From: Saprospiraceae bacterium | GTDB taxonomy: Bacteria > Bacteroidota > Bacteroidia > Chitinophagales > Saprospiraceae | DNA: 57,099 nucleotides | NCBI GenBank assembly: GCA_023301005.1 | Contig: JALZVK010000162.1 | Coordinates: 1 to 57,099 of the forward strand | Direction of reading: 5' to 3' | Shown here: positions 1 through 57,099 of the stretch, one piece after another | Position numbering within the stretch: position 1 is the first letter of the stretch | How the letters are laid out: each line of letters begins with the position of its first letter | The notes under the pieces: model-generated | What the model was told of the DNA's origin: nothing | Databases searched by the model: none | The model's input: the letters and a program-made list of their open reading frames with translations, nothing else | Program-made: the position numbers and the translations under genes

Positions 1-30
1 AATGAGGTTAACCTCATTCTCTTTTTTTTT
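1..30 (+). terminator. Putative rho-independent terminator of an off-window upstream gene
   Basis: Perfect palindrome AATGAGGTTAACCTCATT (1-18) followed by CTC and a 9-T run. It may be truncated by the window edge. Confidence 0.4.
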
Positions 31-55
31 CTAAAATTTTAAATTTCAAACTTGC

Positions 56-171
56 TACCGCTAGCGCCTTTGCTCCGCAAGGTGCTAAGTATTCTTTCAA
101 AGCTATGTGTGTTTTTTCAAATTTTAAAAACGAATAACTTAGCACCTTGCGGAGCAAAGGCGCTAGCGGTA
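56..171. repeat. Palindromic element A: perfect 35-bp inverted repeat with a 46-nt spacer
   Basis: TACCGCTAGCGCCTTTGCTCCGCAAGGTGCTAAGT (56-90) is exactly reverse-complemented at 137-171. The arms are much more GC-rich than their surroundings. The element lies just downstream of the lpxD stop on the minus strand. Confidence 0.9.
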
Positions 172-191
172 TTATGCGTTTTAAATGAATT

Positions 192-1109
192 TTATTTCTT
201 CTTAGACAACATTCTAACCGTAGCCATCTCTCTATAATATTGTCGAGCTTCGATAGCAGGAGCGCCGAAGTAAGTCTTTCCACCTTCCAAAGTTTTGGAC
301 ACACCTGACTTGGCGAGTACAACTGCTTTCGCTCCAATGCGAATACTTTGAGCAACACCTACCTGACCATAAAGTGTAACTTCATCTTCGATAATCGTTT
401 TGCCACCAATACCAACTTGTGCTGCGAATAGACATTTTTTTCCAACAACAACTCCATGACCAATATGAACTTGACAATCCAATTTAGAACCTTCGCCAAT
501 TATCGTATCACCTGAAACGCCTTTGCTAATTGTACAACCTGATCCAATATCAACTCTATCTTCGATAATCACTCGACCACCTGATCTCCATTTTTTAAAA
601 CCTTCTTCTGTCTTTTTAAAATAAAAAGCATTCGTACCAATTACACTTCCAGAATTAATGACGACATGGTCGCCAATAATCGTATGTTCATGAATGACGA
701 CATTGGATTGGATGTAAGTGTACTTTCCAATTTTGACATTTGGAGCGATGATAACATTCGGTTCGATAATCGCTGAGGGATGAATAATCGCTCGGTCACT
801 TATTGGACTAGTCAACGATTCAAAAGGTCGCTGCTTTTTAACAATGCTATTGTAAACTTCAAAAGGTTGTTCGCAAAGTAAGAGAACTTTGCCTTCTGGG
901 CATTCTACTTTTTTATTTAAAATAATAATTGAGGCAGCAGAGTTGAGTGATTTTTGAAAATATTTTTCAACATCAACGAAGGTGATGTCGCCAGTTTCTA
1001 CTTTATGAATTTCATTTATACCTAAAGCCATAACTGAATCATCTCCGATGATTTCGCAGTTGTATTTTTCCGCAATAGCTTTGATTGGAATTGGAGAAGA
1101 AAATTTCAT
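192..1109 (-). CDS. lpxD: UDP-3-O-acylglucosamine N-acyltransferase (LpxD-type, hexapeptide-repeat transferase)
   Basis: 305-aa ORF with ATG at 1109. An LpxD-like N-terminal domain is followed by a run of hexapeptide (left-handed beta-helix) repeats, e.g. IIGDHVVINSGSVIGTNAF, VIIEDRVDIGSGCTI, TIIGEGSKLDCQVHIGHG. Confidence 0.85.
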   Translation of the reverse strand: MKFSSPIPIKAIAEKYNCEIIGDDSVMALGINEIHKVETGDITFVDVEKYFQKSLNSAASIIILNKKVECPEGKVLLLCEQPFEVYNSIVKKQRPFESLTSPISDRAIIHPSAIIEPNVIIAPNVKIGKYTYIQSNVVIHEHTIIGDHVVINSGSVIGTNAFYFKKTEEGFKKWRSGGRVIIEDRVDIGSGCTISKGVSGDTIIGEGSKLDCQVHIGHGVVVGKKCLFAAQVGIGGKTIIEDEVTLYGQVGVAQSIRIGAKAVVLAKSGVSKTLEGGKTYFGAPAIEARQYYREMATVRMLSKKK

Positions 1110-1148
1110 GGTTGAGTTTTATTTTTATCAAGATGAGAAGATGGGGAT

Positions 1149-1272
1149 GGGAACATTTGAACAAGGAACATTCGAACATTCGAATTTCGAAGTTTTTCGA
1201 ATAGTTTGTGAGTAAACAAACAAGACTATTCGTAGAACTTCTAACTTCAAAATTCGAATGTTCGAATGTTCC
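1149..1272. repeat. Palindromic element B (GGGAAC/GAAGTTT family)
   Basis: GGAACATTCGAACATTCGAATTTCGAAGTTTTTCGAATAGT (1165-1205) pairs with ACTATTCGTAGAACTTCTAACTTCAAAATTCGAATGTTCGAATGTTCC (1225-1272). It fills the polA-stop to lpxD-start spacer. Confidence 0.8.
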
Positions 1273-1280
1273 CTAATTCT

Positions 1281-4076
1281 CTAATGCGCTTCTAGCCAAT
1301 CTTCTCCAGTATCCATTCCTACTAGCATTGGTACTTTTAAATCAGGCATTGCATTTTTCATTTCTTTCTCAATGATAGGTTTTACAGTTTCCAACTCAGG
1401 ACGATATACATCAAAAACTAATTCATCATGAACTTGAAGAATCATTTTAGTTTTGAAGTTACCTTCTTTAAGTGCTTTGTGAATATTAATCATTGCGATT
1501 TTTATCATGTCGGCAGCGGAACCTTGAATAGGTGTATTGATTGCGATACGTTCCGCATTACTTCGGATTAATCCATTTTTAGAATTGATGTCACGAAGTT
1601 TTCTTTTCCTTCCTAACAATGTTTTTACGTAACCATGCTCTCTTGCAAATTCAACTGTTTCATCCATATAGGTTTTTAAACCATTGTATTGAGTGAAGTA
1701 ATTTTTGATCAATTCAGTAGCTTCTTTTCTTTTGATATCTAATTGTTGAGAAAGATTCGTAGCACCTGCGCCATAGATAATTGAGAAGTTAACGGTCTTT
1801 GCATTTCGTCTTTCATCAGGAGTAACTTCTTCTAAAGTTTTTCCATAAACTTTTGCAGCGGTAGCTGCATGAATATCATGTCCAGCTTGGAAGGCTTCCA
1901 CCATTGCTTTGTCATTACTAATTTCTGCGATGAGTCGGAGTTCTATTTGAGAGTAATCGGCAGCGAGTAAAATATGATCTTTGTCTCGAGGAATAAATGC
2001 CTTACGAACTTTTCGACCTTGTTCCGTTTTGATAGGAATATTTTGGAGGTTTGGATTGTTAGAACTTAATCTTCCAGTAGCTGCTAATGCTTGGTTGAAG
2101 GAAGAATGAATTCTTCCAGTTTTTGGATTAACCATTTTTGGAAGCGCATCCACGTAAGTCGATTTTAATTTTGCTAAACCTCGAAAGGTTAGAATTTTTT
2201 GTACAAAAGGATATTCTTTTGCGAGTTCAGACATCTTAGTTTCATCTGTAGAATATTGACCTGTTTTCGTTTTTCTCCAACGGTAAGGAATTTCCATTTT
2301 GTCAAAAAGAATTTGACCGACTTGTTTTGGAGAAGCAATATTAAAAGCAACTCCAGCCTCTTCATGAATTTCTTTTTGAAGTTTTTCAATTTCCTTTGCT
2401 AACTCTTTAGAGTAGTCATTTAGAAATTCTTCATTTAAATTTATTCCTTCATATTCCAAATCAACTAAGACATTGACAAGAGGCTCTTCTAGTTCGTGAT
2501 ATAATTTTTCGAGTTTCGCTTCTTTTAATTCAGGTTGTAATTTTTCTTGAAGTTGTAAAGTGACATCAGCATCTTCAGCAGCGTAGTCGATCACTTTTTC
2601 AACTGGAACATCTCGCATCGTCAATTGATTCTTTCCTTTTTTTCCAATTAAAGTTTCGATAGAAATTGGAGCATATTCTAAATATGCTTGAGAGAGATAA
2701 TCCATATTATGTCTCAACTCAGGTTCTAACAAATAATGCGCAATCATGGTATCAAAATATTTCCCTTTCATTTCTACGCCATACCATTTTAGAATCAACG
2801 CATCATATTTTAAATTTTGACCAGTCTTGGAAATGTTTTCATTTTCATAGATAGGTTTAAATTCATTAACGATAGCTTGAGCTTCAGCTCTATCTGCTGG
2901 AACTGGAATATAGTAACCTTCATGTTTTTTTATGGAAAATGAAATACCCACTAGTTCCGCTTCATTAGCATCAATGCCAGTTGTCTCTGTATCAAAACAA
3001 ATAGATTTTTGTTTAGATAAAAGTTCGATAAGTTCTGCTCGCTTTTCTTTCGTATCAATTAAAATATAATTGTGGTCAATATTGGTAATATTTTTAGTAG
3101 CGACTGAATATTCAGGAACAGCTTTAATCGTTGATTTTTTTGAACCAACAGCAGGCGCATTTCCAAAAAGATTCCCTTGCTCACCTGGACCAGCTACATG
3201 CTCTACACCTAGAATTTGTTTTCCTAAAGTTTTAAATTCTAACTCTCTAAAAAGGTCAGTTAATACTTCTCGGTTGAATGGTTGTAATTTGAATACCTCA
3301 GGGTCAAAAGGAACGTCCACATTAATATCAATAGTCGCTAATGTTTTTGACAGTCTTCCTTGTTCTGCGAATGCTATGACTTTTTCTTTTTGCTTTCCTT
3401 TAAGTTTATCCGTATTTTCTAAAAGACCTTCTAATGAGCCGAATTGCTTTAATAATTTTACAGCAGTCTTAGCACCTATTCCAGGAATCCCAGGAATATT
3501 ATCAACTGCATCACCTTGCATCCCTAAAATGTCAATGACTTGATCCACTCTTTCGATGTCCCATTTTTCGAGTACTTCTTTTCTTCCTAAAATTTCTACA
3601 CTACCACCAGACCTCGCAGGTTTGTACATAAAAACAGTATCAGAAACAAGCTGTGCATAATCCTTATCAGGAGTCATCATGTAAACATGGAAACCTCTCT
3701 TCTCTGCATCTTTAGCCAAAGTGCCTATAACATCATCTGCTTCGTAACCTTGTTTGGTTACAACAGGAATGTTAAAACCTTCGATTATTTTTTTGATGTA
3801 AGGAAGTGCGATAGAGATTGGTTCGGGTTGAGCTTCTCGATTAGCTTTATATTCTTTATACATTTCGTGACGAAATGTTGGGCCTTTGAGGTCAAATGAA
3901 ACTGCAATGTGAGTTGGTTTCTCTTTATTAATAATATTCCATAGATAACGAGTGAAACCTGTTACAGCGGAAACATCCATTCCTTTGGAATTAACCAACG
4001 GACGACTGATAAAAGAATAATGAGCCCGATAAACTAAGGCATGACCATCGAGGAGGAATAATTTTTTTTCTGACAT
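1281..4076 (-). CDS. polA: DNA polymerase I
   Basis: 931 aa with a 5-prime nuclease N-terminus, a 3-5 exonuclease region and family-A polymerase motifs DYSQIELR, RRNAKTVNFSIIYG and QVHDE. Confidence 0.97.
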   Translation of the reverse strand: MSEKKLFLLDGHALVYRAHYSFISRPLVNSKGMDVSAVTGFTRYLWNIINKEKPTHIAVSFDLKGPTFRHEMYKEYKANREAQPEPISIALPYIKKIIEGFNIPVVTKQGYEADDVIGTLAKDAEKRGFHVYMMTPDKDYAQLVSDTVFMYKPARSGGSVEILGRKEVLEKWDIERVDQVIDILGMQGDAVDNIPGIPGIGAKTAVKLLKQFGSLEGLLENTDKLKGKQKEKVIAFAEQGRLSKTLATIDINVDVPFDPEVFKLQPFNREVLTDLFRELEFKTLGKQILGVEHVAGPGEQGNLFGNAPAVGSKKSTIKAVPEYSVATKNITNIDHNYILIDTKEKRAELIELLSKQKSICFDTETTGIDANEAELVGISFSIKKHEGYYIPVPADRAEAQAIVNEFKPIYENENISKTGQNLKYDALILKWYGVEMKGKYFDTMIAHYLLEPELRHNMDYLSQAYLEYAPISIETLIGKKGKNQLTMRDVPVEKVIDYAAEDADVTLQLQEKLQPELKEAKLEKLYHELEEPLVNVLVDLEYEGINLNEEFLNDYSKELAKEIEKLQKEIHEEAGVAFNIASPKQVGQILFDKMEIPYRWRKTKTGQYSTDETKMSELAKEYPFVQKILTFRGLAKLKSTYVDALPKMVNPKTGRIHSSFNQALAATGRLSSNNPNLQNIPIKTEQGRKVRKAFIPRDKDHILLAADYSQIELRLIAEISNDKAMVEAFQAGHDIHAATAAKVYGKTLEEVTPDERRNAKTVNFSIIYGAGATNLSQQLDIKRKEATELIKNYFTQYNGLKTYMDETVEFAREHGYVKTLLGRKRKLRDINSKNGLIRSNAERIAINTPIQGSAADMIKIAMINIHKALKEGNFKTKMILQVHDELVFDVYRPELETVKPIIEKEMKNAMPDLKVPMLVGMDTGEDWLEAH

Positions 4077-4160
4077 AGTAGACTAATGAGAAGGTTTTGT
4101 AAATGAGCAACAAAACTAATCAAAAATCTAAAATATAGATAGAGGTTTAAGACTTTAAGA

Positions 4161-4402
4161 GGAGAGACATCTTTAGAATAAGGGAAAACGGGAAGATGAA
4201 TTTGAGAAGTATGAAGTTTTGACGAGTATTTTTGTATTTATATTAAAATGAGAAATCCAAATCTTCAGAATGAATATTTGGATTTCCTATTTATAAAAAA
4301 AACAATACACTTACGAAGTAAGTAAAACTAAACTAAGGAGTTAAAATAAGCTAATTCGTAAAACTTCATAATTCGAATAGCGCAGCGTTCCCCTATTCAA
4401 AT
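4161..4402. repeat. Palindromic element C1 (copy of the element at 43192-43450)
   Basis: Colinear with 43192-43450. Shared blocks are GGAGAGACATCTTTAGAATAAGGGAA, ATTTGAGAAGT, an internal hairpin, AAAAAAACAATACACTTACGnAGTAAGTAAAA and AGCGTTCCC..TTCAAAT. The right terminal arm is degenerate. Confidence 0.8.
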
Positions 4403-4469
4403 TTTAAAATTAAACGACTTGTTAGTCATCAGTCAATCAAACTCACTTACTGAAAGTAAGTGTTGAGTT

Positions 4470-4505
4470 TAAAATAAAAAAACCCACTCCAAAAAATGGA
4501 GTGGG
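4470..4505 (-). terminator. Rho-independent terminator of the 4564-5553 gene
   Basis: Stem CCCACTCC/GGAGTGGG (4483-4490 / 4498-4505) is followed on the minus strand by a T-run (plus-strand AAAATAAAAAAA, 4471-4482). Confidence 0.7.
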
Positions 4506-4563
4506 CCTGTAGTGAATTTGTTTGGGCTAAAATCATCAGTAATTCAACCGATGAGGGTGATGT

Positions 4564-5553
4564 TTATCTTGAAATACTATAAGTCAATCCAATCACGAAA
4601 TATGATTGAACTGGATTGTCTCCATCATTAGTGCTATCATCAAAATCATCAATTGCAATAGTCTCAGCAGGAATACCAGTACCAGTTAAGAAAGCGTTAT
4701 AGCTTTCTTGACGGTTTCCTCTTAAACCATACTCAATACCTACACCAATACCTTTCCATGCTGTAAAGTTAAATCCATTTACCCATGTCCAATTAGAGAA
4801 ATTGTTAGGATCTGAGTAGCTAACAAAAGCAGAAAGATTAGATCTCCATGCAATTCCCATAGGTAAAGATTGAGAGTAATCAGCAACAACCTTAAGTCCT
4901 AAAGAAGACTCAAAAGTAAAATCGTCATCAGCGAAAACAAGGTTGTAATTTAATGGGTGAAACACAACAACTAAGTTTGACATTGGTGTCCAAGTTGCTC
5001 CAGCTCCAATATCTAAATATCCAGGATTGTTGAAGTTAGTTAAGAAAGTAGAACGGTATTCAGCTAAACCTGAAATCGCCCATTGCTTAGCAATTTTGTA
5101 ACCAAATAAAGATGTTAGATTAATTGCATCAGCAGTAGTTTCAAATCCTATTTGATCATCGTCAGGTAGTAAATCATTAAGATCTTTATCCAAGATTAAT
5201 CTAGTTTTTGCAGCAGAAAGACTTAAAGCGTTTCTCCAAAAGTACTTAGGTTGATCAAGGTTAGCGAATGCATTACCTGAAATACCATAAGAAGTTGAAG
5301 TAGAATTAGGATTCGCAGTAGTAATCCATTTGTTAAAGTTGCTAGAGTTAAATCCTAAAGAAGCTAAAGCTCCAATTTTCCAACCTGGGAATTCTGAGAT
5401 GCTTTTTTTCAAAGCATTTACTTCTCCCTGAATAGCAGCTAATTCTGCAGATTTTGCAGCTAACTGACTTTTGAATTCTTCTACTGTTTGTGCATTAATT
5501 GCGCTGAATGAAAATGTGAATAGCGCAACGAATAATAATAATTTCTTACTCAT
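4564..5553 (-). CDS. Predicted outer-membrane beta-barrel protein (possibly DUF3078-like)
   Basis: Signal peptide MSKKLLLFVALFTFSFSAINAQ, a short coiled-coil segment, then alternating beta-strand-like sequence rich in G/N/S/aromatic residues. ATG at 5553 is preferred over the upstream TTG at 5580. Confidence 0.6.
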   Translation of the reverse strand: MSKKLLLFVALFTFSFSAINAQTVEEFKSQLAAKSAELAAIQGEVNALKKSISEFPGWKIGALASLGFNSSNFNKWITTANPNSTSTSYGISGNAFANLDQPKYFWRNALSLSAAKTRLILDKDLNDLLPDDDQIGFETTADAINLTSLFGYKIAKQWAISGLAEYRSTFLTNFNNPGYLDIGAGATWTPMSNLVVVFHPLNYNLVFADDDFTFESSLGLKVVADYSQSLPMGIAWRSNLSAFVSYSDPNNFSNWTWVNGFNFTAWKGIGVGIEYGLRGNRQESYNAFLTGTGIPAETIAIDDFDDSTNDGDNPVQSYFVIGLTYSISR

Positions 5554-5651
5554 TTTTGTTAATGTTTTTTTGTTAAACAAGTTTTTATTTAGTGAATAAT
5601 GTGATAATAGTTTTTATACGAATAAAAACTATTATGTTTCTGTGTTAGGTC

Positions 5652-6479
5652 TTAAGAGTTAAAAACTTCGATCTTTTCAGATGCAAATTTATGTAGAGGA
5701 ATAATGATCTTACTGTTATCTGATTGAACGGTTATAGATGAATTATCCATGTTTACTATAGTGCCTTTAGTACCATCAATAGAAATAATATCCCCGATAC
5801 TAAATTTATCTTCATTTTGTTTAGAAGCTAAAAAATTAGACATTGCATCTTTAGATGCTAATCCATATCCTAATGCAAATGCTAAAACAATCCCACCTAT
5901 TAAAATAGAGAAGACTGTACCCATAAAATCAGTTTCTACTCCTAATTGCATTAAAGCACTCATTATACCCATAATGAGAATTAGGAAAAAAACTAAATTA
6001 CCAATCATTTTGGCAGAAGGAATGTTAAAAGAATCGCATGCTGATTGTACCAATCCTTTGATAGTATCTCCAATCAATAATGCTATTCCTAATACAATAA
6101 TTGCTACGATTATATTAGGCGTGTAGGTTACTAGTTTTGTCATCAATTCTGAAACAGCTTCTATTTGTAGAATATCAGTAGCAAGAACAATAACAAAAAG
6201 TAAAAGGATATAATAAAAAATTTTTGAAAACAACGAACTAGGTACAATCTTAACATTATTGTCTTGTACTATGTCTATTGTATTCAGTTTATCTCCTAAA
6301 GTATCAATACCTGATTTTTTTAGTACGCGTTTAATAATACTGGCTACTAATTTTGCAATTAAATATCCAATAATAAATACAACTAGAGCACCTACTATAT
6401 TAGGTATGACTCCAAAGAAATCAGAAACTAGCTTATTAAAATTTTCAAGCCAGTTTACTTCAAATAAGAGTATTCTCAT
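5652..6479 (-). CDS. Mechanosensitive-channel-like membrane protein (conserved TM-helix repeats plus short MscS-type beta domain)
   Basis: 275 aa with several TM helices with repeated architecture. The C-terminal GDIISIDGTKGTIVNMDNSSITVQSDNSKIIIP resembles the MscS beta-domain. Confidence 0.6.
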   Translation of the reverse strand: MRILLFEVNWLENFNKLVSDFFGVIPNIVGALVVFIIGYLIAKLVASIIKRVLKKSGIDTLGDKLNTIDIVQDNNVKIVPSSLFSKIFYYILLLFVIVLATDILQIEAVSELMTKLVTYTPNIIVAIIVLGIALLIGDTIKGLVQSACDSFNIPSAKMIGNLVFFLILIMGIMSALMQLGVETDFMGTVFSILIGGIVLAFALGYGLASKDAMSNFLASKQNEDKFSIGDIISIDGTKGTIVNMDNSSITVQSDNSKIIIPLHKFASEKIEVFNS

Positions 6480-6561
6480 AATTAAAATTATTGGGGGTTA
6501 TGTGATTGTTATAGTGTAGATTGATGTTTTTTCTTTTGGTATGAAATAAAAATAATTGAAA

Positions 6562-6804
6562 CTAGTGACGTTGAGGAGGAGTATCTTCAAATGGATCTGT
6601 TCCTGTGTGAGGTGGAGCTTTTGGTCCAACCTCTCCTCCGAAGAAATTTACAAACATGTCTTTAGCTGTTCTCGTAAAATGATCGACAACAACTCCGAAA
6701 TGTCGAAGTAAGTAATACTCACCTTGTACTTTTCTTTGCTCTGCTACACCAGGAAACCTTTCTTCGTGTAACTTCCCCAGTTCCTTCATGTTATTCGTGC
6801 TCAT
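6562..6804 (-). CDS. Hypothetical 80-aa protein co-transcribed with the ECF sigma factor
   Basis: The ATG lies 16 nt downstream of the sigma-factor stop on the same strand. There is no TM segment or zinc-finger motif, and the tail is Pro/Gly-rich. Confidence 0.45.
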   Translation of the reverse strand: MSTNNMKELGKLHEERFPGVAEQRKVQGEYYLLRHFGVVVDHFTRTAKDMFVNFFGGEVGPKAPPHTGTDPFEDTPPQRH

Positions 6805-6820
6805 GACGTAAAGTTTTAGA

Positions 6821-7393
6821 TCATTGATTGGGAAAAATATCCCGATAGACTTTTTGAGCTTTATGTTTAGCTCTTTTGATTTTCATCTTGATTGCACTTT
6901 CCGTTTTATTAAGAATTTCAGCTATTTCTTTAATTGATAAATCATCCTGATATTTCATAAGTAGTACAGCTCGGTCACCAGAAGGAATCATTTCTAAAAC
7001 GCGGCCTAAACGTTTTACTTCCATTTCTAAGAGTGCTTCATCATTCACCTCTTCGATAATATCTGGTGCATCGTCCATTTCGTCTGAAAAAAGATTTTTT
7101 TCTTTTTTCTTCTTTCGTATTGTATCTATACAATAATTGTAGGTAATAGAATAAACCCAAGTAGAAAACTTAGAGCGTCCACTAAATTTTGATAGGTTTA
7201 GAAATATTTTGGTAAATATTTCTTGAGTTGCATCTTTAGCAAGTGCTTCATTTTTCAACATAAAAATACACTTACTGTACACCTTACTAGAGTATCTCTT
7301 GTAAAGCAGACTAAAGTAGTCAGGACGTTGAGTTTTGATAAACTCGCTGACTAACTCAAAATCTTCCAACTGTGTTTTCCCGTTTGTTCCCAA
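6821..7393 (-). CDS. RNA polymerase ECF-type sigma-70 family factor
   Basis: Region 2 (SKVYSKCIFMLKN..DATQEIFTKIF, FSTWVYSITYNYCID) and region 4 (LLMKYQDDLSIKEIAEILNKTESAIKMKIKRAKHK). The start is a TTG at 7393 with no nearby in-frame ATG, so it is uncertain. Confidence 0.85.
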   Translation of the reverse strand: MGTNGKTQLEDFELVSEFIKTQRPDYFSLLYKRYSSKVYSKCIFMLKNEALAKDATQEIFTKIFLNLSKFSGRSKFSTWVYSITYNYCIDTIRKKKKEKNLFSDEMDDAPDIIEEVNDEALLEMEVKRLGRVLEMIPSGDRAVLLMKYQDDLSIKEIAEILNKTESAIKMKIKRAKHKAQKVYRDIFPNQ

Positions 7394-7719
7394 TGGGCTT
7401 GAAATTGTATTAATGGGGAGGATTACTTTTTAAAAAGAATTAAAAGCTTCTTATTAAAAATAATCCCGATTGAAATAATTCAAACAGTCTTTTCTGTTGT
7501 CTTTGTTAAGACGCTGTTAAAAATGAAAAGACACATTTTTGTCGGCGCAAATGTAGTGAATCATTCTAAATTTATTTTTATTACTTTGTTTTTTTCGAGC
7601 AGTATTATGCCTGATTTCTTTATTTTTTAAGTAATTCAGGAAAATTACCTCTTTTTTTGAATAATTTTGATGCTCAATATTATTTTCAAAATTTTTCACA
7701 TTAAATAATTTTATACTTT

Positions 7720-9120
7720 ATGAGAAACTTATTCTTCCTTTCTATACTCCTTTTTTTGGGTTCTATAGCAGAAATTTCTGCACAACAACCTGCCAAAGGT
7801 GATGAAGATGCTTTTTTTATCAAAAGCATATATAATACTGCTTTAACACAAGGTCAATGTTATCCTTGGCTAACTCATTTGACAACAAAAATAGGAGGAC
7901 GTTTAGCAGGTTCACCACAAGCGGCCGCCGCTGTTGAATACACTCGACAAATGTTAGACAGTATGCAATTAGATTCCGTTTGGTTACAACCTTGTATGGT
8001 TCCACATTGGGTTAGAGGAGAAAAAGAACAAGTTCGGATTGTTAATTCCAAAATGATAGGAACTATGGATTTGAATGCATTGGCTTTGGGTAACTCTATA
8101 GGTACAGGAAAGGATGGAATTGTTGCAGAAGTGATAGAAGTAAAAAGTAGAGATGAGGTGGAAAAGTTGGGTGTCGCAAATGTGAAAGGAAAAATTGTTT
8201 TCTATAATAGACCAATGGACCCTACTCAACTTAGAACATTTAATGCTTATGGAGGTGCTGTTGATCAAAGAACTCAAGGAGCAACTATGGCGGCTAAATA
8301 TGGAGCAGTTGCAGTATTGGTTCGTTCAATGACTACAAGATTAGATGATGTACCACATACTGGTACACTAACTTATGATGATCAAATAAAGAAAATACCT
8401 GCAGTAGCAATTAGTACGAATGATTCAGAATTATTAAGTCGTATTTTGAAAAAGGAAAAGGTCAATGTATTTGTAAGAACGACTTGCGAGACTTTACCTG
8501 ATGTGTTATCATATAATGTGATTGGTGAAATAAAAGGAAGTGAGTTCCCCGATGAAATCATTTTGGTCGGAGGACATTTGGATTCTTGGGATGTAGGAAG
8601 TGGTGCGCATGATGATGGTGCAGGATGTGTACATGCAATGGATGTTATTCAAATTTTAAAAAGATTAAATTACCGTCCGAAGCGAACGCTTCGCTGTGTA
8701 TTATTTATGAATGAGGAAAATGGATTGGCAGGAGGTCGTACTTATGCAAAGATTTCTAATGAAAAAGGAGAATTCCATTTGGCAGCTATAGAGTCGGATG
8801 CTGGAGGATTTACACCAAGAGGTTTTGCAACGGATGGTCATCCTGATATTTTTACTGAAAAATTTAAGAAAATAATTGAATGGTTACCATTGATAGAGCC
8901 TTATGGTTTGGGTTTAAAAAAAGGAGGTTCAGGTGCAGATATTTCTCCATTAAAAAGTCAGAAAGGATTTTTAATGGGATTTCGTCCTGATTCTCAGAGA
9001 TACTTTGATTATCATCATACAGGTATTGATAATATTGATGCAGTCAATAAAAGAGAGTTGGAGCTAGGAGCAGCAAGTATCACCACTCTCGTATATTTGA
9101 TAGATAAATATGGCTTGTAA
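7720..9120 (+). CDS. M28-family zinc aminopeptidase with PA domain
   Basis: Signal peptide plus M28 metal-ligand blocks GGHLDSWDVGSGAHDDGAGCVHAMDV and FMNEENGLAGG. Confidence 0.85.
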   Translation: MRNLFFLSILLFLGSIAEISAQQPAKGDEDAFFIKSIYNTALTQGQCYPWLTHLTTKIGGRLAGSPQAAAAVEYTRQMLDSMQLDSVWLQPCMVPHWVRGEKEQVRIVNSKMIGTMDLNALALGNSIGTGKDGIVAEVIEVKSRDEVEKLGVANVKGKIVFYNRPMDPTQLRTFNAYGGAVDQRTQGATMAAKYGAVAVLVRSMTTRLDDVPHTGTLTYDDQIKKIPAVAISTNDSELLSRILKKEKVNVFVRTTCETLPDVLSYNVIGEIKGSEFPDEIILVGGHLDSWDVGSGAHDDGAGCVHAMDVIQILKRLNYRPKRTLRCVLFMNEENGLAGGRTYAKISNEKGEFHLAAIESDAGGFTPRGFATDGHPDIFTEKFKKIIEWLPLIEPYGLGLKKGGSGADISPLKSQKGFLMGFRPDSQRYFDYHHTGIDNIDAVNKRELELGAASITTLVYLIDKYGL

Positions 9121-9156
9121 GTTTATTTGTTATTTTAAATATGTAAACTTGAGCTT

Positions 9157-9318
9157 AGAGCTTGTTGGGAAATTATATTTCGGCTAAAAACGCCCTTTTT
9201 TTGATGATACTTCTTTGAAAAAAAAGTCAAATAGCGAAGGCTATGTTCCTATTTATTTGCATCGTTTCATCAAAAAATGAATATTTTTATTTCAAAATCC
9301 AATTCCCCAACAAGCTCT
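9157..9318. repeat. Palindromic element D
   Basis: AGAGCTTGTTGGGAAATT (9157-9174) pairs with AATTCCCCAACAAGCTCT (9301-9318) with 1 mismatch. The inner part carries degenerate copies of the core boxes seen at 24370-24443 and 28949-29023. Confidence 0.75.
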
Positions 9319-9351
9319 TAATTAATTTCGTAAAACAAAAGATAAAAATAA

Positions 9352-9894
9352 ATGAGTGAACCTCAGATTGTAAAAGCACATGACTTAAGTTTTGAAATCA
9401 TGCTATCAGAGCAAGAGATTCAAAATAAAGTCAATGAAATAGGTGAACAACTGAAAAAAGATTATAAGAATAAGAGACCTATATTTTTAGGAGTATTAAA
9501 TGGCTCTTACGTTTTTACAGCAGATTTAGCTCGTGCTTATGGAGAAGAGTGTGAAATTTCATTTATCAAATTATCATCTTATTCAGGATTAGAATCTACT
9601 GGCGAAGTATCAACTGTAATTGGTTTAACTACAGAAATAGAAAACCGTCATATTATTGTTGTAGAAGATATTATTGATACAGGTAAAACAATGTTTGAGT
9701 TTTTGCCTACTTTGAAAAAAATGAAACCAGCATCAGTTGCCTTTGCTACATTCTTACTCAAACCTGATGCTATCAAATATGATATTCCTGTAGATTATGT
9801 TGGTTTTAAAATACCTAATAAATTTGTTATTGGTTATGGGTTGGACTATAATGAGTTAGGTAGAAATCTACGAGCAATATATCAACTAAAATAA
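9352..9894 (+). CDS. hpt: Hypoxanthine phosphoribosyltransferase
   Basis: 180 aa with PRPP-binding loop IIVVEDIIDTGKT and a typical Hpt N-terminus (ISEQEIQNKVNEIGEQL). Confidence 0.9.
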   Translation: MSEPQIVKAHDLSFEIMLSEQEIQNKVNEIGEQLKKDYKNKRPIFLGVLNGSYVFTADLARAYGEECEISFIKLSSYSGLESTGEVSTVIGLTTEIENRHIIVVEDIIDTGKTMFEFLPTLKKMKPASVAFATFLLKPDAIKYDIPVDYVGFKIPNKFVIGYGLDYNELGRNLRAIYQLK

Positions 9895-9897
9895 AAT

Positions 9898-10740
9898 ATG
9901 GAAAACTGGATAAACATATTAGGTTATGTTATAGGCGTATATATACTTATATGTCTTGTTTTCTATTTTCTTCAAGATTTCTTTTTTTTCCGTCCCGAAA
10001 TATTACCTCGTCATTTTGCTTATCAATATGCTTTTCCATTTGAAGAAGTCAACTTCGATATGGAAGATGGCGGATTTATTAATGGCATTCATTTTAAAGT
10101 ACCTAACTCCAAAGGAGTTATTTATTATTTCAAGGGAAATTCAAGAAGTGTAAAAGGGTGGGGGAAGTTTGCAAGAGATTTTGTGAGTAAAGGATATGAT
10201 TTCTTTATGGTGGATTATCGAGGTTTTGGAAAAAGTAAAGGTAAACGAACCGAGTCCATATTATATAATGATGGACAACATGTGTATAAATGGTTAACTA
10301 CTCAATATGATGAAGATAAAATAATAATATACGGACGTTCACTTGGAAGTGGAATTGCTACTCGAATTACTTCATGGAATGATCCTAAAATGTTGATTTT
10401 AGATTCTCCTTATTTTAGTTTTTTTCATCAAGTCAAAAGGTATGGATTTTTGCTACCTATTAGATGGATGTTGAAATATCAAATCCGTACGGACCATTTT
10501 ATAAAAAAAGTAACTTGCCCTATATTTTTTATTCATGGAAAGAAAGATCGTTTGATTCCATATAATCATAGTATGGATTTACAAAAAATAGTACCTCATC
10601 AAAGTCATCTATTTCCTATCGAAAAAGCTCATCATAATAATTTGCCAAATTTTTCGGAATATCAAGATGTTCTGTATGATATTTTAAATGATGATGATTT
10701 TTTTGATCGCTACTTAAAGAAAAATTATAAGGCTGAATGA
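9898..10740 (+). CDS. Alpha/beta-fold hydrolase
   Basis: N-terminal TM anchor, nucleophile elbow GRSLGSG, and downstream D and H candidates (GKKDRLIP, KAHHNN). Confidence 0.8.
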   Translation: MENWINILGYVIGVYILICLVFYFLQDFFFFRPEILPRHFAYQYAFPFEEVNFDMEDGGFINGIHFKVPNSKGVIYYFKGNSRSVKGWGKFARDFVSKGYDFFMVDYRGFGKSKGKRTESILYNDGQHVYKWLTTQYDEDKIIIYGRSLGSGIATRITSWNDPKMLILDSPYFSFFHQVKRYGFLLPIRWMLKYQIRTDHFIKKVTCPIFFIHGKKDRLIPYNHSMDLQKIVPHQSHLFPIEKAHHNNLPNFSEYQDVLYDILNDDDFFDRYLKKNYKAE

Positions 10741-10808
10741 AAAATATTTCCAAAGTAGCTTTCATCTATGATAAAAAAGTTATAAATTTGCGTTCGCTTT
10801 TGCGGGAT

Positions 10809-10879
10809 TGACCCATGGTGTAATGGTAACACTACGGTTTTTGGTACCGTCATTCTAGGTTCGAGTCCTAGTGGGTCAA
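10809..10879 (+). tRNA. tRNA-Gln (anticodon UUG)
   Basis: Hand-folded cloverleaf. Acceptor stem TGACCCA/TGGGTCA, U8, D stem GTGT/ACAC, anticodon stem ACGGT/ACCGT with loop TTTTGGT (anticodon TTG), 4-nt variable loop CATT, T arm CTAGG-TTCGAGT-CCTAG. No encoded CCA. Confidence 0.9.
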
Positions 10880-10885
10880 CAAAAA

Positions 10886-10917
10886 AACCTTATAAACTTA
10901 ACGTTTATAAGGTTTTT
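10886..10917 (+). terminator. Rho-independent terminator after tRNA-Gln
   Basis: 12-bp stem AACCTTATAAAC/GTTTATAAGGTT with loop TTAAC, followed by a T-run. Confidence 0.75.
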
Positions 10918-11005
10918 GTCTTTTATACTGTCATGTTTACCGTCAATTCTTAAATTTCATCATATTTCAAGTTGGTATATTTTCTTTCTAACTCAGATTA
11001 GATAT

Positions 11006-11018
11006 TAGACTTGTTACC
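11006..11018 (+). repeat. Solo arm TAGACTTGTTACC (family E)
   Basis: The same 13-mer occurs at 24325 (+) and inverted at 22769-22781 and 24473-24485. Confidence 0.7.
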
Positions 11019-11241
11019 TTTTGAGAAATGTGAAAATTTCTTCCTTGTCTGAATAGATGTTTTTAAAACAATCTCAACGAAATCCACGAAATCACTACAA
11101 ATCCTGTTTATTTAACACATCTTAACAAAATAATTTAACTATTAAACCTTTCTATCATAGAGCTTTTTAGGTATTTTTACACTCTCTTGACAAAGAGCTT
11201 TTACAAAAACCTACTTCTTAAATTAAAACAACTTAAAGGTT

Positions 11242-12411
11242 ATGAAAAATTCAAAAAATCTTATCGTTTTTTTAATGATGCTTTTCTTCTTTTCTTCTTG
11301 TAAGAAAGATGGAATAGAAATCACTTACGAACGATATACACCAGAAGACTATTCAGTATTAACTGAATCGCTTACTCTACCAAATGATTTATTAGATTAC
11401 ACTTTTGTATTTCCTAAATATTATAATTCTCGATCACTTTCTATGGATAGTGATTTAGCGACTTTAGGTCGGGTAATGTTTTATGATAAAAATTTATCAG
11501 ACGATCGTACTATTTCATGTGCATCTTGCCATAAGCAAGAATTAGCTTTTGCTGACGATGCAGCTTTTAGTGATGGAGTGAATAGTAATCAAACAGCTAG
11601 AAATTCACTTGCATTAGGCTCTGTATTTAATTTTGCAGAATACTATGGTGATCCTAATCAAGGTCGAATTCCTTTCTTTTGGGATAATCGTGCTATCTCT
11701 GTACAAGAGCAATCAAGACAAACTTTCGCAAATGTGGATGAGATGAATATGCCTATGGATAAGGTAATAGAAAGAGTAAATGAATATCCTTTTTATTCTA
11801 TTCTTTTTAGAGAAACATTTGGTGATGATGCTGTAACTGAAGATCGAGTATTGGATGCAGTAAGTGAGTTTGTTAATAGTTTGAGTACTTATAACTCAAA
11901 GTATGATAAAGCTTTGGATCAACACTTCGAAGTTAACAATTCTATTTTTAATATTGAAGGAACAACTCTTCAAGGTCTTACGGCTCAGGAGAATATAGGG
12001 AAGAATCTTTACCTTACTAATTGTGGAAATTGTCATGGTAGAATTAATGGATTCCCGGGTGAGGTTGCTGCCAACAATGGTTTGGATATGACTTATGATG
12101 ATAGAGGTATTGGATCTTTTACAAATAATAGTTTCGAAGATGGATTATTCAAAGTACCTACGCTTCGTAACATTGCTCTTACAGGACCATTTATGCATGA
12201 TGGTCGATTCGAGACATTAGAAGAAGTAGTTGAGCATTATAGTAGTGGAATTCAAAATCACAACAATTTAAGTAACGAATTAAAATCTGGAGGTCAAGCA
12301 AAGAATATGAATTTTACTGCTGATGAAAAGGCTAGCTTAATAGCATTCTTAAATACATTTACTGACACGGATATGATAACTGACGAGAGATATGCAGATC
12401 CATTTAATTAA
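11242..12411 (+). CDS. Di-haem cytochrome c peroxidase (CCP/MauG family) lipoprotein
   Basis: Lipoprotein signal (..FFFSSC) and two haem-c motifs, CASCH and CGNCH, in typical CCP context (FKVPTLRNIALTGPFMHDG). Confidence 0.85.
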   Translation: MKNSKNLIVFLMMLFFFSSCKKDGIEITYERYTPEDYSVLTESLTLPNDLLDYTFVFPKYYNSRSLSMDSDLATLGRVMFYDKNLSDDRTISCASCHKQELAFADDAAFSDGVNSNQTARNSLALGSVFNFAEYYGDPNQGRIPFFWDNRAISVQEQSRQTFANVDEMNMPMDKVIERVNEYPFYSILFRETFGDDAVTEDRVLDAVSEFVNSLSTYNSKYDKALDQHFEVNNSIFNIEGTTLQGLTAQENIGKNLYLTNCGNCHGRINGFPGEVAANNGLDMTYDDRGIGSFTNNSFEDGLFKVPTLRNIALTGPFMHDGRFETLEEVVEHYSSGIQNHNNLSNELKSGGQAKNMNFTADEKASLIAFLNTFTDTDMITDERYADPFN

Positions 12412-13258
12412 TCAGAATCATGTGATTGGTTTGTTTTTGTTTCTTGCAATATTGATTCTTTCATCATGTGGAGGTGCTAGTCATCATTTTTATGCTACTG
12501 ACGAAGGAAATCTTTTAGCTCTAAAAGAAGAGAAAGATTTAAAAGTATCAGCAGGCTATATGCCTCATTTGAATAGTTTACCAGGAAATAATTTAAATGT
12601 TCAAGCGGCCTACAGCCCAATAAAACATTTAGGTATCTACACTAATTATTTCCGAATTCGAAATGCTTTTGATGGCGATGAAGAAATACAGCAAAATGTA
12701 TATCAATATCATTTTGGAGCAGCTATTGGAGGTTATATTTATAAACAACCTGAAGCAGAAACAGAAGTAGCAGATGAAGATAAATTAATCGAACAGTACA
12801 CCTATCCTAAAGGGAAAGGTTTACTGTTCGATGCATATCTTGGATATAATCAAGGAAGGAATAAGAATTACTTTTTTGAGGAAACAGGTACTATTGATAT
12901 ACCTTTTCAGAAATTTTATCTACAAGGAGGCGCGCATATTTTCATGGATAGAATAAATGCAAGTTTTGCATTAAAGTATTCCAGACTTAATTTTTTAGAT
13001 GGAGAAGCTTTTGGTAAATTGACTAATTTACAATTAAAAAAGGTTGAAGTTGTAGAGAAACAAAATCCATTTGACTTTTTAGAATCATCTTTAAAAGTAG
13101 CTTATGGAAAAGCTGAAAATCCATTTCAAGCTTATATAACTATTGCAGGTATTTATGATTTTGGAGATGCCTTTTTAGAAATCCAACCAAGTACAATGCA
13201 AGTAGGAATTACCGCAGATATTGACCATTTTTTCGGAAAGAAGAAAAAGAAAAAATAG
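12392..13258 (+). CDS. Hypothetical lipoprotein (beta-rich, poly-Lys tail)
   Basis: Lipobox LILSSCGG. The ORF overlaps the CCP stop by 20 nt, with an alternative GTG start at 12422. It ends in KKKKKK. Confidence 0.55.
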   Translation: MQIHLINQNHVIGLFLFLAILILSSCGGASHHFYATDEGNLLALKEEKDLKVSAGYMPHLNSLPGNNLNVQAAYSPIKHLGIYTNYFRIRNAFDGDEEIQQNVYQYHFGAAIGGYIYKQPEAETEVADEDKLIEQYTYPKGKGLLFDAYLGYNQGRNKNYFFEETGTIDIPFQKFYLQGGAHIFMDRINASFALKYSRLNFLDGEAFGKLTNLQLKKVEVVEKQNPFDFLESSLKVAYGKAENPFQAYITIAGIYDFGDAFLEIQPSTMQVGITADIDHFFGKKKKKK

Positions 13259-13277
13259 ATCAAGATTAGAATAAAAT

Positions 13278-13316
13278 AAAAAAAGGATTTGTGAACATTC
13301 ACAAATCCTTTTTTTA
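13278..13316. terminator. Bidirectional terminator between convergent genes
   Basis: AAAAAAAGGATTTGTGAACATTCACAAATCCTTTTTTT is a palindromic stem flanked by A- and T-runs. Confidence 0.7.
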
Positions 13317-13335
13317 TTTACACTTTAAGAAAAAA

Positions 13336-13833
13336 TTACTTTATAGTAATTGCTTTGATTTTATCTTCCAATTCATATTCATCTCCTGAAACATAACCAG
13401 TATGAGAATATACGATGTTTCCTTCTTGGTCAAGAAGAAATGTTTGAGGGACAGATTGGAAATTTAAAGCTCGTTGCAAATCTTGATTGGCATCAGATAA
13501 AATGATATAATCCCAATTTTTACTTTTAACCATTCCTGGTACTTTTGATAACGCTCTAGCATTGTCAACAGTTACCGCTACTAATTCCAAGTCATAATCC
13601 TTCTGCCACTCAGGATAGAGATCAGCAATAGCATCTAATTCTTTTTTACAAGGAGCACACCAAGTTGCCCAAAAACTAATAACTGTGATTTTACCATTCT
13701 TAGCAAAGTCTTGGATATTTACAGTTTTACCTTTAAGGTCTTTGACATTTACACTAGGTAAATTTTGTTGAGCCAAAAGAGAAGTTGAAAGACAAACCGC
13801 AACAACAAGGGATAAAATTTTGAATAACTTCAT
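13336..13833 (-). CDS. TlpA-like thiol:disulfide oxidoreductase (thioredoxin fold)
   Basis: Signal peptide plus FWATWCAPCKKE active-site motif. Confidence 0.85.
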   Translation of the reverse strand: MKLFKILSLVVAVCLSTSLLAQQNLPSVNVKDLKGKTVNIQDFAKNGKITVISFWATWCAPCKKELDAIADLYPEWQKDYDLELVAVTVDNARALSKVPGMVKSKNWDYIILSDANQDLQRALNFQSVPQTFLLDQEGNIVYSHTGYVSGDEYELEDKIKAITIK

Positions 13834-13992
13834 TTTAATTTAATTATTTTTGAATGTTAATTTTCTAAATATAACATCTTAGTTCAAGATAGTTCAAACT
13901 TAAAAACGGCTCAATTTATTATATTTTTTTTGACTCTGCCAATCTAATCTTTAGTTTAACTAGGATTTAACGTCTAACGGGCATAACATTTA

Positions 13993-14037
13993 GTAATGCG
14001 AACTAAATGGATTCAGAATTTATTTAATTCGCATTCC
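13993..14037. repeat. Palindromic element F, short form
   Basis: GTAATGCGAACTAAATGGATTC / GAATTTATTTAATTCGCATTCC is a compact version of the arms at 20100-20225. It ends 45 nt before the ATG at 14082. Confidence 0.7.
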
Positions 14038-14081
14038 CTAGAAAAAATTCCTTTGACCATTACTAAATAAACAATTAAAAG

Positions 14082-15764
14082 ATGATGCTACTAATTAAAC
14101 AAAGCGGACTATTTATAGTATTCCTCACAATGATTTATTCTATAGGTTTTTCCCAAAATAATAATCAAGGTTCTTTTTCTGGTAGCTTAGAGTCAAGTGG
14201 AAACTTCTTTATAGAAGATTCAACTATTCAAGCCACAGGTACTCCTCAATATGATCATCAATTATTCGGTGCAGAGACTTGGTTGGATTTGAAGTATAGT
14301 AATTTCGGATTTGACTTAGGAGTTCGATTCGATCTTTTTAATAATTCTAACTTATTGAATCCTCAAGATAGTTATACCGCTCAAGGTATTGGTCGATGGT
14401 ATATTAGAAAGCAAGTCAATAAATTAGGTATCGACGCAGGTTATATATATGATCAAATAGGAAGTGGAATTATATTCAGAGCATTTGAACAAAGACCTCT
14501 TTTAATTGACAATGCTTTGGTAGGAATTAAGTTGACTTATGATCTGACGCCTGATTGGAAAGTTAAAGCATTTACAGGTCGTCAAAAGAATTTATTTGAC
14601 CTTTACGATTCTGTAGTAAAGGGAATAAGTGTTGATGGATTTGTAGTAGGTGATTCTTCTAAGTGGACTATAGCTCCAGGTTTTGGTGCAGTAAGTCGAA
14701 CGATTGATGATGAAACTATGGGACGACTGCTGACCTCATTAAGCTTTTATCAAGATCCTTATCGAGTAGGTACGAGATTTAATTCTTATGCTATTTCAGT
14801 TTATAATACATTGTCCATTGGAAATTTCACATGGTATGTAGAAGGTGCATATAAAACAGAAGAGTCATTTTTTGATCCACTTTTTAAATGGACAAATGCT
14901 GTTGGACAAGAAACAATTGGAAAATTTGATTTTCAAGATGGAAATATAATTTATACTTCAATTGGTTACGCAGCAAAAGGTCTAGGAATTTCTTTAGAAG
15001 GAAAAAGAACAGAGAATTTTTCTTTTCGTATTAATCCTTTTGAAAATGAAAACAGAGGAGCAATTAATTTTCTCCCTCCAATGACTCGAGTAAATACTTA
15101 TCGCCTAAATTCTAGATACTCACCTGCTACTCAAGAATTGGGTGAACAAGCAGTTCAGTTAGATATTCGATATTCTCCAAGTCGTAAGTTGGGATTCTTA
15201 GTCAATTTTTCAAATATCACAACATTGAATAATGATCTATTGTATAGAGAAATATATACTGAAGTAACTTATAAGTATAAGAGGAAATGGCAATTGATAA
15301 GCGGTATCCAATGGCAAAATTATAATCAAGATATCTATGAAGGGAAACCAGGTGTAGATATTTTGGAAACGATAACACCTTATGTCGAATATTTATATAA
15401 ACTTTCTCGTAAAAAATCTATTAGATTTGAAGGACAATATATGTTGACCGCTCCAGGTATTTCAGGTTATAAAAATAGAGACTTAGGAGATTGGATATTT
15501 GGTCAGATAGAAGTGGGAATTGCACCACATTGGATTTTTACAATTTCTGATATGTATAATATCGATCCATATTCAGATAGCAAAGATGATGAAAATATAG
15601 AACCAATTCATTATCCAACTTTAGGAGTGGTGTACACACATCATTCTAATCGGTTCGAATTAAGATATGTTAAACAAGTAGAAGGTATAGTTTGTGCAGG
15701 AGGAATATGTCGATTGGAGCCAGCTTTTAGTGGAGTAAGAATGTCTGTAAGATCTACATTTTAA
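14082..15764 (+). CDS. Predicted outer-membrane beta-barrel protein (possibly DUF6029 family)
   Basis: 560 aa with a signal peptide, long alternating beta-strand pattern and C-terminal aromatic residue (..VRSTF). It sits between TlpA-like and Omp28-like genes. Confidence 0.6.
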   Translation: MMLLIKQSGLFIVFLTMIYSIGFSQNNNQGSFSGSLESSGNFFIEDSTIQATGTPQYDHQLFGAETWLDLKYSNFGFDLGVRFDLFNNSNLLNPQDSYTAQGIGRWYIRKQVNKLGIDAGYIYDQIGSGIIFRAFEQRPLLIDNALVGIKLTYDLTPDWKVKAFTGRQKNLFDLYDSVVKGISVDGFVVGDSSKWTIAPGFGAVSRTIDDETMGRLLTSLSFYQDPYRVGTRFNSYAISVYNTLSIGNFTWYVEGAYKTEESFFDPLFKWTNAVGQETIGKFDFQDGNIIYTSIGYAAKGLGISLEGKRTENFSFRINPFENENRGAINFLPPMTRVNTYRLNSRYSPATQELGEQAVQLDIRYSPSRKLGFLVNFSNITTLNNDLLYREIYTEVTYKYKRKWQLISGIQWQNYNQDIYEGKPGVDILETITPYVEYLYKLSRKKSIRFEGQYMLTAPGISGYKNRDLGDWIFGQIEVGIAPHWIFTISDMYNIDPYSDSKDDENIEPIHYPTLGVVYTHHSNRFELRYVKQVEGIVCAGGICRLEPAFSGVRMSVRSTF

Positions 15765-15773
15765 TATCAAGAT

Positions 15774-15790
15774 ATTTAGTTCGCATTCCT
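15774..15790 (+). repeat. Solo arm of family F (ATTTAGTTCGCATTCCT)
   Basis: Contains TTCGCATTCC (15780-15789), 43 nt upstream of the ATG at 15832. Confidence 0.65.
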
Positions 15791-15831
15791 AAATGATTTT
15801 TAAAATTTGCCAAAGGCTAAAAATATTTAAA

Positions 15832-16650
15832 ATGAAAAAGCTTTTCTTTTTTTTTGTAAGTGTATTGTTATTTTCATGTAATGAAAATAGACCTATCGTT
15901 CCAGAACCACCAACAGGAGGAGGAGAACGAAAAGTTTTAGTTGAAGAATTTACAGGAGTTCGCTGCTCAGGTTGTCCAGCAGGAAGTGCAGAGTTGGAAA
16001 ATTTACTTGGAGTTTATGGCGAAAATTTAGTTGTTGTCTCTATGCACACTTTAGATTTTGGATCGCCTTATTCTGAAAGCCAACATGATTTTAGAACTGA
16101 TGAAGGTGAGGAATTGGTCAATTATTTAGGAAACCCATTTGCCTATCCAAGTGCAGTAGTTAATAGAAAAGATTTTGATGGAGGTACTTATAGACTTCAA
16201 TTTGGGAAAGCATTGTGGGGCGGATATATCGAACAGGAATTACAAGAAGAACCAAAAATATCAATTAATATCGAAAAGACTTATGATCCTATTTCGCGTG
16301 ATTTAGAAGTACGAGTATCAGGTGTTGTTGCTGAAGAAGATTTAGTGGGTGAAGCTAGATTGACAATTATGATTGCAGAGTCTGACATCGTTGATGCTCA
16401 ATTAAAAGAAGGAGAAGGATTAGTTTTAGATTATAATCATAGGCATGTATTAAGAACTGTACTAACTAATACGAAAGGAGATCCAATTGGTACAAATATG
16501 AATTCAGGACGTAATTATGATGTTACGCAAATCATGAATTTAACTGATGGCTGGAAGTCTGAGAAATCTAAAGTGATTGCTTTTGTAAATTTAATTGACG
16601 GAGAAAATAAGGAAATATTACAAGCAGAATCTTCAAATGTAGAAGATTGA
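15832..16650 (+). CDS. Omp28-related / thioredoxin-like outer-membrane lipoprotein
   Basis: Lipoprotein signal MKKLFFFFVSVLLFSC, then VLVEEFTGVRCSGCPAG (CxxC). The ATG at 15832 is preferred over the upstream ATG at 15793. Confidence 0.7.
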   Translation: MKKLFFFFVSVLLFSCNENRPIVPEPPTGGGERKVLVEEFTGVRCSGCPAGSAELENLLGVYGENLVVVSMHTLDFGSPYSESQHDFRTDEGEELVNYLGNPFAYPSAVVNRKDFDGGTYRLQFGKALWGGYIEQELQEEPKISINIEKTYDPISRDLEVRVSGVVAEEDLVGEARLTIMIAESDIVDAQLKEGEGLVLDYNHRHVLRTVLTNTKGDPIGTNMNSGRNYDVTQIMNLTDGWKSEKSKVIAFVNLIDGENKEILQAESSNVED

Positions 16651-16690
16651 TTTCAAATTTTCTTCAATCATTTATTTCAGAAATAAAAAA

Positions 16691-16716
16691 AGAGAAATGG
16701 ATTAATCCATTTCTCT
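16691..16716. terminator. Bidirectional terminator between convergent genes
   Basis: AGAGAAATGGATTAATCCATTTCTCT is flanked by A-runs and T-runs. Confidence 0.7.
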
Positions 16717-16745
16717 TTTTTTTATTTTTTAAATTCGAAACAAGT

Positions 16746-18608
16746 TTATATCTCATTTCCTTCTAAAGCAAAAACACCATCTTTGATGTGAATTGTTTTT
16801 AATTCAGTAACTCGGTTATCAATATCTACTGAACCATTTTCCAATCTCAATACACCACGAGGACAAACTGCTGCACAAATTCCACAACCTACACAAGATG
16901 CTCGCACTACATTTTGACCACGTTGAGCATAAGCTCTTACATCAATTCCCATTTCGCAGTAAGTAGAACAATTTCCACAACTGATACATTGACCTCCATT
17001 AGTTGTAATTCTAAATCGAGATTTGTATTTCTGAACTAATCCCATCAATCCAGCAAGTGGACATCCGAATCTACACCAAACTCTATTTCCCATCAAAGGA
17101 TAAAAACCAGTTCCTACAATTCCAGAAAACATAGAGCCTATAAAAAAGCCATACCATGAACGAACATTTGTGGAATCAAGAAAAAGGATACTTTGACTAC
17201 CAGTCATATAAGTATAAATAACCATCGCTGTCATGATGACTGCAAAAGCTAAAACACCATGAATGATATATCGCTCATATTTCCATGCAGTCAAACTTTT
17301 ATCTGAAAGTTGTCGGTAAGGATCTCCTAATGTTTCTGCTAAACCACCGCAACCACATACCCATGAGCAGTACCATCTTTTTCCAAAGTAATAAGTGAAA
17401 AATGGTACAACAAATAAAGTCAATACAATTCCCCACATAAACATCATCGTACCTACACTAGTCGCCCAACCTGCTATTGCAAATTCAGAACCTTGCCCAA
17501 CCATACCATCTATATTATAATCGAAGAAATAATCATAATCGAGTGGCCAAGCATTTTTGAAATCCATGTAAGGTTGATTCAATTTCAATAAAAATTCTGG
17601 AATCAAAAATGCGAATGCAGTTTGGAAAAACATCACAGAACCTGTACGTACTAATTGGTAACGATTGTGACGATATTTTATAAACATTCTGATACCCATA
17701 ACAATCATTATGAGTGTATAGAGAAATCCATAAAGGAACCAACGACCAGCAGCATTGCCACTTAATGACTTGCTAATTGGGTCAAGCATCAATGTCCAAT
17801 TGGTAATATATTCTGGGAAGAAATAAAGAGCTACATAGAAACCAATTAAGAAAGTTCCAACTGTAATTCCTATCCATCCTAAACCTTTATCAGAAGTAAC
17901 TGATCTTGATTTGGCAAACGAAACTTGGTTTTCTTTATTCGTTTTATAATTTAAAAATATAATGATTACCGCTGCAACCATACATAAAGTGGCTATCAAA
18001 ACATATTTATAAAATCCCATTAAAATAGTAGCAAGAATTGCTGCGCCAAGAAATATCGATTTACTTTGTAAGTTGATTCCTCTAGTGGCAGGACTATGAT
18101 AAATATTATTATTTTTTATACCTGGCACTAAATTTAAATCAGGTAATAAATACATTAGCATACCTAATGCTCCCAAGATGATACTTAGCAAAAAGAATAA
18201 ACCTACACGATTAGGAAAGAATCCTGTACCTGAGTATTTAGTCAATGTGAAAAGATAATCTTTTACATTATGATCACCCATTCGAAAGCTCCATTCGTCA
18301 ACACCTTCAGGTAGAGTAGTTGCATTCCAAATACCTTTGGATTGATCGATTCCTGCAGCCTTGTCTAAACCATCTTTTGCATTATTAAGTATTGGTGTTA
18401 TAGCATTGATAAATGCTACATTACTTCCATATTCTTTTCCTAAAATATCGCCAGCTTGAGATTTTATCATCTCACGATGATATTCATTGGAAATATTTTC
18501 GGTTAACACAGCATCAGTAAGTGCATGATTACTAAGTGTCAATGAAGCGATAAATACAACGAAAGAAAAGATGAAAAGAGCGAGTCCTATATTTTTGATT
18601 AATTTCAT
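16746..18608 (-). CDS. Membrane polyferredoxin (NapH/CcoG-like 4Fe-4S binding protein)
   Basis: 620 aa with many TM helices, CSWVCGCGG and CRFGCP (CX3CP) motifs, and C-terminal 2x[4Fe-4S] ferredoxin motifs CISCGNCSTYC and CVGCGICAAVCP. Confidence 0.8.
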   Translation of the reverse strand: MKLIKNIGLALFIFSFVVFIASLTLSNHALTDAVLTENISNEYHREMIKSQAGDILGKEYGSNVAFINAITPILNNAKDGLDKAAGIDQSKGIWNATTLPEGVDEWSFRMGDHNVKDYLFTLTKYSGTGFFPNRVGLFFLLSIILGALGMLMYLLPDLNLVPGIKNNNIYHSPATRGINLQSKSIFLGAAILATILMGFYKYVLIATLCMVAAVIIIFLNYKTNKENQVSFAKSRSVTSDKGLGWIGITVGTFLIGFYVALYFFPEYITNWTLMLDPISKSLSGNAAGRWFLYGFLYTLIMIVMGIRMFIKYRHNRYQLVRTGSVMFFQTAFAFLIPEFLLKLNQPYMDFKNAWPLDYDYFFDYNIDGMVGQGSEFAIAGWATSVGTMMFMWGIVLTLFVVPFFTYYFGKRWYCSWVCGCGGLAETLGDPYRQLSDKSLTAWKYERYIIHGVLAFAVIMTAMVIYTYMTGSQSILFLDSTNVRSWYGFFIGSMFSGIVGTGFYPLMGNRVWCRFGCPLAGLMGLVQKYKSRFRITTNGGQCISCGNCSTYCEMGIDVRAYAQRGQNVVRASCVGCGICAAVCPRGVLRLENGSVDIDNRVTELKTIHIKDGVFALEGNEI

Positions 18609-18626
18609 TTTTAGATTATGGTTTAA

Positions 18627-19964
18627 TTAAGATTGTAAAAAATTGAAAGCTTGACTCCAACTTCTTTTTTTCTTACTAGTTAAATTTTTTCCAGATTGCT
18701 GGTTATATATTTTCAACACTTCGTGTTCGTGTGTTTTATAAAATTCAGGATCAAAATTAGCTAAAGCTAAATCTTGTAACACTACTTCTACATTTGTTTT
18801 TTCTCTTAACCATTTTTCACAAACCTCATGTCGAAAACGAACTCCCATTAAATTGAAGCCGAGAACCTCATTAGTGTTTTTATCATAAATTACACGAATA
18901 CTTTTTTTGCCATCAGCATGTTCCCAATAAATGGAAAGATGATTTTCAGGAGCTTTAGCTAATACAGTTCCATAGACTTGATATTCAATTTCAAAGAACT
19001 TAGCAGAGTTAAACCAGATGCCAGGATCGTAAGCGACTTTTTTATTACAAATATTATAAGCTACTGTTTCTCCCATCATTCTTCCTGTGTACCAAATTGC
19101 TTCCACAGGTCGTCTGCCAGGTTTTGGCTCTTGTATTTGAGCGCAATCTCCAATGGCATAAATATTAGGAATATTAGTTTCTAAAAATTCATTCACAACA
19201 ATTCCTCTTTGCATTTCGATACCTGATTCCTTGAGGAAATCAGTATTCGGATGAACACCAGCAGTTAATCCTACAAAACCACAATCTATTCGATCACCTT
19301 TATTAGTAATGGCTGCACATGCTTTTCCATTACCATCATCTACAATTTCTTTTAGCTCGGTTTCGAGTCGAAGGTCAATATGATTTTCAAAAATATGTCT
19401 ATTAATCATCGCTGATTCTTCAGCAGGAAGCACGCCATTCCAGAAACTATTTTCCCGTACGAGGAATGTTACAGGAATATGTCGAGAGTGAAACATCTCA
19501 GCCATTTCAATACCAATAAGTCCACCTCCAACAATTACAGCTTGTTTCAAACCTTCACTATGCTTTTCCATAGCATCAAGATCTTGCATGGAATACATAC
19601 CGTGAACAGCATCAAGGTCTTGACCGGGCCATCCAAATTTGTTAGGAGTAGAACCACAAGCGATGATAAGTTTATCATACTTAAGTTGATCTCCATTGGC
19701 GAAGATGAGTTCATTATTTTGATGATTTACTTTTTCTACGAAACCACTTTTTAGGTTAATTCGATTTTTTTCCCAAAACCAATTCTCATAAGGTTGAGTA
19801 TCTTCTTTGCGCATATGTCCCATGTATATATACATCAAAGCTGTTCGAGAAAAGAAATAATCAGATTCTGCGGAGATGACGGTAATAGTGTGGTCACTAA
19901 GTTTTCGTATAAAACGAGCTGCGGTAATACCACTAATTCCATTTCCAATAATTGCAATATGCAT
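18627..19964 (-). CDS. NAD(P)/FAD-dependent pyridine-nucleotide-disulfide-family oxidoreductase
   Basis: N-terminal dinucleotide fold IAIIGNGISG, second Rossmann motif AVIVGGGLIGIE and IYAIGDCA motif. The gene lies 18 nt upstream of the polyferredoxin gene. Confidence 0.85.
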   Translation of the reverse strand: MHIAIIGNGISGITAARFIRKLSDHTITVISAESDYFFSRTALMYIYMGHMRKEDTQPYENWFWEKNRINLKSGFVEKVNHQNNELIFANGDQLKYDKLIIACGSTPNKFGWPGQDLDAVHGMYSMQDLDAMEKHSEGLKQAVIVGGGLIGIEMAEMFHSRHIPVTFLVRENSFWNGVLPAEESAMINRHIFENHIDLRLETELKEIVDDGNGKACAAITNKGDRIDCGFVGLTAGVHPNTDFLKESGIEMQRGIVVNEFLETNIPNIYAIGDCAQIQEPKPGRRPVEAIWYTGRMMGETVAYNICNKKVAYDPGIWFNSAKFFEIEYQVYGTVLAKAPENHLSIYWEHADGKKSIRVIYDKNTNEVLGFNLMGVRFRHEVCEKWLREKTNVEVVLQDLALANFDPEFYKTHEHEVLKIYNQQSGKNLTSKKKRSWSQAFNFLQS

Positions 19965-20099
19965 ACGATTGTAGATTTGGTTTGAACTTTAAAAGTCCAA
20001 ATATGGAGATTTTTTGAAATAAATTATAATATTGTAAAGTAAAGTATTACGGCAAATGTAGAATATTTGATACGATAATAGGTGTCACATCTAAGACTT

Positions 20100-20225
20100 A
20101 GGAATGCGAAATAAATAGATTCAGGATTTTCGCTATTTTTTTATTCTTATTTTCCTGCTGGCAGGCAGGAAAATAAGAATAAAATAAACAACCGAAAAAT
20201 CTGAATTTATTTATTTCGCATTCCT
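20100..20225. repeat. Palindromic element F, long nested form
   Basis: Outer arms are AGGAATGCGAAATAAATAGATTCAG / CTGAATTTATTTATTTCGCATTCCT. Inside are GATTTTCGCTATTTTT .. CCGAAAAATC and a central 18-bp hairpin TTATTCTTATTTTCCTGC-TGGCAG-GCAGGAAAATAAGAATAA. Confidence 0.85.
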
Positions 20226-20399
20226 TATTCAAAAGGATAGGCGAAAATTTAATAAATCTAATAGAAAGTCTTCTATTCGTCAAATAATATATTTTAATAG
20301 GAAAACAAAAAACATATAATAGTATGTCTGTTTTATTATCATTATGAATATGAACTTAAGTTTTTATTCCAATCATTCAATCACTAAAACCATTTTATT

Positions 20400-21854
20400 A
20401 TGAAAAGAATTTACTCAATACTATTTACTATTTTATTTAGTGTATTGACTTGGACTATCGATGATATTTTAATCGAAGAAGTATTAGTTATAGATGTAGA
20501 ATTCGAATACTGGAATGCAGAAGAGTTTTTTACAGGAGGTTTTGAAGGTGGAATAGTTATCCCTGGCGGAGTAATAAAAAATAACGGAGCTGATATTTTA
20601 ACTTCTATTGATCTAACATGGTCAGATGGTACTAACTCAAATACGGAGACTATATCTGGAATTAACTTAGGTGTTGGAGAAAGCATGATGATAGAAACAT
20701 CAACACCTTTCGTTATACCTGCTGGAAATTCAACAATCTCCATTGCTATAGGAAACGCTAATGGAATGGGTGATGATCAAGATACTTCAAATGATACTGG
20801 AGCAGACCTACCTATCACTACTATTATTCCTAATATTGACAGAGGAGTATTAGTAGAAGAAGGTACAGGAACATGGTGCCAATGGTGTACAAGAGGAAAA
20901 GTATTTATAGATGGATTGACAAGAAGATACCCTAACAAATTTGTTGGCATTGCTGTTCATAATAGCGACCCAATGGCAGATGATGAATATGATTCAGAAA
21001 TTATTACTCTCGTTGGAGGCTACCCAAATTCAGTTTTAGAAAGAGGAGATGCTATTGACCCTGCTGATTTAGAAACTCCATTTGTAAATGCTGTACAACA
21101 AGCACCTCCAGCAAGATTGATGGTTGGAGCTAAGGTCGATGGACAATCTCTTACTGCTTCTATTTCAGGCGAATTTTTAGAAGACATCCCTAGTGGCTAT
21201 AAGTTTGCAGCTATTCTTGTTGAAAATGGAGTAACTGGAACTGGTTCTGGTTATATCCAAGCCAATGGATATGGCGATGGAACTAATGGTATTATGGGCG
21301 GATTTGAATTACTAAGTACAACTATTCCTGCTGATGATATAGTATATGAGCATGTGGGAAGAATCGTAATTGGCGGATTTAACGGAGACTCTTTAAGCTT
21401 ATCTAATGGTGCTACTGCTGGTGAAATCATAGCATACAATTTTCCTTCAGTTACTGTCGATGCTGAGATAGATATGAGTCAAGTATACCTTGCAGGTATA
21501 CTTTTAGATATAAATAATAAGCCCGTAAATGCTATTCAAGTATCACTTGATGATGCAATAATTAATGGCACATTTGTCAGTACAAATGATGTTTTTAAAC
21601 ATAATTCAGTAAACGTATTCCCTAATCCAATTACAGATATAACTAATATAAAAATTACAATGGAGTCAAGTGCAGATGTTACGATTCAAGTATTTAATGC
21701 AGTTGGACAATCAGTATTTATTAGAGATTATGGAACAATGACTGGAAATCAAAATATTACCTTTGATGCAACTGATTTAAATTCAGGTGTTTATTTCATT
21801 CATGTAAAAATGGGTGATGAATTGGCAACGAAGCGAGTTACTATAACTAAATAA
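20400..21854 (+). CDS. Omp28-related thioredoxin-like protein with T9SS type-A C-terminal sorting domain
   Basis: VLVEEGTGTWCQWCTRG (CxxC) core and a C-terminal ~80 aa Por-secretion tail (VFPNPITDITNIKI .. SGVYFIHVKMGDELATKRVTITK). Confidence 0.7.
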   Translation: MKRIYSILFTILFSVLTWTIDDILIEEVLVIDVEFEYWNAEEFFTGGFEGGIVIPGGVIKNNGADILTSIDLTWSDGTNSNTETISGINLGVGESMMIETSTPFVIPAGNSTISIAIGNANGMGDDQDTSNDTGADLPITTIIPNIDRGVLVEEGTGTWCQWCTRGKVFIDGLTRRYPNKFVGIAVHNSDPMADDEYDSEIITLVGGYPNSVLERGDAIDPADLETPFVNAVQQAPPARLMVGAKVDGQSLTASISGEFLEDIPSGYKFAAILVENGVTGTGSGYIQANGYGDGTNGIMGGFELLSTTIPADDIVYEHVGRIVIGGFNGDSLSLSNGATAGEIIAYNFPSVTVDAEIDMSQVYLAGILLDINNKPVNAIQVSLDDAIINGTFVSTNDVFKHNSVNVFPNPITDITNIKITMESSADVTIQVFNAVGQSVFIRDYGTMTGNQNITFDATDLNSGVYFIHVKMGDELATKRVTITK

Positions 21855-21868
21855 ATTTTTAACAAAAA

Positions 21869-21910
21869 GGATAGAATAATGATCTTCAATCATTATTCTA
21901 TCTTCTTTTT
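21869..21910 (+). terminator. Rho-independent terminator
   Basis: GGATAGAATAATGAT-CTTCA-ATCATTATTCTATC followed by a T-rich tract. Confidence 0.7.
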
Positions 21911-21969
21911 TGTTCGTAAAAATCACTTGACAAAAAGATTAAATTCTTATATTTGTTTAGGAATTATAC

Positions 21970-21989
21970 AATTCCCCAATAAGCTCTTA
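21970..21989 (+). repeat. Solo arm of family D (AATTCCCCAATAAGCTCTTA)
   Basis: 19/20 identical to 9301-9320 in the same orientation. Both copies lie about 50 nt upstream of an ATG (9352 and 22018). Confidence 0.65.
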
Positions 21990-22017
21990 TATTCCTTACT
22001 TGAACAATAATTTAGAT

Positions 22018-22749
22018 ATGAAGCAAATTTTACTTTCTTTATTTATATTAATCAGCTTTGGGCTTAATGCTCAAATACAATACTCTCCAGCTGAGACAAC
22101 CTTAGATACAATAGTGGAATTGTCTGATGAGTTTATATCTGCAAAAATTCTTGCATCTCTTGAAAATAATACCAACGATCCTGTTTCTTTAAGATTTGAA
22201 ATTAGCAGCAATGATGCTCCTAGCCAATGGGAAGTACAACTATGTGTAAATGATGATACTGGAGGATGCTTCTCTTGGGGAATTGCTAGTAATATCAATG
22301 CAGGTATAGGAATAGATATTCCTCTTAATATTGTAGATAATGGGTCATCAATTATGGATCTAGCATTACGTCCAAGAGGAGTACTAGGATGTGGATCTTA
22401 TGATGTAACAATTACTACTGTAGATGATCCTAGTACCGTACTTGCTACTGGAACTTATAATTTTAAAATTAATACAGATCCAAACTGTGAAACAGTTTCG
22501 ACTAATGATTTTGATAAAGCAGCTATTAAGATTTTCCCTAATCCAACTAATGATTATTTTACTATCACAGATAATAATTATGTAAGAGATATCGAGATTT
22601 TCAATATCGTTGGAAAGAGAATGAAAATTAATTCTTTCCAAAATGGACAAGCAGTCAATGTAACTTCTTATCCAAATGGATTATACTTAGTTAGAATGTT
22701 AGGTAAAAACGGAGAAATTTTAAAAACAACTCGGTTGACTAAAAGATAG
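22018..22749 (+). CDS. Secreted protein with T9SS type-A C-terminal sorting domain
   Basis: Signal peptide MKQILLSLFILISFGLNAQ and C-terminal IFPNPTNDYFTI .. GLYLVRMLGKNGEILKTTRLTKR. The ATG at 22018 is preferred over the TTG at 22000. Confidence 0.7.
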   Translation: MKQILLSLFILISFGLNAQIQYSPAETTLDTIVELSDEFISAKILASLENNTNDPVSLRFEISSNDAPSQWEVQLCVNDDTGGCFSWGIASNINAGIGIDIPLNIVDNGSSIMDLALRPRGVLGCGSYDVTITTVDDPSTVLATGTYNFKINTDPNCETVSTNDFDKAAIKIFPNPTNDYFTITDNNYVRDIEIFNIVGKRMKINSFQNGQAVNVTSYPNGLYLVRMLGKNGEILKTTRLTKR

Positions 22750-22768
22750 ATAATAGTCGTTATCATAG

Positions 22769-22781
22769 GGTAACAAGTCTA
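22769..22781 (-). repeat. Solo arm GGTAACAAGTCTA (family E, inverted)
   Basis: Reverse complement of the 13-mer at 11006-11018. Confidence 0.7.
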
Positions 22782-22813
22782 AATAAAAAGGGCATCTCTG
22801 TAAAAGCTGAAAA

Positions 22814-22855
22814 AATTGCAATTCAAAATAATATATTGAATTGCAATTTTTTTTT
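22814..22855 (+). terminator. Rho-independent terminator
   Basis: AATTGCAATTCAA / TTGAATTGCAATT stem followed by a 9-T run. Confidence 0.7.
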
Positions 22856-23138
22856 GAGAAAAAACAAATGTAAATTGATTGTTAGAAATATAAATATGAA
22901 AACAGAATCAATGATTTAATGGATGATTTACAGATGGGACATACGTATCTTTAACGAATATAAAACAGGTTGAAAATATCAAGCTGCTTTTTGAATAGCA
23001 ACAGCATTTATTCGACATGCAATTTTCATGGCAGAAGTTGTCCATATCCAAAACAAATCTAGAGTCTTTCTGTCTGAGCAGTTTTGGTTAGGCTAACTAC
23101 ATGGTAATCAGCCTCTTTTATATTTTTAGGGAAAAGCC

Positions 23139-24089
23139 CTAATTATTATCATCCTCTTTGATGATGATAATTTTTTTCTTGATTTTCTTTTTACCATCTT
23201 CTGATTTCTCTTCAAAATGAAATTCTTGACCTTCCTTAATTTCTATAACTTCTCCATCATCAGTCTTCCAAATCATTTCTTCTTGCATAGGATGATTTTT
23301 AGCATCTCCCAATTTCGCTCTTACTTTATTTGCCTGCCCATCCCTAGTATAAGCTGCTACGATAGTATCTCCGACTTTGTAGTTCGACAATGCTTTTGTC
23401 AACTCATCATAATTCGAAATATTATGTTCATTTATTGATAACAAAACATCTCCTTTTTTCAATCCAGCTTCTTCAGCAGGACTTCCTTTTACTACATCCA
23501 ACAATGTTACTCCGCCAGCCGAAGGGTCCATCATCACTCCAAAAAATGCACCTTTAGGTTGACTTGTTTTCATGATACGAATCTCTTTCTTTCCATCCTC
23601 AGTATGAGTTACTTCTACATCCATATCGTGAGTATTAGCAGATCCACTCTTTCTAATGATTTTAATACGTTTTCCATCTTCAGTTGTAATTTCTTCTTTT
23701 ACACCATCTCCATCTTGGTCTATTTTTACTACTGTTTTTTCTCCATCTTCCATGATGATAATATCATCACCTTCTACCGTAACTTTAATTTCTTTTTTAT
23801 CACCTGATGATTTCCCTTCACCATCCTTAGTTACTTCCACATTAATATTGACATCAGAGTATTTACTTTCATCTATACTTTTCATGTATTTATCTACATC
23901 AAATTTTGCTGCTTCATCTCCTTCGATTACAGTTTTTTCTACATTCGTATTTCCATCCTTATCAACCGTTTTTTTAACTATGGTAATTGTTTTGCTAGCT
24001 CCACCAATTTGAGCAAAAGTATTGTTAGGAGAAAATAATAATCCTATTAATAATAAAAATAAAGCACCTTGTAATTTTGAAATTTTCAT
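23139..24089 (-). CDS. Secreted PDZ-domain protein
   Basis: Signal peptide, a charged D/E/K-rich middle region, and a PDZ block GVTLLDVVKGSPAEEAGLKKGDVLLSINEHNISN. Confidence 0.75.
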   Translation of the reverse strand: MKISKLQGALFLLLIGLLFSPNNTFAQIGGASKTITIVKKTVDKDGNTNVEKTVIEGDEAAKFDVDKYMKSIDESKYSDVNINVEVTKDGEGKSSGDKKEIKVTVEGDDIIIMEDGEKTVVKIDQDGDGVKEEITTEDGKRIKIIRKSGSANTHDMDVEVTHTEDGKKEIRIMKTSQPKGAFFGVMMDPSAGGVTLLDVVKGSPAEEAGLKKGDVLLSINEHNISNYDELTKALSNYKVGDTIVAAYTRDGQANKVRAKLGDAKNHPMQEEMIWKTDDGEVIEIKEGQEFHFEEKSEDGKKKIKKKIIIIKEDDNN

Positions 24090-24320
24090 GTTTATTTCAT
24101 TTTAAATTAAATAATTCAATTATAATTTGATAACGAAGTTTAGTCTTGAAAAATATTTCCTTTTAGAATAGGTCTGAAATTTTAAACGCACTTTTTACGT
24201 TTATTTATAAAAAAATAAAGACACACAAAAGATTACATTTTTTTTATGAAAAGCGTTAAAAGTAAGTTAAACCTTACATAGGTAACCATTGAATATATAA
24301 ATTTGTAAATCTTAGATAGT

Positions 24321-24489
24321 ATATTAGACTTGTTACCCTTTAAAAAATATACTTCTGAAACAATCTTTGTTCGCTATTTTTCCTTAAAAATCAGTCATAG
24401 TATCAACAATACTCCTTCTTTTTAAGAAAAACTATCAAAAAAATCTAAGTTCCATAAGCACATTTTTCAAAGGGTAACAAGTCTATTGT
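24321..24489. repeat. Palindromic element E
   Basis: Terminal inverted repeats are TAGACTTGTTACCCTTT (24325-24341) and AAAGGGTAACAAGTCTA (24469-24485). Inner boxes at 24370-24390 and 24419-24443 are identical to those of element H in the opposite orientation. Confidence 0.85.
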
Positions 24490-24567
24490 ACAAATTTACT
24501 GAACTTTTTTAAAAACCAAAACAGGATGTCTATCTCGTTTTTTTCTAAAACTCCAACAATATAATAG

Positions 24568-26058
24568 ATGAATAAAAGAGCTATATGGGCAATTATCGGT
24601 TTGATGAGTGCAGCTATGATTGGAATCATCTTGTTGCAATTATACTGGATTAATTTTAATGTAAAATTAAATGAAAGCTATTTTGATAGAGATGTAAAAG
24701 ATGCAATTATCACCGTTGCCAAAAAATTAGAAAAAGCGGAAGACAATGCTGGAATCAAAACTCCTGCTTCTTATTCTTCGACAACTATTAGAAGACAACA
24801 GTTCGGAACGGAAACTAAAGTCTTCTCTCAAACTTATAGAAAAGGAACTCTCGTTCCTCAAGCGGTCAATCCTCTTTCGATCAATAATAATTATAATCCT
24901 AACATTCGTGAAATGGAATTACAAGAGCTACAAAAAATGCTCAACTTGCGACCGTTGGAAGAACGTATTGATTTAGAATTATTAGATAATTTATTGAAAT
25001 ATGAATTAAACGAAAATCGAGGTATTGATACTGAGTTTAATTATGGCGTTTTTTCAAATCGTACAGGATCATTTGTAATCAATAATGGTTCTTATGCGGT
25101 AGTGACTGAAAATTTTAATACTGCTGCAACAGTAGATAATGATTTGTATAATTCTATTTATCGAACTGAATTATTTTCTAGTTCTTATGCAGTAGATGCA
25201 CCAGGTCTGTTGATGATTCAATTTCCAAATAGAACAAGTATCATTTGGAGTTCTTCTTGGAAATCACTTTTAGCTTCTATTATTTTCACAGGATTGATTT
25301 TGTTTTGTTTCTCTTATACCATTTTAGTTATTTGGGAACAAAAGAAAGTATCTGAAATGAAAACAGATTTTATCAATAATATGACGCATGAGTTTAAAAC
25401 TCCAATTGCGACTATCTCTTTAGCGGCGGATTCTATTACAAGTCCAAAGATTTCTGGCAGTCCTGATAAAGTAAAACGTTTTGCAGATATCATCCGTCAA
25501 GAGAACAAACGGATGAACAGTCAAGTAGAAAAAGTATTACAAATGGCTGCGATTGATAAAAGAGAATATAAACTCAAAATGGCTCAAGTCAATCTTCATG
25601 ATGTTGTTAATCAAGCCGTACAAAATTCAAATTTGCAAGTAGAGAAGAAAGGAGGAATCGTAACTGCCGAACTCAATGCAAGCACTCCATTTGTATTTGG
25701 TGACTTAACTCATATTTCTAATATCATCAATAACCTATTGGATAATGCTAATAAATATTCCCCTGAACAACCAAAAATTTCTGTGCGTACACGCAATGTC
25801 GCACAAGGAGTTGAGGTTATTATAAAGGATAATGGAATTGGGATGAACAGGGAAGCTCTAAAACATATTTTTGATAAGTTCTTTAGAGTCCATACAGGTA
25901 ATCGACATGATGTAAAAGGGTTCGGATTAGGACTTAGTTATGTGAAAGCATTAATGGATGCGCACAAAGGACAAATAAGTGTAAAAAGTGATTTAGGAAA
26001 AGGAAGTACTTTCATACTTGTTTTTCCATATAATAATGTTCCTCAAGAGGAAGCTTAG
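24568..26058 (+). CDS. Sensor histidine kinase
   Basis: Two TM segments, H-box HEFKTPIATISLAADSI, N-box NLLDNANKYS, G1 DNGIGM and G2 GFGLGLSYV. Confidence 0.9.
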   Translation: MNKRAIWAIIGLMSAAMIGIILLQLYWINFNVKLNESYFDRDVKDAIITVAKKLEKAEDNAGIKTPASYSSTTIRRQQFGTETKVFSQTYRKGTLVPQAVNPLSINNNYNPNIREMELQELQKMLNLRPLEERIDLELLDNLLKYELNENRGIDTEFNYGVFSNRTGSFVINNGSYAVVTENFNTAATVDNDLYNSIYRTELFSSSYAVDAPGLLMIQFPNRTSIIWSSSWKSLLASIIFTGLILFCFSYTILVIWEQKKVSEMKTDFINNMTHEFKTPIATISLAADSITSPKISGSPDKVKRFADIIRQENKRMNSQVEKVLQMAAIDKREYKLKMAQVNLHDVVNQAVQNSNLQVEKKGGIVTAELNASTPFVFGDLTHISNIINNLLDNANKYSPEQPKISVRTRNVAQGVEVIIKDNGIGMNREALKHIFDKFFRVHTGNRHDVKGFGLGLSYVKALMDAHKGQISVKSDLGKGSTFILVFPYNNVPQEEA

Positions 26059-26327
26059 GAATGACTAAAGAATAAGTTACTATAAGTTATTTTTTAATCA
26101 TTACTTAATATTTTAAGAGTAGAAAATATTTGAAATTTTAAAAGAAAAATACTTTTCAACATTCCTCTCGTAACTATTGATAGCTTGATTATAAATCCTT
26201 AACTTTAACATATGTTAAGAAAGTAATTTAAAGCTAAAAGAATAAGAGAATTCTAAATTATTGAATAAAAACATTTTTTGATAAAACAGAACAAAGCCCT
26301 TATCAAAGAATCATAAAAAGTTTACAA

Positions 26328-27056
26328 ATGACAGCAGTTAACAATCGAATTTTATTAGTAGAAGATGATCAGAATTTTGGAGATGTTTTACGTTCTTATT
26401 TAGAAATGCACGAATACAATGTAACCCTAGCAACCGACGGTGAAGCAGGATTAGAAAGTTATAAAAAAGGAGAATTTGACCTTTGTATTTTTGATGTTAT
26501 GATGCCTAAAAAAGATGGTTTTACTTTGGCTAAAGAAATTAGGGAAAAAGATACTGAAATGCCTATCATCTTTTTGACTGCTAGAACAATGAAAGATGAT
26601 GTACTGAAAGGATTCAAAATTGGTGCTGATGATTATATCACAAAACCGTTTAACTCTGAAGAATTATTATTCAGAATCCAAGCGATTCTAAAAAGAAGTC
26701 AAGCGAAAGATGACCCACGTGAAGAAATAAAAGAATTTGAAATCGGACGTTATCATTTTAATTTCCCATTACGAATTTTGACTTTTACTAGTCCAACTGG
26801 CGAAGAGGAAAAAAATAAATTATCTCCTAAAGAGGCGCAATTGCTTCGCATGTTTTGTATGTATAAAAATGATATTCTGCCTCGTTCGGAAGCATTGACT
26901 AAGATTTGGTCGGAGGATAATTATTTTACAGCAAGAAGTATGGATGTATTTGTTACCAAGTTGAGAAAGTATTTAGCAGGTGATCTTAATATCGAAATCG
27001 TAAATATTCATGGTAATGGATTTCAACTATTAGTACGTAATAGCGAACAAGCTTAA
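26328..27056 (+). CDS. OmpR/PhoB-family response regulator
   Basis: Receiver domain (ILLVEDDQNF, CIFDVMMPKKDG, LTAR, KP) plus a winged-helix output domain (LSPKEAQLL .. VFVTKLRKYL). Confidence 0.92.
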   Translation: MTAVNNRILLVEDDQNFGDVLRSYLEMHEYNVTLATDGEAGLESYKKGEFDLCIFDVMMPKKDGFTLAKEIREKDTEMPIIFLTARTMKDDVLKGFKIGADDYITKPFNSEELLFRIQAILKRSQAKDDPREEIKEFEIGRYHFNFPLRILTFTSPTGEEEKNKLSPKEAQLLRMFCMYKNDILPRSEALTKIWSEDNYFTARSMDVFVTKLRKYLAGDLNIEIVNIHGNGFQLLVRNSEQA

Positions 27057-27104
27057 ATGAATTTTTTTAATGCTTCGCATTTTTATTTTTTATAAATAAA
27101 TGGA

Positions 27105-27140
27105 AGGACAAAAATCAATTTGATTTTTGTCCTTTTGTTT
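27105..27140 (+). terminator. Rho-independent terminator
   Basis: AGGACAAAAATCA-ATT-TGATTTTTGTCCT followed by TTTGTTTTTT. Confidence 0.7.
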
Positions 27141-27173
27141 TTTAGGGATTTAAAATAGTAGTACTTTTACATT

Positions 27174-27394
27174 TTTAGTAACTGTAAAGTAATCTAACCC
27201 CAACGGAGGTTAATAGAATAGCAAGGGGCATCGCCCCTTGAAAAAAAAAATTAGAAGGAAGCTCTGAAAGAGCGAAATAGTAATCAAGATATTTCGCCCC
27301 TTCAGGGCTTTCCTCGAATGTTATTTTTACAAGGGGCGATGCCCCTTGCTACTTTATTTGACCCCGTTGGGGTCTCTCTTACTCTTACTAAATA
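27174..27394. repeat. Palindromic element G: ~220-bp three-tier nested inverted repeat
   Basis: Three tiers pair: TTTAGTAA..CCCCAACGGAGGT with GACCCCGTTGGGGTC..TTACTAAA, AATAGAATAGCAAGGGGCATCGCCCCTTG with CAAGGGGCGATGCCCCTTGCTACTTTATT, and GAAGGAAGCTCTGAAAGAGCGAAATA with TATTTCGCCCCTTCAGGGCTTTCCTC. Confidence 0.85.
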
Positions 27395-27435
27395 AATACC
27401 TTTTTTATTTAGTAACATTCTTCAACAATTTTATT

Positions 27436-28008
27436 TTGAAAAAAAAAGAAGTCAAAATCAAACGAATATTAGGAGTAGATCCTGGAACTAACTTTCTAGG
27501 CTACGCTGTGATTGAGACTAAAAAAAATAAAATTAGTTTGCTAACCATAGGAGTCGTCTCAATGAAACATCTTCCTTCTCATCAACTGAAGCTCAAAAAA
27601 ATATTTGAAAGATTACAGGAACTTATCAAAACTTACCAACCTGATGAGATGGCGGTCGAAGCTCCTTTTTATGGAAAGAATGTCCAGTCCATGTTGAAGT
27701 TAGGAAGAGCGCAAGGTGTTTCGATTGCAGCAGCAATTACGCTTGGAGTAGAAATCACAGAGTACGCTCCTAAAAAAATAAAACAATCTATAACTGGAAA
27801 TGGAAATGCGTCTAAGGAACAAGTCGCTGCAATGTTAGTCAACATCTTAGATCAAAAATTGGATACGGAATATTTAGATTCAACTGATGCATTGGCGACT
27901 GCCATTTGTCATCATTATCAATCTTCTAGTGTTTTGGGAAATGGGAAAAAATATAGTGGATGGGATAGTTTTATAAAAGATAACCCTGATAGATTGAAAA
28001 AGAAATAA
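27436..28008 (+). CDS. ruvC: Holliday-junction resolvase RuvC
   Basis: KRILGVDPGTNFLGYAVIE, AVEAPFYGKNVQS, LGRAQGV and DSTDALATAICH. Start set at the in-frame TTG at 27436 because the longer ORF (from 27346) runs through palindromic element G. Confidence 0.85.
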   Translation: MKKKEVKIKRILGVDPGTNFLGYAVIETKKNKISLLTIGVVSMKHLPSHQLKLKKIFERLQELIKTYQPDEMAVEAPFYGKNVQSMLKLGRAQGVSIAAAITLGVEITEYAPKKIKQSITGNGNASKEQVAAMLVNILDQKLDTEYLDSTDALATAICHHYQSSSVLGNGKKYSGWDSFIKDNPDRLKKK

Positions 28009-28027
28009 TCTGAATTAACGATTCATT

Positions 28028-28831
28028 TTATTTACCAACAACTTCCATCAACTTCGCCACTCGATCATATTCCACATCATTTTCCCAATGTCCATCTTTT
28101 TTAAAATAAGAACCAATAATAAGAGCGTCAGCGACTCTAAAATATTTTTTTACATTTTTTAAAGTTACACCTGAACCTACCATCACAGGGATATTACATT
28201 TTGATTTTACAGCTTTGACTTCTTTGATGTCGGTTGCCACACCAGTTGAACTTCCTGTAATAATCAATCCATCACTTCTAAAATATTCTGCTGCTTTGGC
28301 AGTTTCCACCAAATCAACATCAGAGGTAACGACATGTGAACTATGTTTCTTTTTGATGTCATTAAAAATCAAAATATCATCCGCCTCTATCATTTTTCGA
28401 TAACGTAATAATTCGCCTGCATCAGAACTCATCCAACCTTCATCCGCAATATGTCCAAAAACAAAACCTTCACCTCTTATGAATTCTAAACCTGCTGCTT
28501 TCGCAATTGCCAATGCCGCTTGATTAGCACCTGCCAAAACTTGAACGCCACAAGGCAAAGGTATTTCTCTTTTAATTTCTCTAGCGATGACACTCATCGC
28601 AGCAGTAATCTCATGACCTACTTCTCTATTGAGATAAGGCGTATCATGCATATTTTCAATCATTAATCCATCAACACCTGCCAAATGATAAATAGCTGCA
28701 TCAGTCAACGCCTTTTCAATAATCTCATTGATTTCATATTGACTTGCAGGCGTTCCGGGTAACGCTTGCAAATGAATCATCCCGATTATTGAATATTTTT
28801 CAGGGAAAATATTTTTAAAGTGTGTATTCAT
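28028..28831 (-). CDS. BtpA/SgcQ-family TIM-barrel protein
   Basis: IIGMIHLQALPGTPAS start typical of the BtpA family, plus ENMHDTPY and a GSGV segment near the C-terminus. ATG at 28831 chosen; the longer ORF extends to 28894, up to the edge of element H (28905). Confidence 0.7.
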   Translation of the reverse strand: MNTHFKNIFPEKYSIIGMIHLQALPGTPASQYEINEIIEKALTDAAIYHLAGVDGLMIENMHDTPYLNREVGHEITAAMSVIAREIKREIPLPCGVQVLAGANQAALAIAKAAGLEFIRGEGFVFGHIADEGWMSSDAGELLRYRKMIEADDILIFNDIKKKHSSHVVTSDVDLVETAKAAEYFRSDGLIITGSSTGVATDIKEVKAVKSKCNIPVMVGSGVTLKNVKKYFRVADALIIGSYFKKDGHWENDVEYDRVAKLMEVVGK

Positions 28832-28904
28832 TCTTTTAGAAGTTAGGAATGTTTTTATTTTTACGACATGTCTTTGATTCTTTATAGATTGCAAATCTAC
28901 ATAA

Positions 28905-29068
28905 TTAAGTACTTGGAGATAAATATATTGATAATTATGACGAGTGAATTTTTTTGATAGTTTTTCTTAAAAAATCATTGCATAGCCTCGCTACGGAATT
29001 ATTTTTTAAGGAAAAATAGCGAAAAATCCGCCGTCATAATATCAATATATTTGTGTCCAAGTACTTAA
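28905..29068. repeat. Palindromic element H
   Basis: 38-bp arms TTAAGTACTTGGAGATAAATATATTGATAATTATGACG (28905-28942) and CGTCATAATATCAATATATTTGTGTCCAAGTACTTAA (29031-29068). Inner boxes are TTTTTTTGATAGTTTTTCTTAAAAA (28949-28973) and TTTTTAAGGAAAAATAGCGAA (29003-29023). Confidence 0.85.
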
Positions 29069-29085
29069 CTAAAATATTTTTCTAC

Positions 29086-30009
29086 ATGCTAAATCATTAC
29101 TTAAAAATAACGCCCGAAGTTAGCGAAGCACTTTCCAAAGGACAACCTGTGGTAGCATTGGAAAGTACTATCATAGCTCATGGAATGCCTTATCCTAAAA
29201 ATGTAGAAACTGCTTTAGCAGTCGAAAGTTTAGTTAGAAAAAATGGCGCAACTCCTGCTACTATCGCTATCATTGATGGACAATTATGTGCGGGACTTTC
29301 TGAAAAAGAAATTCGTCATATCGGAAAGCTAGGAAAAAAAGTAGCGAAGGTAAGTCGGAGAGATATTCCATTTATGATTTCAAAAAAAATAACTGGAGCA
29401 ACGACAGTTGCTTCTACGATGATAATTGCGGAGATGGCTGGTATTTCTATTTTTGCAACGGGAGGAATCGGAGGTGTGCATCGAGGTGCGGAATCTTCGA
29501 TGGATGTTTCGGCGGATTTGCAAGAATTAGCTCATACTAATGTAGCAGTTGTTAGTGCTGGTGCGAAGGCTATTTTGGATTTAAAATTAACTTTGGAATA
29601 TCTCGAAACTTTTGGAGTTCCTGTAGTTGGTTATAAAACAGATGAGTTCCCCGCCTTCTATACTCGACAAAGTGGACTCAATGTAGATTACCGTGTGGAT
29701 AATGTTACAGAGTTGGCAGAAGCACTTTTTACGAAATGGGATTTAGGATTAAAAGGTGGTGTTTTAATTGCTAATCCAATTTTGAAAAAAGACCAAATGA
29801 AATTCAATTCTATTTCAGAAGCGATTGAAAAGGCGATTCAAAAAGCAGAACAAAAAGGTATTAAAGGAAAAGCAATCACTCCTTTCTTATTAGGAGAAAT
29901 AGTTAAAATCACAAAAGGAAAAAGTTTAGATGCGAATATTCAGTTAGTTTATAATAATGCGAAACTAGCTGCAAAATTAGCAGTTGCACTTTCTAAGAAA
30001 AATATATAA
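29086..30009 (+). CDS. psuG: Pseudouridine-5-prime-phosphate glycosidase
   Basis: PVVALESTIIAHGMPYPKN, GATTVASTMIIA and FATGGIGGVHRG blocks. ATG at 29086 chosen because the GTG at 29053 lies inside element H. Confidence 0.85.
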   Translation: MLNHYLKITPEVSEALSKGQPVVALESTIIAHGMPYPKNVETALAVESLVRKNGATPATIAIIDGQLCAGLSEKEIRHIGKLGKKVAKVSRRDIPFMISKKITGATTVASTMIIAEMAGISIFATGGIGGVHRGAESSMDVSADLQELAHTNVAVVSAGAKAILDLKLTLEYLETFGVPVVGYKTDEFPAFYTRQSGLNVDYRVDNVTELAEALFTKWDLGLKGGVLIANPILKKDQMKFNSISEAIEKAIQKAEQKGIKGKAITPFLLGEIVKITKGKSLDANIQLVYNNAKLAAKLAVALSKKNI

Positions 30010-30011
30010 CA

Positions 30012-30398
30012 ATGAAATTACATCTTTTAATATTCTCTTTATTATTTCTATCAAGTTGTAGTTTCTTTTCTCAAAAAGATCCAGTCAAAGAAAAAGCTAC
30101 TGCACTTTTTGAAAAAATAACTACTCAAAAAAATGAATTAAAACCTAGAATCGAAGCACTTGCTGAACATAAAGCTGCTACTAATTCAGATGTACCTAAT
30201 ATTGAAAGTGAAGTAATTTCAGTAGGGAATACAGTTAATGATGTTTATAAATTTTGGATGACAGCTTATGAAAAATATAAGAAACAGGAAGTTTATATGA
30301 ATTATGATTTGCAAGTCATCAGACTCGAAGCTTTAGAAAAAACTTTAAATAAAATAAATGATATGGTTGAAGAAGGAGAAAAAATGACAAAAGAATAG
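30012..30398 (+). CDS. Hypothetical lipoprotein
   Basis: Lipobox LFLSSCS, helical and charged. The start is 2 nt after the psuG stop. Confidence 0.55.
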   Translation: MKLHLLIFSLLFLSSCSFFSQKDPVKEKATALFEKITTQKNELKPRIEALAEHKAATNSDVPNIESEVISVGNTVNDVYKFWMTAYEKYKKQEVYMNYDLQVIRLEALEKTLNKINDMVEEGEKMTKE

Positions 30399-30477
30399 TT
30401 TGTCTACAATTCATTAATCCTTTTTCAATTAAAATCGTTGTACATTTCGATATCGTTTAATAACTAAAAATAATATC

Positions 30478-31701
30478 ATGCGATCACAAAAAATAACATT
30501 CGAAAATTCTAATGGTTATACACTTTCAGCTCGATTAGAATTTCCACCTGACAGTCATCCTTATGCCTTTGCTATTTTTGCACATGTCTTTACGGGTAAT
30601 AAAAATTTATCCGCTACTCGTCATATTAGTCGAGCGTTAACACAACATGGTATTGGTGTTTTGCGATTTGACTTTACAGGTCTTGGGGAAAGTGAAGGTG
30701 ATTTTGCAGATACTAATTTCTCTTCTAATGTTGAGGATTTATTAGCGGCGGCTAGTTATTTGGAAACAAATTATGAAGCACCTCGAATTTTAATTGGACA
30801 TTCGTTGGGTGGTGCGGCTGTAATTTTTGCAGCTTCTCAAATTGATTCTATTCAAGCGATTGCTACGATAGGTGCGCCTTCTGAACCTGAGCATGTTGCT
30901 CATCTTTTAGAGGATAAATTAGAAGATATTGAAGAAAAAGGAATTGCCAATGTTTCTATAGGCGGAAGAAGTTTCACTATCAAAAAACAATTCCTTGATG
31001 ACTTACGAAGCAAGGATATGTTTTCTATTTTAAAGAACTTAAAAAAACCAATCTTGGTTTTACACTCTCCTCAGGATTCAGTTGTTGAAATTGATAATGC
31101 TGCAAAAATTTATCAAGCTGCTTTTCATCCTAAGAGTTTTGTCTCTCTTGATGGCGCAGACCACATGCTTACTAAAAAAATAGATTCGTCGTATGCAGGG
31201 AATTTAGTCGCTTCGTGGATGACTCGATATGTTGCTCCTCCTAAAAAAGAAAAATTATCAACTGATGCACAAGTTGCAGTTCGATTGGGAGACATTGGTT
31301 TTACAACTGAAATACAAGCAGGGGCGCATGGATTAATTGCCGATGAAAATGAAGAGGTAGGTGGTGATGATTTTGGACCTTCTCCTTATCAATATCTTTC
31401 TTCTGCATTGGGTGCATGTACGGCGATGACTTTACAAATGTATGCTCGAAGAAAAAAATGGGATTTGAAAGAAGTGAAAGTTCATATCGATCATGGAAGA
31501 AAATATGTTGATGATTGTATGGCTTGTATAGAGGAAAGTAAGGGAATGAAAATCGATCATTTTGAAAGAGTAATTGAGTTGGAAGGAGATTTAACTGATG
31601 AACAAATTACTCGACTTTTAGAAGTTGCAGATAAATGTCCTGTGCATCGTAGCTTGAATAAAGAGGTTAGAATTAAAACAACTTTAAAAGCATTAGTTTA
31701 A
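30478..31701 (+). CDS. Alpha/beta hydrolase fused to an OsmC/Ohr-family domain
   Basis: N-terminal half has GHSLGG nucleophile elbow. The C-terminal ~140 aa is OsmC-like (GPSPYQYLSSALGACTAMT .. DKCPVHRSL). Confidence 0.8.
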   Translation: MRSQKITFENSNGYTLSARLEFPPDSHPYAFAIFAHVFTGNKNLSATRHISRALTQHGIGVLRFDFTGLGESEGDFADTNFSSNVEDLLAAASYLETNYEAPRILIGHSLGGAAVIFAASQIDSIQAIATIGAPSEPEHVAHLLEDKLEDIEEKGIANVSIGGRSFTIKKQFLDDLRSKDMFSILKNLKKPILVLHSPQDSVVEIDNAAKIYQAAFHPKSFVSLDGADHMLTKKIDSSYAGNLVASWMTRYVAPPKKEKLSTDAQVAVRLGDIGFTTEIQAGAHGLIADENEEVGGDDFGPSPYQYLSSALGACTAMTLQMYARRKKWDLKEVKVHIDHGRKYVDDCMACIEESKGMKIDHFERVIELEGDLTDEQITRLLEVADKCPVHRSLNKEVRIKTTLKALV

Positions 31702-31723
31702 GTAGTTAGACAAAAGAAATATC

Positions 31724-31969
31724 ATGAAAGAAAAATATATTCCTATCAATTGTGATTTTTATGATGAAATCGAAATCTTGGCTATGCGTAGAACGAAGTG
31801 CAAAATAGTATATCAAAATAAAGAAAACGAAGTGCAAACTATCGAAGGTATCATCAATGATGTCTATGCAAAAAATAAAGAGGAATTTTTAATTGTAAAT
31901 AAAGAATTGAAAATTCGATTGGATCAATTGATTTCTATTGATGATAAAATGGTGCCTAAGGCTTGTTAA
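31724..31969 (+). CDS. Rof-like (Rho-binding antiterminator family) small protein
   Basis: 81 aa. YIPINCDFYDEIEILA and a later LKIRLDQLISI block parallel E. coli Rof (YQPINCDDYDNLELA .. LRLDKITSF). Confidence 0.65.
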   Translation: MKEKYIPINCDFYDEIEILAMRRTKCKIVYQNKENEVQTIEGIINDVYAKNKEEFLIVNKELKIRLDQLISIDDKMVPKAC

Positions 31970-32007
31970 ATTTTTTGTCCTAAAATTAAAACACGTTAAT
32001 GATACTC

Positions 32008-32063
32008 GACCTTTATTTTTCAATCTACCTGTCGGCAGACAGGTAGATTGAAAAATAAAGGTC
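32008..32063. terminator. Very long perfect hairpin (26-bp stem) between convergent genes; bidirectional terminator candidate
   Basis: GACCTTTATTTTTCAATCTACCTGTC-GGCA-GACAGGTAGATTGAAAAATAAAGGTC. Confidence 0.8.
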
Positions 32064-32108
32064 AAATGTTAGTACTGAATAGTTACAAATAAATTTTATA
32101 ATTCAACA

Positions 32109-35100
32109 CTAATCATCCAATTCCTCCACCTCCAAATCCCTCAAAGAATCCTGCACAACATTCCGCTTCGTAAACTCACACCACGGACAATTCTTCTCTC
32201 CACAACCTTCATAGAAATCATGATTCATAATCTTTTCATAAGAAGATTTAATGAAGCCTTTAACGATGTTTACATCTTCGGGAGTGAAATGTAATTCTTT
32301 TGTTATAAACTCTCCACGACTATTCGGATCGAGGTAAGAAATCTCAGCCGAGCCAACATACTGCGCACTCTTTTTTTGAAATTCTTCAAAAAGTATTTTA
32401 TAAAAAATCAACTGTCGCCAATAATTTCCACCCTCAGGTTTTGAAGAAGTAGGCGGGCGCATTTTGGAATCATTATGACTTCCCGTTTTATAATCCACGA
32501 CATGAATAATATTATTTGGATGAAAATCTAATCGGTCAATAATTCCATTTAGAGGAACGCCATCCATCTCAATATTACGAACTTGAAATTCAGTACGTAC
32601 TTCTTTTTTCCAAGATGATTTATGATGCTTATAATAGTTGGTCAAATTCTCTTTCCCCATTTCCATTCGTCGAGCAAATTCTTTTTTTGTAAAATAACCT
32701 TGCTGTCTTTTCATTTCCTCTTCAAAAAAATTGATACATAATTCAACAGAAGGAAAAGCTTTTGTTTTTGAATAATACATTTTATCAAAAACCTTTTGCA
32801 ACGCGTAATGCATTGCAGTTCCATAAGCAGCAGCGTCAGACGAAGTCGTCGGAATCCTTAAAATATTTTCATAATAAAAACTCAACGGACATCTGATAAA
32901 TTGATTCAGACTCGAAATGCTCATCGTAAATGTAGACAACAATTCATTGATTCGAGCTTTGTCAGCAGAAGGAACTTTAGGAATTTCCGTTTCGCTAAGA
33001 ATCAAAATTTGAGCATCCAAAAGACTTGTTTTCGAAATTTCTTTCGCCTCAACTTCCATCCGTGAATGTGTTGTTATTTCATCAATAAAAGCAGTATGCT
33101 GAATCGCTTTTCCCTTCTGGTCTTTTTGACTAAATGAAATATGCAATTGCTCCTTAGCCCTTGTCATTGCTACATAAAAGAGTCTTCGCTTCGCTTCCAA
33201 TGCATCTTCTTCCCCTGAAAACGTCAACGTATCAGGCAAAGGAAAACGATAAGAACTACTGCTATTAGTTGGCTCCCAATTATCCTTAATTGCATCTATG
33301 ATAAATACTTTTTCAAACTCTAAACCTTTGGAACTATGCGCAGTCATCAAGTTGACTCCATCATCAGTTACGACATTTTTATTCACTCCAATCGACAAGC
33401 GATTGGCATCCATATTTTTTAAAATATCTAGAAGTCGTTGCAACGTGATTCGAGGATTTCTATCTGTTTCGTTTTTTGCAAAATCCAAAAAAGTAGAAAG
33501 TAATTGCACTTGCCATTCCTTATCAGGTTGATTTAAAATATGTTGGAGCAAACCACTTCGGTTGACAATTTTCTCTATCAAAGCTAGCAAAGTGATGTTG
33601 CCATAATTTTTAATCAATTGATTTAATAATTTAGCGAAAGCTAAAACAGACGAAGTGTTTTCTAAATCTAGTCGATAGATTTTTTGGGTGTCTCCAATCA
33701 AATCTCTCCATAAAGGTTTCTTCTCTTGCTTCGCGATATAGAAACTTATTTTTGCTAAATCCTCCGACGGAATATTTAAAAAATCAAAGTGCATGATTTT
33801 AAATAATAAATATTCTCCGCTATAAGGTTGCGTATATTCATGTGAAATATATTCGAGCAATAACCGCAAATTTTGAATCATCGGTTGCTCCAAAATATTC
33901 ACGCTTCTACGAGTGTTATATGGAATCTCTTTTTTCTCTAAAAGCGAAATGATATTACGAGCTTGTTTATGTTTTGCATAAATGATAGCGACTTCGTTAA
34001 GTGGAAAACCATCTTTTTGTAACTGCTCCAATTGAGCAACAATGTCTGCATCTTCATGCGCTCGATTTGGGTAAGAGATAATACTTGGAAGTATTTTACT
34101 TTTTGCAAAAGCTTTGTTTTTTGCTTTTAGATTTTTTTCTAAACCATCCAAAACAGTAACTGCTCGCCGCTCATTATTATCAATCAATGCTTTGGAACTA
34201 TCCAATATTTTTTGAGAGGAACGATAGTTTTCTTCGAGCATAACTAGAGTCAACTCCCCTTGAAAGTTATCATGAAAGTCTAACAAGTTTTTCAACCTTG
34301 CCCCTTGGAATTCAAAAATAGATTGGTCGTCATCACCTACGATAAATACATTTGGATTATCCCAATATTCAATCAGTTGATGTAGAATTGAATTTTGCGA
34401 ACCATTCGTATCTTGATATTCATCCACTAAAAAATAAAGATATTGCTCTTGGTAATTTCTAAGCAAAGCTTCATTGCGTTCAAACTCTCGCAACACCCAA
34501 AGTATCATATCTGCAAAATCATACCGCCGAGCTTTGAACATCGCTTGGTTGTATTTTGGAAAAAGTTGAGCAGCCGCAAGGAGGCGTTCCATACGTTCTG
34601 TTTGCGCTTCTATTTTTGCAGTTTTTAAATCTCCTTTTACAGCAGTCTTTGTTTTTCTTTGATAAATATATTCAGGGCGAGTCGGAATATCTGCGAGATA
34701 TTCTGAGATGTTTTTTTCTACAAATTCTACCGTCCAATTTTCCGATTTCATTCTTTGAAATAAATCATACAATTGACTTTCATAAAAATATCTATCTCGT
34801 TTTCCTCGCTTCAATAAATGACTTTGAGGTAAGTCGTCAATGATTTTTCTAACAATCTCCACACGTTCTAATTCGCTTAAAGGCTCCAAGTCATGTCTGC
34901 CAAAAAGCTCCATTCGTTCCTTAATAATTTTATTACAAAAAGAATGAAAAGTGAAAATATGAACACGGTGGGCTTCAGGTCCAATCATCTCCAACAAGCG
35001 TTCCCGCATCGCATGAACTCCTGCATCCGTAAAAGTAAGGCAAAGGATATTATGAGGTTGCGTATCAGTATCTAACAAGATACGCCCGATTCGAGAAGTC

Positions 35101-35252
35101 AAGATATGAGTCTTACCTGTACCCGGCCCTGCAATAACGAGGACAGGACCTTCTATCTGTTCGACTGCTATTTTTTGAGCAGCGTTTAGCTTTTTTATTT
35201 CTTTTGTAAAAGCTTTGTTATAATCTTTTAATCCTTGCTGTTTTTTTGCCAT
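32109..35252 (-). CDS. UvrD/PcrA-type helicase fused to a Cas4/AddB-like Fe-S PD-(D/E)xK nuclease
   Basis: 1047 aa with Walker A AGPGTGKTH, helicase motifs DEYQDTN and VMTAHSSKGLEFE-like LMTAHSSKGLEFEKVF. The C-terminal nuclease has GIIDRLD .. VVDYKTG and four Cys (FIRCP .. CGEKNCPWC). Confidence 0.88.
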   Translation of the reverse strand: MAKKQQGLKDYNKAFTKEIKKLNAAQKIAVEQIEGPVLVIAGPGTGKTHILTSRIGRILLDTDTQPHNILCLTFTDAGVHAMRERLLEMIGPEAHRVHIFTFHSFCNKIIKERMELFGRHDLEPLSELERVEIVRKIIDDLPQSHLLKRGKRDRYFYESQLYDLFQRMKSENWTVEFVEKNISEYLADIPTRPEYIYQRKTKTAVKGDLKTAKIEAQTERMERLLAAAQLFPKYNQAMFKARRYDFADMILWVLREFERNEALLRNYQEQYLYFLVDEYQDTNGSQNSILHQLIEYWDNPNVFIVGDDDQSIFEFQGARLKNLLDFHDNFQGELTLVMLEENYRSSQKILDSSKALIDNNERRAVTVLDGLEKNLKAKNKAFAKSKILPSIISYPNRAHEDADIVAQLEQLQKDGFPLNEVAIIYAKHKQARNIISLLEKKEIPYNTRRSVNILEQPMIQNLRLLLEYISHEYTQPYSGEYLLFKIMHFDFLNIPSEDLAKISFYIAKQEKKPLWRDLIGDTQKIYRLDLENTSSVLAFAKLLNQLIKNYGNITLLALIEKIVNRSGLLQHILNQPDKEWQVQLLSTFLDFAKNETDRNPRITLQRLLDILKNMDANRLSIGVNKNVVTDDGVNLMTAHSSKGLEFEKVFIIDAIKDNWEPTNSSSSYRFPLPDTLTFSGEEDALEAKRRLFYVAMTRAKEQLHISFSQKDQKGKAIQHTAFIDEITTHSRMEVEAKEISKTSLLDAQILILSETEIPKVPSADKARINELLSTFTMSISSLNQFIRCPLSFYYENILRIPTTSSDAAAYGTAMHYALQKVFDKMYYSKTKAFPSVELCINFFEEEMKRQQGYFTKKEFARRMEMGKENLTNYYKHHKSSWKKEVRTEFQVRNIEMDGVPLNGIIDRLDFHPNNIIHVVDYKTGSHNDSKMRPPTSSKPEGGNYWRQLIFYKILFEEFQKKSAQYVGSAEISYLDPNSRGEFITKELHFTPEDVNIVKGFIKSSYEKIMNHDFYEGCGEKNCPWCEFTKRNVVQDSLRDLEVEELDD

Positions 35253-35299
35253 GCTGTTTTTTGAAAACCCTAGTTTTAGGTTTTGTACTCGAACTTAAA

Positions 35300-35399
35300 T
35301 TTTAACACATAGGCACATAGAACACATAGTCTTTTTAATTTTTTTTCGAAAAATATTTTAAAACAAAACCTATGTGATCTATGTGCCTATGTGTTAAAA
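35300..35399. repeat. Palindromic element I
   Basis: 30-bp arms TTTTAACACATAGGCACATAGAACACATAG (35300-35329) and CTATGTGATCTATGTGCCTATGTGTTAAAA (35370-35399), with 1 mismatch. Confidence 0.85.
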
Positions 35400-35420
35400 A
35401 AATAATCTATGTTTATCTTT

Positions 35421-36659
35421 TTAATAAACTATTTTAAATTTACTTAAATCAGGCTGATACTTCCGTTCTCTTTGAATTTCATAGTCATAAATAACTTTGC
35501 CCAAGTTACTCAAAAACGGCAAACCTATCGACTCATATTGATAATTATCATCATTATAAATTTCATTCTCATTGACCTTAATAGTTGCCGTTAAAAAGAA
35601 TTCAATATTTTTTTCAAAATCAACGATGTAAGATACATCCGTCAAATATCCATACGCCCAACCGACTTTATTAAAAATACGAATGTGGTCAGGTATCGGT
35701 TCTTTTTTATCTCCATAAATAAAAAACTTTACATAGCTATCATATTCCACTTCGGTATATTTTGGATATTGACTTTCACGGGGTCGCATCGACATGACTT
35801 TATATAAAAATTGATAATCATCTTCTGTCAATTCAAATCGTTGATGTTTCGCAGTTGCTTCAGGAAAAATTACAGCTCGTAAAACACCTTCCATATCTTC
35901 CAAAGCGAATCTATTTTTCATAGAAAAGTCTTTAGGTTCGTTGACTAGTTTTCCGTCAGACATATAACCTTTCCCTTTTTGTAACAATTCAATTACGGGA
36001 AGGTTTTGTAACTTTCCATGCGCTTCTTCTTGGCGATAAAGTATAGTGTCAATTCCAAAAAAAGTAAAAGAATTAGTATAACGATTTTCTTCTACTCCAA
36101 ATGGAAAACCACTTGGACCCAAGCGATGAATAATTTTAGTATGGTTAAATCCTTTCTTTGCTAACTCTTCATTTAAATATTCTTGACCTAAAAATTCATA
36201 GAGTCGATTACTCGCATCGTTGTCGCTGACAACGAATGTTTTTTTTATAAAATGTGCAATCGAAGCTGTTCCATTTTGAGAAGTGGAGTCGCCTTGTAAT
36301 GCAGTTTGTGGAGGTCGAATAGAATCAATGTGTAACTCCGAGTGCTTATCTAAATTATTGATATTCAGTCTGTTGAGTTTTTCTAATGCTAAAAAAGCGT
36401 TGGGCATTTTTATCGTACTAGCAGGGTAGAAGTAGTTGTTTTTGTTGACATTGAAATGATTCGAAGTGAAGTTGAGATGATTGTTTTCATCTCTATTAAT
36501 TTGGGTATAAATGATTTGAAGTTCAAATTTTTCGGGATGCTCGGCAGGTGTGCCGAGTGTGTTTTTATTTTCGGAAATTAATTGTTGTAAAATGTTCATG
36601 TCTTCATTGGAGTGACATGAAATGAAAAAAAATGGAAGGAGGAAGAGGGTTTTTTTCAT
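35421..36659 (-). CDS. Serine hydrolase, beta-lactamase/PBP-related
   Basis: Signal/lipoprotein N-terminus (FFFISC) and an SxxK motif in the context PASTIKMPNAFLALEK. Confidence 0.6.
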   Translation of the reverse strand: MKKTLFLLPFFFISCHSNEDMNILQQLISENKNTLGTPAEHPEKFELQIIYTQINRDENNHLNFTSNHFNVNKNNYFYPASTIKMPNAFLALEKLNRLNINNLDKHSELHIDSIRPPQTALQGDSTSQNGTASIAHFIKKTFVVSDNDASNRLYEFLGQEYLNEELAKKGFNHTKIIHRLGPSGFPFGVEENRYTNSFTFFGIDTILYRQEEAHGKLQNLPVIELLQKGKGYMSDGKLVNEPKDFSMKNRFALEDMEGVLRAVIFPEATAKHQRFELTEDDYQFLYKVMSMRPRESQYPKYTEVEYDSYVKFFIYGDKKEPIPDHIRIFNKVGWAYGYLTDVSYIVDFEKNIEFFLTATIKVNENEIYNDDNYQYESIGLPFLSNLGKVIYDYEIQRERKYQPDLSKFKIVY

Positions 36660-36680
36660 GATAAATTTTTATTGAATTGA

Positions 36681-36794
36681 TTTTGAATAGAACACAGATG
36701 CCACGGATAAAAGCGGATTGACGAGTTAACAAGTTTGTTCGTAAAAAATCTGTATTAATTCGCTCAATTCGCGGCATCCGTGTTCTATCAAAAT
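36681..36794. repeat. Palindromic element J (overlaps the stop codon of the GT9 gene)
   Basis: ATAGAACACAGATGCCACGG (left) pairs with CGCGGCATCCGTGTTCTAT (right). Both mismatches are A/C on the plus strand and G-U compatible on the minus strand. Confidence 0.7.
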
Positions 36795-37747
36795 TTAATT
36801 TCCGAACATTTAAAATGACCCTTCGGACATGCCTTAAATCCATGCAATCCACAAGGTCGGCAATCTAATTTTTCCTTCGTTTCTAACACTCTTCTTACGG
36901 ATGACAAAGGCGTAAAACCGAAACTCGGAACGGTCGAACAAAACACGCCCGTCACAGGTGCATTCATCGCCGAAGCTAAATGCAAAGGCGCAGAATCATT
37001 TACATAATTCATTTGAGCATTTTTCATTAAAGCAGCGGATTGCAATAAATTTAATTTGCCTGCTAAGTTATGAATATTAGAATGTTGACTCGTTGATTTT
37101 ATTTTTTCACAACTCTCAAAATCAGAAGGTGCACCTAATAAATAAATTTCTTCTTCCTTTGGTAATCTTTGAATTAGCTCCAACCATTTTTCCGCAGGTA
37201 ATTGTTTGGTGAACCAAACAGATGTAGGAGCAATACAAATATATCTTTCATTCGTTTTTATTTGATTAAAATCAGAATCGCTTGGATAGAGTTTTGGAAG
37301 TGCAGGTTGCTCATTAGTAAGGTGTGCAATCAGATGATGATTACGTTGAATCTCATGAGTAAAATTATTGCTATCCGCAATTTGATGTTTTATTTTTTTT
37401 GTAAAAAAAGTAGACAATGGATTTTTGTCAAAACCAACTTTCTCTTTTGCATTAGAAAAAGCAGTTAGCATTCCTGTACTAAAAAATCGTTGGCAATTAA
37501 TGACATTATCATATTTTGTTCGTCTGATTTTTTGTAGGATGGAAAAAAGATTTTTTGTTTTGTTTTGTTTTTTATTCCAAATCAAAACTTCATTTAGCTT
37601 AGGATGATTTTTGAGTAAACCTTCATTTCCTTTTCGCAATAAAAAATCAATCTTTGCATCAGGAAATTGTTGATGCAATTTTTCAATAAGAGGAGTTGCT
37701 AATATAACATCTCCGATAAATGCCGTTTGAATAATAAGAATTTTCAT
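36788..37747 (-). CDS. Glycosyltransferase family 9 (LPS heptosyltransferase-like)
   Basis: MKILIIQTAFIGDVILATPLIEKL start typical of GT9, plus a C-terminal NDSAPLHLASAM block. ATG at 37747 chosen because the longer ORF overlaps the divergent gene. Confidence 0.8.
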   Translation of the reverse strand: MKILIIQTAFIGDVILATPLIEKLHQQFPDAKIDFLLRKGNEGLLKNHPKLNEVLIWNKKQNKTKNLFSILQKIRRTKYDNVINCQRFFSTGMLTAFSNAKEKVGFDKNPLSTFFTKKIKHQIADSNNFTHEIQRNHHLIAHLTNEQPALPKLYPSDSDFNQIKTNERYICIAPTSVWFTKQLPAEKWLELIQRLPKEEEIYLLGAPSDFESCEKIKSTSQHSNIHNLAGKLNLLQSAALMKNAQMNYVNDSAPLHLASAMNAPVTGVFCSTVPSFGFTPLSSVRRVLETKEKLDCRPCGLHGFKACPKGHFKCSEIKF

Positions 37748-37782
37748 ATCATCGCAAAGGTAAGTATTAGACTTAATTATAA

Positions 37783-38715
37783 ATGGAAAAAAAAGAATGG
37801 ATTCTGTTGGCTTTGAGTTTTTGGAGTTTGTCGATGTTTGGACAGATTCATTGGGGCAATTCTTTTGGAGGTAGAGTTGGTGCTGCAATTCAGTTGGGGC
37901 AACCTGTAAATCGAGTAGGATTAGTGGCGAATGTTTTTTATGGATTTGATTATGGGCAAGTGAATTTGGAATGGAGAGGACATTATAATTTTTCCAGTTT
38001 TGGACCTCCGAAAAAAGGTTGGGAACAACAATTGATAACTGGACTTACATTGGCAGCAGGCGAAAAGAATGATGATGAGGTTCCTTTTGTGATGCCTTTT
38101 TTACAGCAGACAGGTCGGAAGTATGCAATAAGTTATGCGGTACATTTTTATAGAGATCAAATAGGAACTTCACAACGTTCGGGAACAATTGCTTTACAAT
38201 TTAATCATGTTAATATTATTGTTGAGAATGATGCGTTTGGAAGTTATCAAGGGGGTGACGAATTTAGAACAGGAGCATTTTCGATTTTATATCATAACCA
38301 AAATTGGTTGTACGAATTGAAAACTGTATTGTGGACAGGTTTTACTAAAGGAGAAGGAACGACGACTCATAAAGATTCTGATTATCCTTGTCGATTTGGT
38401 TATAGAGATATTTGCGGAGCGAAATATGGACGATTCTCACATGGAATATTGGGAGGACAAGTACATCGAATTTTGGATTATGGTCAGGTCGTGCAATTGG
38501 GAGTTGGAATTGATTCGGAGCGAGTCCGAAATTTTATTCAAAATAAATTGATACACGACATGTATTTTTTTCCAAAAGAATGGACGAAGGTGAGAAACCT
38601 TCATATACCAATGTTGGATAATGAGGGAAATGCATATACATTTCAGGAAGGGCAACAACTAAAACCTGCTTTGTGGTATTTAAATTTTGCAATAAATGGA
38701 GGACGGTTTTATTAG
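37783..38715 (+). CDS. Hypothetical secreted protein
   Basis: Signal peptide LLALSFWSLSMFGQ. The sequence is beta-rich and I cannot assign a family from the sequence alone. Confidence 0.5.
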   Translation: MEKKEWILLALSFWSLSMFGQIHWGNSFGGRVGAAIQLGQPVNRVGLVANVFYGFDYGQVNLEWRGHYNFSSFGPPKKGWEQQLITGLTLAAGEKNDDEVPFVMPFLQQTGRKYAISYAVHFYRDQIGTSQRSGTIALQFNHVNIIVENDAFGSYQGGDEFRTGAFSILYHNQNWLYELKTVLWTGFTKGEGTTTHKDSDYPCRFGYRDICGAKYGRFSHGILGGQVHRILDYGQVVQLGVGIDSERVRNFIQNKLIHDMYFFPKEWTKVRNLHIPMLDNEGNAYTFQEGQQLKPALWYLNFAINGGRFY

Positions 38716-38935
38716 AATTAATTCTATGTTTTTGAACCAGAAATTTTATTTTTACGTAAGTAATAATTACAATTAGGAAAGTGAATAAAATTTTACATCC
38801 TAATTTGCTCTCCTTCTAATTTTTATTGTTTTAAAATTCAACTATATTACACTTTAAATTGATGTCATTTCTAAATATACCACACATTTTTACTACACAA
38901 GACTACCCCATTTTTATTTAAAAACAGAAAGGAAT

Positions 38936-39331
38936 ATGTCAAAAAAAGATAATAATCATTCAATGAATGGTACTACTCTAGGAGAGATAAGTACGATTAG
39001 AGATATTTTGATGGGTCAACAGATTCAAGATTTTGAAACTCGATTTCAAAGTCTTCAAAATCAGATGGCAGAACTAGAAGATAAGTTGAATCAAAAAGTG
39101 AAAGATGTTTCAAAGAGTACTTCCAATATTGAAAAGATATTAATGAAAGATATGTCAGGACAAATATCTCAATTGGAAAGCCAAACAGAAGGACGTTTGA
39201 ATCAATTAGAACAATCTCTAAAAGATGGTCTGATGGATCTTCAAAATAAAATGGAAGAATCGAATATGAATGATAGAGAAAGAATCGCTAAGTTACTTTT
39301 GGATGCTGGTAATAATTTGTTGAAGAGTTAA
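38936..39331 (+). CDS. Coiled-coil protein, first gene of the small-GTPase operon
   Basis: 131 aa with heptad-like Q/E/L/K-rich sequence (FETRFQSLQNQMAELEDKLNQKVKD .. QLESQTEGRLNQLEQSLKDGLMDLQNKMEE). Confidence 0.6.
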   Translation: MSKKDNNHSMNGTTLGEISTIRDILMGQQIQDFETRFQSLQNQMAELEDKLNQKVKDVSKSTSNIEKILMKDMSGQISQLESQTEGRLNQLEQSLKDGLMDLQNKMEESNMNDRERIAKLLLDAGNNLLKS

Positions 39332-39356
39332 TCGATAGATTTTAAGAATTTCCTAA

Positions 39357-40178
39357 ATGATAATGGAGACTCAAAAAAATAAAAACGAAATAGATGAAGC
39401 TAAGTTGTTTGACCAACTGAAGAATATTCTATTGAAGGAAGAGCGAGAAGAAATCCAAAAAGTTCAAGAGACAATTTATAAAGAAGAAAATCTTTCAAAA
39501 CAAATATCTCCAATTGTAACTGAGCATATTGAATTTTTAAAACAAAACTTCCCTGAAGAATTTAAAGTAGTCGTAGATGATATGATTACTCATAAAATTA
39601 AAAATTCGAAAGAAGAAATAGTGAATGCCATTTATCCTGAAGTGGGTAAGATGATTAAAAAATATGTAGGACATCAAATCCAAATATTAAAAGAAGGAAT
39701 TCAAAGTCAAATAAAAGGGAAAGGGATTTTTGGAAATTTAAAAGCAAGAATGGGATTTGGAAATGCAGAGGAGGAAATCATCCAAAATTTAGATCCTACA
39801 GTAATTGAAGAAATATTTATAGTTCAAAAATATTCAGGTTTGTTGGCAGGAAGTGCGACTCGAAATAATATGGTTGATCGAGATGTAGTTGCTGGAATGT
39901 TGACTGCTATAAAATCTTTTGTGGAAGATGCATTTAAAAGAGATAATGAAGAACTAGAAACTATTGAGTATGGTTCTTATAGAATTTTTCTACAAACTTT
40001 CCCTTCTTGGTATATGGCAGTTGCATTAAGTGGAACTCTTACTACTAAGGAAAAAGATGAACTGTCTAATAAGATATTAGATTTTGCGAGTGATAAAATG
40101 CCAACTCGAATAGATGAAATTAATGATAAACTGAATAAAGAGTTATCTCTAAAATTAGAGAAATTTTTTATCCAATAA
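39357..40178 (+). CDS. Coiled-coil protein with C-terminal Roadblock/LC7-like region (inferred)
   Basis: 273 aa. The helical N-terminal half is followed by IEEIFIVQKYSGLLAGSATRNNMVDRDVVAGMLTAIKSFVEDAF .. IEYGSYRIFLQTFPSWYMAVALSG, which matches the strand-helix-strand pattern of Roadblock/MglB domains. The gap to the upstream gene is 25 nt. Confidence 0.5.
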   Translation: MIMETQKNKNEIDEAKLFDQLKNILLKEEREEIQKVQETIYKEENLSKQISPIVTEHIEFLKQNFPEEFKVVVDDMITHKIKNSKEEIVNAIYPEVGKMIKKYVGHQIQILKEGIQSQIKGKGIFGNLKARMGFGNAEEEIIQNLDPTVIEEIFIVQKYSGLLAGSATRNNMVDRDVVAGMLTAIKSFVEDAFKRDNEELETIEYGSYRIFLQTFPSWYMAVALSGTLTTKEKDELSNKILDFASDKMPTRIDEINDKLNKELSLKLEKFFIQ

Positions 40179-40239
40179 GTACTCAGACACAAATAAACAA
40201 ATAATAAATACAAATAAGCTAAATTTTAAAAACAGAAAA

Positions 40240-40725
40240 ATGACTAGTAAAAAAGTGATACTGGCAGGTAGCTTTGGAGTTGGAAAAACTTCGCTATTTA
40301 ATCAGTTTATCTACAATAAGTTTGATGACAAGTATTTAACCACAATAGGTGTAAAGGTTAATAAAAAAGTGGTTCAAGTAGGAGATAGAGAACTTTCGAT
40401 TTTACTTTGGGATATAGCAGGAGAAGTATCTCAGAATAAAGTTCCTGTTACTTACTTCCTTGGAGTAAGTGGCGTTATTTATGTTTTTGATCTTAGTCGT
40501 CCTACTACATTTAAGAATATAGAAGAGGATATTAATTATCTGAAAAAGATCATTGATGGAGGAGTTATACGGATGGTTGGGAATAAGAAAGATTTACTTA
40601 CAGAAGAACAATTGAAAGAAGTGAGAGAACAATTATCAATTCCATTTGATATAGCTACAAGTGCAAAAACGGGAGAAAATGTTGAACAACTATTTCATGA
40701 TTTAGGACAAGCCTTATTGGACTAA
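40240..40725 (+). CDS. Rab/Ras-like small GTPase
   Basis: 161 aa with G1 GSFGVGKTS, switch I YLTTIGV, G3 WDIAGE, G4 GNKKDL and G5 TSAKTGENVEQLF. Overall it is colinear with eukaryotic Rab1-type sequences and has no C-terminal Cys. Confidence 0.88.
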   Translation: MTSKKVILAGSFGVGKTSLFNQFIYNKFDDKYLTTIGVKVNKKVVQVGDRELSILLWDIAGEVSQNKVPVTYFLGVSGVIYVFDLSRPTTFKNIEEDINYLKKIIDGGVIRMVGNKKDLLTEEQLKEVREQLSIPFDIATSAKTGENVEQLFHDLGQALLD

Positions 40726-40738
40726 TAATTTTTAATCT

Positions 40739-41194
40739 TTGACTGGAGATAAACATACCAATAATAAATTCAGGCAACTAATTTTACTTAATGATATGGT
40801 AGAATTACTAGCGAGTGATGATTTGATTTTTTCGACAGAAAAACTCAAAGGAATATCTGTTGAAAAATGGTTTCCATTTATAGAAAGTATTTTTAGTAAT
40901 TTAAAAAAATTGAAAGAGAGTGATGGGGAGTTAATTTTTTCGAGAGTAGAGTCGCCTGCTGAATTTTTGCCTGGCGCGTATGATTTTTGTTTTACAAAAA
41001 TAAAAATAGAAGAGAAAATATATCTTCAATGGTCAATATATGATTACACAAAAGTTTATGAATATTTGATAAAATATCAACAATTAAAGAATGAAAAAGA
41101 TATTTATAGACAACAACTAGAATACAAGAGTAAGAAAATGAAAACTATAAATCAGCTACTTTTGAAGCCATTTCAAGGGAATAATCATTCATAA
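40739..41194 (+). CDS. Hypothetical PAS-like protein with coiled-coil tail, last gene of the GTPase operon
   Basis: A TTG start lies 13 nt after the GTPase stop, with the first ATG at 40796. The alpha/beta region ending LQWSIYDYT, followed by a helical tail, resembles the end of a PAS domain running into an S-helix. This is inference only. Confidence 0.5.
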   Translation: MTGDKHTNNKFRQLILLNDMVELLASDDLIFSTEKLKGISVEKWFPFIESIFSNLKKLKESDGELIFSRVESPAEFLPGAYDFCFTKIKIEEKIYLQWSIYDYTKVYEYLIKYQQLKNEKDIYRQQLEYKSKKMKTINQLLLKPFQGNNHS

Positions 41195-41351
41195 AAATAG
41201 ATTCTTAATAATCTCTTGTACCAAAACTGTCATTTCTCCGTTATTTTTAATAATTTATACTAATAAAATTACCTGTTTCCCAAAACACCTTATTATATTT
41301 TCCTGTTATAGTAGAGTTCGCCATTTAACCTAAGATCATTAATTAATTCCT

Positions 41352-42203
41352 ATGAAAAAAATACTCAATATTTCCATCGCTTTAATTTTTTTCCAGTCTT
41401 TCTTATTTGCTCAATCAAGCTCATATACAAATGAAGACTCTAAAGGAATTATTTATAATCAAGAGTTCACAATTGATGCTCGATTACATACTAATGGATT
41501 TGCACTAGGTGCTAATTTCACAAAAATAAAAACCTTTCGTAAATCAACCTATTATCAATTTGAAATAGGTGAGTTAAAACATTCTAAAGAATTTCGTCAA
41601 AATAGTGATAGTCAATTTCCAAATCAAGGTTCGCCGCAATCTTTTATTTTGGGAAAACAAAATAACCTTTATGTGATAAGAGCAGGTTATGGGCGAAAAA
41701 AATATTTGTCAGAAAAAGCAAAAAGAAAAGGTGTAGCAATTGGTTTAAATTATGAAGCAGGTGTTACATTAGGTTTACTTAAACCTTATTACCTTGATAT
41801 CAAACAAACCGATCCTGGTCAACCTGGTTTAATTCCAACTAGAGCAGAAAGATATGATCCTGAAAGTCCATGTACATTTTTAGATCCGATAGGACGAATA
41901 TATGGAGCAACTGGATTTTTTAAAGGACTTGGAGAAGTAAGACCTTTGCCAGGTGGACATTTCAAAGCCGGAGTTCACTTTGATTGGGGCGCATTTGACG
42001 AATTTGTAAAAGCAATAGAAATAGGTATTGCAGCAGATGTATTTGTTAAGCGAGCACCTATTTTAGTTCATATAAATGAAGAGACGCTGAATATTATGCA
42101 ATCAAGTTGCCCTCATTTGGCACCTGATGAAGTAGAACCAAATCCTAATCGTCCATTTTTTATTAATCTTTACGTAACTTTGCAGTTAGGGAAAAGATGG
42201 TAA
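41352..42203 (+). CDS. Hypothetical outer-membrane/secreted protein
   Basis: Signal peptide ALIFFQSFLFAQ, beta-rich sequence, and a C-terminus ending ..LGKRW. Confidence 0.55.
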   Translation: MKKILNISIALIFFQSFLFAQSSSYTNEDSKGIIYNQEFTIDARLHTNGFALGANFTKIKTFRKSTYYQFEIGELKHSKEFRQNSDSQFPNQGSPQSFILGKQNNLYVIRAGYGRKKYLSEKAKRKGVAIGLNYEAGVTLGLLKPYYLDIKQTDPGQPGLIPTRAERYDPESPCTFLDPIGRIYGATGFFKGLGEVRPLPGGHFKAGVHFDWGAFDEFVKAIEIGIAADVFVKRAPILVHINEETLNIMQSSCPHLAPDEVEPNPNRPFFINLYVTLQLGKRW

Positions 42204-42246
42204 ACATTTAACTGTTTGCTTTGTTAAAGCAATCGTAGTTTTTTTC

Positions 42247-42288
42247 AAAATCCGAAATTTTCCTTGAGAATTTCGGATTTTGTTGTTT
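42247..42288 (+). terminator. Rho-independent terminator
   Basis: AAAATCCGAAATT / AATTTCGGATTTT stem followed by a T-rich tract. Confidence 0.7.
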
Positions 42289-42328
42289 AATAAAAATCGT
42301 TCTTTCAAAAAGAACTAAAATAATAATA

Positions 42329-43207
42329 ATGATAGAATTACCAATAGCGGATAAGCCAGAAAAAGAACCTCGAAAGAAGAAACCCGATTGGTTGAGAGTT
42401 AAGTTACCGATAGGGGAAGATTTCAAACGAGTACGAAAATTGGTCGATGAATATAAATTGCATACCATTTGCGAAAGTGGTAGTTGTCCTAATATGGGAG
42501 AATGTTGGGGAGCTGGTACTGCGACTTTTATGATTTTGGGAAATACATGCACAAGGTCTTGTTCGTTCTGTGCAGTAAAAACAGGTCGACCACCTGAGTA
42601 CGATGAAGATGAACCTCGAAGAGTTGCAGAGGCGATTAAATTGATGCAAGTCAAACACGCAGTAATTACTTCTGTCAATAGAGATGAAAGAAAAGATAGA
42701 GGTGCGGAGATTTGGTATCAGACCGTAAAAATGACGAAAGAAATGTCTCCCAAAACAACTATCGAAACTTTGATTCCTGATGTGAGAGCGACTTGGGATG
42801 CATTGGAAAGAATGGTGGAAGGAGGTCAAGAGGTGGTATCGCATAATATGGAAACTGTAGAAAGTCTATATCGAAAAGTAAGACCTCAAGCAAAATATGC
42901 TCGTAGCTTAGAACAAATCAAACGTACTAAAGCAATGGGACATAGAACGAAGTCAGGTGTAATGGTTGGACTTGGAGAAACGAAGGAAGAGATGTTTAAA
43001 GTAATGGATGACTTGGTTGAAAATGGTTGTGATGTTTTGACTATTGGACAATATCTACAACCTACGAAGATGCACTTGGAAGTTGCAGAGTTTATTCATC
43101 CTGATGTGTTTGCGATGTATAAAGAAGTTGGATTGGAGAAGGGATTTGATTTTGTGGAAAGTGGTCCGTTGGTTAGATCGAGTTATCATGCGGAGAGACA
43201 TCTTTAG
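42329..43207 (+). CDS. lipA: Lipoyl synthase
   Basis: CPNMGECW and the radical-SAM CTRSCSFC motifs, with a typical LipA C-terminus SSYHAERHL. Confidence 0.95.
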
Positions 43208-43450
43208 AATAAGGGAACGCTGCGCTAAGGGAAGACGGATTTGAGAAGTTTGAAGTTTGACGAATTAACTTATTTGACTTTATTAAAATACGAAACCCAA
43301 TTCTTCATTTTGAAGAATTGGGTTTTATATTTTTAAATAAAAAAACAATACACTTACGGAGTAAGTAAAAACAAGATAGAAGATAAACAAGTCAAATCGT
43401 CAAACTTCTCAAATCCGTCTTCCCTTAGCGTAGCGTTCCCTTTTTCAAAT
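43192..43450. repeat. Palindromic element C2, filling the whole lipA / BNR-gene convergent spacer
   Basis: ~45-bp terminal arms GGGAACGCTGCGCTAAGGGAAGACGGATTTGAGAAGTTTGAAGTTTGACG and CGTCAAACTTCTCAAATCCGTCTTCCCTTAGCGTAGCGTTCCC. The internal hairpin is AAACCCAATTCTTCA/TGAAGAATTGGGTTT. The left end overlaps the last 16 nt of lipA. Confidence 0.88.
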
Positions 43451-43454
43451 GTTC

Positions 43455-46400
43455 TTACTCAATTTTTATTTTATCATAATCCTTAAAAATAGGAGACTGA
43501 GCAGCTTCGACTTTAGTTTGATAATCTTTCCAGTCATTTTCAAAAAAAGCATTTACCTTATCCAATACATCATTTACTTTTTGTTTAGCTTGTTCAGTAG
43601 CAAATTGAGCCATCTGCCCAGGTTTGCCTTCCGATGCATAAATATATCTTCTTGCAGTAAAAACGCTTGACATAATTCTATTATCTGAACGTTGAATACC
43701 TTTAGCATCTTGTGGCGCCATGTAGAGATGTTGTAAGGTAGAGATACTATCTTGTAAAGCTTTTCCTAATTTTTTCATTTCCTTTTTTGTAGAATCAGGA
43801 GCATTGACTAATTGGTCGTTGACCAATTTGATAGTCTTTTTAGCTTCTCTTAAACGGTCAAAACTTTCAGTTGTCGCATTGATTATTTTATTGAAATCTT
43901 GAACAGCGACTTCTTTCATTTTCATTTGTTCAGGAGTCGTTTCTCGCCTTGGGTCAAGGTGAATATTGAAAGTTGTAGAATCTTTATAGTCGCCATAGAT
44001 GCAAACCATTTTATAATTACCAGGTAATGCACTTGGTCCACCACCAGGAGGATCAGCATTCTTTCGAGGACTTCTCCAAGAAGGAAATCTAATTCCATCT
44101 CTACTCATTCCCCAACTGATACGATTCATTCCAGCTTCTAACTCTCGACTATAAGTACGAATGGTATCACCCGCGCTATCCATGATATGGATTTTTACTT
44201 TTTTATCTTTATCACCTTTCTTCTTTTTCGTTTTGTCTTTAGCGACGGAAGTGTCTTGTTTTTTCTTTTTAGCTTTCTTTTTGCGTTTAGCATCAGGGCT
44301 AGGCATTTTCTCTTTTTTCTTTTCTTCTTTTTTTACCCAAATAGAAATCATAGGATTCGATGATTTATTTTCTCCTTTAAAAATTGCGTCTGCATGGAAA
44401 CGAACGCCATCAACAGAACGAAAACTCGCAAGGTAACCATCAGTAGCAGAAATCACATCGAAAGGTTTTGATAATAATTGTCCATTCGTTTTTGCTAACT
44501 CACGGAACACTCGAATGTCATCAAAAATCCAAGCTGCCCGACCAAATGATCCAACAATCAAATCATGATCTCTAGGATGAATTTTTAAATCACGAGTTGA
44601 TACAGAAGGAAAATCTTTCATCCACTTGTTCCAAGTGCTTCCTTTATCTAACGAAAAATATAAACCGTAATCCGTTCCTAGAAATAATAAATTTTCTTCT
44701 ACAGGATCTTGAACGATAGAAAGTGTATGACCTTTTACATTATTTCCATCAGCAATTCTTCGGAAGGATTGACCATAATTAGTTGTATGGTAGAGATAAG
44801 GAGTCCAATCATTTTGGCGATAATTATTGAGGATGATAAATGCTTCACCCGCATTCTTTTGCGAAACTTCGATATAAGGAATCCAACCATTTTTAGGTGC
44901 GCCAGTTAAGCGACTAGCAAGATTAGTCCAATTTTTTCCACCGTCTTTTGTGAGTTGTAAATTTCCATCATCTGTTCCTACCCAAATTACATCTTCATCG
45001 ACAGGACTAGGAAGAATAGCTAAAATGGTCGTGTGATTTTCAGCACGAGTTACATCAGGAGTCAGTCCACCTGTTCGAAGACTTGCATTAATTTTTGCAG
45101 TATCATTAGTAGTTAAGTCAGGTGAAATAATTTCCCAACTCATTCCTTTATCAGAACTTTTATGAACAAACTGACTTCCAAAATATACTCCATCATTATC
45201 AAATGGATTTTGAGCAATCGCTGCATTCCAATTAAATCTCAATTCAATTCCATCAGGGTGAACAGGTTTGATAGAAGTCGTATGTCCAGTTTCTTTATCA
45301 ATATACCCTACAAATCCACCTTGAGACATTGACCACAAATAACGACTATCATCTTTATAAAACATCATATCGAAACCATCTCCAAACATGACCTCTCGCC
45401 AATCTGCATTTCGAATTCCTCCACGCTTCCAAATAGAACTTGGTCCTACCCAAGAACCATTGTCTTGCATACCTCCACCGATGTTGTAAGGAATTTCCAT
45501 ATCGTAATTGATATGATAAAATTGAGCAACAGGAATATTTTCAACAAATCTCCAATTGACTCCATTATCTCTTGAAATATTTACACCACCATCATTTCCT
45601 TCTATCATATAATTAGGGTCAGTTGGATGTTGCCAAAAAGCATGATGATCAGGATGCACTCCTTTTCCATAATCCAAAATTACTTCAAAAGTTTTTCCAC
45701 CGTCTTCACTTTTAGAAACATAAGTCCAAAGATTCCAAAGTCGATTTTCATTACCTGAATCCACAAAAATATCAGCATAATAAAATGGACGATTTCCAAT
45801 ATCTTTTTTTGAAATTAATTTCCATGAAGCTCCGCCATCTGTTGATTTATATAAACCATTTTCTTTTGCTTCAATTAATGAATACATAATATTTGGCTTA
45901 GAAGGAGAAAATGCTAAACCGATTCTCCCTAAATTTCCTTTAGGCAAACCATCTTTATGAGAAAGTTTTTTCCAAGTCTTACCACCATCGTAAGTGATAT
46001 GCATTCCAGAACCTTCACCACCTGATTCGAAGGTCCAAGGCTTCCGACCAAACTCCCACATGGCAGCTACTAACTTATTAGAGTTAGAAGGATCCATCAC
46101 TAAATCTGCAATACCTGTAGATGAATTAGTATAGAGAATTTTATCCCAAGTCATTCCTCCATCAGTTGTCTTAAATACTCCACGGTCTTCACTATTTCCC
46201 CAAGCAGCACCTTGTGCACCTGCATATACAATATTAGGATTGTCAGGATTGATAATGATTCTATGAATTACTTTTGTTTTTTGTAATCCCATTTGAGTCC
46301 AAGTCTTTCCGCCATCAATAGTTTTGAAAATACCATCGCCACTATTCTGAGAATTACGAGGATTTCCTTCTCCAGTTCCTACCCAAATTTCATCTGTATT

Positions 46401-46688
46401 TTTTTGATTGATTGCGAGGCTTCCGATTGATTGCAAAGGAGCTTCATCAAAAATAGGTTCCCATCGGACACCACCACTTTCTGATTTCCAAACACCACCA
46501 GAAGCAGTTCCAACATAAATAATTTCAGGATTGGTCAAATCTACATCAATAGCAGTTACACGACCACTCATCCCTGCGGGACCGATATTTCTTATTTTTA
46601 AATTTTCAAGGTCTTCGACATTTATTTTTTGTGAAAAACAGAAAATGGAAAAAAAGCATAAGGAAAGTAAGGTTAAATAAAATCTCAT
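43455..46688 (-). CDS. Secreted BNR/Asp-box (sortilin/VPS10-like) beta-propeller protein
   Basis: Signal peptide MRFYLTLLSLCFFSIFCFSQ and many Asp-box-like repeats (S.DGG.TW: TIDGGKTW, TTDGGMTW, YDGGKTW, STDGGASW, SEDGGKTF, TKDGGKNW). ATG at 46688 is preferred. Confidence 0.8.
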   Translation of the reverse strand: MRFYLTLLSLCFFSIFCFSQKINVEDLENLKIRNIGPAGMSGRVTAIDVDLTNPEIIYVGTASGGVWKSESGGVRWEPIFDEAPLQSIGSLAINQKNTDEIWVGTGEGNPRNSQNSGDGIFKTIDGGKTWTQMGLQKTKVIHRIIINPDNPNIVYAGAQGAAWGNSEDRGVFKTTDGGMTWDKILYTNSSTGIADLVMDPSNSNKLVAAMWEFGRKPWTFESGGEGSGMHITYDGGKTWKKLSHKDGLPKGNLGRIGLAFSPSKPNIMYSLIEAKENGLYKSTDGGASWKLISKKDIGNRPFYYADIFVDSGNENRLWNLWTYVSKSEDGGKTFEVILDYGKGVHPDHHAFWQHPTDPNYMIEGNDGGVNISRDNGVNWRFVENIPVAQFYHINYDMEIPYNIGGGMQDNGSWVGPSSIWKRGGIRNADWREVMFGDGFDMMFYKDDSRYLWSMSQGGFVGYIDKETGHTTSIKPVHPDGIELRFNWNAAIAQNPFDNDGVYFGSQFVHKSSDKGMSWEIISPDLTTNDTAKINASLRTGGLTPDVTRAENHTTILAILPSPVDEDVIWVGTDDGNLQLTKDGGKNWTNLASRLTGAPKNGWIPYIEVSQKNAGEAFIILNNYRQNDWTPYLYHTTNYGQSFRRIADGNNVKGHTLSIVQDPVEENLLFLGTDYGLYFSLDKGSTWNKWMKDFPSVSTRDLKIHPRDHDLIVGSFGRAAWIFDDIRVFRELAKTNGQLLSKPFDVISATDGYLASFRSVDGVRFHADAIFKGENKSSNPMISIWVKKEEKKKEKMPSPDAKRKKKAKKKKQDTSVAKDKTKKKKGDKDKKVKIHIMDSAGDTIRTYSRELEAGMNRISWGMSRDGIRFPSWRSPRKNADPPGGGPSALPGNYKMVCIYGDYKDSTTFNIHLDPRRETTPEQMKMKEVAVQDFNKIINATTESFDRLREAKKTIKLVNDQLVNAPDSTKKEMKKLGKALQDSISTLQHLYMAPQDAKGIQRSDNRIMSSVFTARRYIYASEGKPGQMAQFATEQAKQKVNDVLDKVNAFFENDWKDYQTKVEAAQSPIFKDYDKIKIE

Positions 46689-47046
46689 GTTTGTGTTGTT
46701 TATAAAAAAATAATAAGCTAAATTATTGAAAATAATTGATTCTATAGCCAAATTAATAAGATGTCTGAAAAGGAAAATTAAAATTTTATATGCAATGTCA
46801 TATATGTATATATGGTAATGTTTTATTTTGTACTAAATATATAGGCATCGTTTGCCTACTAATCAGTATCTTTAGTATTAAAATAACCTCAACTAAATCT
46901 TTAATTTGTAAGGTCATATAATTTTCAGTTTTAGCTATGAATTCAAAAAAATAATTTTCATAATCATTTATGAAATGGTATTCTATGTATTGTGTCTTTA
47001 TTTGAGACATAGACTAACAAACATTATTTACAATCAATCAAATACA

Positions 47047-50000
47047 ATGAAAAGAATTTTACTTCCCTCTGCCGCTTCGATTTTTATATTGTTGACTTGT
47101 ATGGCTTTTATGCCAGAGTCAGTTTCTGAAAAAAATAATAGTTTAACAGATATAGTTCTTGAGTTGTCAGAATCTCAGGAGCGAATTGGTTTTACGTTTG
47201 AAAAAGGTGGAATTAATGAAGTGACCTTATGTAATCTAGAAGTAGGAGTTAATTATGATTTATCTATTTCTGATTTAGGATTTCAATGTACAATGGATCC
47301 TACTTTTTTTGGAAAAAATAATAATGCTGCAAAGCATTTAAAAATAAATTCATCGACAGGATGTTATGAATTAAAAATACAAAACCATTGTAATTTCAAA
47401 AAAGAAGCTGTCCTTTCAGTAAGTCGTGAAGAGATTATTGATACTAATAATAATAATACAGGGCAGAATGATGATACAGAAGTAGTACCGATTACTACAA
47501 ATTCAAGTATGACTGCAACTCAGTTAATTGAAGATGTATTTATCGGAGGAGGTTGTTTTGATGTTACTAATGTGCAAACAATTGGTTCGTCTCAAGGAAT
47601 TGGTTCATTTGCCAATGGAGGAGCTTCTATAGGATTTGATGAAGGAGTAGTTTTGTCATCTGGAAATATCAACGGAGTTTCAGGACCGAATTCGGGTGAA
47701 CAAGGAGCGAGTTCAGCAACAGGTGGTGGATCTGATTCTGACCTAGCGATTTTAACTTCTCAAAACATTAATGATGCAGCAGGAATTGAATTTGATTTTT
47801 CTCCGACACTTTCAACAATACAATTTCAATTTGTATTTGGATCTGAGGAGTATTGCGAATTTGTAGGGACGCAATTTAATGATGTATTTGGATTTTTTAT
47901 TAGTGGAAATGGATTCAATGGACCTTACTCAGGAGGTGGAGAAAATATTGCATTAGTGCCAGGAACGGTAACACCTATAACTATTAACACAGTTAATAAT
48001 GTAACTAACTCTCAATATTTTTTACCAAACAATGCAGGATGTGGAGGGGTGACCAATTCAGCGGATATTGAATTTGATGGATACACTGTTGTACTGACAG
48101 CTACAGCCAATGTAATTCCTTGTGAGACTTATCATATTCGATTAGTAATAGGTGATGGTTCGGATTCCATTTATGATTCAGCGGTTTTTCTAAATGCAGG
48201 AAGTTTTAATGCAGGTGGACAAGCATCTGTAACAGGTGGTAATGCTAATGGTTCAGGAGTGATATTTGAAGATTGTGATGATGGATTTATCACTTTTACA
48301 AGAGAGACAGGAGATGCATCACAACCTTTAATAATTACATATACGATTGACCCTGCAAGTACAGCTACAGCTGGTGTTGATTATGTTCCGCTTCCTACCT
48401 CTATTATAATACCTGCGGGACAAACTGAGGTTACTATTCCAATTACTGTTTTTGGAGATGCAATAATAGAAGGTATTGAAACAATTATATTAGATATAGA
48501 TAATTCCTGTTCTTGTGTAAATAATACCGCCACAATACAAATAAGTGATAGTGTTCCACTCGATGTAGATGGCTTGGATGATCAGGAGTTATGTGGTTCC
48601 CAAACCTTGACACTTTCCCCAACTATTGTTGGAGGAGTACCTCCTCTTACATATTCGTGGAGTACAGGGCAAACCACACCTTCGATTACTACAACTATTA
48701 CTCAAACCACTTTAGTATCTGTAACCATTACAGATGATTGTGGAAATACAGGAATAGAAGATGCAACAATTACGATTGGACAAGCTCCAACTGCAGTATT
48801 ATCAGGTAGTGCTGAAATTTGTCCTCCAGGTAACTCTGCTGCTACATTGCAAGTTTTATTTACTGGAGATGGTCCATGGGATTTATTTTATACTTTAAAT
48901 GGAGTTGCTCAAACTCCACTTTTAGGAATTACAACTAATCCATTTTCTTTACAGGTTTCTGCATTAGGAACTTATGCGATATCTCAAGTTATCGAAGATG
49001 GATGTCCAGGTTCAGGTTCTGGACTTGGAATAGTTACACCAACGATTCTTACACCAGTTGCGGTCGCATTTGATGTAAGTTGCCCTGGGCAAAATGATGG
49101 AGCCATTAATACGATACCAGTAGGAGGAGAACCTCCTTATTCATATTCATGGAATAATCCAAGTGCTGGGGTACAACAAAATCCTAATAATTTACCAGCA
49201 GGAAATTATATAGTTACTGTATCAGATGCTAATGGTTGTACAGGTGTAACTTCGACTACTATTAATGAACCAGCAGCTATCATAGCGTCAGCTACAGGAG
49301 CATCTGTAGATTGTAATAATCCTAATGGAGCAACTTTAACTTTGACAGTATCTGGAGGAACAATTCCTTTAGGATATCTGTGGAGTAATGGTTCTACGCA
49401 ACAAAATCCAACAGGTATAACTTCTGGAACTTATACGGTTACAGTTACTGATGACGCAGGATGTACTACTACTACATCTGCATTAGTTACTGAAGATTTT
49501 GCTCCACCTACTGCTGTCGCAAATGTAATATCAAATATAAATTGTAATAACCCACAAGGTTCTTTGAATGGAAGTGGTTCAAGTACAGGAGGTGATTTTA
49601 TTTATTCATGGACTACTCAAGATGGTAGTTTCATAGGTGGACAAAATTCATTAACACCTACTGTTGGCTCGGGAGGTACTTATGAATTAATCGTCACTAA
49701 TACGACTAATGGTTGTACTGAAGTTGCGTCAGTTATGGTTTCAGAAGATACCACTCCACCAGATGCTGTGGCAAATGCACCTTCTAATATAGATTGTAAT
49801 AATGCTCAAATATCTCTTGATGGATTTGGTTCAAGTACAGCAGCTGGAGTCAGCTATCAATGGACGACTTCAGATGGTAATATCGTTTCGGGAGCAACTA
49901 CTCTTAATCCTTTAGTAGATGCTGCGGGTACTTATATCTTGACTGTTATTAATGCAAATAATGGATGTGTGAATGTAGCTACAGTTAGTATTACTGCTGA

Positions 50001-53000
50001 TTTGACTCCACCAGATGCTGACGCAGGACAACCTCAAATGATAGGTTGTAATACTAATAATGTGACGTTGGTTGGAGCATTTTCAAGTATGGGCCCAAAT
50101 TTCACTTATATGTGGACGACTGGAAATGGATTTATCGTTTCAGGTGAAAATACTCTACTCCCTCAAGTTTCTGCTCCAGGTACTTATGAGATATTAGTAA
50201 CAAATACTACTAATGGATGTACTGCAATTGATTTTGTAGATGTGACTTTGGATAACTCAGCTCCAGTTGCTGATGCAGGTACTCCAATGGATTTGACTTG
50301 TGGGACAAGTCAATTAAATTTAGATGGAAGCGGTTCTGATTCAGGACCAGACATTACATATATGTGGACGACACAAGATGGAAATATTACAGGAGATCCA
50401 ATGTCTATAAATCCATCAATAGATGCTGCGGGTACTTATCAATTGGTTGTAACTGGAGGCAATGGTTGTTCTACTATTTCAACGGTAACCATCGGAGAAA
50501 ATCAAACTGAACCAAATGTTGATCCAGGACCAACGATAAATATTCCATGTGGAGCAACGCAAGTTACTTTGATGGGAAATACATCGACTACTGGTAATCT
50601 TACATTTTTATGGACAACACAAAATGGAAATATTGTCTCAGGAGCTAATACATTAAATCCTATAGTAGATGCTTCGGGGACTTATCAATTGACCATTTTT
50701 AATAATGATAATAATTGTGTTAATGTTGCTTCGACAGATGTAACTAATATTGCAATTCTTCCTGATGTTGATGCAGGAGTTGACCAAGAACTAACTTGTT
50801 CAATGGCTCAAATAATCTTAGATGGTTCTAATTCTGCGACTGGTGCAAGTATCACTTATATGTGGATGACTCCAGATGGAAATATAGTTTCAGGTGATAA
50901 TACAATCAATCCAACAGTTGATGCGCCAGGAACATATACTTTATTAGTAACAGATGCTGATAGTGGATGTACATCGACAGCAACAGTTGACGTAACTGAA
51001 AATGTAGTTTTACCAAATGCAGTAGCAACAGCTCAAGGGGCGTTGACTTGTACCGTAATGGAAGTTGGTTTGGATGGAAATGGTTCAAGTACAGGTAATT
51101 TCACTTATCTGTGGACGACTCAAAATGGAAATATTCTTTCAGGTGATAATACATTAACACCTCAAGTTAATGCAGCAGGTACTTATCAAATTTTAGTTAC
51201 AAATACAATAACAGGTTGTACACAAACAGCTACTGTTGATATAACAAATGATGGAAATGTCCCTGATGTGAATGCAGGAGTCGCAGATGATTTAACTTGT
51301 ATAATTTCTCAAGTTACCCTAAATGGAAGTGGTTCTTCTGGAAATAATTTCACTTACCAATGGACGACCCAAAATGGAAATATCGTTTCAGGTGATGATT
51401 CATTAAATCCACTTGTAAATGCAGCAGGACTTTACCAACTTGTAATAACAGATATTACCAATGGTTGTACCGCACTATCTACAGTAGAAGTGGATGAAGA
51501 CAATGTACCACCTGTTGCTATTGCAAATCCAATCAATGCTTTAGGTTGTACTCAAACGACTGGGACATTAGATGGAACAGGTTCAAGTACAGGAATGGGA
51601 ATCACTTATCAATGGACGACTCAAAATGGAAATATCGTTTCAGGTGATGATTCATTAAATCCAGTTATTGATGCAGCAGGTACTTATCAAATATTAGTCA
51701 CCAATACTTTAACTGGATGTACTGAAGTTGCTTCAGTTGATGTTGATAATGATGGAGATGTACCAGATGTCAATGCAGGAATGGCTGATGATATTACATG
51801 TGATAACAATGATATTACATTAAGTGGAAGTGGTTCAAGTGGAGCAGATTTCACTTACGAATGGGTAACCCAAAATGGAAATATTGTTTCAGGTGCAAAT
51901 TCATTAGATCCAATTGTAGATGCTATCGGAATTTATGAATTGATAATTACTAATATTTCAAATGGATGTAGTGCATCTTCATTTATCGAAGTATTTGAAA
52001 GTACAGATTTCCCAACAGCAATAGTTAATCCATCTAGTCCGTTAGGGTGTACTCAAATGACGACAACATTAGATGGAACAGGTTCTTCAAATTCAGGAAC
52101 AGACTTTACTTATGAATGGACAACTCAAAATGGAAGTATTGTTTCTGGCGAAACAACTTTAATGCCTGTTGTAAATGCTGCTGGAACTTATGTCTTAGTA
52201 GTAACCAATACAACTAATGGTTGTACGCAGACTGCTTCAATTGATGTAGTCAATGATGGAAATGTACCAGATGTCAATGCAGGAATGGCTGACGACATCA
52301 CCTGTAATAACAATGAAATTACATTAAATGGAAATGGTTCAAGTGGAGCAGATTTCACTTACGAATGGACGACTCAAAATGGAAATATTCTTTCAGGTGG
52401 ATCTACTTTAAATCCACTTGTCAATGCGGTAGGAGAATATCAATTAATGGTGACAGATATAAATAATGGTTGTACTGCTATTTCTTTAGTTACAGTTGGA
52501 GAGAATGTATCACCACCAGATGTTACATTAGATATTCCAGATCCATTAGATTGTAATACCTCTACAGTAAATTTAACAGGAACTAATAATGACCCTACGG
52601 GAAATTACACTTACACTTGGACGACTCAAAATGGAGACATCATCTCAGGTAATAATACTTTAAGTCCAATCGTAGGTCTTGAAGGTCAATATACTTTAGA
52701 AATAATGAACACTGATAATGGATGTGTTGCGACTACTTCAATAGATGTAACTATTGATAATCAAGAACCTTTGGCAGATGCTGGAAACTTGATGGAAGTA
52801 ACTTGTGCCAATAACGAAATCACTTTGGATGGAAGTGGTTCTGCGTCAGGGGCGAATTTTACATACGAATGGACGACCCAGAATGGGTCAATAATATCAG
52901 GAGCAGATTCTATCAATCCTCTAGTAGGTGCAGCAGGTACTTACCAAATTTTAGTAACGGATTTAAATAACGGTTGTACTGCAATTAGTGAGGTGGTTGT

Positions 53001-56000
53001 CGATGAGGATTTTGATGACCCAGTTGCAGTTGCAGGTCAAACTCAAACTTTAAGTTGTTCTCAAACTTCTCTTCAGTTGAATGGAAATGGAAGTTCATTT
53101 GGAAATGAATTTATCTATGAATGGACAACACAAAATGGAAGTATCATTTCAGGTGATAATACTTTGACTCCAGAAATAAATGCAGCAGGTGATTATCAAC
53201 TTCAAGTAACGAATACAGATAATGGTTGTATCAATACATCAACAGTAACAATTGAGCAAGATAGTAACGTACCAAACTCTTCAGCAGGAGACGACAATGT
53301 TTTAAATTGTGATATTACAACTTTGACCTTAGATGGTTCTAACTCATCTTCTGGAATTGAATTCTCTTATGAGTGGACAACTCAAAATGGTAATATTGTT
53401 TCAGGTGCAAATACAATTAATCCTCTAATAGACATGGCTGGTGATTACCAATTGGTAGTAACCAATAATACCAATGGATGTACTGCGCCATCTTCGTTAA
53501 CGATTGTTTTGGATGAAACAACACCAACCTCTGAGGCAGGTGTTGCTCAATCATTAAGTTGTACTAACAATGAAGTTACATTAGATGGAGTTGGTTCAAG
53601 TACAGGTACAGAATATACTTACCAATGGGTAACACAAAATGGAAATATCGTTTCAGGTGAAAATACATTGACACCAGTAGTTAATGCAACTGGTACTTAC
53701 GAACTCATCGTAACTTTCTTAGGAAGCGGTTGTACGACTTCTGATTTTGTAGATGTAAATCAAGATAGCAGTTTACCAACTGCTGATGCAGGAGATGGTT
53801 TTGAAATCACTTGTAATGCTTTTGATGGAACACTAGATGCAAGTAATTCGACTACTGGAGCTGATATAATTTTTGAGTGGACAACACAAGATGGAAATAT
53901 CGTTTCGGGTGAAAATACATTGACACCTTTAGTAGATGCAGCAGGTGTTTATCAATTAATATTGACTAATGCAACGAATGGTTGTACTGCAATTTCCGCA
54001 GTAACAGTTGTAGATAATAACAATGAACCTACGGCAGAAGCAGGTATCACATTAGAACTCAATTGTAATGATGAAATGCTAACGCTTAGTGGTACAACAA
54101 CGGATACAAGTTCAACTCTAATTTATGAATGGACGACTCCAGATGGTAACATTGTTTCAGGTGAAAACACATTGAATCCTGAGATTAATTTGGAAGGAAC
54201 TTATCAATTAATGATAACCAATACTGCGACAGGTTGTGTCTCTACAGATGATGTAATTATCACTTCTGATTTTACAACTCCAATAGCAGATGCAGGTGCG
54301 ACAGATGAGTTAAATTGTACGCAACCTTTTGCGACACTTGATGGGAATGGAAGTAGCACGGGCGTAGAATATATTTACTTATGGACGACTCAAAACGGGA
54401 ATATTGTTTCAGGTGAAAATACATTAAATCCTGATGTCAATATGGCTGGCGATTACGAACTTCTAGTAACTAATATCGTCAATGGTTGTACTTCTATCGA
54501 AGTAGTTTCTATTACTGAAAATATCAACGAACCCGATGTAAGTATTGCAGTTGCAGCTGATTTGACTTGTGATTTGACTGCTTTCGAATTAGATGGAAGC
54601 GCATCAAGTACAGGTACAGAATTTACATATCAATGGACTACAACTGATGGTAATATTGTAAGCGGTGATGATGCAGTAAATCCAATGATAGATGAACCTG
54701 GAACTTATGTTTTAGTCGTAACCAACACTACGAATAATTGTTCAGCAACTTCGCAAATTGTAGTTGACGAAAATGTAATTGAACCTACTTCAAATGCAGG
54801 TGTACAAGGACAGTTGACCTGTGCAATTACTCAAACTCAATTAGATGGAAGTGCATCAAGTACAGGTGCTAACTTCATCTATTTATGGACAACGACTACA
54901 GGAAGTATTATCTCAGGTGAAACTATTCTTACTCCTACCGTAGGCGGTACAGGGACATATGAATTAATCGTAACAAATACCATTACAGGATGTACATCAA
55001 GTTCATTTACAGATGTTGCTTCTGATGGAAATCTTCCAGACGTTGCAGCGGCTCCGATGGGTATGTTGACTTGTTCAACAACGACAATTGACTTAAATGG
55101 AAATGGTTCTTCGACAGGTGCTGACTTCACTTATACATGGACAACAGTTAATGGAAATATAGTGTCAGGTGAGACGACACTTTTTCCAACAGTAAACCAA
55201 ACAGGTGACTATACTTTAATCGTCACTAATATTACAAATGGTTGTAGCGATGAAGTTACAATTATTGTAAATGAAGATATAGAGCCTCCAGTTGCAGTTA
55301 TAGATCAAACAGGAAGTACGAGTTTAGATTGTATAAATTCAAGTCTTATTTTAGATGGTTCAGGTTCGCAGCCTTTTGGAAATGTATCTTACGCATGGAC
55401 AACTATTGATGGAAATATTGTCTCAGGGGGAAATACTGCCAACCCTGAAATTGATGACGATGGAGAATATATTTTGACTATCACAAACTTAACCAATGGC
55501 TGTACAGAAACTCAATCTATAATTATAGACCAAGACCTTTCTGTTCCGCAAGGTAATATTGTACAACCAATCCCATTGACTTGTAATATTACAGAGTTGA
55601 CATTAGAAGGAACACTTCTATCAGTAGGAACAAATTTCTCTTACCAATGGACAACAACTAATGGGAATATTGTTTCGGACGGAACGACCTTAAATCCAAC
55701 TGTCGATGAGCCAGGATTATATCAATTAATTATTACAGATTTAAATAGTAATTGTGATAATCAATTTTCGATAACTGTATCGGAAGATGTTTTAGCACCA
55801 GATGCTGAAGCAGGAGTCGCTGATAATTTAGATTGTCAAGTTACCTCAGTTTCTCTAAATGGTTCTGCATCTTCATTTGGAAATAACATTACTTATACGT
55901 GGACGACAACTAATGGAAATATTGTTTCAGGAGCGACTACAACTTCACCAGTTGTAGATGCCGAAGGAACTTATACACTCTTGGTAACGAACAATCAAAA

Positions 56001-56829
56001 TGGTTGTACTGCAATAGATGCAGTAGTTGTCGATGCTGATGCAAGTGCACCAAGTGGAATCATATTTACTATCGACGAACCAGAATGTCATGACGACCCA
56101 GGAAGTATCATTATCGAAACGGTAGATGGAGGAACTCCGCCATACTTATATTCGATTGATGGAGATAATTTTTATAGTGGACATATCTTTACTTTAGATG
56201 CTGGCGACTATACATTATATGCTCAAGATGCTTCAGGATGTGAAACTCAAACCAGTTTTATTATCCCAGAATTAGATCCCGTAAGTATAGTGTTAGAAAA
56301 TGAAGTTACGATAGATTTAGGTGACACTTACCAAATCGAAGCGACTACAAATATTCCGACTGATGAGATAGAATCAATTCGTTGGAGTCCAGATGCTTTC
56401 TTATCTGCGAGTGATATTCTAAATCCAGTTGTTGAGAATTTATTTGAAGGCTTAACCTACACAGTAACTATTACAAATATTTATGGTTGTAAAGTACAAG
56501 CAAGCATCACAGTAAATGTAGATAAATCAAGAGCCATTTATATCCCAAATGTATTCTCTCCAGGAACTGGAAATGAGAATGACATCTTTATGATTTACGC
56601 AGGCGACCTAAGTCAAATCAAACAAGTCAATACATTTTTGATTTTTGATAGATGGGGAGAAGTAGTGCACCGAGCAGAAAACTTTATGCCAATGGATCCT
56701 GATCAAGGTTGGGATGGAACGTTCAAAGGAAAAACAATGAACCCTCAGGTTTTTGTTTATTGGGCGGAGATTGAATTTATAGATGGAATAAAAATTCTAT
56801 ACAAAGGAGATGTCGCTCTGAAAAAATAA
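47047..56829 (+). CDS. Giant (~3260 aa) T9SS type-B cell-surface adhesin (SprB-like architecture)
   Basis: Signal peptide [21 protein letters not shown], then a choice-of-anchor-L-like domain, a Calx-beta-like domain, SprB-type repeats, 26 PKD-like tandem repeats and a gliding-motility-associated C-terminal domain. Confidence 0.9.
   Translation: [3260 protein letters not shown]
47515..48218 (+). other. Choice-of-anchor-L-like N-terminal domain of the giant adhesin
   Basis: [17 protein letters not shown] .. GVVLSSGN .. SDSDL .. [21 protein letters not shown] .. [10 protein letters not shown] .. FDGYT .. [15 protein letters not shown]. Confidence 0.6.
48256..48510 (+). other. Calx-beta-like domain
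   Basis: [70 protein letters not shown]. Confidence 0.65.
49492..56056 (+). repeat. In-frame tandem array of 26 ~252-nt (~84-aa) PKD-like repeats
   Basis: Each unit matches C..(6)..L[DN]GSGSS.G..F.Y.WTT.[ND]GNIVSG.N.L.P.V.A.GTY.L.VTN..NGCT....V.V..D...P.A.AG. I counted 26 W[TVM]T motifs. Confidence 0.88.
56521..56826 (+). other. T9SS type-B (gliding-motility-associated, CHU_C-like) C-terminal sorting domain
   Basis: [21 protein letters not shown] .. [17 protein letters not shown] .. [24 protein letters not shown]. Confidence 0.75.
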
Positions 56830-56897
56830 AAGTCGTTTTCAATTTATATTTTTTGAAGCTTACGCTTCTTGTTTTATATTTTAAAAATAAAAAACAC

Positions 56898-56939
56898 AAC
56901 CCTGAATTTTTATTTATAAAAATTCAGGGTTTCTTTTTT
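56898..56939 (+). terminator. Rho-independent terminator of the giant gene
   Basis: AACCCTGAATTTTT-ATTTAT-AAAAATTCAGGGTT followed by TCTTTTTTT. Confidence 0.75.
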
Positions 56940-57051
56940 TATAAATATGAATGATGTTTTATTTGAAAAAACAGGATTTAATTTATATTATTCGTATTTG
57001 AAATTACTCTACCCGATGATTTTGGATAAAAAATGAAAAGTAAAAAGGAAA

Positions 57052-57088
57052 GCAGATTTTTGAAGTTCTGACACAACTCAAATCTGCA
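57052..57088. repeat. Short hairpin whose arms resemble the family-C arms
   Basis: GCAGATTTTTGAAGTT .. AACTCAAATCTGC; compare CGGATTTGAGAAGTT in C2. The resemblance is weak and the site is close to the window edge. Confidence 0.35.
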
Positions 57089-57099
57089 ATCCAATGGAA

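Follow-up and report, generated by a model that had tools for sequence, protein, structure and literature searches.

Two palindromic elements in a Saprospiraceae contig probably represent subfamilies of one MITE-like mobile family with a conserved interior

In a 57,099-nt stretch of DNA from a Saprospiraceae bacterium (the window), two intergenic palindromes, elements E and H, carry the same two inner boxes in opposite orientation. E and H are most probably two subfamilies of one family of mobile, MITE-like elements that are ~160 nt long, non-coding and palindromic over their whole length; the enzymes that move them, the role of the core and its re-packaging between different ends we infer. 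As in MITEs, the units are small and non-coding, with terminal inverted repeats and a target duplication, and are dispersed in many copies with presence/absence polymorphism. The coordinates are collected in Table 1. An earlier note on this DNA had described the boxes as inverted identities, and both are exact. The 25-mer of H is the reverse complement of 24419-24443 in E, extending to 26 nt at 100%, and the 21-mers of the two elements are likewise exact reverse complements. With up to three mismatches allowed, each box has two sites only in the window, those in E and H, compared with 0.00 and 0.02 matches expected from dinucleotide-preserving shuffles. As the note had stated, E and H have neither related outer arms nor the same centre (28-29 nt) between the boxes. 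No ORF of at least 80 aa starts inside the elements, except for one GTG frame beginning in the right arm of H.

Table 1. Positions of elements E and H, their parts and related features in the window
Feature	Position	Strand	Remarks
Element E proper	24326..24484	-	class S2b; 159 nt long with tips AGAC...GTCT; minus strand folds better ('top' strand)
E target duplication, left copy ATT	24323..24325		joint in sister strain has 4 ambiguous letters (TATT)
E target duplication, right copy ATT	24485..24487		sister-strain joint and class S2 flanks
Box B of E (21-mer)	24370..24390	-	
Apex (centre) hairpin of E	24391..24418	-	class-specific variant, common to the C248 and C373 copies
Box A of E (25-26-mer)	24419..24444	-	inverted-repeat pairing with H
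Element H proper	28908..29065	+	class S3; 158 nt long with tips AGTAC...GTACT; plus strand is 'top'
H target duplication, left TA	28906..28907		TTAA at 28905-28908 is an equally good fit here
H target duplication, right TA	29066..29067		sister-strain joint and class flanks
Box A of H	28949..28973	+	
Apex (centre) hairpin of H	28974..29002	+	
Box B of H	29003..29023	+	
Element D	9157..9318	.	divergent and only weakly related to the core family; separate arm type; 11.8 bits to core model
Solitary E-class tip	11006..11022	+	without core or partner arm
Solitary E-class tip	22765..22781	-	
Solitary S1-class tip	31699..31719	+	5 nt upstream of ATG at 31724

At least 69 core loci lie in the 67%-complete genome G000, almost all of them within ~160-nt palindromes with arms of 41-44 nt. 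The boxes were always embedded between inverted repeats. The earlier note's description of the arms as locus-specific did not hold, as the E arms recur ~20 times and the H arms ~9 times in the same genome. Two further copies, at C248:10155 and C373:4772, are 97% identical to E. Across Saprospiraceae, 100 complete copies fall into ~21 discrete arm classes, with element lengths of 158-165 nt and a mean arm complementarity of 0.82. Identity between classes in these copies is 0.42 for the arms (0.38 when shuffled), 0.90 for box A and 0.78 for the box B region, and purine-purine mismatches inside the boxes are conserved. All ~29 copies in the long-read genome G041 are complete 162-nt units. Cores are present in 9/9 congeners, where they are 86-93% identical compared to 74-82% for the flanking genes, and a scan of species representatives found full cores confined to Saprospiraceae. 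From the outside in, a copy consists of tip, outer arm, inner arm, box A, apex hairpin, box B and mirror arm. The short tips are of two types, AGTA.. after TA or AGAC.. after A(A/T)T. The outer arm is freely variable yet self-complementary, the inner arm semi-conserved, and the apex hairpin small and class-specific. Degenerate boxes had also been reported in two further elements of the window. Those of element D point to a weak kinship at 11.8 bits, far under the scores of E (38) and H (68) against the core model, and a D-type arm is attached to a canonical core at C187:1011. Those in the long form of element F were not borne out, with a core-model E-value above 3 and a common run of only ~14 nt.

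The unit that is inserted or absent is the whole element, arms included. In contigs of a sister strain (~95% identical), 24321 is joined to 24484 and 28904 to 29065, skipping 162 nt of E and 160 nt of H, respectively, and a third palindrome is skipped in the same way. The H site is also empty in six congeners. A site filled by an E-class copy in G009 is empty, with the arms gone too, in G008, G003, G002 and G007, and a second site filled in G009 is empty in G006. Clean filled/empty pairs number only four, and the empty sites of E and H come from contigs of one study. Since the arms are missing together with the core at empty sites, the mobile unit is the entire element. It leaves a duplication of 3 bp for the E class and 2 bp for the H class. 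Identical 3-nt flanks (AAT, ATT or GTT) were found in 24 of the 27 copies of class S2, the class of E, whose insertion orientation shows no dependence on the target word (13 AAT vs 10 ATT on the top strand). The TAAGT class, that of H, has an invariant terminal TA, and T..A outside this TA occurs in just 11/44 copies, so a 4-bp TTAA duplication is not general. The insertion span of H, 160 nt, equals 158 + 2; a 6-bp duplication would require 164. Copies in G041 show a one-sided TA preference, at the right flank, that a plain TA duplication does not predict. The occurrence of one core with two duplication lengths is awkward for simple common descent.

The arms retain pairing through many double changes. 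Of 56 pairs, 36 had changed on both sides, and standard pairs made up 90.0%; shuffling lowered this to 73.8% (0/500 shuffles reached the observed value) and sliding to 52-64%. The hairpin is also specific to one strand: the opposite strand would have A·C where the strand carrying box A on the 5' side has G·T wobbles. This top (box-A-first) strand is the more stable in 100/100 copies and 21/21 classes (-64.5 vs -47.0 kcal/mol), and for the arms alone in 19/21 classes. Counted once per class, mismatches were 49 G·T vs 10 A·C, or 31 vs 5 in the outer arms only. The order of mismatch types tracks single-strand stability on the top strand. We found no bias of hairpin orientation relative to flanking gene direction. 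Strand-specific pairing of this kind is unexpected for a double-stranded cut-and-paste element.

The box-apex-box module may be the cis-acting part of the element, read as a single-stranded hairpin (RNA or ssDNA) of one strand. A further possibility, which we hold to be unlikely, is that the module is primarily a structured RNA or ssDNA that has its own function and uses the transposon ends only as a vehicle, with selection acting on the cargo. Consistent with this are the strand-specific wobbles in every copy and class, even in outer arms that are unrelated between classes, together with the ordering of mismatch types, a box conservation that exceeds that of neighbouring protein genes, and the purine-purine mismatches kept within the boxes. 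However, no Rfam family matches: at the gathering score of Rfam 15 a tRNA is the sole match in the window, E and H giving only chance-level microRNA-like matches. No consistent promoter or terminator was found either, the orientation relative to host genes is unbiased, and part of the G·T excess could come from biased mutation, for instance if a single exposed strand is deaminated; private, recent mismatches, too, number 51 vs 25. It is a speculative proposal, and no more probable, that box-apex-box works as a functional nucleic acid on one strand, in the form of a structured RNA or an ssDNA recognition hairpin, and has been re-packaged between ends belonging to two or more transposon systems, represented by the 2-bp and 3-bp duplication classes.

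Modular recombination between elements, put forward in the earlier note as an alternative, is partly supported on an evolutionary scale, but not as a recent exchange that made the E and H boxes identical. Arm halves are mosaic between classes (S3 and S3b have a common outer 24 nt, S3 and S6 a common inner 16 nt) and two copies, C52:21998 and C187:1011, are chimeric. The E-class and H-class tips each also enclose unrelated interiors (families X, Y and Z), and the same core lies within two tip classes with different target duplications. The mosaic arms, the chimeras and the other interiors within the same tips would also suit a core lately copied, through gene conversion or by template switching, from one element to an otherwise unrelated one; template switching is a published process that can create and maintain hairpins (bioRxiv 10.1101/2021.04.15.439925). 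Such recent copying is nevertheless improbable. Box identity is alike between classes within G000 and between genomes (0.88-0.94 and 0.79-0.88). The centre of E bears no relation to that of H, and centres are in general class-specific (0.60-0.64 between classes vs 0.75-0.76 within), leaving no sign of a recent block transfer. The boxes are near-invariant across arm classes, species and genera, and E and H therefore hold exact 25-mers and 21-mers. This exact identity stems from a family-wide constraint rather than a recent transfer. The box-apex-box module would have been re-packaged among tip modules during the history of the family, by recombination or nesting.

The first reading of these boxes took the ~80-nt box-centre-box core for a small palindrome, mobile by itself, that lands in the loops of pre-existing long hairpins. 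The boxes do always lie between inverted repeats, arm-only mini-hairpins occur in both tip classes (e.g. C271:2450 and the 26-nt TTAAGTAC.. minis), and small GC-rich palindromes are truly nested at arm, box or apex positions in several families. Yet the empty sites of E, H and the congener copies lack arms as well as core, which contradicts this reading for E and H. No core-only copy was found in unique DNA among 69 + 88 loci, and arm length is constant at 41-44 nt in all classes. In the short forms examined, the junctions fall at short direct repeats, and these forms thus resemble deletions and not empty ancestors. The proposed Russian-doll nesting does exist, but the nested pieces are 18-20-nt GC-rich palindromes and not the core. 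In class S1 the nested palindrome is at one fixed position in 16/17 occurrences, suggesting one event followed by amplification. Overall, insertion of a small core into older hairpins is very unlikely. GC-rich palindromes of 18-20 nt are also seen at the apex of other window elements, where they behave like small nested inserts. Yeast mitochondrial GC clusters are mobile GC-rich palindromic clusters that nest in other sequences, a likeness that concerns the nested mini-palindromes only and not the core.

Transposases of the DDE type, recognising the tips, may move the whole ~160-nt elements in trans, with a different enzyme probably serving each of the two tip classes. Neither G000 nor the long-read genome G041 yielded an autonomous element with these arms or boxes. 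ISNCY/NF033593-type insertion sequences appear to be the best lead for the H-type tips, which are similar to their ends at only ~13/19 positions. Tips similar to the MITE tips of classes Y, S3 and others occur in an intact Saprospiraceae ISNCY copy (L223) and in decayed copies (G043). The NF033593 transposase is intact only in G044; no intact copy was found in 10 genomes of the genus, where it is absent or fragmentary, nor in G041, G042 and G045. This group (ISDol1-group ISNCY) differs in that the genus and G041 lack its transposase while carrying near-identical element copies, and in having no counterpart to the E-class tips. The ends of IS630 bear no relation to these tips. A REP/REPIN-like system moved as ssDNA by a RAYT or IS200-type tyrosine (Y1) transposase is scarcely credible: the hairpin form and strand asymmetry would suit single-strand transposition, GTAG lies within the class S1 tips and 8/10 genomes of the genus have Y1 transposase genes, but target duplications exist here, which IS200/IS605-type single-strand elements (PATE) do not produce, both AAT and ATT occur on the top strand so that insertion is not oriented to one target word, cores or tips lie within 1.5 kb of 0/12 Y1 genes, and G007 (100% complete) and G000 carry cores without a Y1 match.

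Correia/NEMIS of Neisseria, ERIC and YPAL of Yersinia and RUP of pneumococcus are bacterial MITEs that fold into long RNA hairpins (PMC3733652). The Saprospiraceae elements resemble them in being non-coding and intergenic, 100-170 bp long, with terminal inverted repeats, short TA-type duplications, subfamilies, internal-deletion forms and the potential to form a hairpin over the whole length. In contrast to these, the Saprospiraceae family conserves its interior boxes and not its ends, with ~21 unrelated arm classes around one core. Its two tip classes also differ in the length of the duplication (2 bp vs 3 bp), and its strand asymmetry is uniform and independent of host gene direction. REP, BIME and REPIN sequences are likewise intergenic palindromes with a mosaic, modular build and hairpins kept by compensatory change. 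They differ in being 20-40 nt long, in lacking a target duplication and in their link to a flanked RAYT gene, none of which holds for the Saprospiraceae family.

Together, these results resolve two identical boxes that had been puzzling into one defined family of elements, with known limits, target rules and copy variants, in an abundant and little-studied bacterial group. The ends are the conserved part of most MITEs. For miniature transposons it is unusual that the interior is more conserved than the ends, that one interior is combined with tip classes of different insertion footprints, and that the same strand is favoured for the hairpin in every copy, wherever it landed. If the box-apex-box were indeed a functional element re-packaged between transposon ends, selection would act on the cargo or cis-module instead of the terminal repeats, reversing the usual MITE logic, and an undescribed single-strand step in MITE propagation would be indicated. 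Should the strand bias derive from a stage as single-stranded RNA or DNA, it would be relevant to the recognition and copying of such hitch-hikers. For Saprospiraceae genomes, the repeats break assemblies, with many copies at contig ends. Elements also occur at distances of ~20 nt or less from start codons and may there influence expression of the gene.

The shared boxes of E and H, two palindromes of ~160 nt in the window, are real and non-random. Reading of the window sequence confirmed all coordinates of the earlier note as well as its description of the two elements: the 25-mer (box A) and the 21-mer (box B) occur in opposite orientation in E and H as exact reverse complements, the outer arms are unrelated, and the centres between the boxes (28 and 29 nt) are unlike. 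A repeat search of the window lengthened the 25-mer match to 26 nt at 100% identity. With up to three mismatches allowed, each box was detected in the window at the E and H sites only, and the chance expectations from dinucleotide-preserving shuffles were 0.00 and 0.02. Degenerate boxes had also been proposed for two other hairpins. Hairpin D scored 11.8 bits against a model of the core (box A, centre, box B), compared to 68 bits for H and 38 bits for E, and is at best a diverged relative. The long form of hairpin F did not match the core model at all, and F lies outside the core family.

The window is contig C162 of assembly G000 (4.17 Mb, 67% complete, 448 contigs, 32.5% GC). The core profile revealed 69 separate core loci in G000, many at contig ends. 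Nearly all complete copies lie between inverted repeats, in a ~160-nt palindrome with arms of 41-44 nt. The arms, previously considered locus-specific, instead recur across the genome as discrete classes (Table), and E has two relatives that are 97% identical to it. When one genome of each prokaryotic species was scanned for the exact pattern, at least 90 loci were detected, and almost all matches listed were in Saprospiraceae metagenome-assembled genomes; the few other matches listed and two viral contigs had box A alone and were attributed to chance. In other Saprospiraceae many additional arm pairs surround the same core. Among 100 complete copies there were ~21 arm classes. Between classes, arm identity was 0.42 compared to 0.38 for shuffled arms, while box A identity was 0.90 and that of the box B region, which was not used in picking foreign loci, was 0.78. 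In the class-weighted consensus most positions of both boxes were conserved at ≥90%. Deviations from a perfect palindrome were conserved too: CGATAG lies opposite ATAGCG and creates two purine-purine mismatches. Placed copies were intergenic in 41 of 43 cases, with no significant preference for a type of spacer (21 tandem, 16 divergent and 4 convergent, compared to 24.6, 10.3 and 6.1 expected). Full-text literature searches yielded no account of such repeats in Saprospiraceae.

Positions, tips and copy numbers of the elements and associated features (window coordinates, or contig of G000 where Cn is given)
Feature	Position	Details
E	24326-24484	class S2
H	28908-29065	class S3
Box A in E; in H	24419-24443; 28949-28973	25-mer
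Box B in E; in H	24370-24390; 29003-29023	21-mer
Arm class S1		tip TAAGTAGTTAGAC; ~30 copies in G000
Arm class S2		tip TAGACTTGTTACC; ~20 copies in G000, E among them
Arm class S3		tip TAAGTACTTGGA; ~9 copies in G000, H among them
Minor arm classes		several in G000
Hairpin D	9157-9318	
Three-tier palindrome	27193-27418	upstream of ruvC
Exact TAnnTTTG in H right arm	29046-29053	TATATTTG; 32 nt before ATG at 29086
Solitary E-class tips	11006-11022; 22765-22781	17 nt
Solitary S1-class tip	31699-31719	5 nt before small ORF 31724-31969
Element with nested palindrome at apex	31997-32074	
GC-rich palindromes, 18-20 nt	20155-20175; 32020-32050; C206, C247, C379, C434	CCTGCC..GGCAGG and ACCTGTC..GACAGGT types
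Family X	e.g. C44:2634-2800; C214:4594-4760	at least 25 copies, mainly at contig ends
Family Z	e.g. C22:1292-1452; C333:15288-15448	
26-nt mini-element	C46, C78, C100, C118, C290, C340, C397, C418	TTAAGTACTTAGACATAAGTACTTAA; TAAGTAC tips; at least 8 loci
Chimeras	C52:21998; C187:1011	
Mosaic with the centre of E	C121:1845-2020	extra 8-nt insert

What moves was apparent from empty sites. Contigs from public runs of an algae metagenome, representing a sister strain ~95% identical to the window, bridge three of them. At the E site, 24321 is joined to 24484 (162 nt missing, four ambiguous letters, TATT), and at the H site, 28904 is joined to 29065 (160 nt missing, three ambiguous letters reported); in these alleles the arms are gone along with the core. 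The third is that of the unrelated three-tier palindrome, where 27192 abuts 27419 in contigs of two runs, TCT being the three ambiguous letters, and the missing piece extends ~45 nt rightward past the palindrome. Filled and empty pairs also exist among congeners. In six of them H is absent from its site, and G009 has an S2-class copy elsewhere in the H spacer that is absent from G008, G003, G002 and G007, ATT being the sole shared letters. A TAAGT-class copy in G009, missing from G006, lies at one TTAA; a further comparison, on contig C37 of G008, involved a heavily rearranged site. In the long-read genome G041, which has ~29 near-identical 162-nt units, no arms or boxes split by a gene were found and boxes A and B were always ~55 nt apart.

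The two tip types leave different duplications. Identical 3-nt repeats surround AGAC...GTCT in 24 of 27 S2 copies (AAT 13, ATT 10, GTT 1), and both orientations occur with respect to the interior. H is flanked by TTAA on both sides in the window, and TAAGT-class copies always have TA at both ends; since T..A lies outside this TA in only 11 of 44 copies, the duplication is TA, not TTAA. In 19 near-identical 162-nt copies in G041 (L124-L142) the left flank is random, and the right-hand TA is followed by a further TA in 11 copies and by T as the first base in 14. Simple TA duplication does not account for this one-sided preference.

The identity of the E and H boxes might be read as a mark of recent transfer. 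Comparisons between classes inside G000 and between genomes gave equal box identities (0.88-0.94 for box A, 0.79-0.88 for box B). The centre was class-specific (0.60-0.64 between classes, 0.75-0.76 within), and the core was 86-93% identical in all nine congeners compared to 74-82% for flanking genes. The exact identity of the boxes is therefore the product of family-wide constraint, not of recent transfer.

Modular recombination between elements, the alternative offered in the earlier note, holds on an evolutionary scale, but not as recent transfer. S2 tips also bound an unrelated ~161-nt interior (family Z), leaving the same AAT duplication, and enclose still other interiors; TAAGTAC tips also bound families X and Y. 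Arms are mosaic: S3 shares its outer 24 nt with S3b and its inner 16 nt with S6. In one chimera (on C52) a single box lies between an S2 arm and an S3 arm; in another (on C187) the core lies between a D-type arm and an S2 arm. That one core has two tip classes leaving different duplications argues for reassortment of tip and interior modules at some time. A further mosaic on C121 has the unusual centre of E with different boxes and arms. Families X and Z, of ~160-170 nt, have the same two tip types and unrelated interiors, and the palindromic families are nearly equal in length throughout. The 26-nt mini-element could have arisen from family X via deletion between AAGTA repeats, yet it is one product at many sites.

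Insertion of a small palindrome into a pre-existing hairpin is rejected for E and H, as their empty alleles lack the arms too. In the short S1 forms the junctions fall at the direct repeat AAAAGA and the leftover arm pieces are unequal, so these forms are deletions. True nesting exists, but of pieces other than the core. A 20-nt GC-rich palindrome lies at a fixed point within box B in 16 S1 copies, the outcome of one event and later amplification, and has relatives in the arm of an S2 copy from another genome and in the centre of the long form of F. A second nested palindrome is found in the arms of S2 copies and at the apex of a window element, and a third at the apex of two S3 copies. GC-rich palindromes of 18-20 nt recur in different element families, in an arm, a box or an apex, as though secondarily inserted.

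No relevant Rfam match was obtained at gathering or permissive thresholds, and linkage of Y1/RAYT genes to the elements was not seen. Three IS630-family types in G041 were rejected as movers, their ends being unrelated to the element tips. Family-tip pairs at insertion-sequence spacing in G000 came to one 2.8-kb pair, which was two separate copies on C406. The tip is TA|GTTCTTGGCAG in an intact ISNCY/NF033593 copy of G044 and TA|GTGCCTGTACGG in decayed copies of G043; these tips resemble the miniature-element tips TA|AGTTCTTGGACA (family Y), TA|AGTACTTGGA (S3 and X) and TA|AGTGCCTC (other genomes). Identity to H is about 13/19 only, and the NF033593 transposase is missing or fragmentary in the genus and missing in G041, G042 and G045. 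Judged by their tips, ISNCY/NF033593 insertion sequences may be a source of H-type mobility, as a candidate only; for E-class tips no candidate mover emerged.

TAnnTTTG is the Bacteroidota -7 promoter word. The exact word in the right arm of H faces outward, and H ends 20 nt before the ATG at 29086; in a by-eye search the word was found in the H right arm only, was missing in other S3 copies in its exact form, and does not characterise the family. The start of the E-class tip, TAGACTTG, is near this word. This tip occurs without a partner arm ~48 times in G000, some 'solo' ends being contig breaks, and ORFs of at least 80 aa begin 8-43 nt downstream of 11 solitary tips. The small ORF behind the solitary S1-class tip has an N-terminus that we take to resemble the Rho-modulator Rof.

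Pairing was analysed on an alignment of 27 sequences spanning the arm classes. RNAalifold predicted 56 pairs, 36 of them changed on both sides. Standard pairs filled 90.0% of cells, compared to 73.8% when shuffled (0/500 shuffles as high) and 52-64% when slid, and 26 of 27 arm pairs covaried. On the strand with box A first (top strand), 128 cells were G·U and 21 were A·C, the opposite strand showing the reverse. The top strand was the more stable in 100/100 complete copies and 21/21 classes (RNA parameters, -64.5 vs -47.0 kcal/mol; DNA parameters, -38.6 vs -31.1), and the arms alone favoured it in 19/21 classes. Counted once per class, mismatches were G·T in 49 and A·C in 10 cases (p = 3e-7); the outer arms, themselves unrelated from class to class, gave 31 vs 5. 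Mismatch types ranked according to their stability on the top strand. Elements were oriented at random relative to flanking genes (11 same, 10 opposite in tandem spacers), so the strand bias is a property of the life cycle of the element itself. Among private, recent mismatches the skew persists (51 G·T vs 25 A·C), so a mutational contribution to the G·T excess is possible. Family Z is without such asymmetry, and in family X (7 copies) it is weak.

Collectively, these elements form a new and well-delimited miniature-transposon family and therefore belong to a known kind of element. Their unusual traits are an interior better conserved than the ends, a hairpin that is uniformly strand-specific, and one interior common to two insertion chemistries.

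Follow-up and report, generated by a model that had tools for sequence, protein, structure and literature searches.

Four open reading frames on the + strand fill positions 38936–41194 of the window, by which we mean the whole 57,099-nt stretch of Saprospiraceae DNA that was analysed. They encode a soluble 131-aa coiled-coil protein (p1; 38936–39331), a 273-aa protein (p2; 39357–40178), a 161-aa small GTPase (p3; 40240–40725) and a 151-aa protein translated from a TTG start (p4; 40739–41194). The coordinates agree with the initial annotation of this DNA, which had recorded four same-strand genes separated by gaps of 25, 61 and 13 nt. In none of the four products is any hydrophobic segment of sufficient length to form a membrane helix (the highest Kyte-Doolittle mean over 19 residues is 1.47). 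Co-transcription of p1–p4 as an operon is assumed on the basis of gene spacing only. A 220-nt AT-rich non-coding region lies 5' of p1 (38716–38935, no strand assigned) and presumably holds the promoter. A sigma-70-type promoter scan upstream of p1 performed no better than on shuffled sequence, Bacteroidota promoters being outside the coverage of the tool. A promoter and terminator scan of the cluster likewise did not exceed shuffles, and the sole + strand hairpin within it falls inside p3.

The gene order p1-p2-p3-p4 is shared by approximately 80 species-representative Saprospiraceae/Bacteroidota genomes. We compared 85 loci, comprising the window, 80 GTDB species representatives and four contigs from a protein look-up, one of which duplicates a GTDB locus. 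Relatives in the same order were found for p2 in all 85 loci, for p1 in 83, for p3 in 82 and for p4 in 68. Missing members were mostly at contig ends, and at about a dozen loci p4 was not detectable 3' of the GTPase gene. The four-gene unit is conserved far above chance across these loci. The cluster is single-copy and the family's neighbours include housekeeping genes; after the four core genes, the commonest were those for a DUF7033 protein, UPRTase, a 269-aa protein, a transporter and LipA.

The GTPase, the coiled-coil protein and the PAS protein

The description of p3 as a Rab/Ras-like GTPase with G1–G5 all present was borne out by domain, structure-database and motif evidence. It matches the Ras family (PF00071) at 2.5e-30, with a far weaker match to Gtr1_RagA (1.7e-7), and its best PDB matches are to Sec4/Rab (about 4e-24), those to Sec4, Rab6 and Rab1 covering about 1e-24 to 1e-20. 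The motifs are G1 GSFGVGKT (40267–40290, + strand), switch I Thr35, G3 WDIAGE (40408–40425, + strand), G4 NKKD and G5 TSAK. p3 retains the G3 Asp and is therefore not MglA-like. Asp58 and Glu62, the latter replacing the catalytic Gln of G3, are invariant in 79 p3 orthologues, as is Phe12 at the position of Ras Gly12. Both substitutions, Glu for Gln and Phe for Gly, had escaped the first reading of the sequence. No C-terminal lipidation motif was found in p3.

The coiled-coil call for p1 is likewise supported. Searches of Pfam and NCBIfam returned nothing beyond coiled-coil noise for this protein, and its family shares the conserved N-terminal consensus G-E-I-S-T-I-R-x-I-L-M-G-Q-Q.

An AlphaFold2 (AF2) model of p4 (pLDDT 86) has the topology b-b-a-a-a-b-b-b-helix. 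The five-stranded antiparallel sheet and intervening helices of a PAS fold span about residues 11–103 (40769–41047, + strand), and a long J-alpha-like helix follows at residues 104–133 (41048–41137, + strand). Foldseek returned YtvA LOV, NtrB PAS, TodS PAS1 and short LOV proteins at E-values of 4e-4 and weaker, with target-normalised TM-scores of 0.55–0.65 for the first three. Pfam PAS models gave no match to p4; the model and its structural neighbours agree with the earlier view of a PAS-like protein with a helical tail. Short LOV/PAS proteins such as YtvA LOV and PpSB1-LOV share the PAS core and J-alpha helix without an effector and are the best structure matches, but their Foldseek identity with p4 is only 8–21% and p4 appears to derive from a kinase sensor head. 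Gln13 and Gln115 are invariant in 46 p4 sequences. Gln13 supports the TTG start, since translation from the next ATG would leave this residue out.

The protein ends after the helix, without a DHp/CA kinase module. It shares homology with the N-termini of pseudo-kinases of 350–397 aa and with that of a canonical hybrid kinase, P0326. The pseudo-kinase or long form of p4 occurs at 25 related loci; its DHp+CA module is degenerate, and its profile matches the DHp+CA of solved kinases (7z8n, 4e-18; RetS, 9e-14). All 25 have lost the phospho-acceptor His, carry a deletion of the G1 box and have other residues in place of the G2 glycines; the N-box Asn is retained in 18. The full histidine kinase motif set was found neither in window p4 nor in any of these long forms. 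Among the top 150 representatives of the p4 family (clusters at 50% identity), 89 are short and 57 long; one, P0326, is canonical on all three kinase motifs, and it belongs to a p1-p2-p3-kinase cluster in Bacteroidota. The long forms were found by exhaustive search of the representatives. A profile-based search with p4 contributed 12 further distant short forms but no long ones, owing to the word-index prefilter of the tool. Alignment by hhalign of the p4 N-domain profile to the N-terminus of a Nostoc kinase was not significant (probability 0.4%), so it is through P0326 that p4 is connected to canonical output kinases. Judged from these homologies, p4 is the N-terminal PAS and helix remnant of the system's kinase, that is, its sensor head. 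The earlier statement that there is no histidine kinase holds for the window but not for the family, with its 25 pseudo-kinase loci and one canonical hybrid kinase.

A predicted Roadblock/longin domain in p2

The N-terminal half of p2 (residues 1–145; 39357–39791, + strand) is all-helical in the AF2 model, at low confidence (pLDDT 36–67). It contains repeated 'I-x-P-I/V...' helical motifs, aligns to the repeated helical region of a Nostoc DUFX:OmpA protein and gave no match in a Pfam search. The C-terminal domain (residues 146–273; 39792–40178, + strand) is modelled as an alpha/beta fold of topology b-b-a-b-b-b-a-a, with block-mean pLDDT between 44 and 90. The most conserved motif of the family, D-x-D-V-I-A-G-M-L-T-A-I-K-S-F-V-E-D-A-F, lies here, in the helix at residues 175–192. 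Searched against the PDB with Foldseek, the domain returned a best 50 drawn entirely from the Roadblock/longin superfamily: MglB (top match, 1e-4), Ykt6, Mon1-Ccz1, p14/MP1, TRAPP, AP sigma and the Rag C-terminal domain. Target-normalised TM-scores were mostly 0.45–0.71. The alpha-beta-beta-alpha-beta-beta-beta core that characterises Roadblock/longin domains is thus predicted, in an AF2 model of moderate-to-low confidence.

Sequence profiles gave no corresponding signal. No Robl_LC7 (PF03259) match to p2 was found in Pfam or NCBIfam at E<=1, and the p2 family profile retrieved only spurious helical matches among PDB sequences. Alignment of the C-terminal domain to an MglB profile by hhalign scored 15.3 vs 12.7 +/- 2.6 in 100 column-shuffled controls. 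That profile combined M. xanthus MglB (validated against the PDB), Thermus and Deinococcus MglB and 57 metagenomic relatives; it is shallow because the metagenome scan gave close MglB relatives only (76–100% identity). The Roadblock-like C-terminus read from the sequence in the initial annotation therefore stands on predicted structure and not on any sequence profile.

A fairly unlikely reading is that the Roadblock/longin resemblance is an artefact and that p2 is a helical scaffold joined to an unrelated alpha/beta domain, leaving p4 alone to regulate the GTPase. The low mean pLDDT of p2 (59), the blocks of mean 44–53 that include the invariant helix, and the silence of Pfam, the PDB profile search and hhalign are all in keeping with it. 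So is the 2014 survey of Rup GTPases, a group to which p3 is assigned below, in which 0 of 121 were coupled to MglB homologues (PMC4316618). Against this, a single superfamily fills the top 50 matches of a model built without templates, and the order of strands and helices fits Roadblock/longin. We consider that the domain, and with it the wider family, probably contains a Roadblock/longin fold, at the moderate confidence that such a model permits.

Assignment to the Group 1 Rup system

We assign the cluster to the Group 1 Rup (Rup1) system as its Saprospiraceae member, a cytoplasmic GTPase switch with its own putative regulators and effector, and put the probability of this assignment at roughly 0.8. 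The initial annotation had proposed an undescribed module; Rup1 was in fact defined by comparative genomics in 2014 (Wuichet & Søgaard-Andersen, Genome Biol Evol; PMC4316618). It comprises DUFY (a coiled coil), DUFX and Rup, in that order, plus an output protein. The GTPase keeps the G3 Asp and lacks the catalytic Gln, and the output protein, a histidine kinase or GGDEF/EAL protein, has an invariant Gln in its N-terminal region (PMC4316618). Table S2 of that study lists Bacteroidetes clusters of DUFY>DUFX>Rup with GTPases of 161–165 aa and DUFX without OmpA. Many phyla, though not Bacteroidetes or Chloroflexi, have DUFX joined to a membrane helix and an OmpA domain, and Rup1 was also recorded in Cyanobacteria, Chloroflexi, Nitrospirae and Proteobacteria (PMC4316618). 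In later phylogenies Rup1 groups with eukaryotic Rab/Ras/Rho/Ran and Asgard RasL, as the closest bacterial small-GTPase group.

A canonical Nostoc cluster provides the direct comparison. Its gene order is hypothetical, OmpA family, Rab family GTPase and (hybrid) histidine kinase; BON and OmpA domains are present in its DUFX protein, and its GTPase has DIEGS at G3, also without the catalytic Gln. Nostoc plasmids carry the Rup1 cluster as well. Window p2 found the Nostoc 'OmpA family protein' by tblastn at 3e-16. HMMs of the Saprospiraceae families matched the first Nostoc gene (p1, 3e-18), the second (p2, 2e-39) and the 'Rab family GTPase' (p3, 4e-43). Placement of p3 in Rup1 is based on this last similarity and the common motif pattern. 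p1 matches DUFY by its HMM hit and by its position directly 5' of p2 in 83 of the 85 loci.

The window cluster has the DUFY>DUFX>Rup order, the GTPase motif pattern and length, both neighbours and, as elsewhere in Bacteroidetes, a DUFX lacking the membrane helix and OmpA. The correspondence is less clear at the output end: like the published output protein, window p4 has an N-terminal region with invariant Gln (Q13/Q115), but it is a PAS domain and helix with neither kinase nor GGDEF/EAL module, related genomes having a pseudo-kinase. The conserved domain of DUFX, treated in 2014 as of unknown function, with Rup GTPases reported as uncoupled from MglB homologues (PMC4316618), is here predicted to be Roadblock/longin. 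Our analysis goes beyond that study in this probable fold for DUFX, in assigning a PAS domain to the N-terminal part of that output protein, and in indicating from sequence that the kinase of the Saprospiraceae lineage is degenerate or, in the window, absent. A literature search, with most subscription journals outside it, returned no experimental study of Rup1 and no earlier Roadblock assignment for DUFX.

Comparison with other GTPase systems

A small Ras-superfamily GTPase next to a Roadblock-type fold recalls MglA/MglB, the more so as MglB is the top Foldseek match of p2. Together with a gene encoding a 3284-aa PKD/SprB/CHU_C protein 6 kb downstream, this had suggested a polarity switch for gliding or for placement of adhesins by the T9SS. 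We regard such a role as improbable. MglA lacks the G3 Asp (PMC4316618), whereas Asp58 of p3 is invariant and p3 scores as Ras/Rab. MglB, at about 160 aa, is a Roadblock protein standing alone and identifiable from sequence; p2 carries an additional 145-aa helical region, and no sequence similarity to MglB was detected. Coiled-coil and PAS partner genes are absent from the MglA/MglB system. Neither an Asp-less G3 nor a sequence-recognisable Roadblock partner occurs in the cluster. The giant SprB/CHU_C gene is real but not syntenic with the cluster elsewhere, and no gliding, motility or secretion gene is conserved beside the 85 loci. The breadth of phyla recorded for Rup1 (PMC4316618) and its presence on Nostoc plasmids also speak against the proposal. 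Decay of the cluster in the window genome to a non-functional remnant after loss of kinase output is very improbable. The missing DHp/CA module of window p4, the loss of His, G1 and G2 boxes from the long forms and the dozen or so loci with no detectable p4 are what decay would leave, but the four ORFs are intact and many residues are invariant across sequences of 40–78% identity. That short p4 accounts for 89 of the top 150 clusters points to purifying selection having maintained the kinase-less form over the long term.

Descent from a common ancestor with the actinobacterial conservons (CvnA-D/Mfp) is more doubtful still. Both have four components with equal logic, namely a kinase-like protein, a Roadblock fold, a small GTPase and one accessory protein, and the analogy between Rup1 and conservons was already drawn in PMC4316618. 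However, the conservon GTPase is an MglA Group 2 protein and not a Rup (PMC4316618), and the kinase CvnA sits in the membrane, with HAMP and an LPxR tail (PMC4316618); p4 and its long forms, by contrast, are soluble and PAS-headed, and the window has no kinase at all. Neither DUF742/CvnC nor Robl_LC7 was matched by p1–p4 at E<=1, in line with the earlier observation that no DUF742-like gene is present; HAMP and HisKA also gave no Pfam match. An anti-phage or conflict role for the cluster, centred on the GTPase, is hardly credible. Coiled-coil partners do occur in some NTPase-based systems and p1 has weak matches to the ZorA coiled coil, but these are confined to coiled-coil regions, PADLOC was blank for p2, p3 and p4, and the single-copy cluster, among its housekeeping neighbours, encodes no effector nuclease, protease or toxin domain. 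Among eukaryotic counterparts, Rab and Rag with Mon1-Ccz1, TRAPP and Ragulator also pair a Rab/Ras-type G domain with a Roadblock/longin protein, the latter predicted in our case. They differ in that p3 lacks a lipidation motif and a membrane-traffic context and has Glu for the catalytic Gln. Rag GTPases form heterodimers and carry their own C-terminal Roadblock domain, whereas p3 is a bare 161-aa G domain.

Proposed mechanism and implications

Returning to the Rup1 assignment, we propose that p3 would bind GTP and, unaided, be poor at hydrolysing it. The switch regions of p3 would be the docking site for the Roadblock/longin-like domain of p2, which would probably be dimeric and probably present its invariant helix (AGMLTAIKSFVEDAF) to the GTPase. 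In MfpD/MfpB (PMC13015309), the GTPase contacts the alpha-2 helices of the Roadblock dimer. p2 could act as a GAP, GEF or scaffold, as with MglB, MfpD, Ragulator or the longin GEFs, while its helical half may pair with coiled-coil p1. GTP-bound p3 would then be bound by p4 through the PAS/helix junction, and p4 may donate a Gln in trans, as proposed by Wuichet and Søgaard-Andersen (PMC4316618). In canonical Rup1, binding to the output protein would gate kinase autophosphorylation and phosphorelay. The kinase being missing in the window, output there would be limited to protein-protein interaction of a PAS-helix dimer, like a short LOV protein, or simply to control of the GTPase cycle. The joint hypothesis, that DUFX is a Roadblock/longin regulator of Rup1 and that the Saprospiraceae switch works kinase-free through a PAS-helix adaptor supplying the catalytic Gln in trans, is tentative, and we rate it as somewhat less than evenly likely.

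If true, it would make the pairing of a Rab/Ras-type GTPase with Roadblock/longin widespread in Bacteria, beyond MglA, Asgard archaea and eukaryotes, and the view of 2014, in which Rup GTPases have no coupling to MglB-type proteins, would be overturned. Should the predicted folds hold, the GTPase, candidate Roadblock regulator, coiled coil and PAS effector form a compact soluble set suited to in vitro reconstitution. This set could test how a Ras-like GTPase with neither canonical catalytic position is switched off, and whether Roadblock/longin control of Ras-type GTPases predates eukaryotes. The series from hybrid kinase through pseudo-kinase to PAS-only protein within one bacterial family may serve as a natural experiment on which output part the GTPase needs. 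For annotation, Saprospiraceae genes now listed as 'hypothetical' or 'OmpA' can be labelled as Rup1 components.

Results and Discussion

The cluster consists of four + strand genes, p1 (38936-39331, 131 aa), p2 (39357-40178, 273 aa), p3 (40240-40725, 161 aa) and p4 (40739-41194, 151 aa), separated by gaps of 25, 61 and 13 nt, exactly as delineated in the initial annotation. Initiation of p4 at TTG is supported by the invariant Gln13, which precedes the next in-frame ATG. Hydrophobic segments in all four products are too short to form a membrane helix. A 220-nt AT-rich spacer lies directly before p1, and a consensus promoter/terminator scan was uninformative. Within the coding sequence of p3, a terminator-like hairpin with a T-run at 40446-40474 (+) is probably fortuitous, given the AT-rich DNA.

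The p3 product belongs to the Ras family (PF00071, 2.5e-30, Pfam), its closest solved structures being Sec4, Rab6 and Rab1 (~4e-24 and weaker). Its motifs hardly vary across 79 distinct orthologues: G1 G-x-F-G-V-G-K-T, switch I Thr35, G3 W-D-I-A-G-E, G4 N-K-x-D and G5 T-S-A-K. Because the G3 Asp is kept, p3 is not MglA-like. The position of the catalytic Gln (Ras Gln61) is occupied by an invariant Glu, and that of Ras-Gly12 by an invariant Phe. For p1, Pfam and NCBIfam returned coiled-coil noise only; p2 and p4 had no family match in either database.

This arrangement was compared with the Group 1 Rup small GTPases of Wuichet & Søgaard-Andersen (2014), which lack the G3 Gln and occur alongside three conserved genes (PMC4316618). 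These encode the coiled-coil protein DUFY, the protein DUFX, whose conserved domain of unknown function frequently precedes a membrane helix and OmpA, and an output protein (histidine kinase or GGDEF/EAL) with an invariant Gln in its N-terminal region, which the authors suggested is perhaps supplied in trans to the GTPase (PMC4316618). In their Table S2, Bacteroidetes clusters run DUFY>DUFX>Rup; OmpA is missing from DUFX in these clusters, and the GTPases measure 161-165 aa (PMC4316618). Hosts in the table include Cellulophaga algicola, Dokdonia, Flavobacterium branchiophilum and Nostoc punctiforme. Later work uses the name Rup1 and groups these GTPases with eukaryotic Rab/Ras/Rho/Ran and Asgard RasL. 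A tblastn search with p2 matched an "OmpA family protein" on a Nostoc flagelliforme plasmid (3e-16), within a cluster encoding a hypothetical protein (215 aa), the OmpA family protein (731 aa, BON + OmpA), a Rab family GTPase (174 aa, G3 = DIEGS) and a PAS-HisKA-HATPase-REC-Hpt kinase. HMMs built from the Saprospiraceae orthologues matched the Nostoc proteins at 3e-18 (p1), 2e-39 (p2) and 4e-43 (p3). In this plasmid the fourth gene (L085 7270-9650) is annotated as overlapping ORFs, a 176-aa "hypothetical" and a 622-aa "ATP-binding protein", pointing to a frameshift or pseudogene; on a second plasmid, from Nostoc sp. UHCC 0926 (L086 7170-9638), it is a single 822-aa ORF. In p4, two glutamines (Q13 and Q115) are invariant. 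The Table S2 gene order and the tblastn and HMM matches together identify the window cluster, at the sequence level, as a kinase-less variant of the Rup1 system. The initial proposal of an undescribed module therefore fails, the system having already been described computationally (PMC4316618), while its fold-level predictions were largely right. The literature searched yielded no experiments on a Rup1 system. What is added to the 2014 description is a predicted Roadblock/longin-like DUFX, a PAS and J-alpha-like output head, and kinase decay in Saprospiraceae.

An AlphaFold2 model of p2, computed from an alignment of 30 sequences, averaged a pLDDT of 59. Long low-confidence helices make up the N-terminal half, followed by a b-b-a-b-b-b-a-a domain at residues 146-273 (block-mean pLDDT 44-90). 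The top 50 Foldseek matches of the model in the PDB all belong to the Roadblock/longin superfamily and include M. xanthus MglB (E 1e-4), Ykt6 longin, Mon1-Ccz1, Ragulator p14/MP1, TRAPP subunits, AP sigma subunits, Rag C-terminal domains and dynein LC7, with target-normalised TM-scores mostly of 0.45-0.71. The Roadblock fold originally guessed for p2 was thus recovered in the predicted structure but not at the sequence level: Pfam Robl_LC7 gave no match, a p2 profile search of PDB sequences returned nothing relevant, and hhalign against an assembled MglB profile scored 15.3 versus 12.7 +/- 2.6 for column-shuffled controls. On the basis of this model, the conserved DUFX domain is probably Roadblock/longin-like, and correctness of the fold is the chief remaining doubt. 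The most conserved segment of the p2 family, D-x-D-V-I-A-G-M-L-T-A-I-K-S-F-V-E-D-A-F, appears to map to the alpha-2-equivalent helix, itself poorly placed in the model. In MfpD/MfpB, the Roadblock dimer contacts the GTPase through its alpha-2 helices (PMC13015309). Such a regulator in p2 would have gone unrecognised in the original Rup1 description, which counted 0 of 121 Rup GTPases as coupled to MglB homologues (PMC4316618), and the literature searched contained no previous assignment of DUFX to the Roadblock fold.

The p4 model was confident (pLDDT 86): the classical PAS order b-b-a-a-a-b-b-b leads into a helix of 30 residues, and Foldseek matched it to YtvA LOV, NtrB PAS, TodS PAS1 and short LOV proteins. 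Of the two invariant Gln, one lies where strand 1 begins and the other near the helix start. The output protein thus has an N-terminal region modelled as a PAS domain with a J-alpha-like helix. By homology, p4 is a histidine-kinase head: the homologue is 350-397 aa long in 25 related loci, and the long-form profile matches DHp+CA modules from solved histidine-kinase structures (7z8n 4e-18, RetS 9e-14, HK853 ~4e-10). Compared with a canonical kinase, all 25 long forms lack the phospho-acceptor His, have the G1 box deleted and have the G2 glycines replaced; the N-box Asn is retained in 18. These long forms are pseudo-kinases. An exhaustive profile search found the p4 N-terminal domain in 422 clusters at 50% identity, always N-terminal. 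The best 150 of these included 89 short proteins like the window p4 and 57 long ones, and canonical HisKA, HATPase_c, REC and Hpt domains occurred only in P0326 (644 aa). The reported absence of a histidine kinase thus holds for the window but not for the family. By sequence comparison, the kinase output in Saprospiraceae is mostly decayed or gone, with the PAS head under strong constraint.

The P0326 contig (L087) encodes, in order, a PG_binding_1 protein, products of 119 and 276 aa, a Ras GTPase (162 aa) and the hybrid kinase. The first of these (L087 3613-4242) lies immediately upstream of the p1 homologue and is a 209-aa peptidoglycan-binding protein whose N-terminus is hydrophobic; it could be a stand-alone counterpart of the OmpA that is fused to DUFX in other phyla. 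In about a dozen loci (L042, L054, L076, L080, L084 and others) p4 was undetectable after the GTPase, and DUFY-DUFX-Rup may be the minimal conserved core. The next + strand ORF in five p4-less loci encodes 264-285 aa, similar in size to the product of window 41352-42203.

Relatives of p2 number 543 at 90% clustering. A p2 relative occurs in at least 466 GTDB species-representative genomes; each of the best 80 bears the label Saprospiraceae, Lewinellaceae, Saprospirales, Chitinophagales or unclassified Bacteroidota. We compared 85 loci: the window, the best 80 and four protein look-up contigs, one of which duplicates a GTDB locus. The order p1-p2-p3-p4 was kept, with relatives of p2, p1, p3 and p4 in 85, 83, 82 and 68 loci, respectively, and most missing core genes fell at contig ends. 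No neighbour approached these frequencies, the next commonest being DUF7033 (53), UPRTase (34), a 269-aa protein (31; window counterpart 41352-42203), a transporter (28) and LipA (25), a pattern of ordinary shared synteny within a family. The DUF7033 gene (PF23019, ~440 aa) is divergent and upstream of p1, as in L002, L003 and L004, and is absent from window 32000-47000; its adjacency could reflect shared synteny or a functional link.

A role in motility or secretion polarity had been suggested for the cluster. The SprB-like giant adhesin noted downstream is real: the 3284-aa product of 46975-56829 (+) carries numerous PKD/Ig domains, a single SprB repeat, a Calx-beta domain and, at its C-terminus, a CHU_C type IX secretion signal, by sequence a T9SS-secreted giant adhesin. 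Its gene is, however, not conserved beside the Rup cluster in other genomes, and no motility gene is syntenic with the cluster in the 85 loci. With a G3 motif of the wrong type in p3 and the wide phyletic spread of Rup1, an MglAB-like gliding/T9SS polarity switch is unlikely.

Group 1 Rup was likened by its authors to the actinobacterial conservon (PMC4316618), although descent from one is improbable here, as the GTPase comes from another family and neither a DUF742 protein nor a HAMP kinase is present. The losses in the kinase region might suggest a decaying remnant, which the retained invariant residues and many independent short-form p4 clusters make unlikely, and we also consider a defence system an unlikely identity for these genes.

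For the Rup1 assignment, we infer the following as the most likely four-protein mechanism. GTP would be bound by p3 and hydrolysed slowly without Gln61 and Gly12 equivalents. The Roadblock-like domain of p2, probably dimeric, would dock on p3 as GAP, GEF or scaffold, and p2's helical half would pair with the coiled coil p1. The PAS/helix junction of p4 would bind p3-GTP, and p4 may complete the catalytic site. Among canonical relatives, such binding would gate a phosphorelay; in the window, signalling would proceed only via protein-protein contacts, or p4 would purely regulate the GTPase cycle.

Directly upstream of the cluster, the gene at 37783-38715 (+) specifies a 310-aa product that matches Pfam Bacterial toxin 23 strongly (Ntox23, 1.1e-33) and whose hydrophobic N-terminus resembles a signal peptide; no immunity gene is obvious beside it. 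At its 5' end, the gene overlaps with the over-extended TTG start of an opposite-strand GT9 heptosyltransferase ORF (36788-37888). On Deinococcus ficus plasmid pDFI3 (312 kb; L088 1486-2601), a "roadblock/LC7 domain-containing protein" gene followed by an "ADP-ribosylation factor-like protein" gene is an MglB/MglA-type pair. Downstream of the cluster, 43455-46751 (-) encodes a 1098-aa Sortilin/Vps10-BNR repeat protein with a very Lys-rich insert, …KKEEKKKEKMPSPDAKRKKKAKKKKQDTSVAKDKTKKKKGDKDKKVK….
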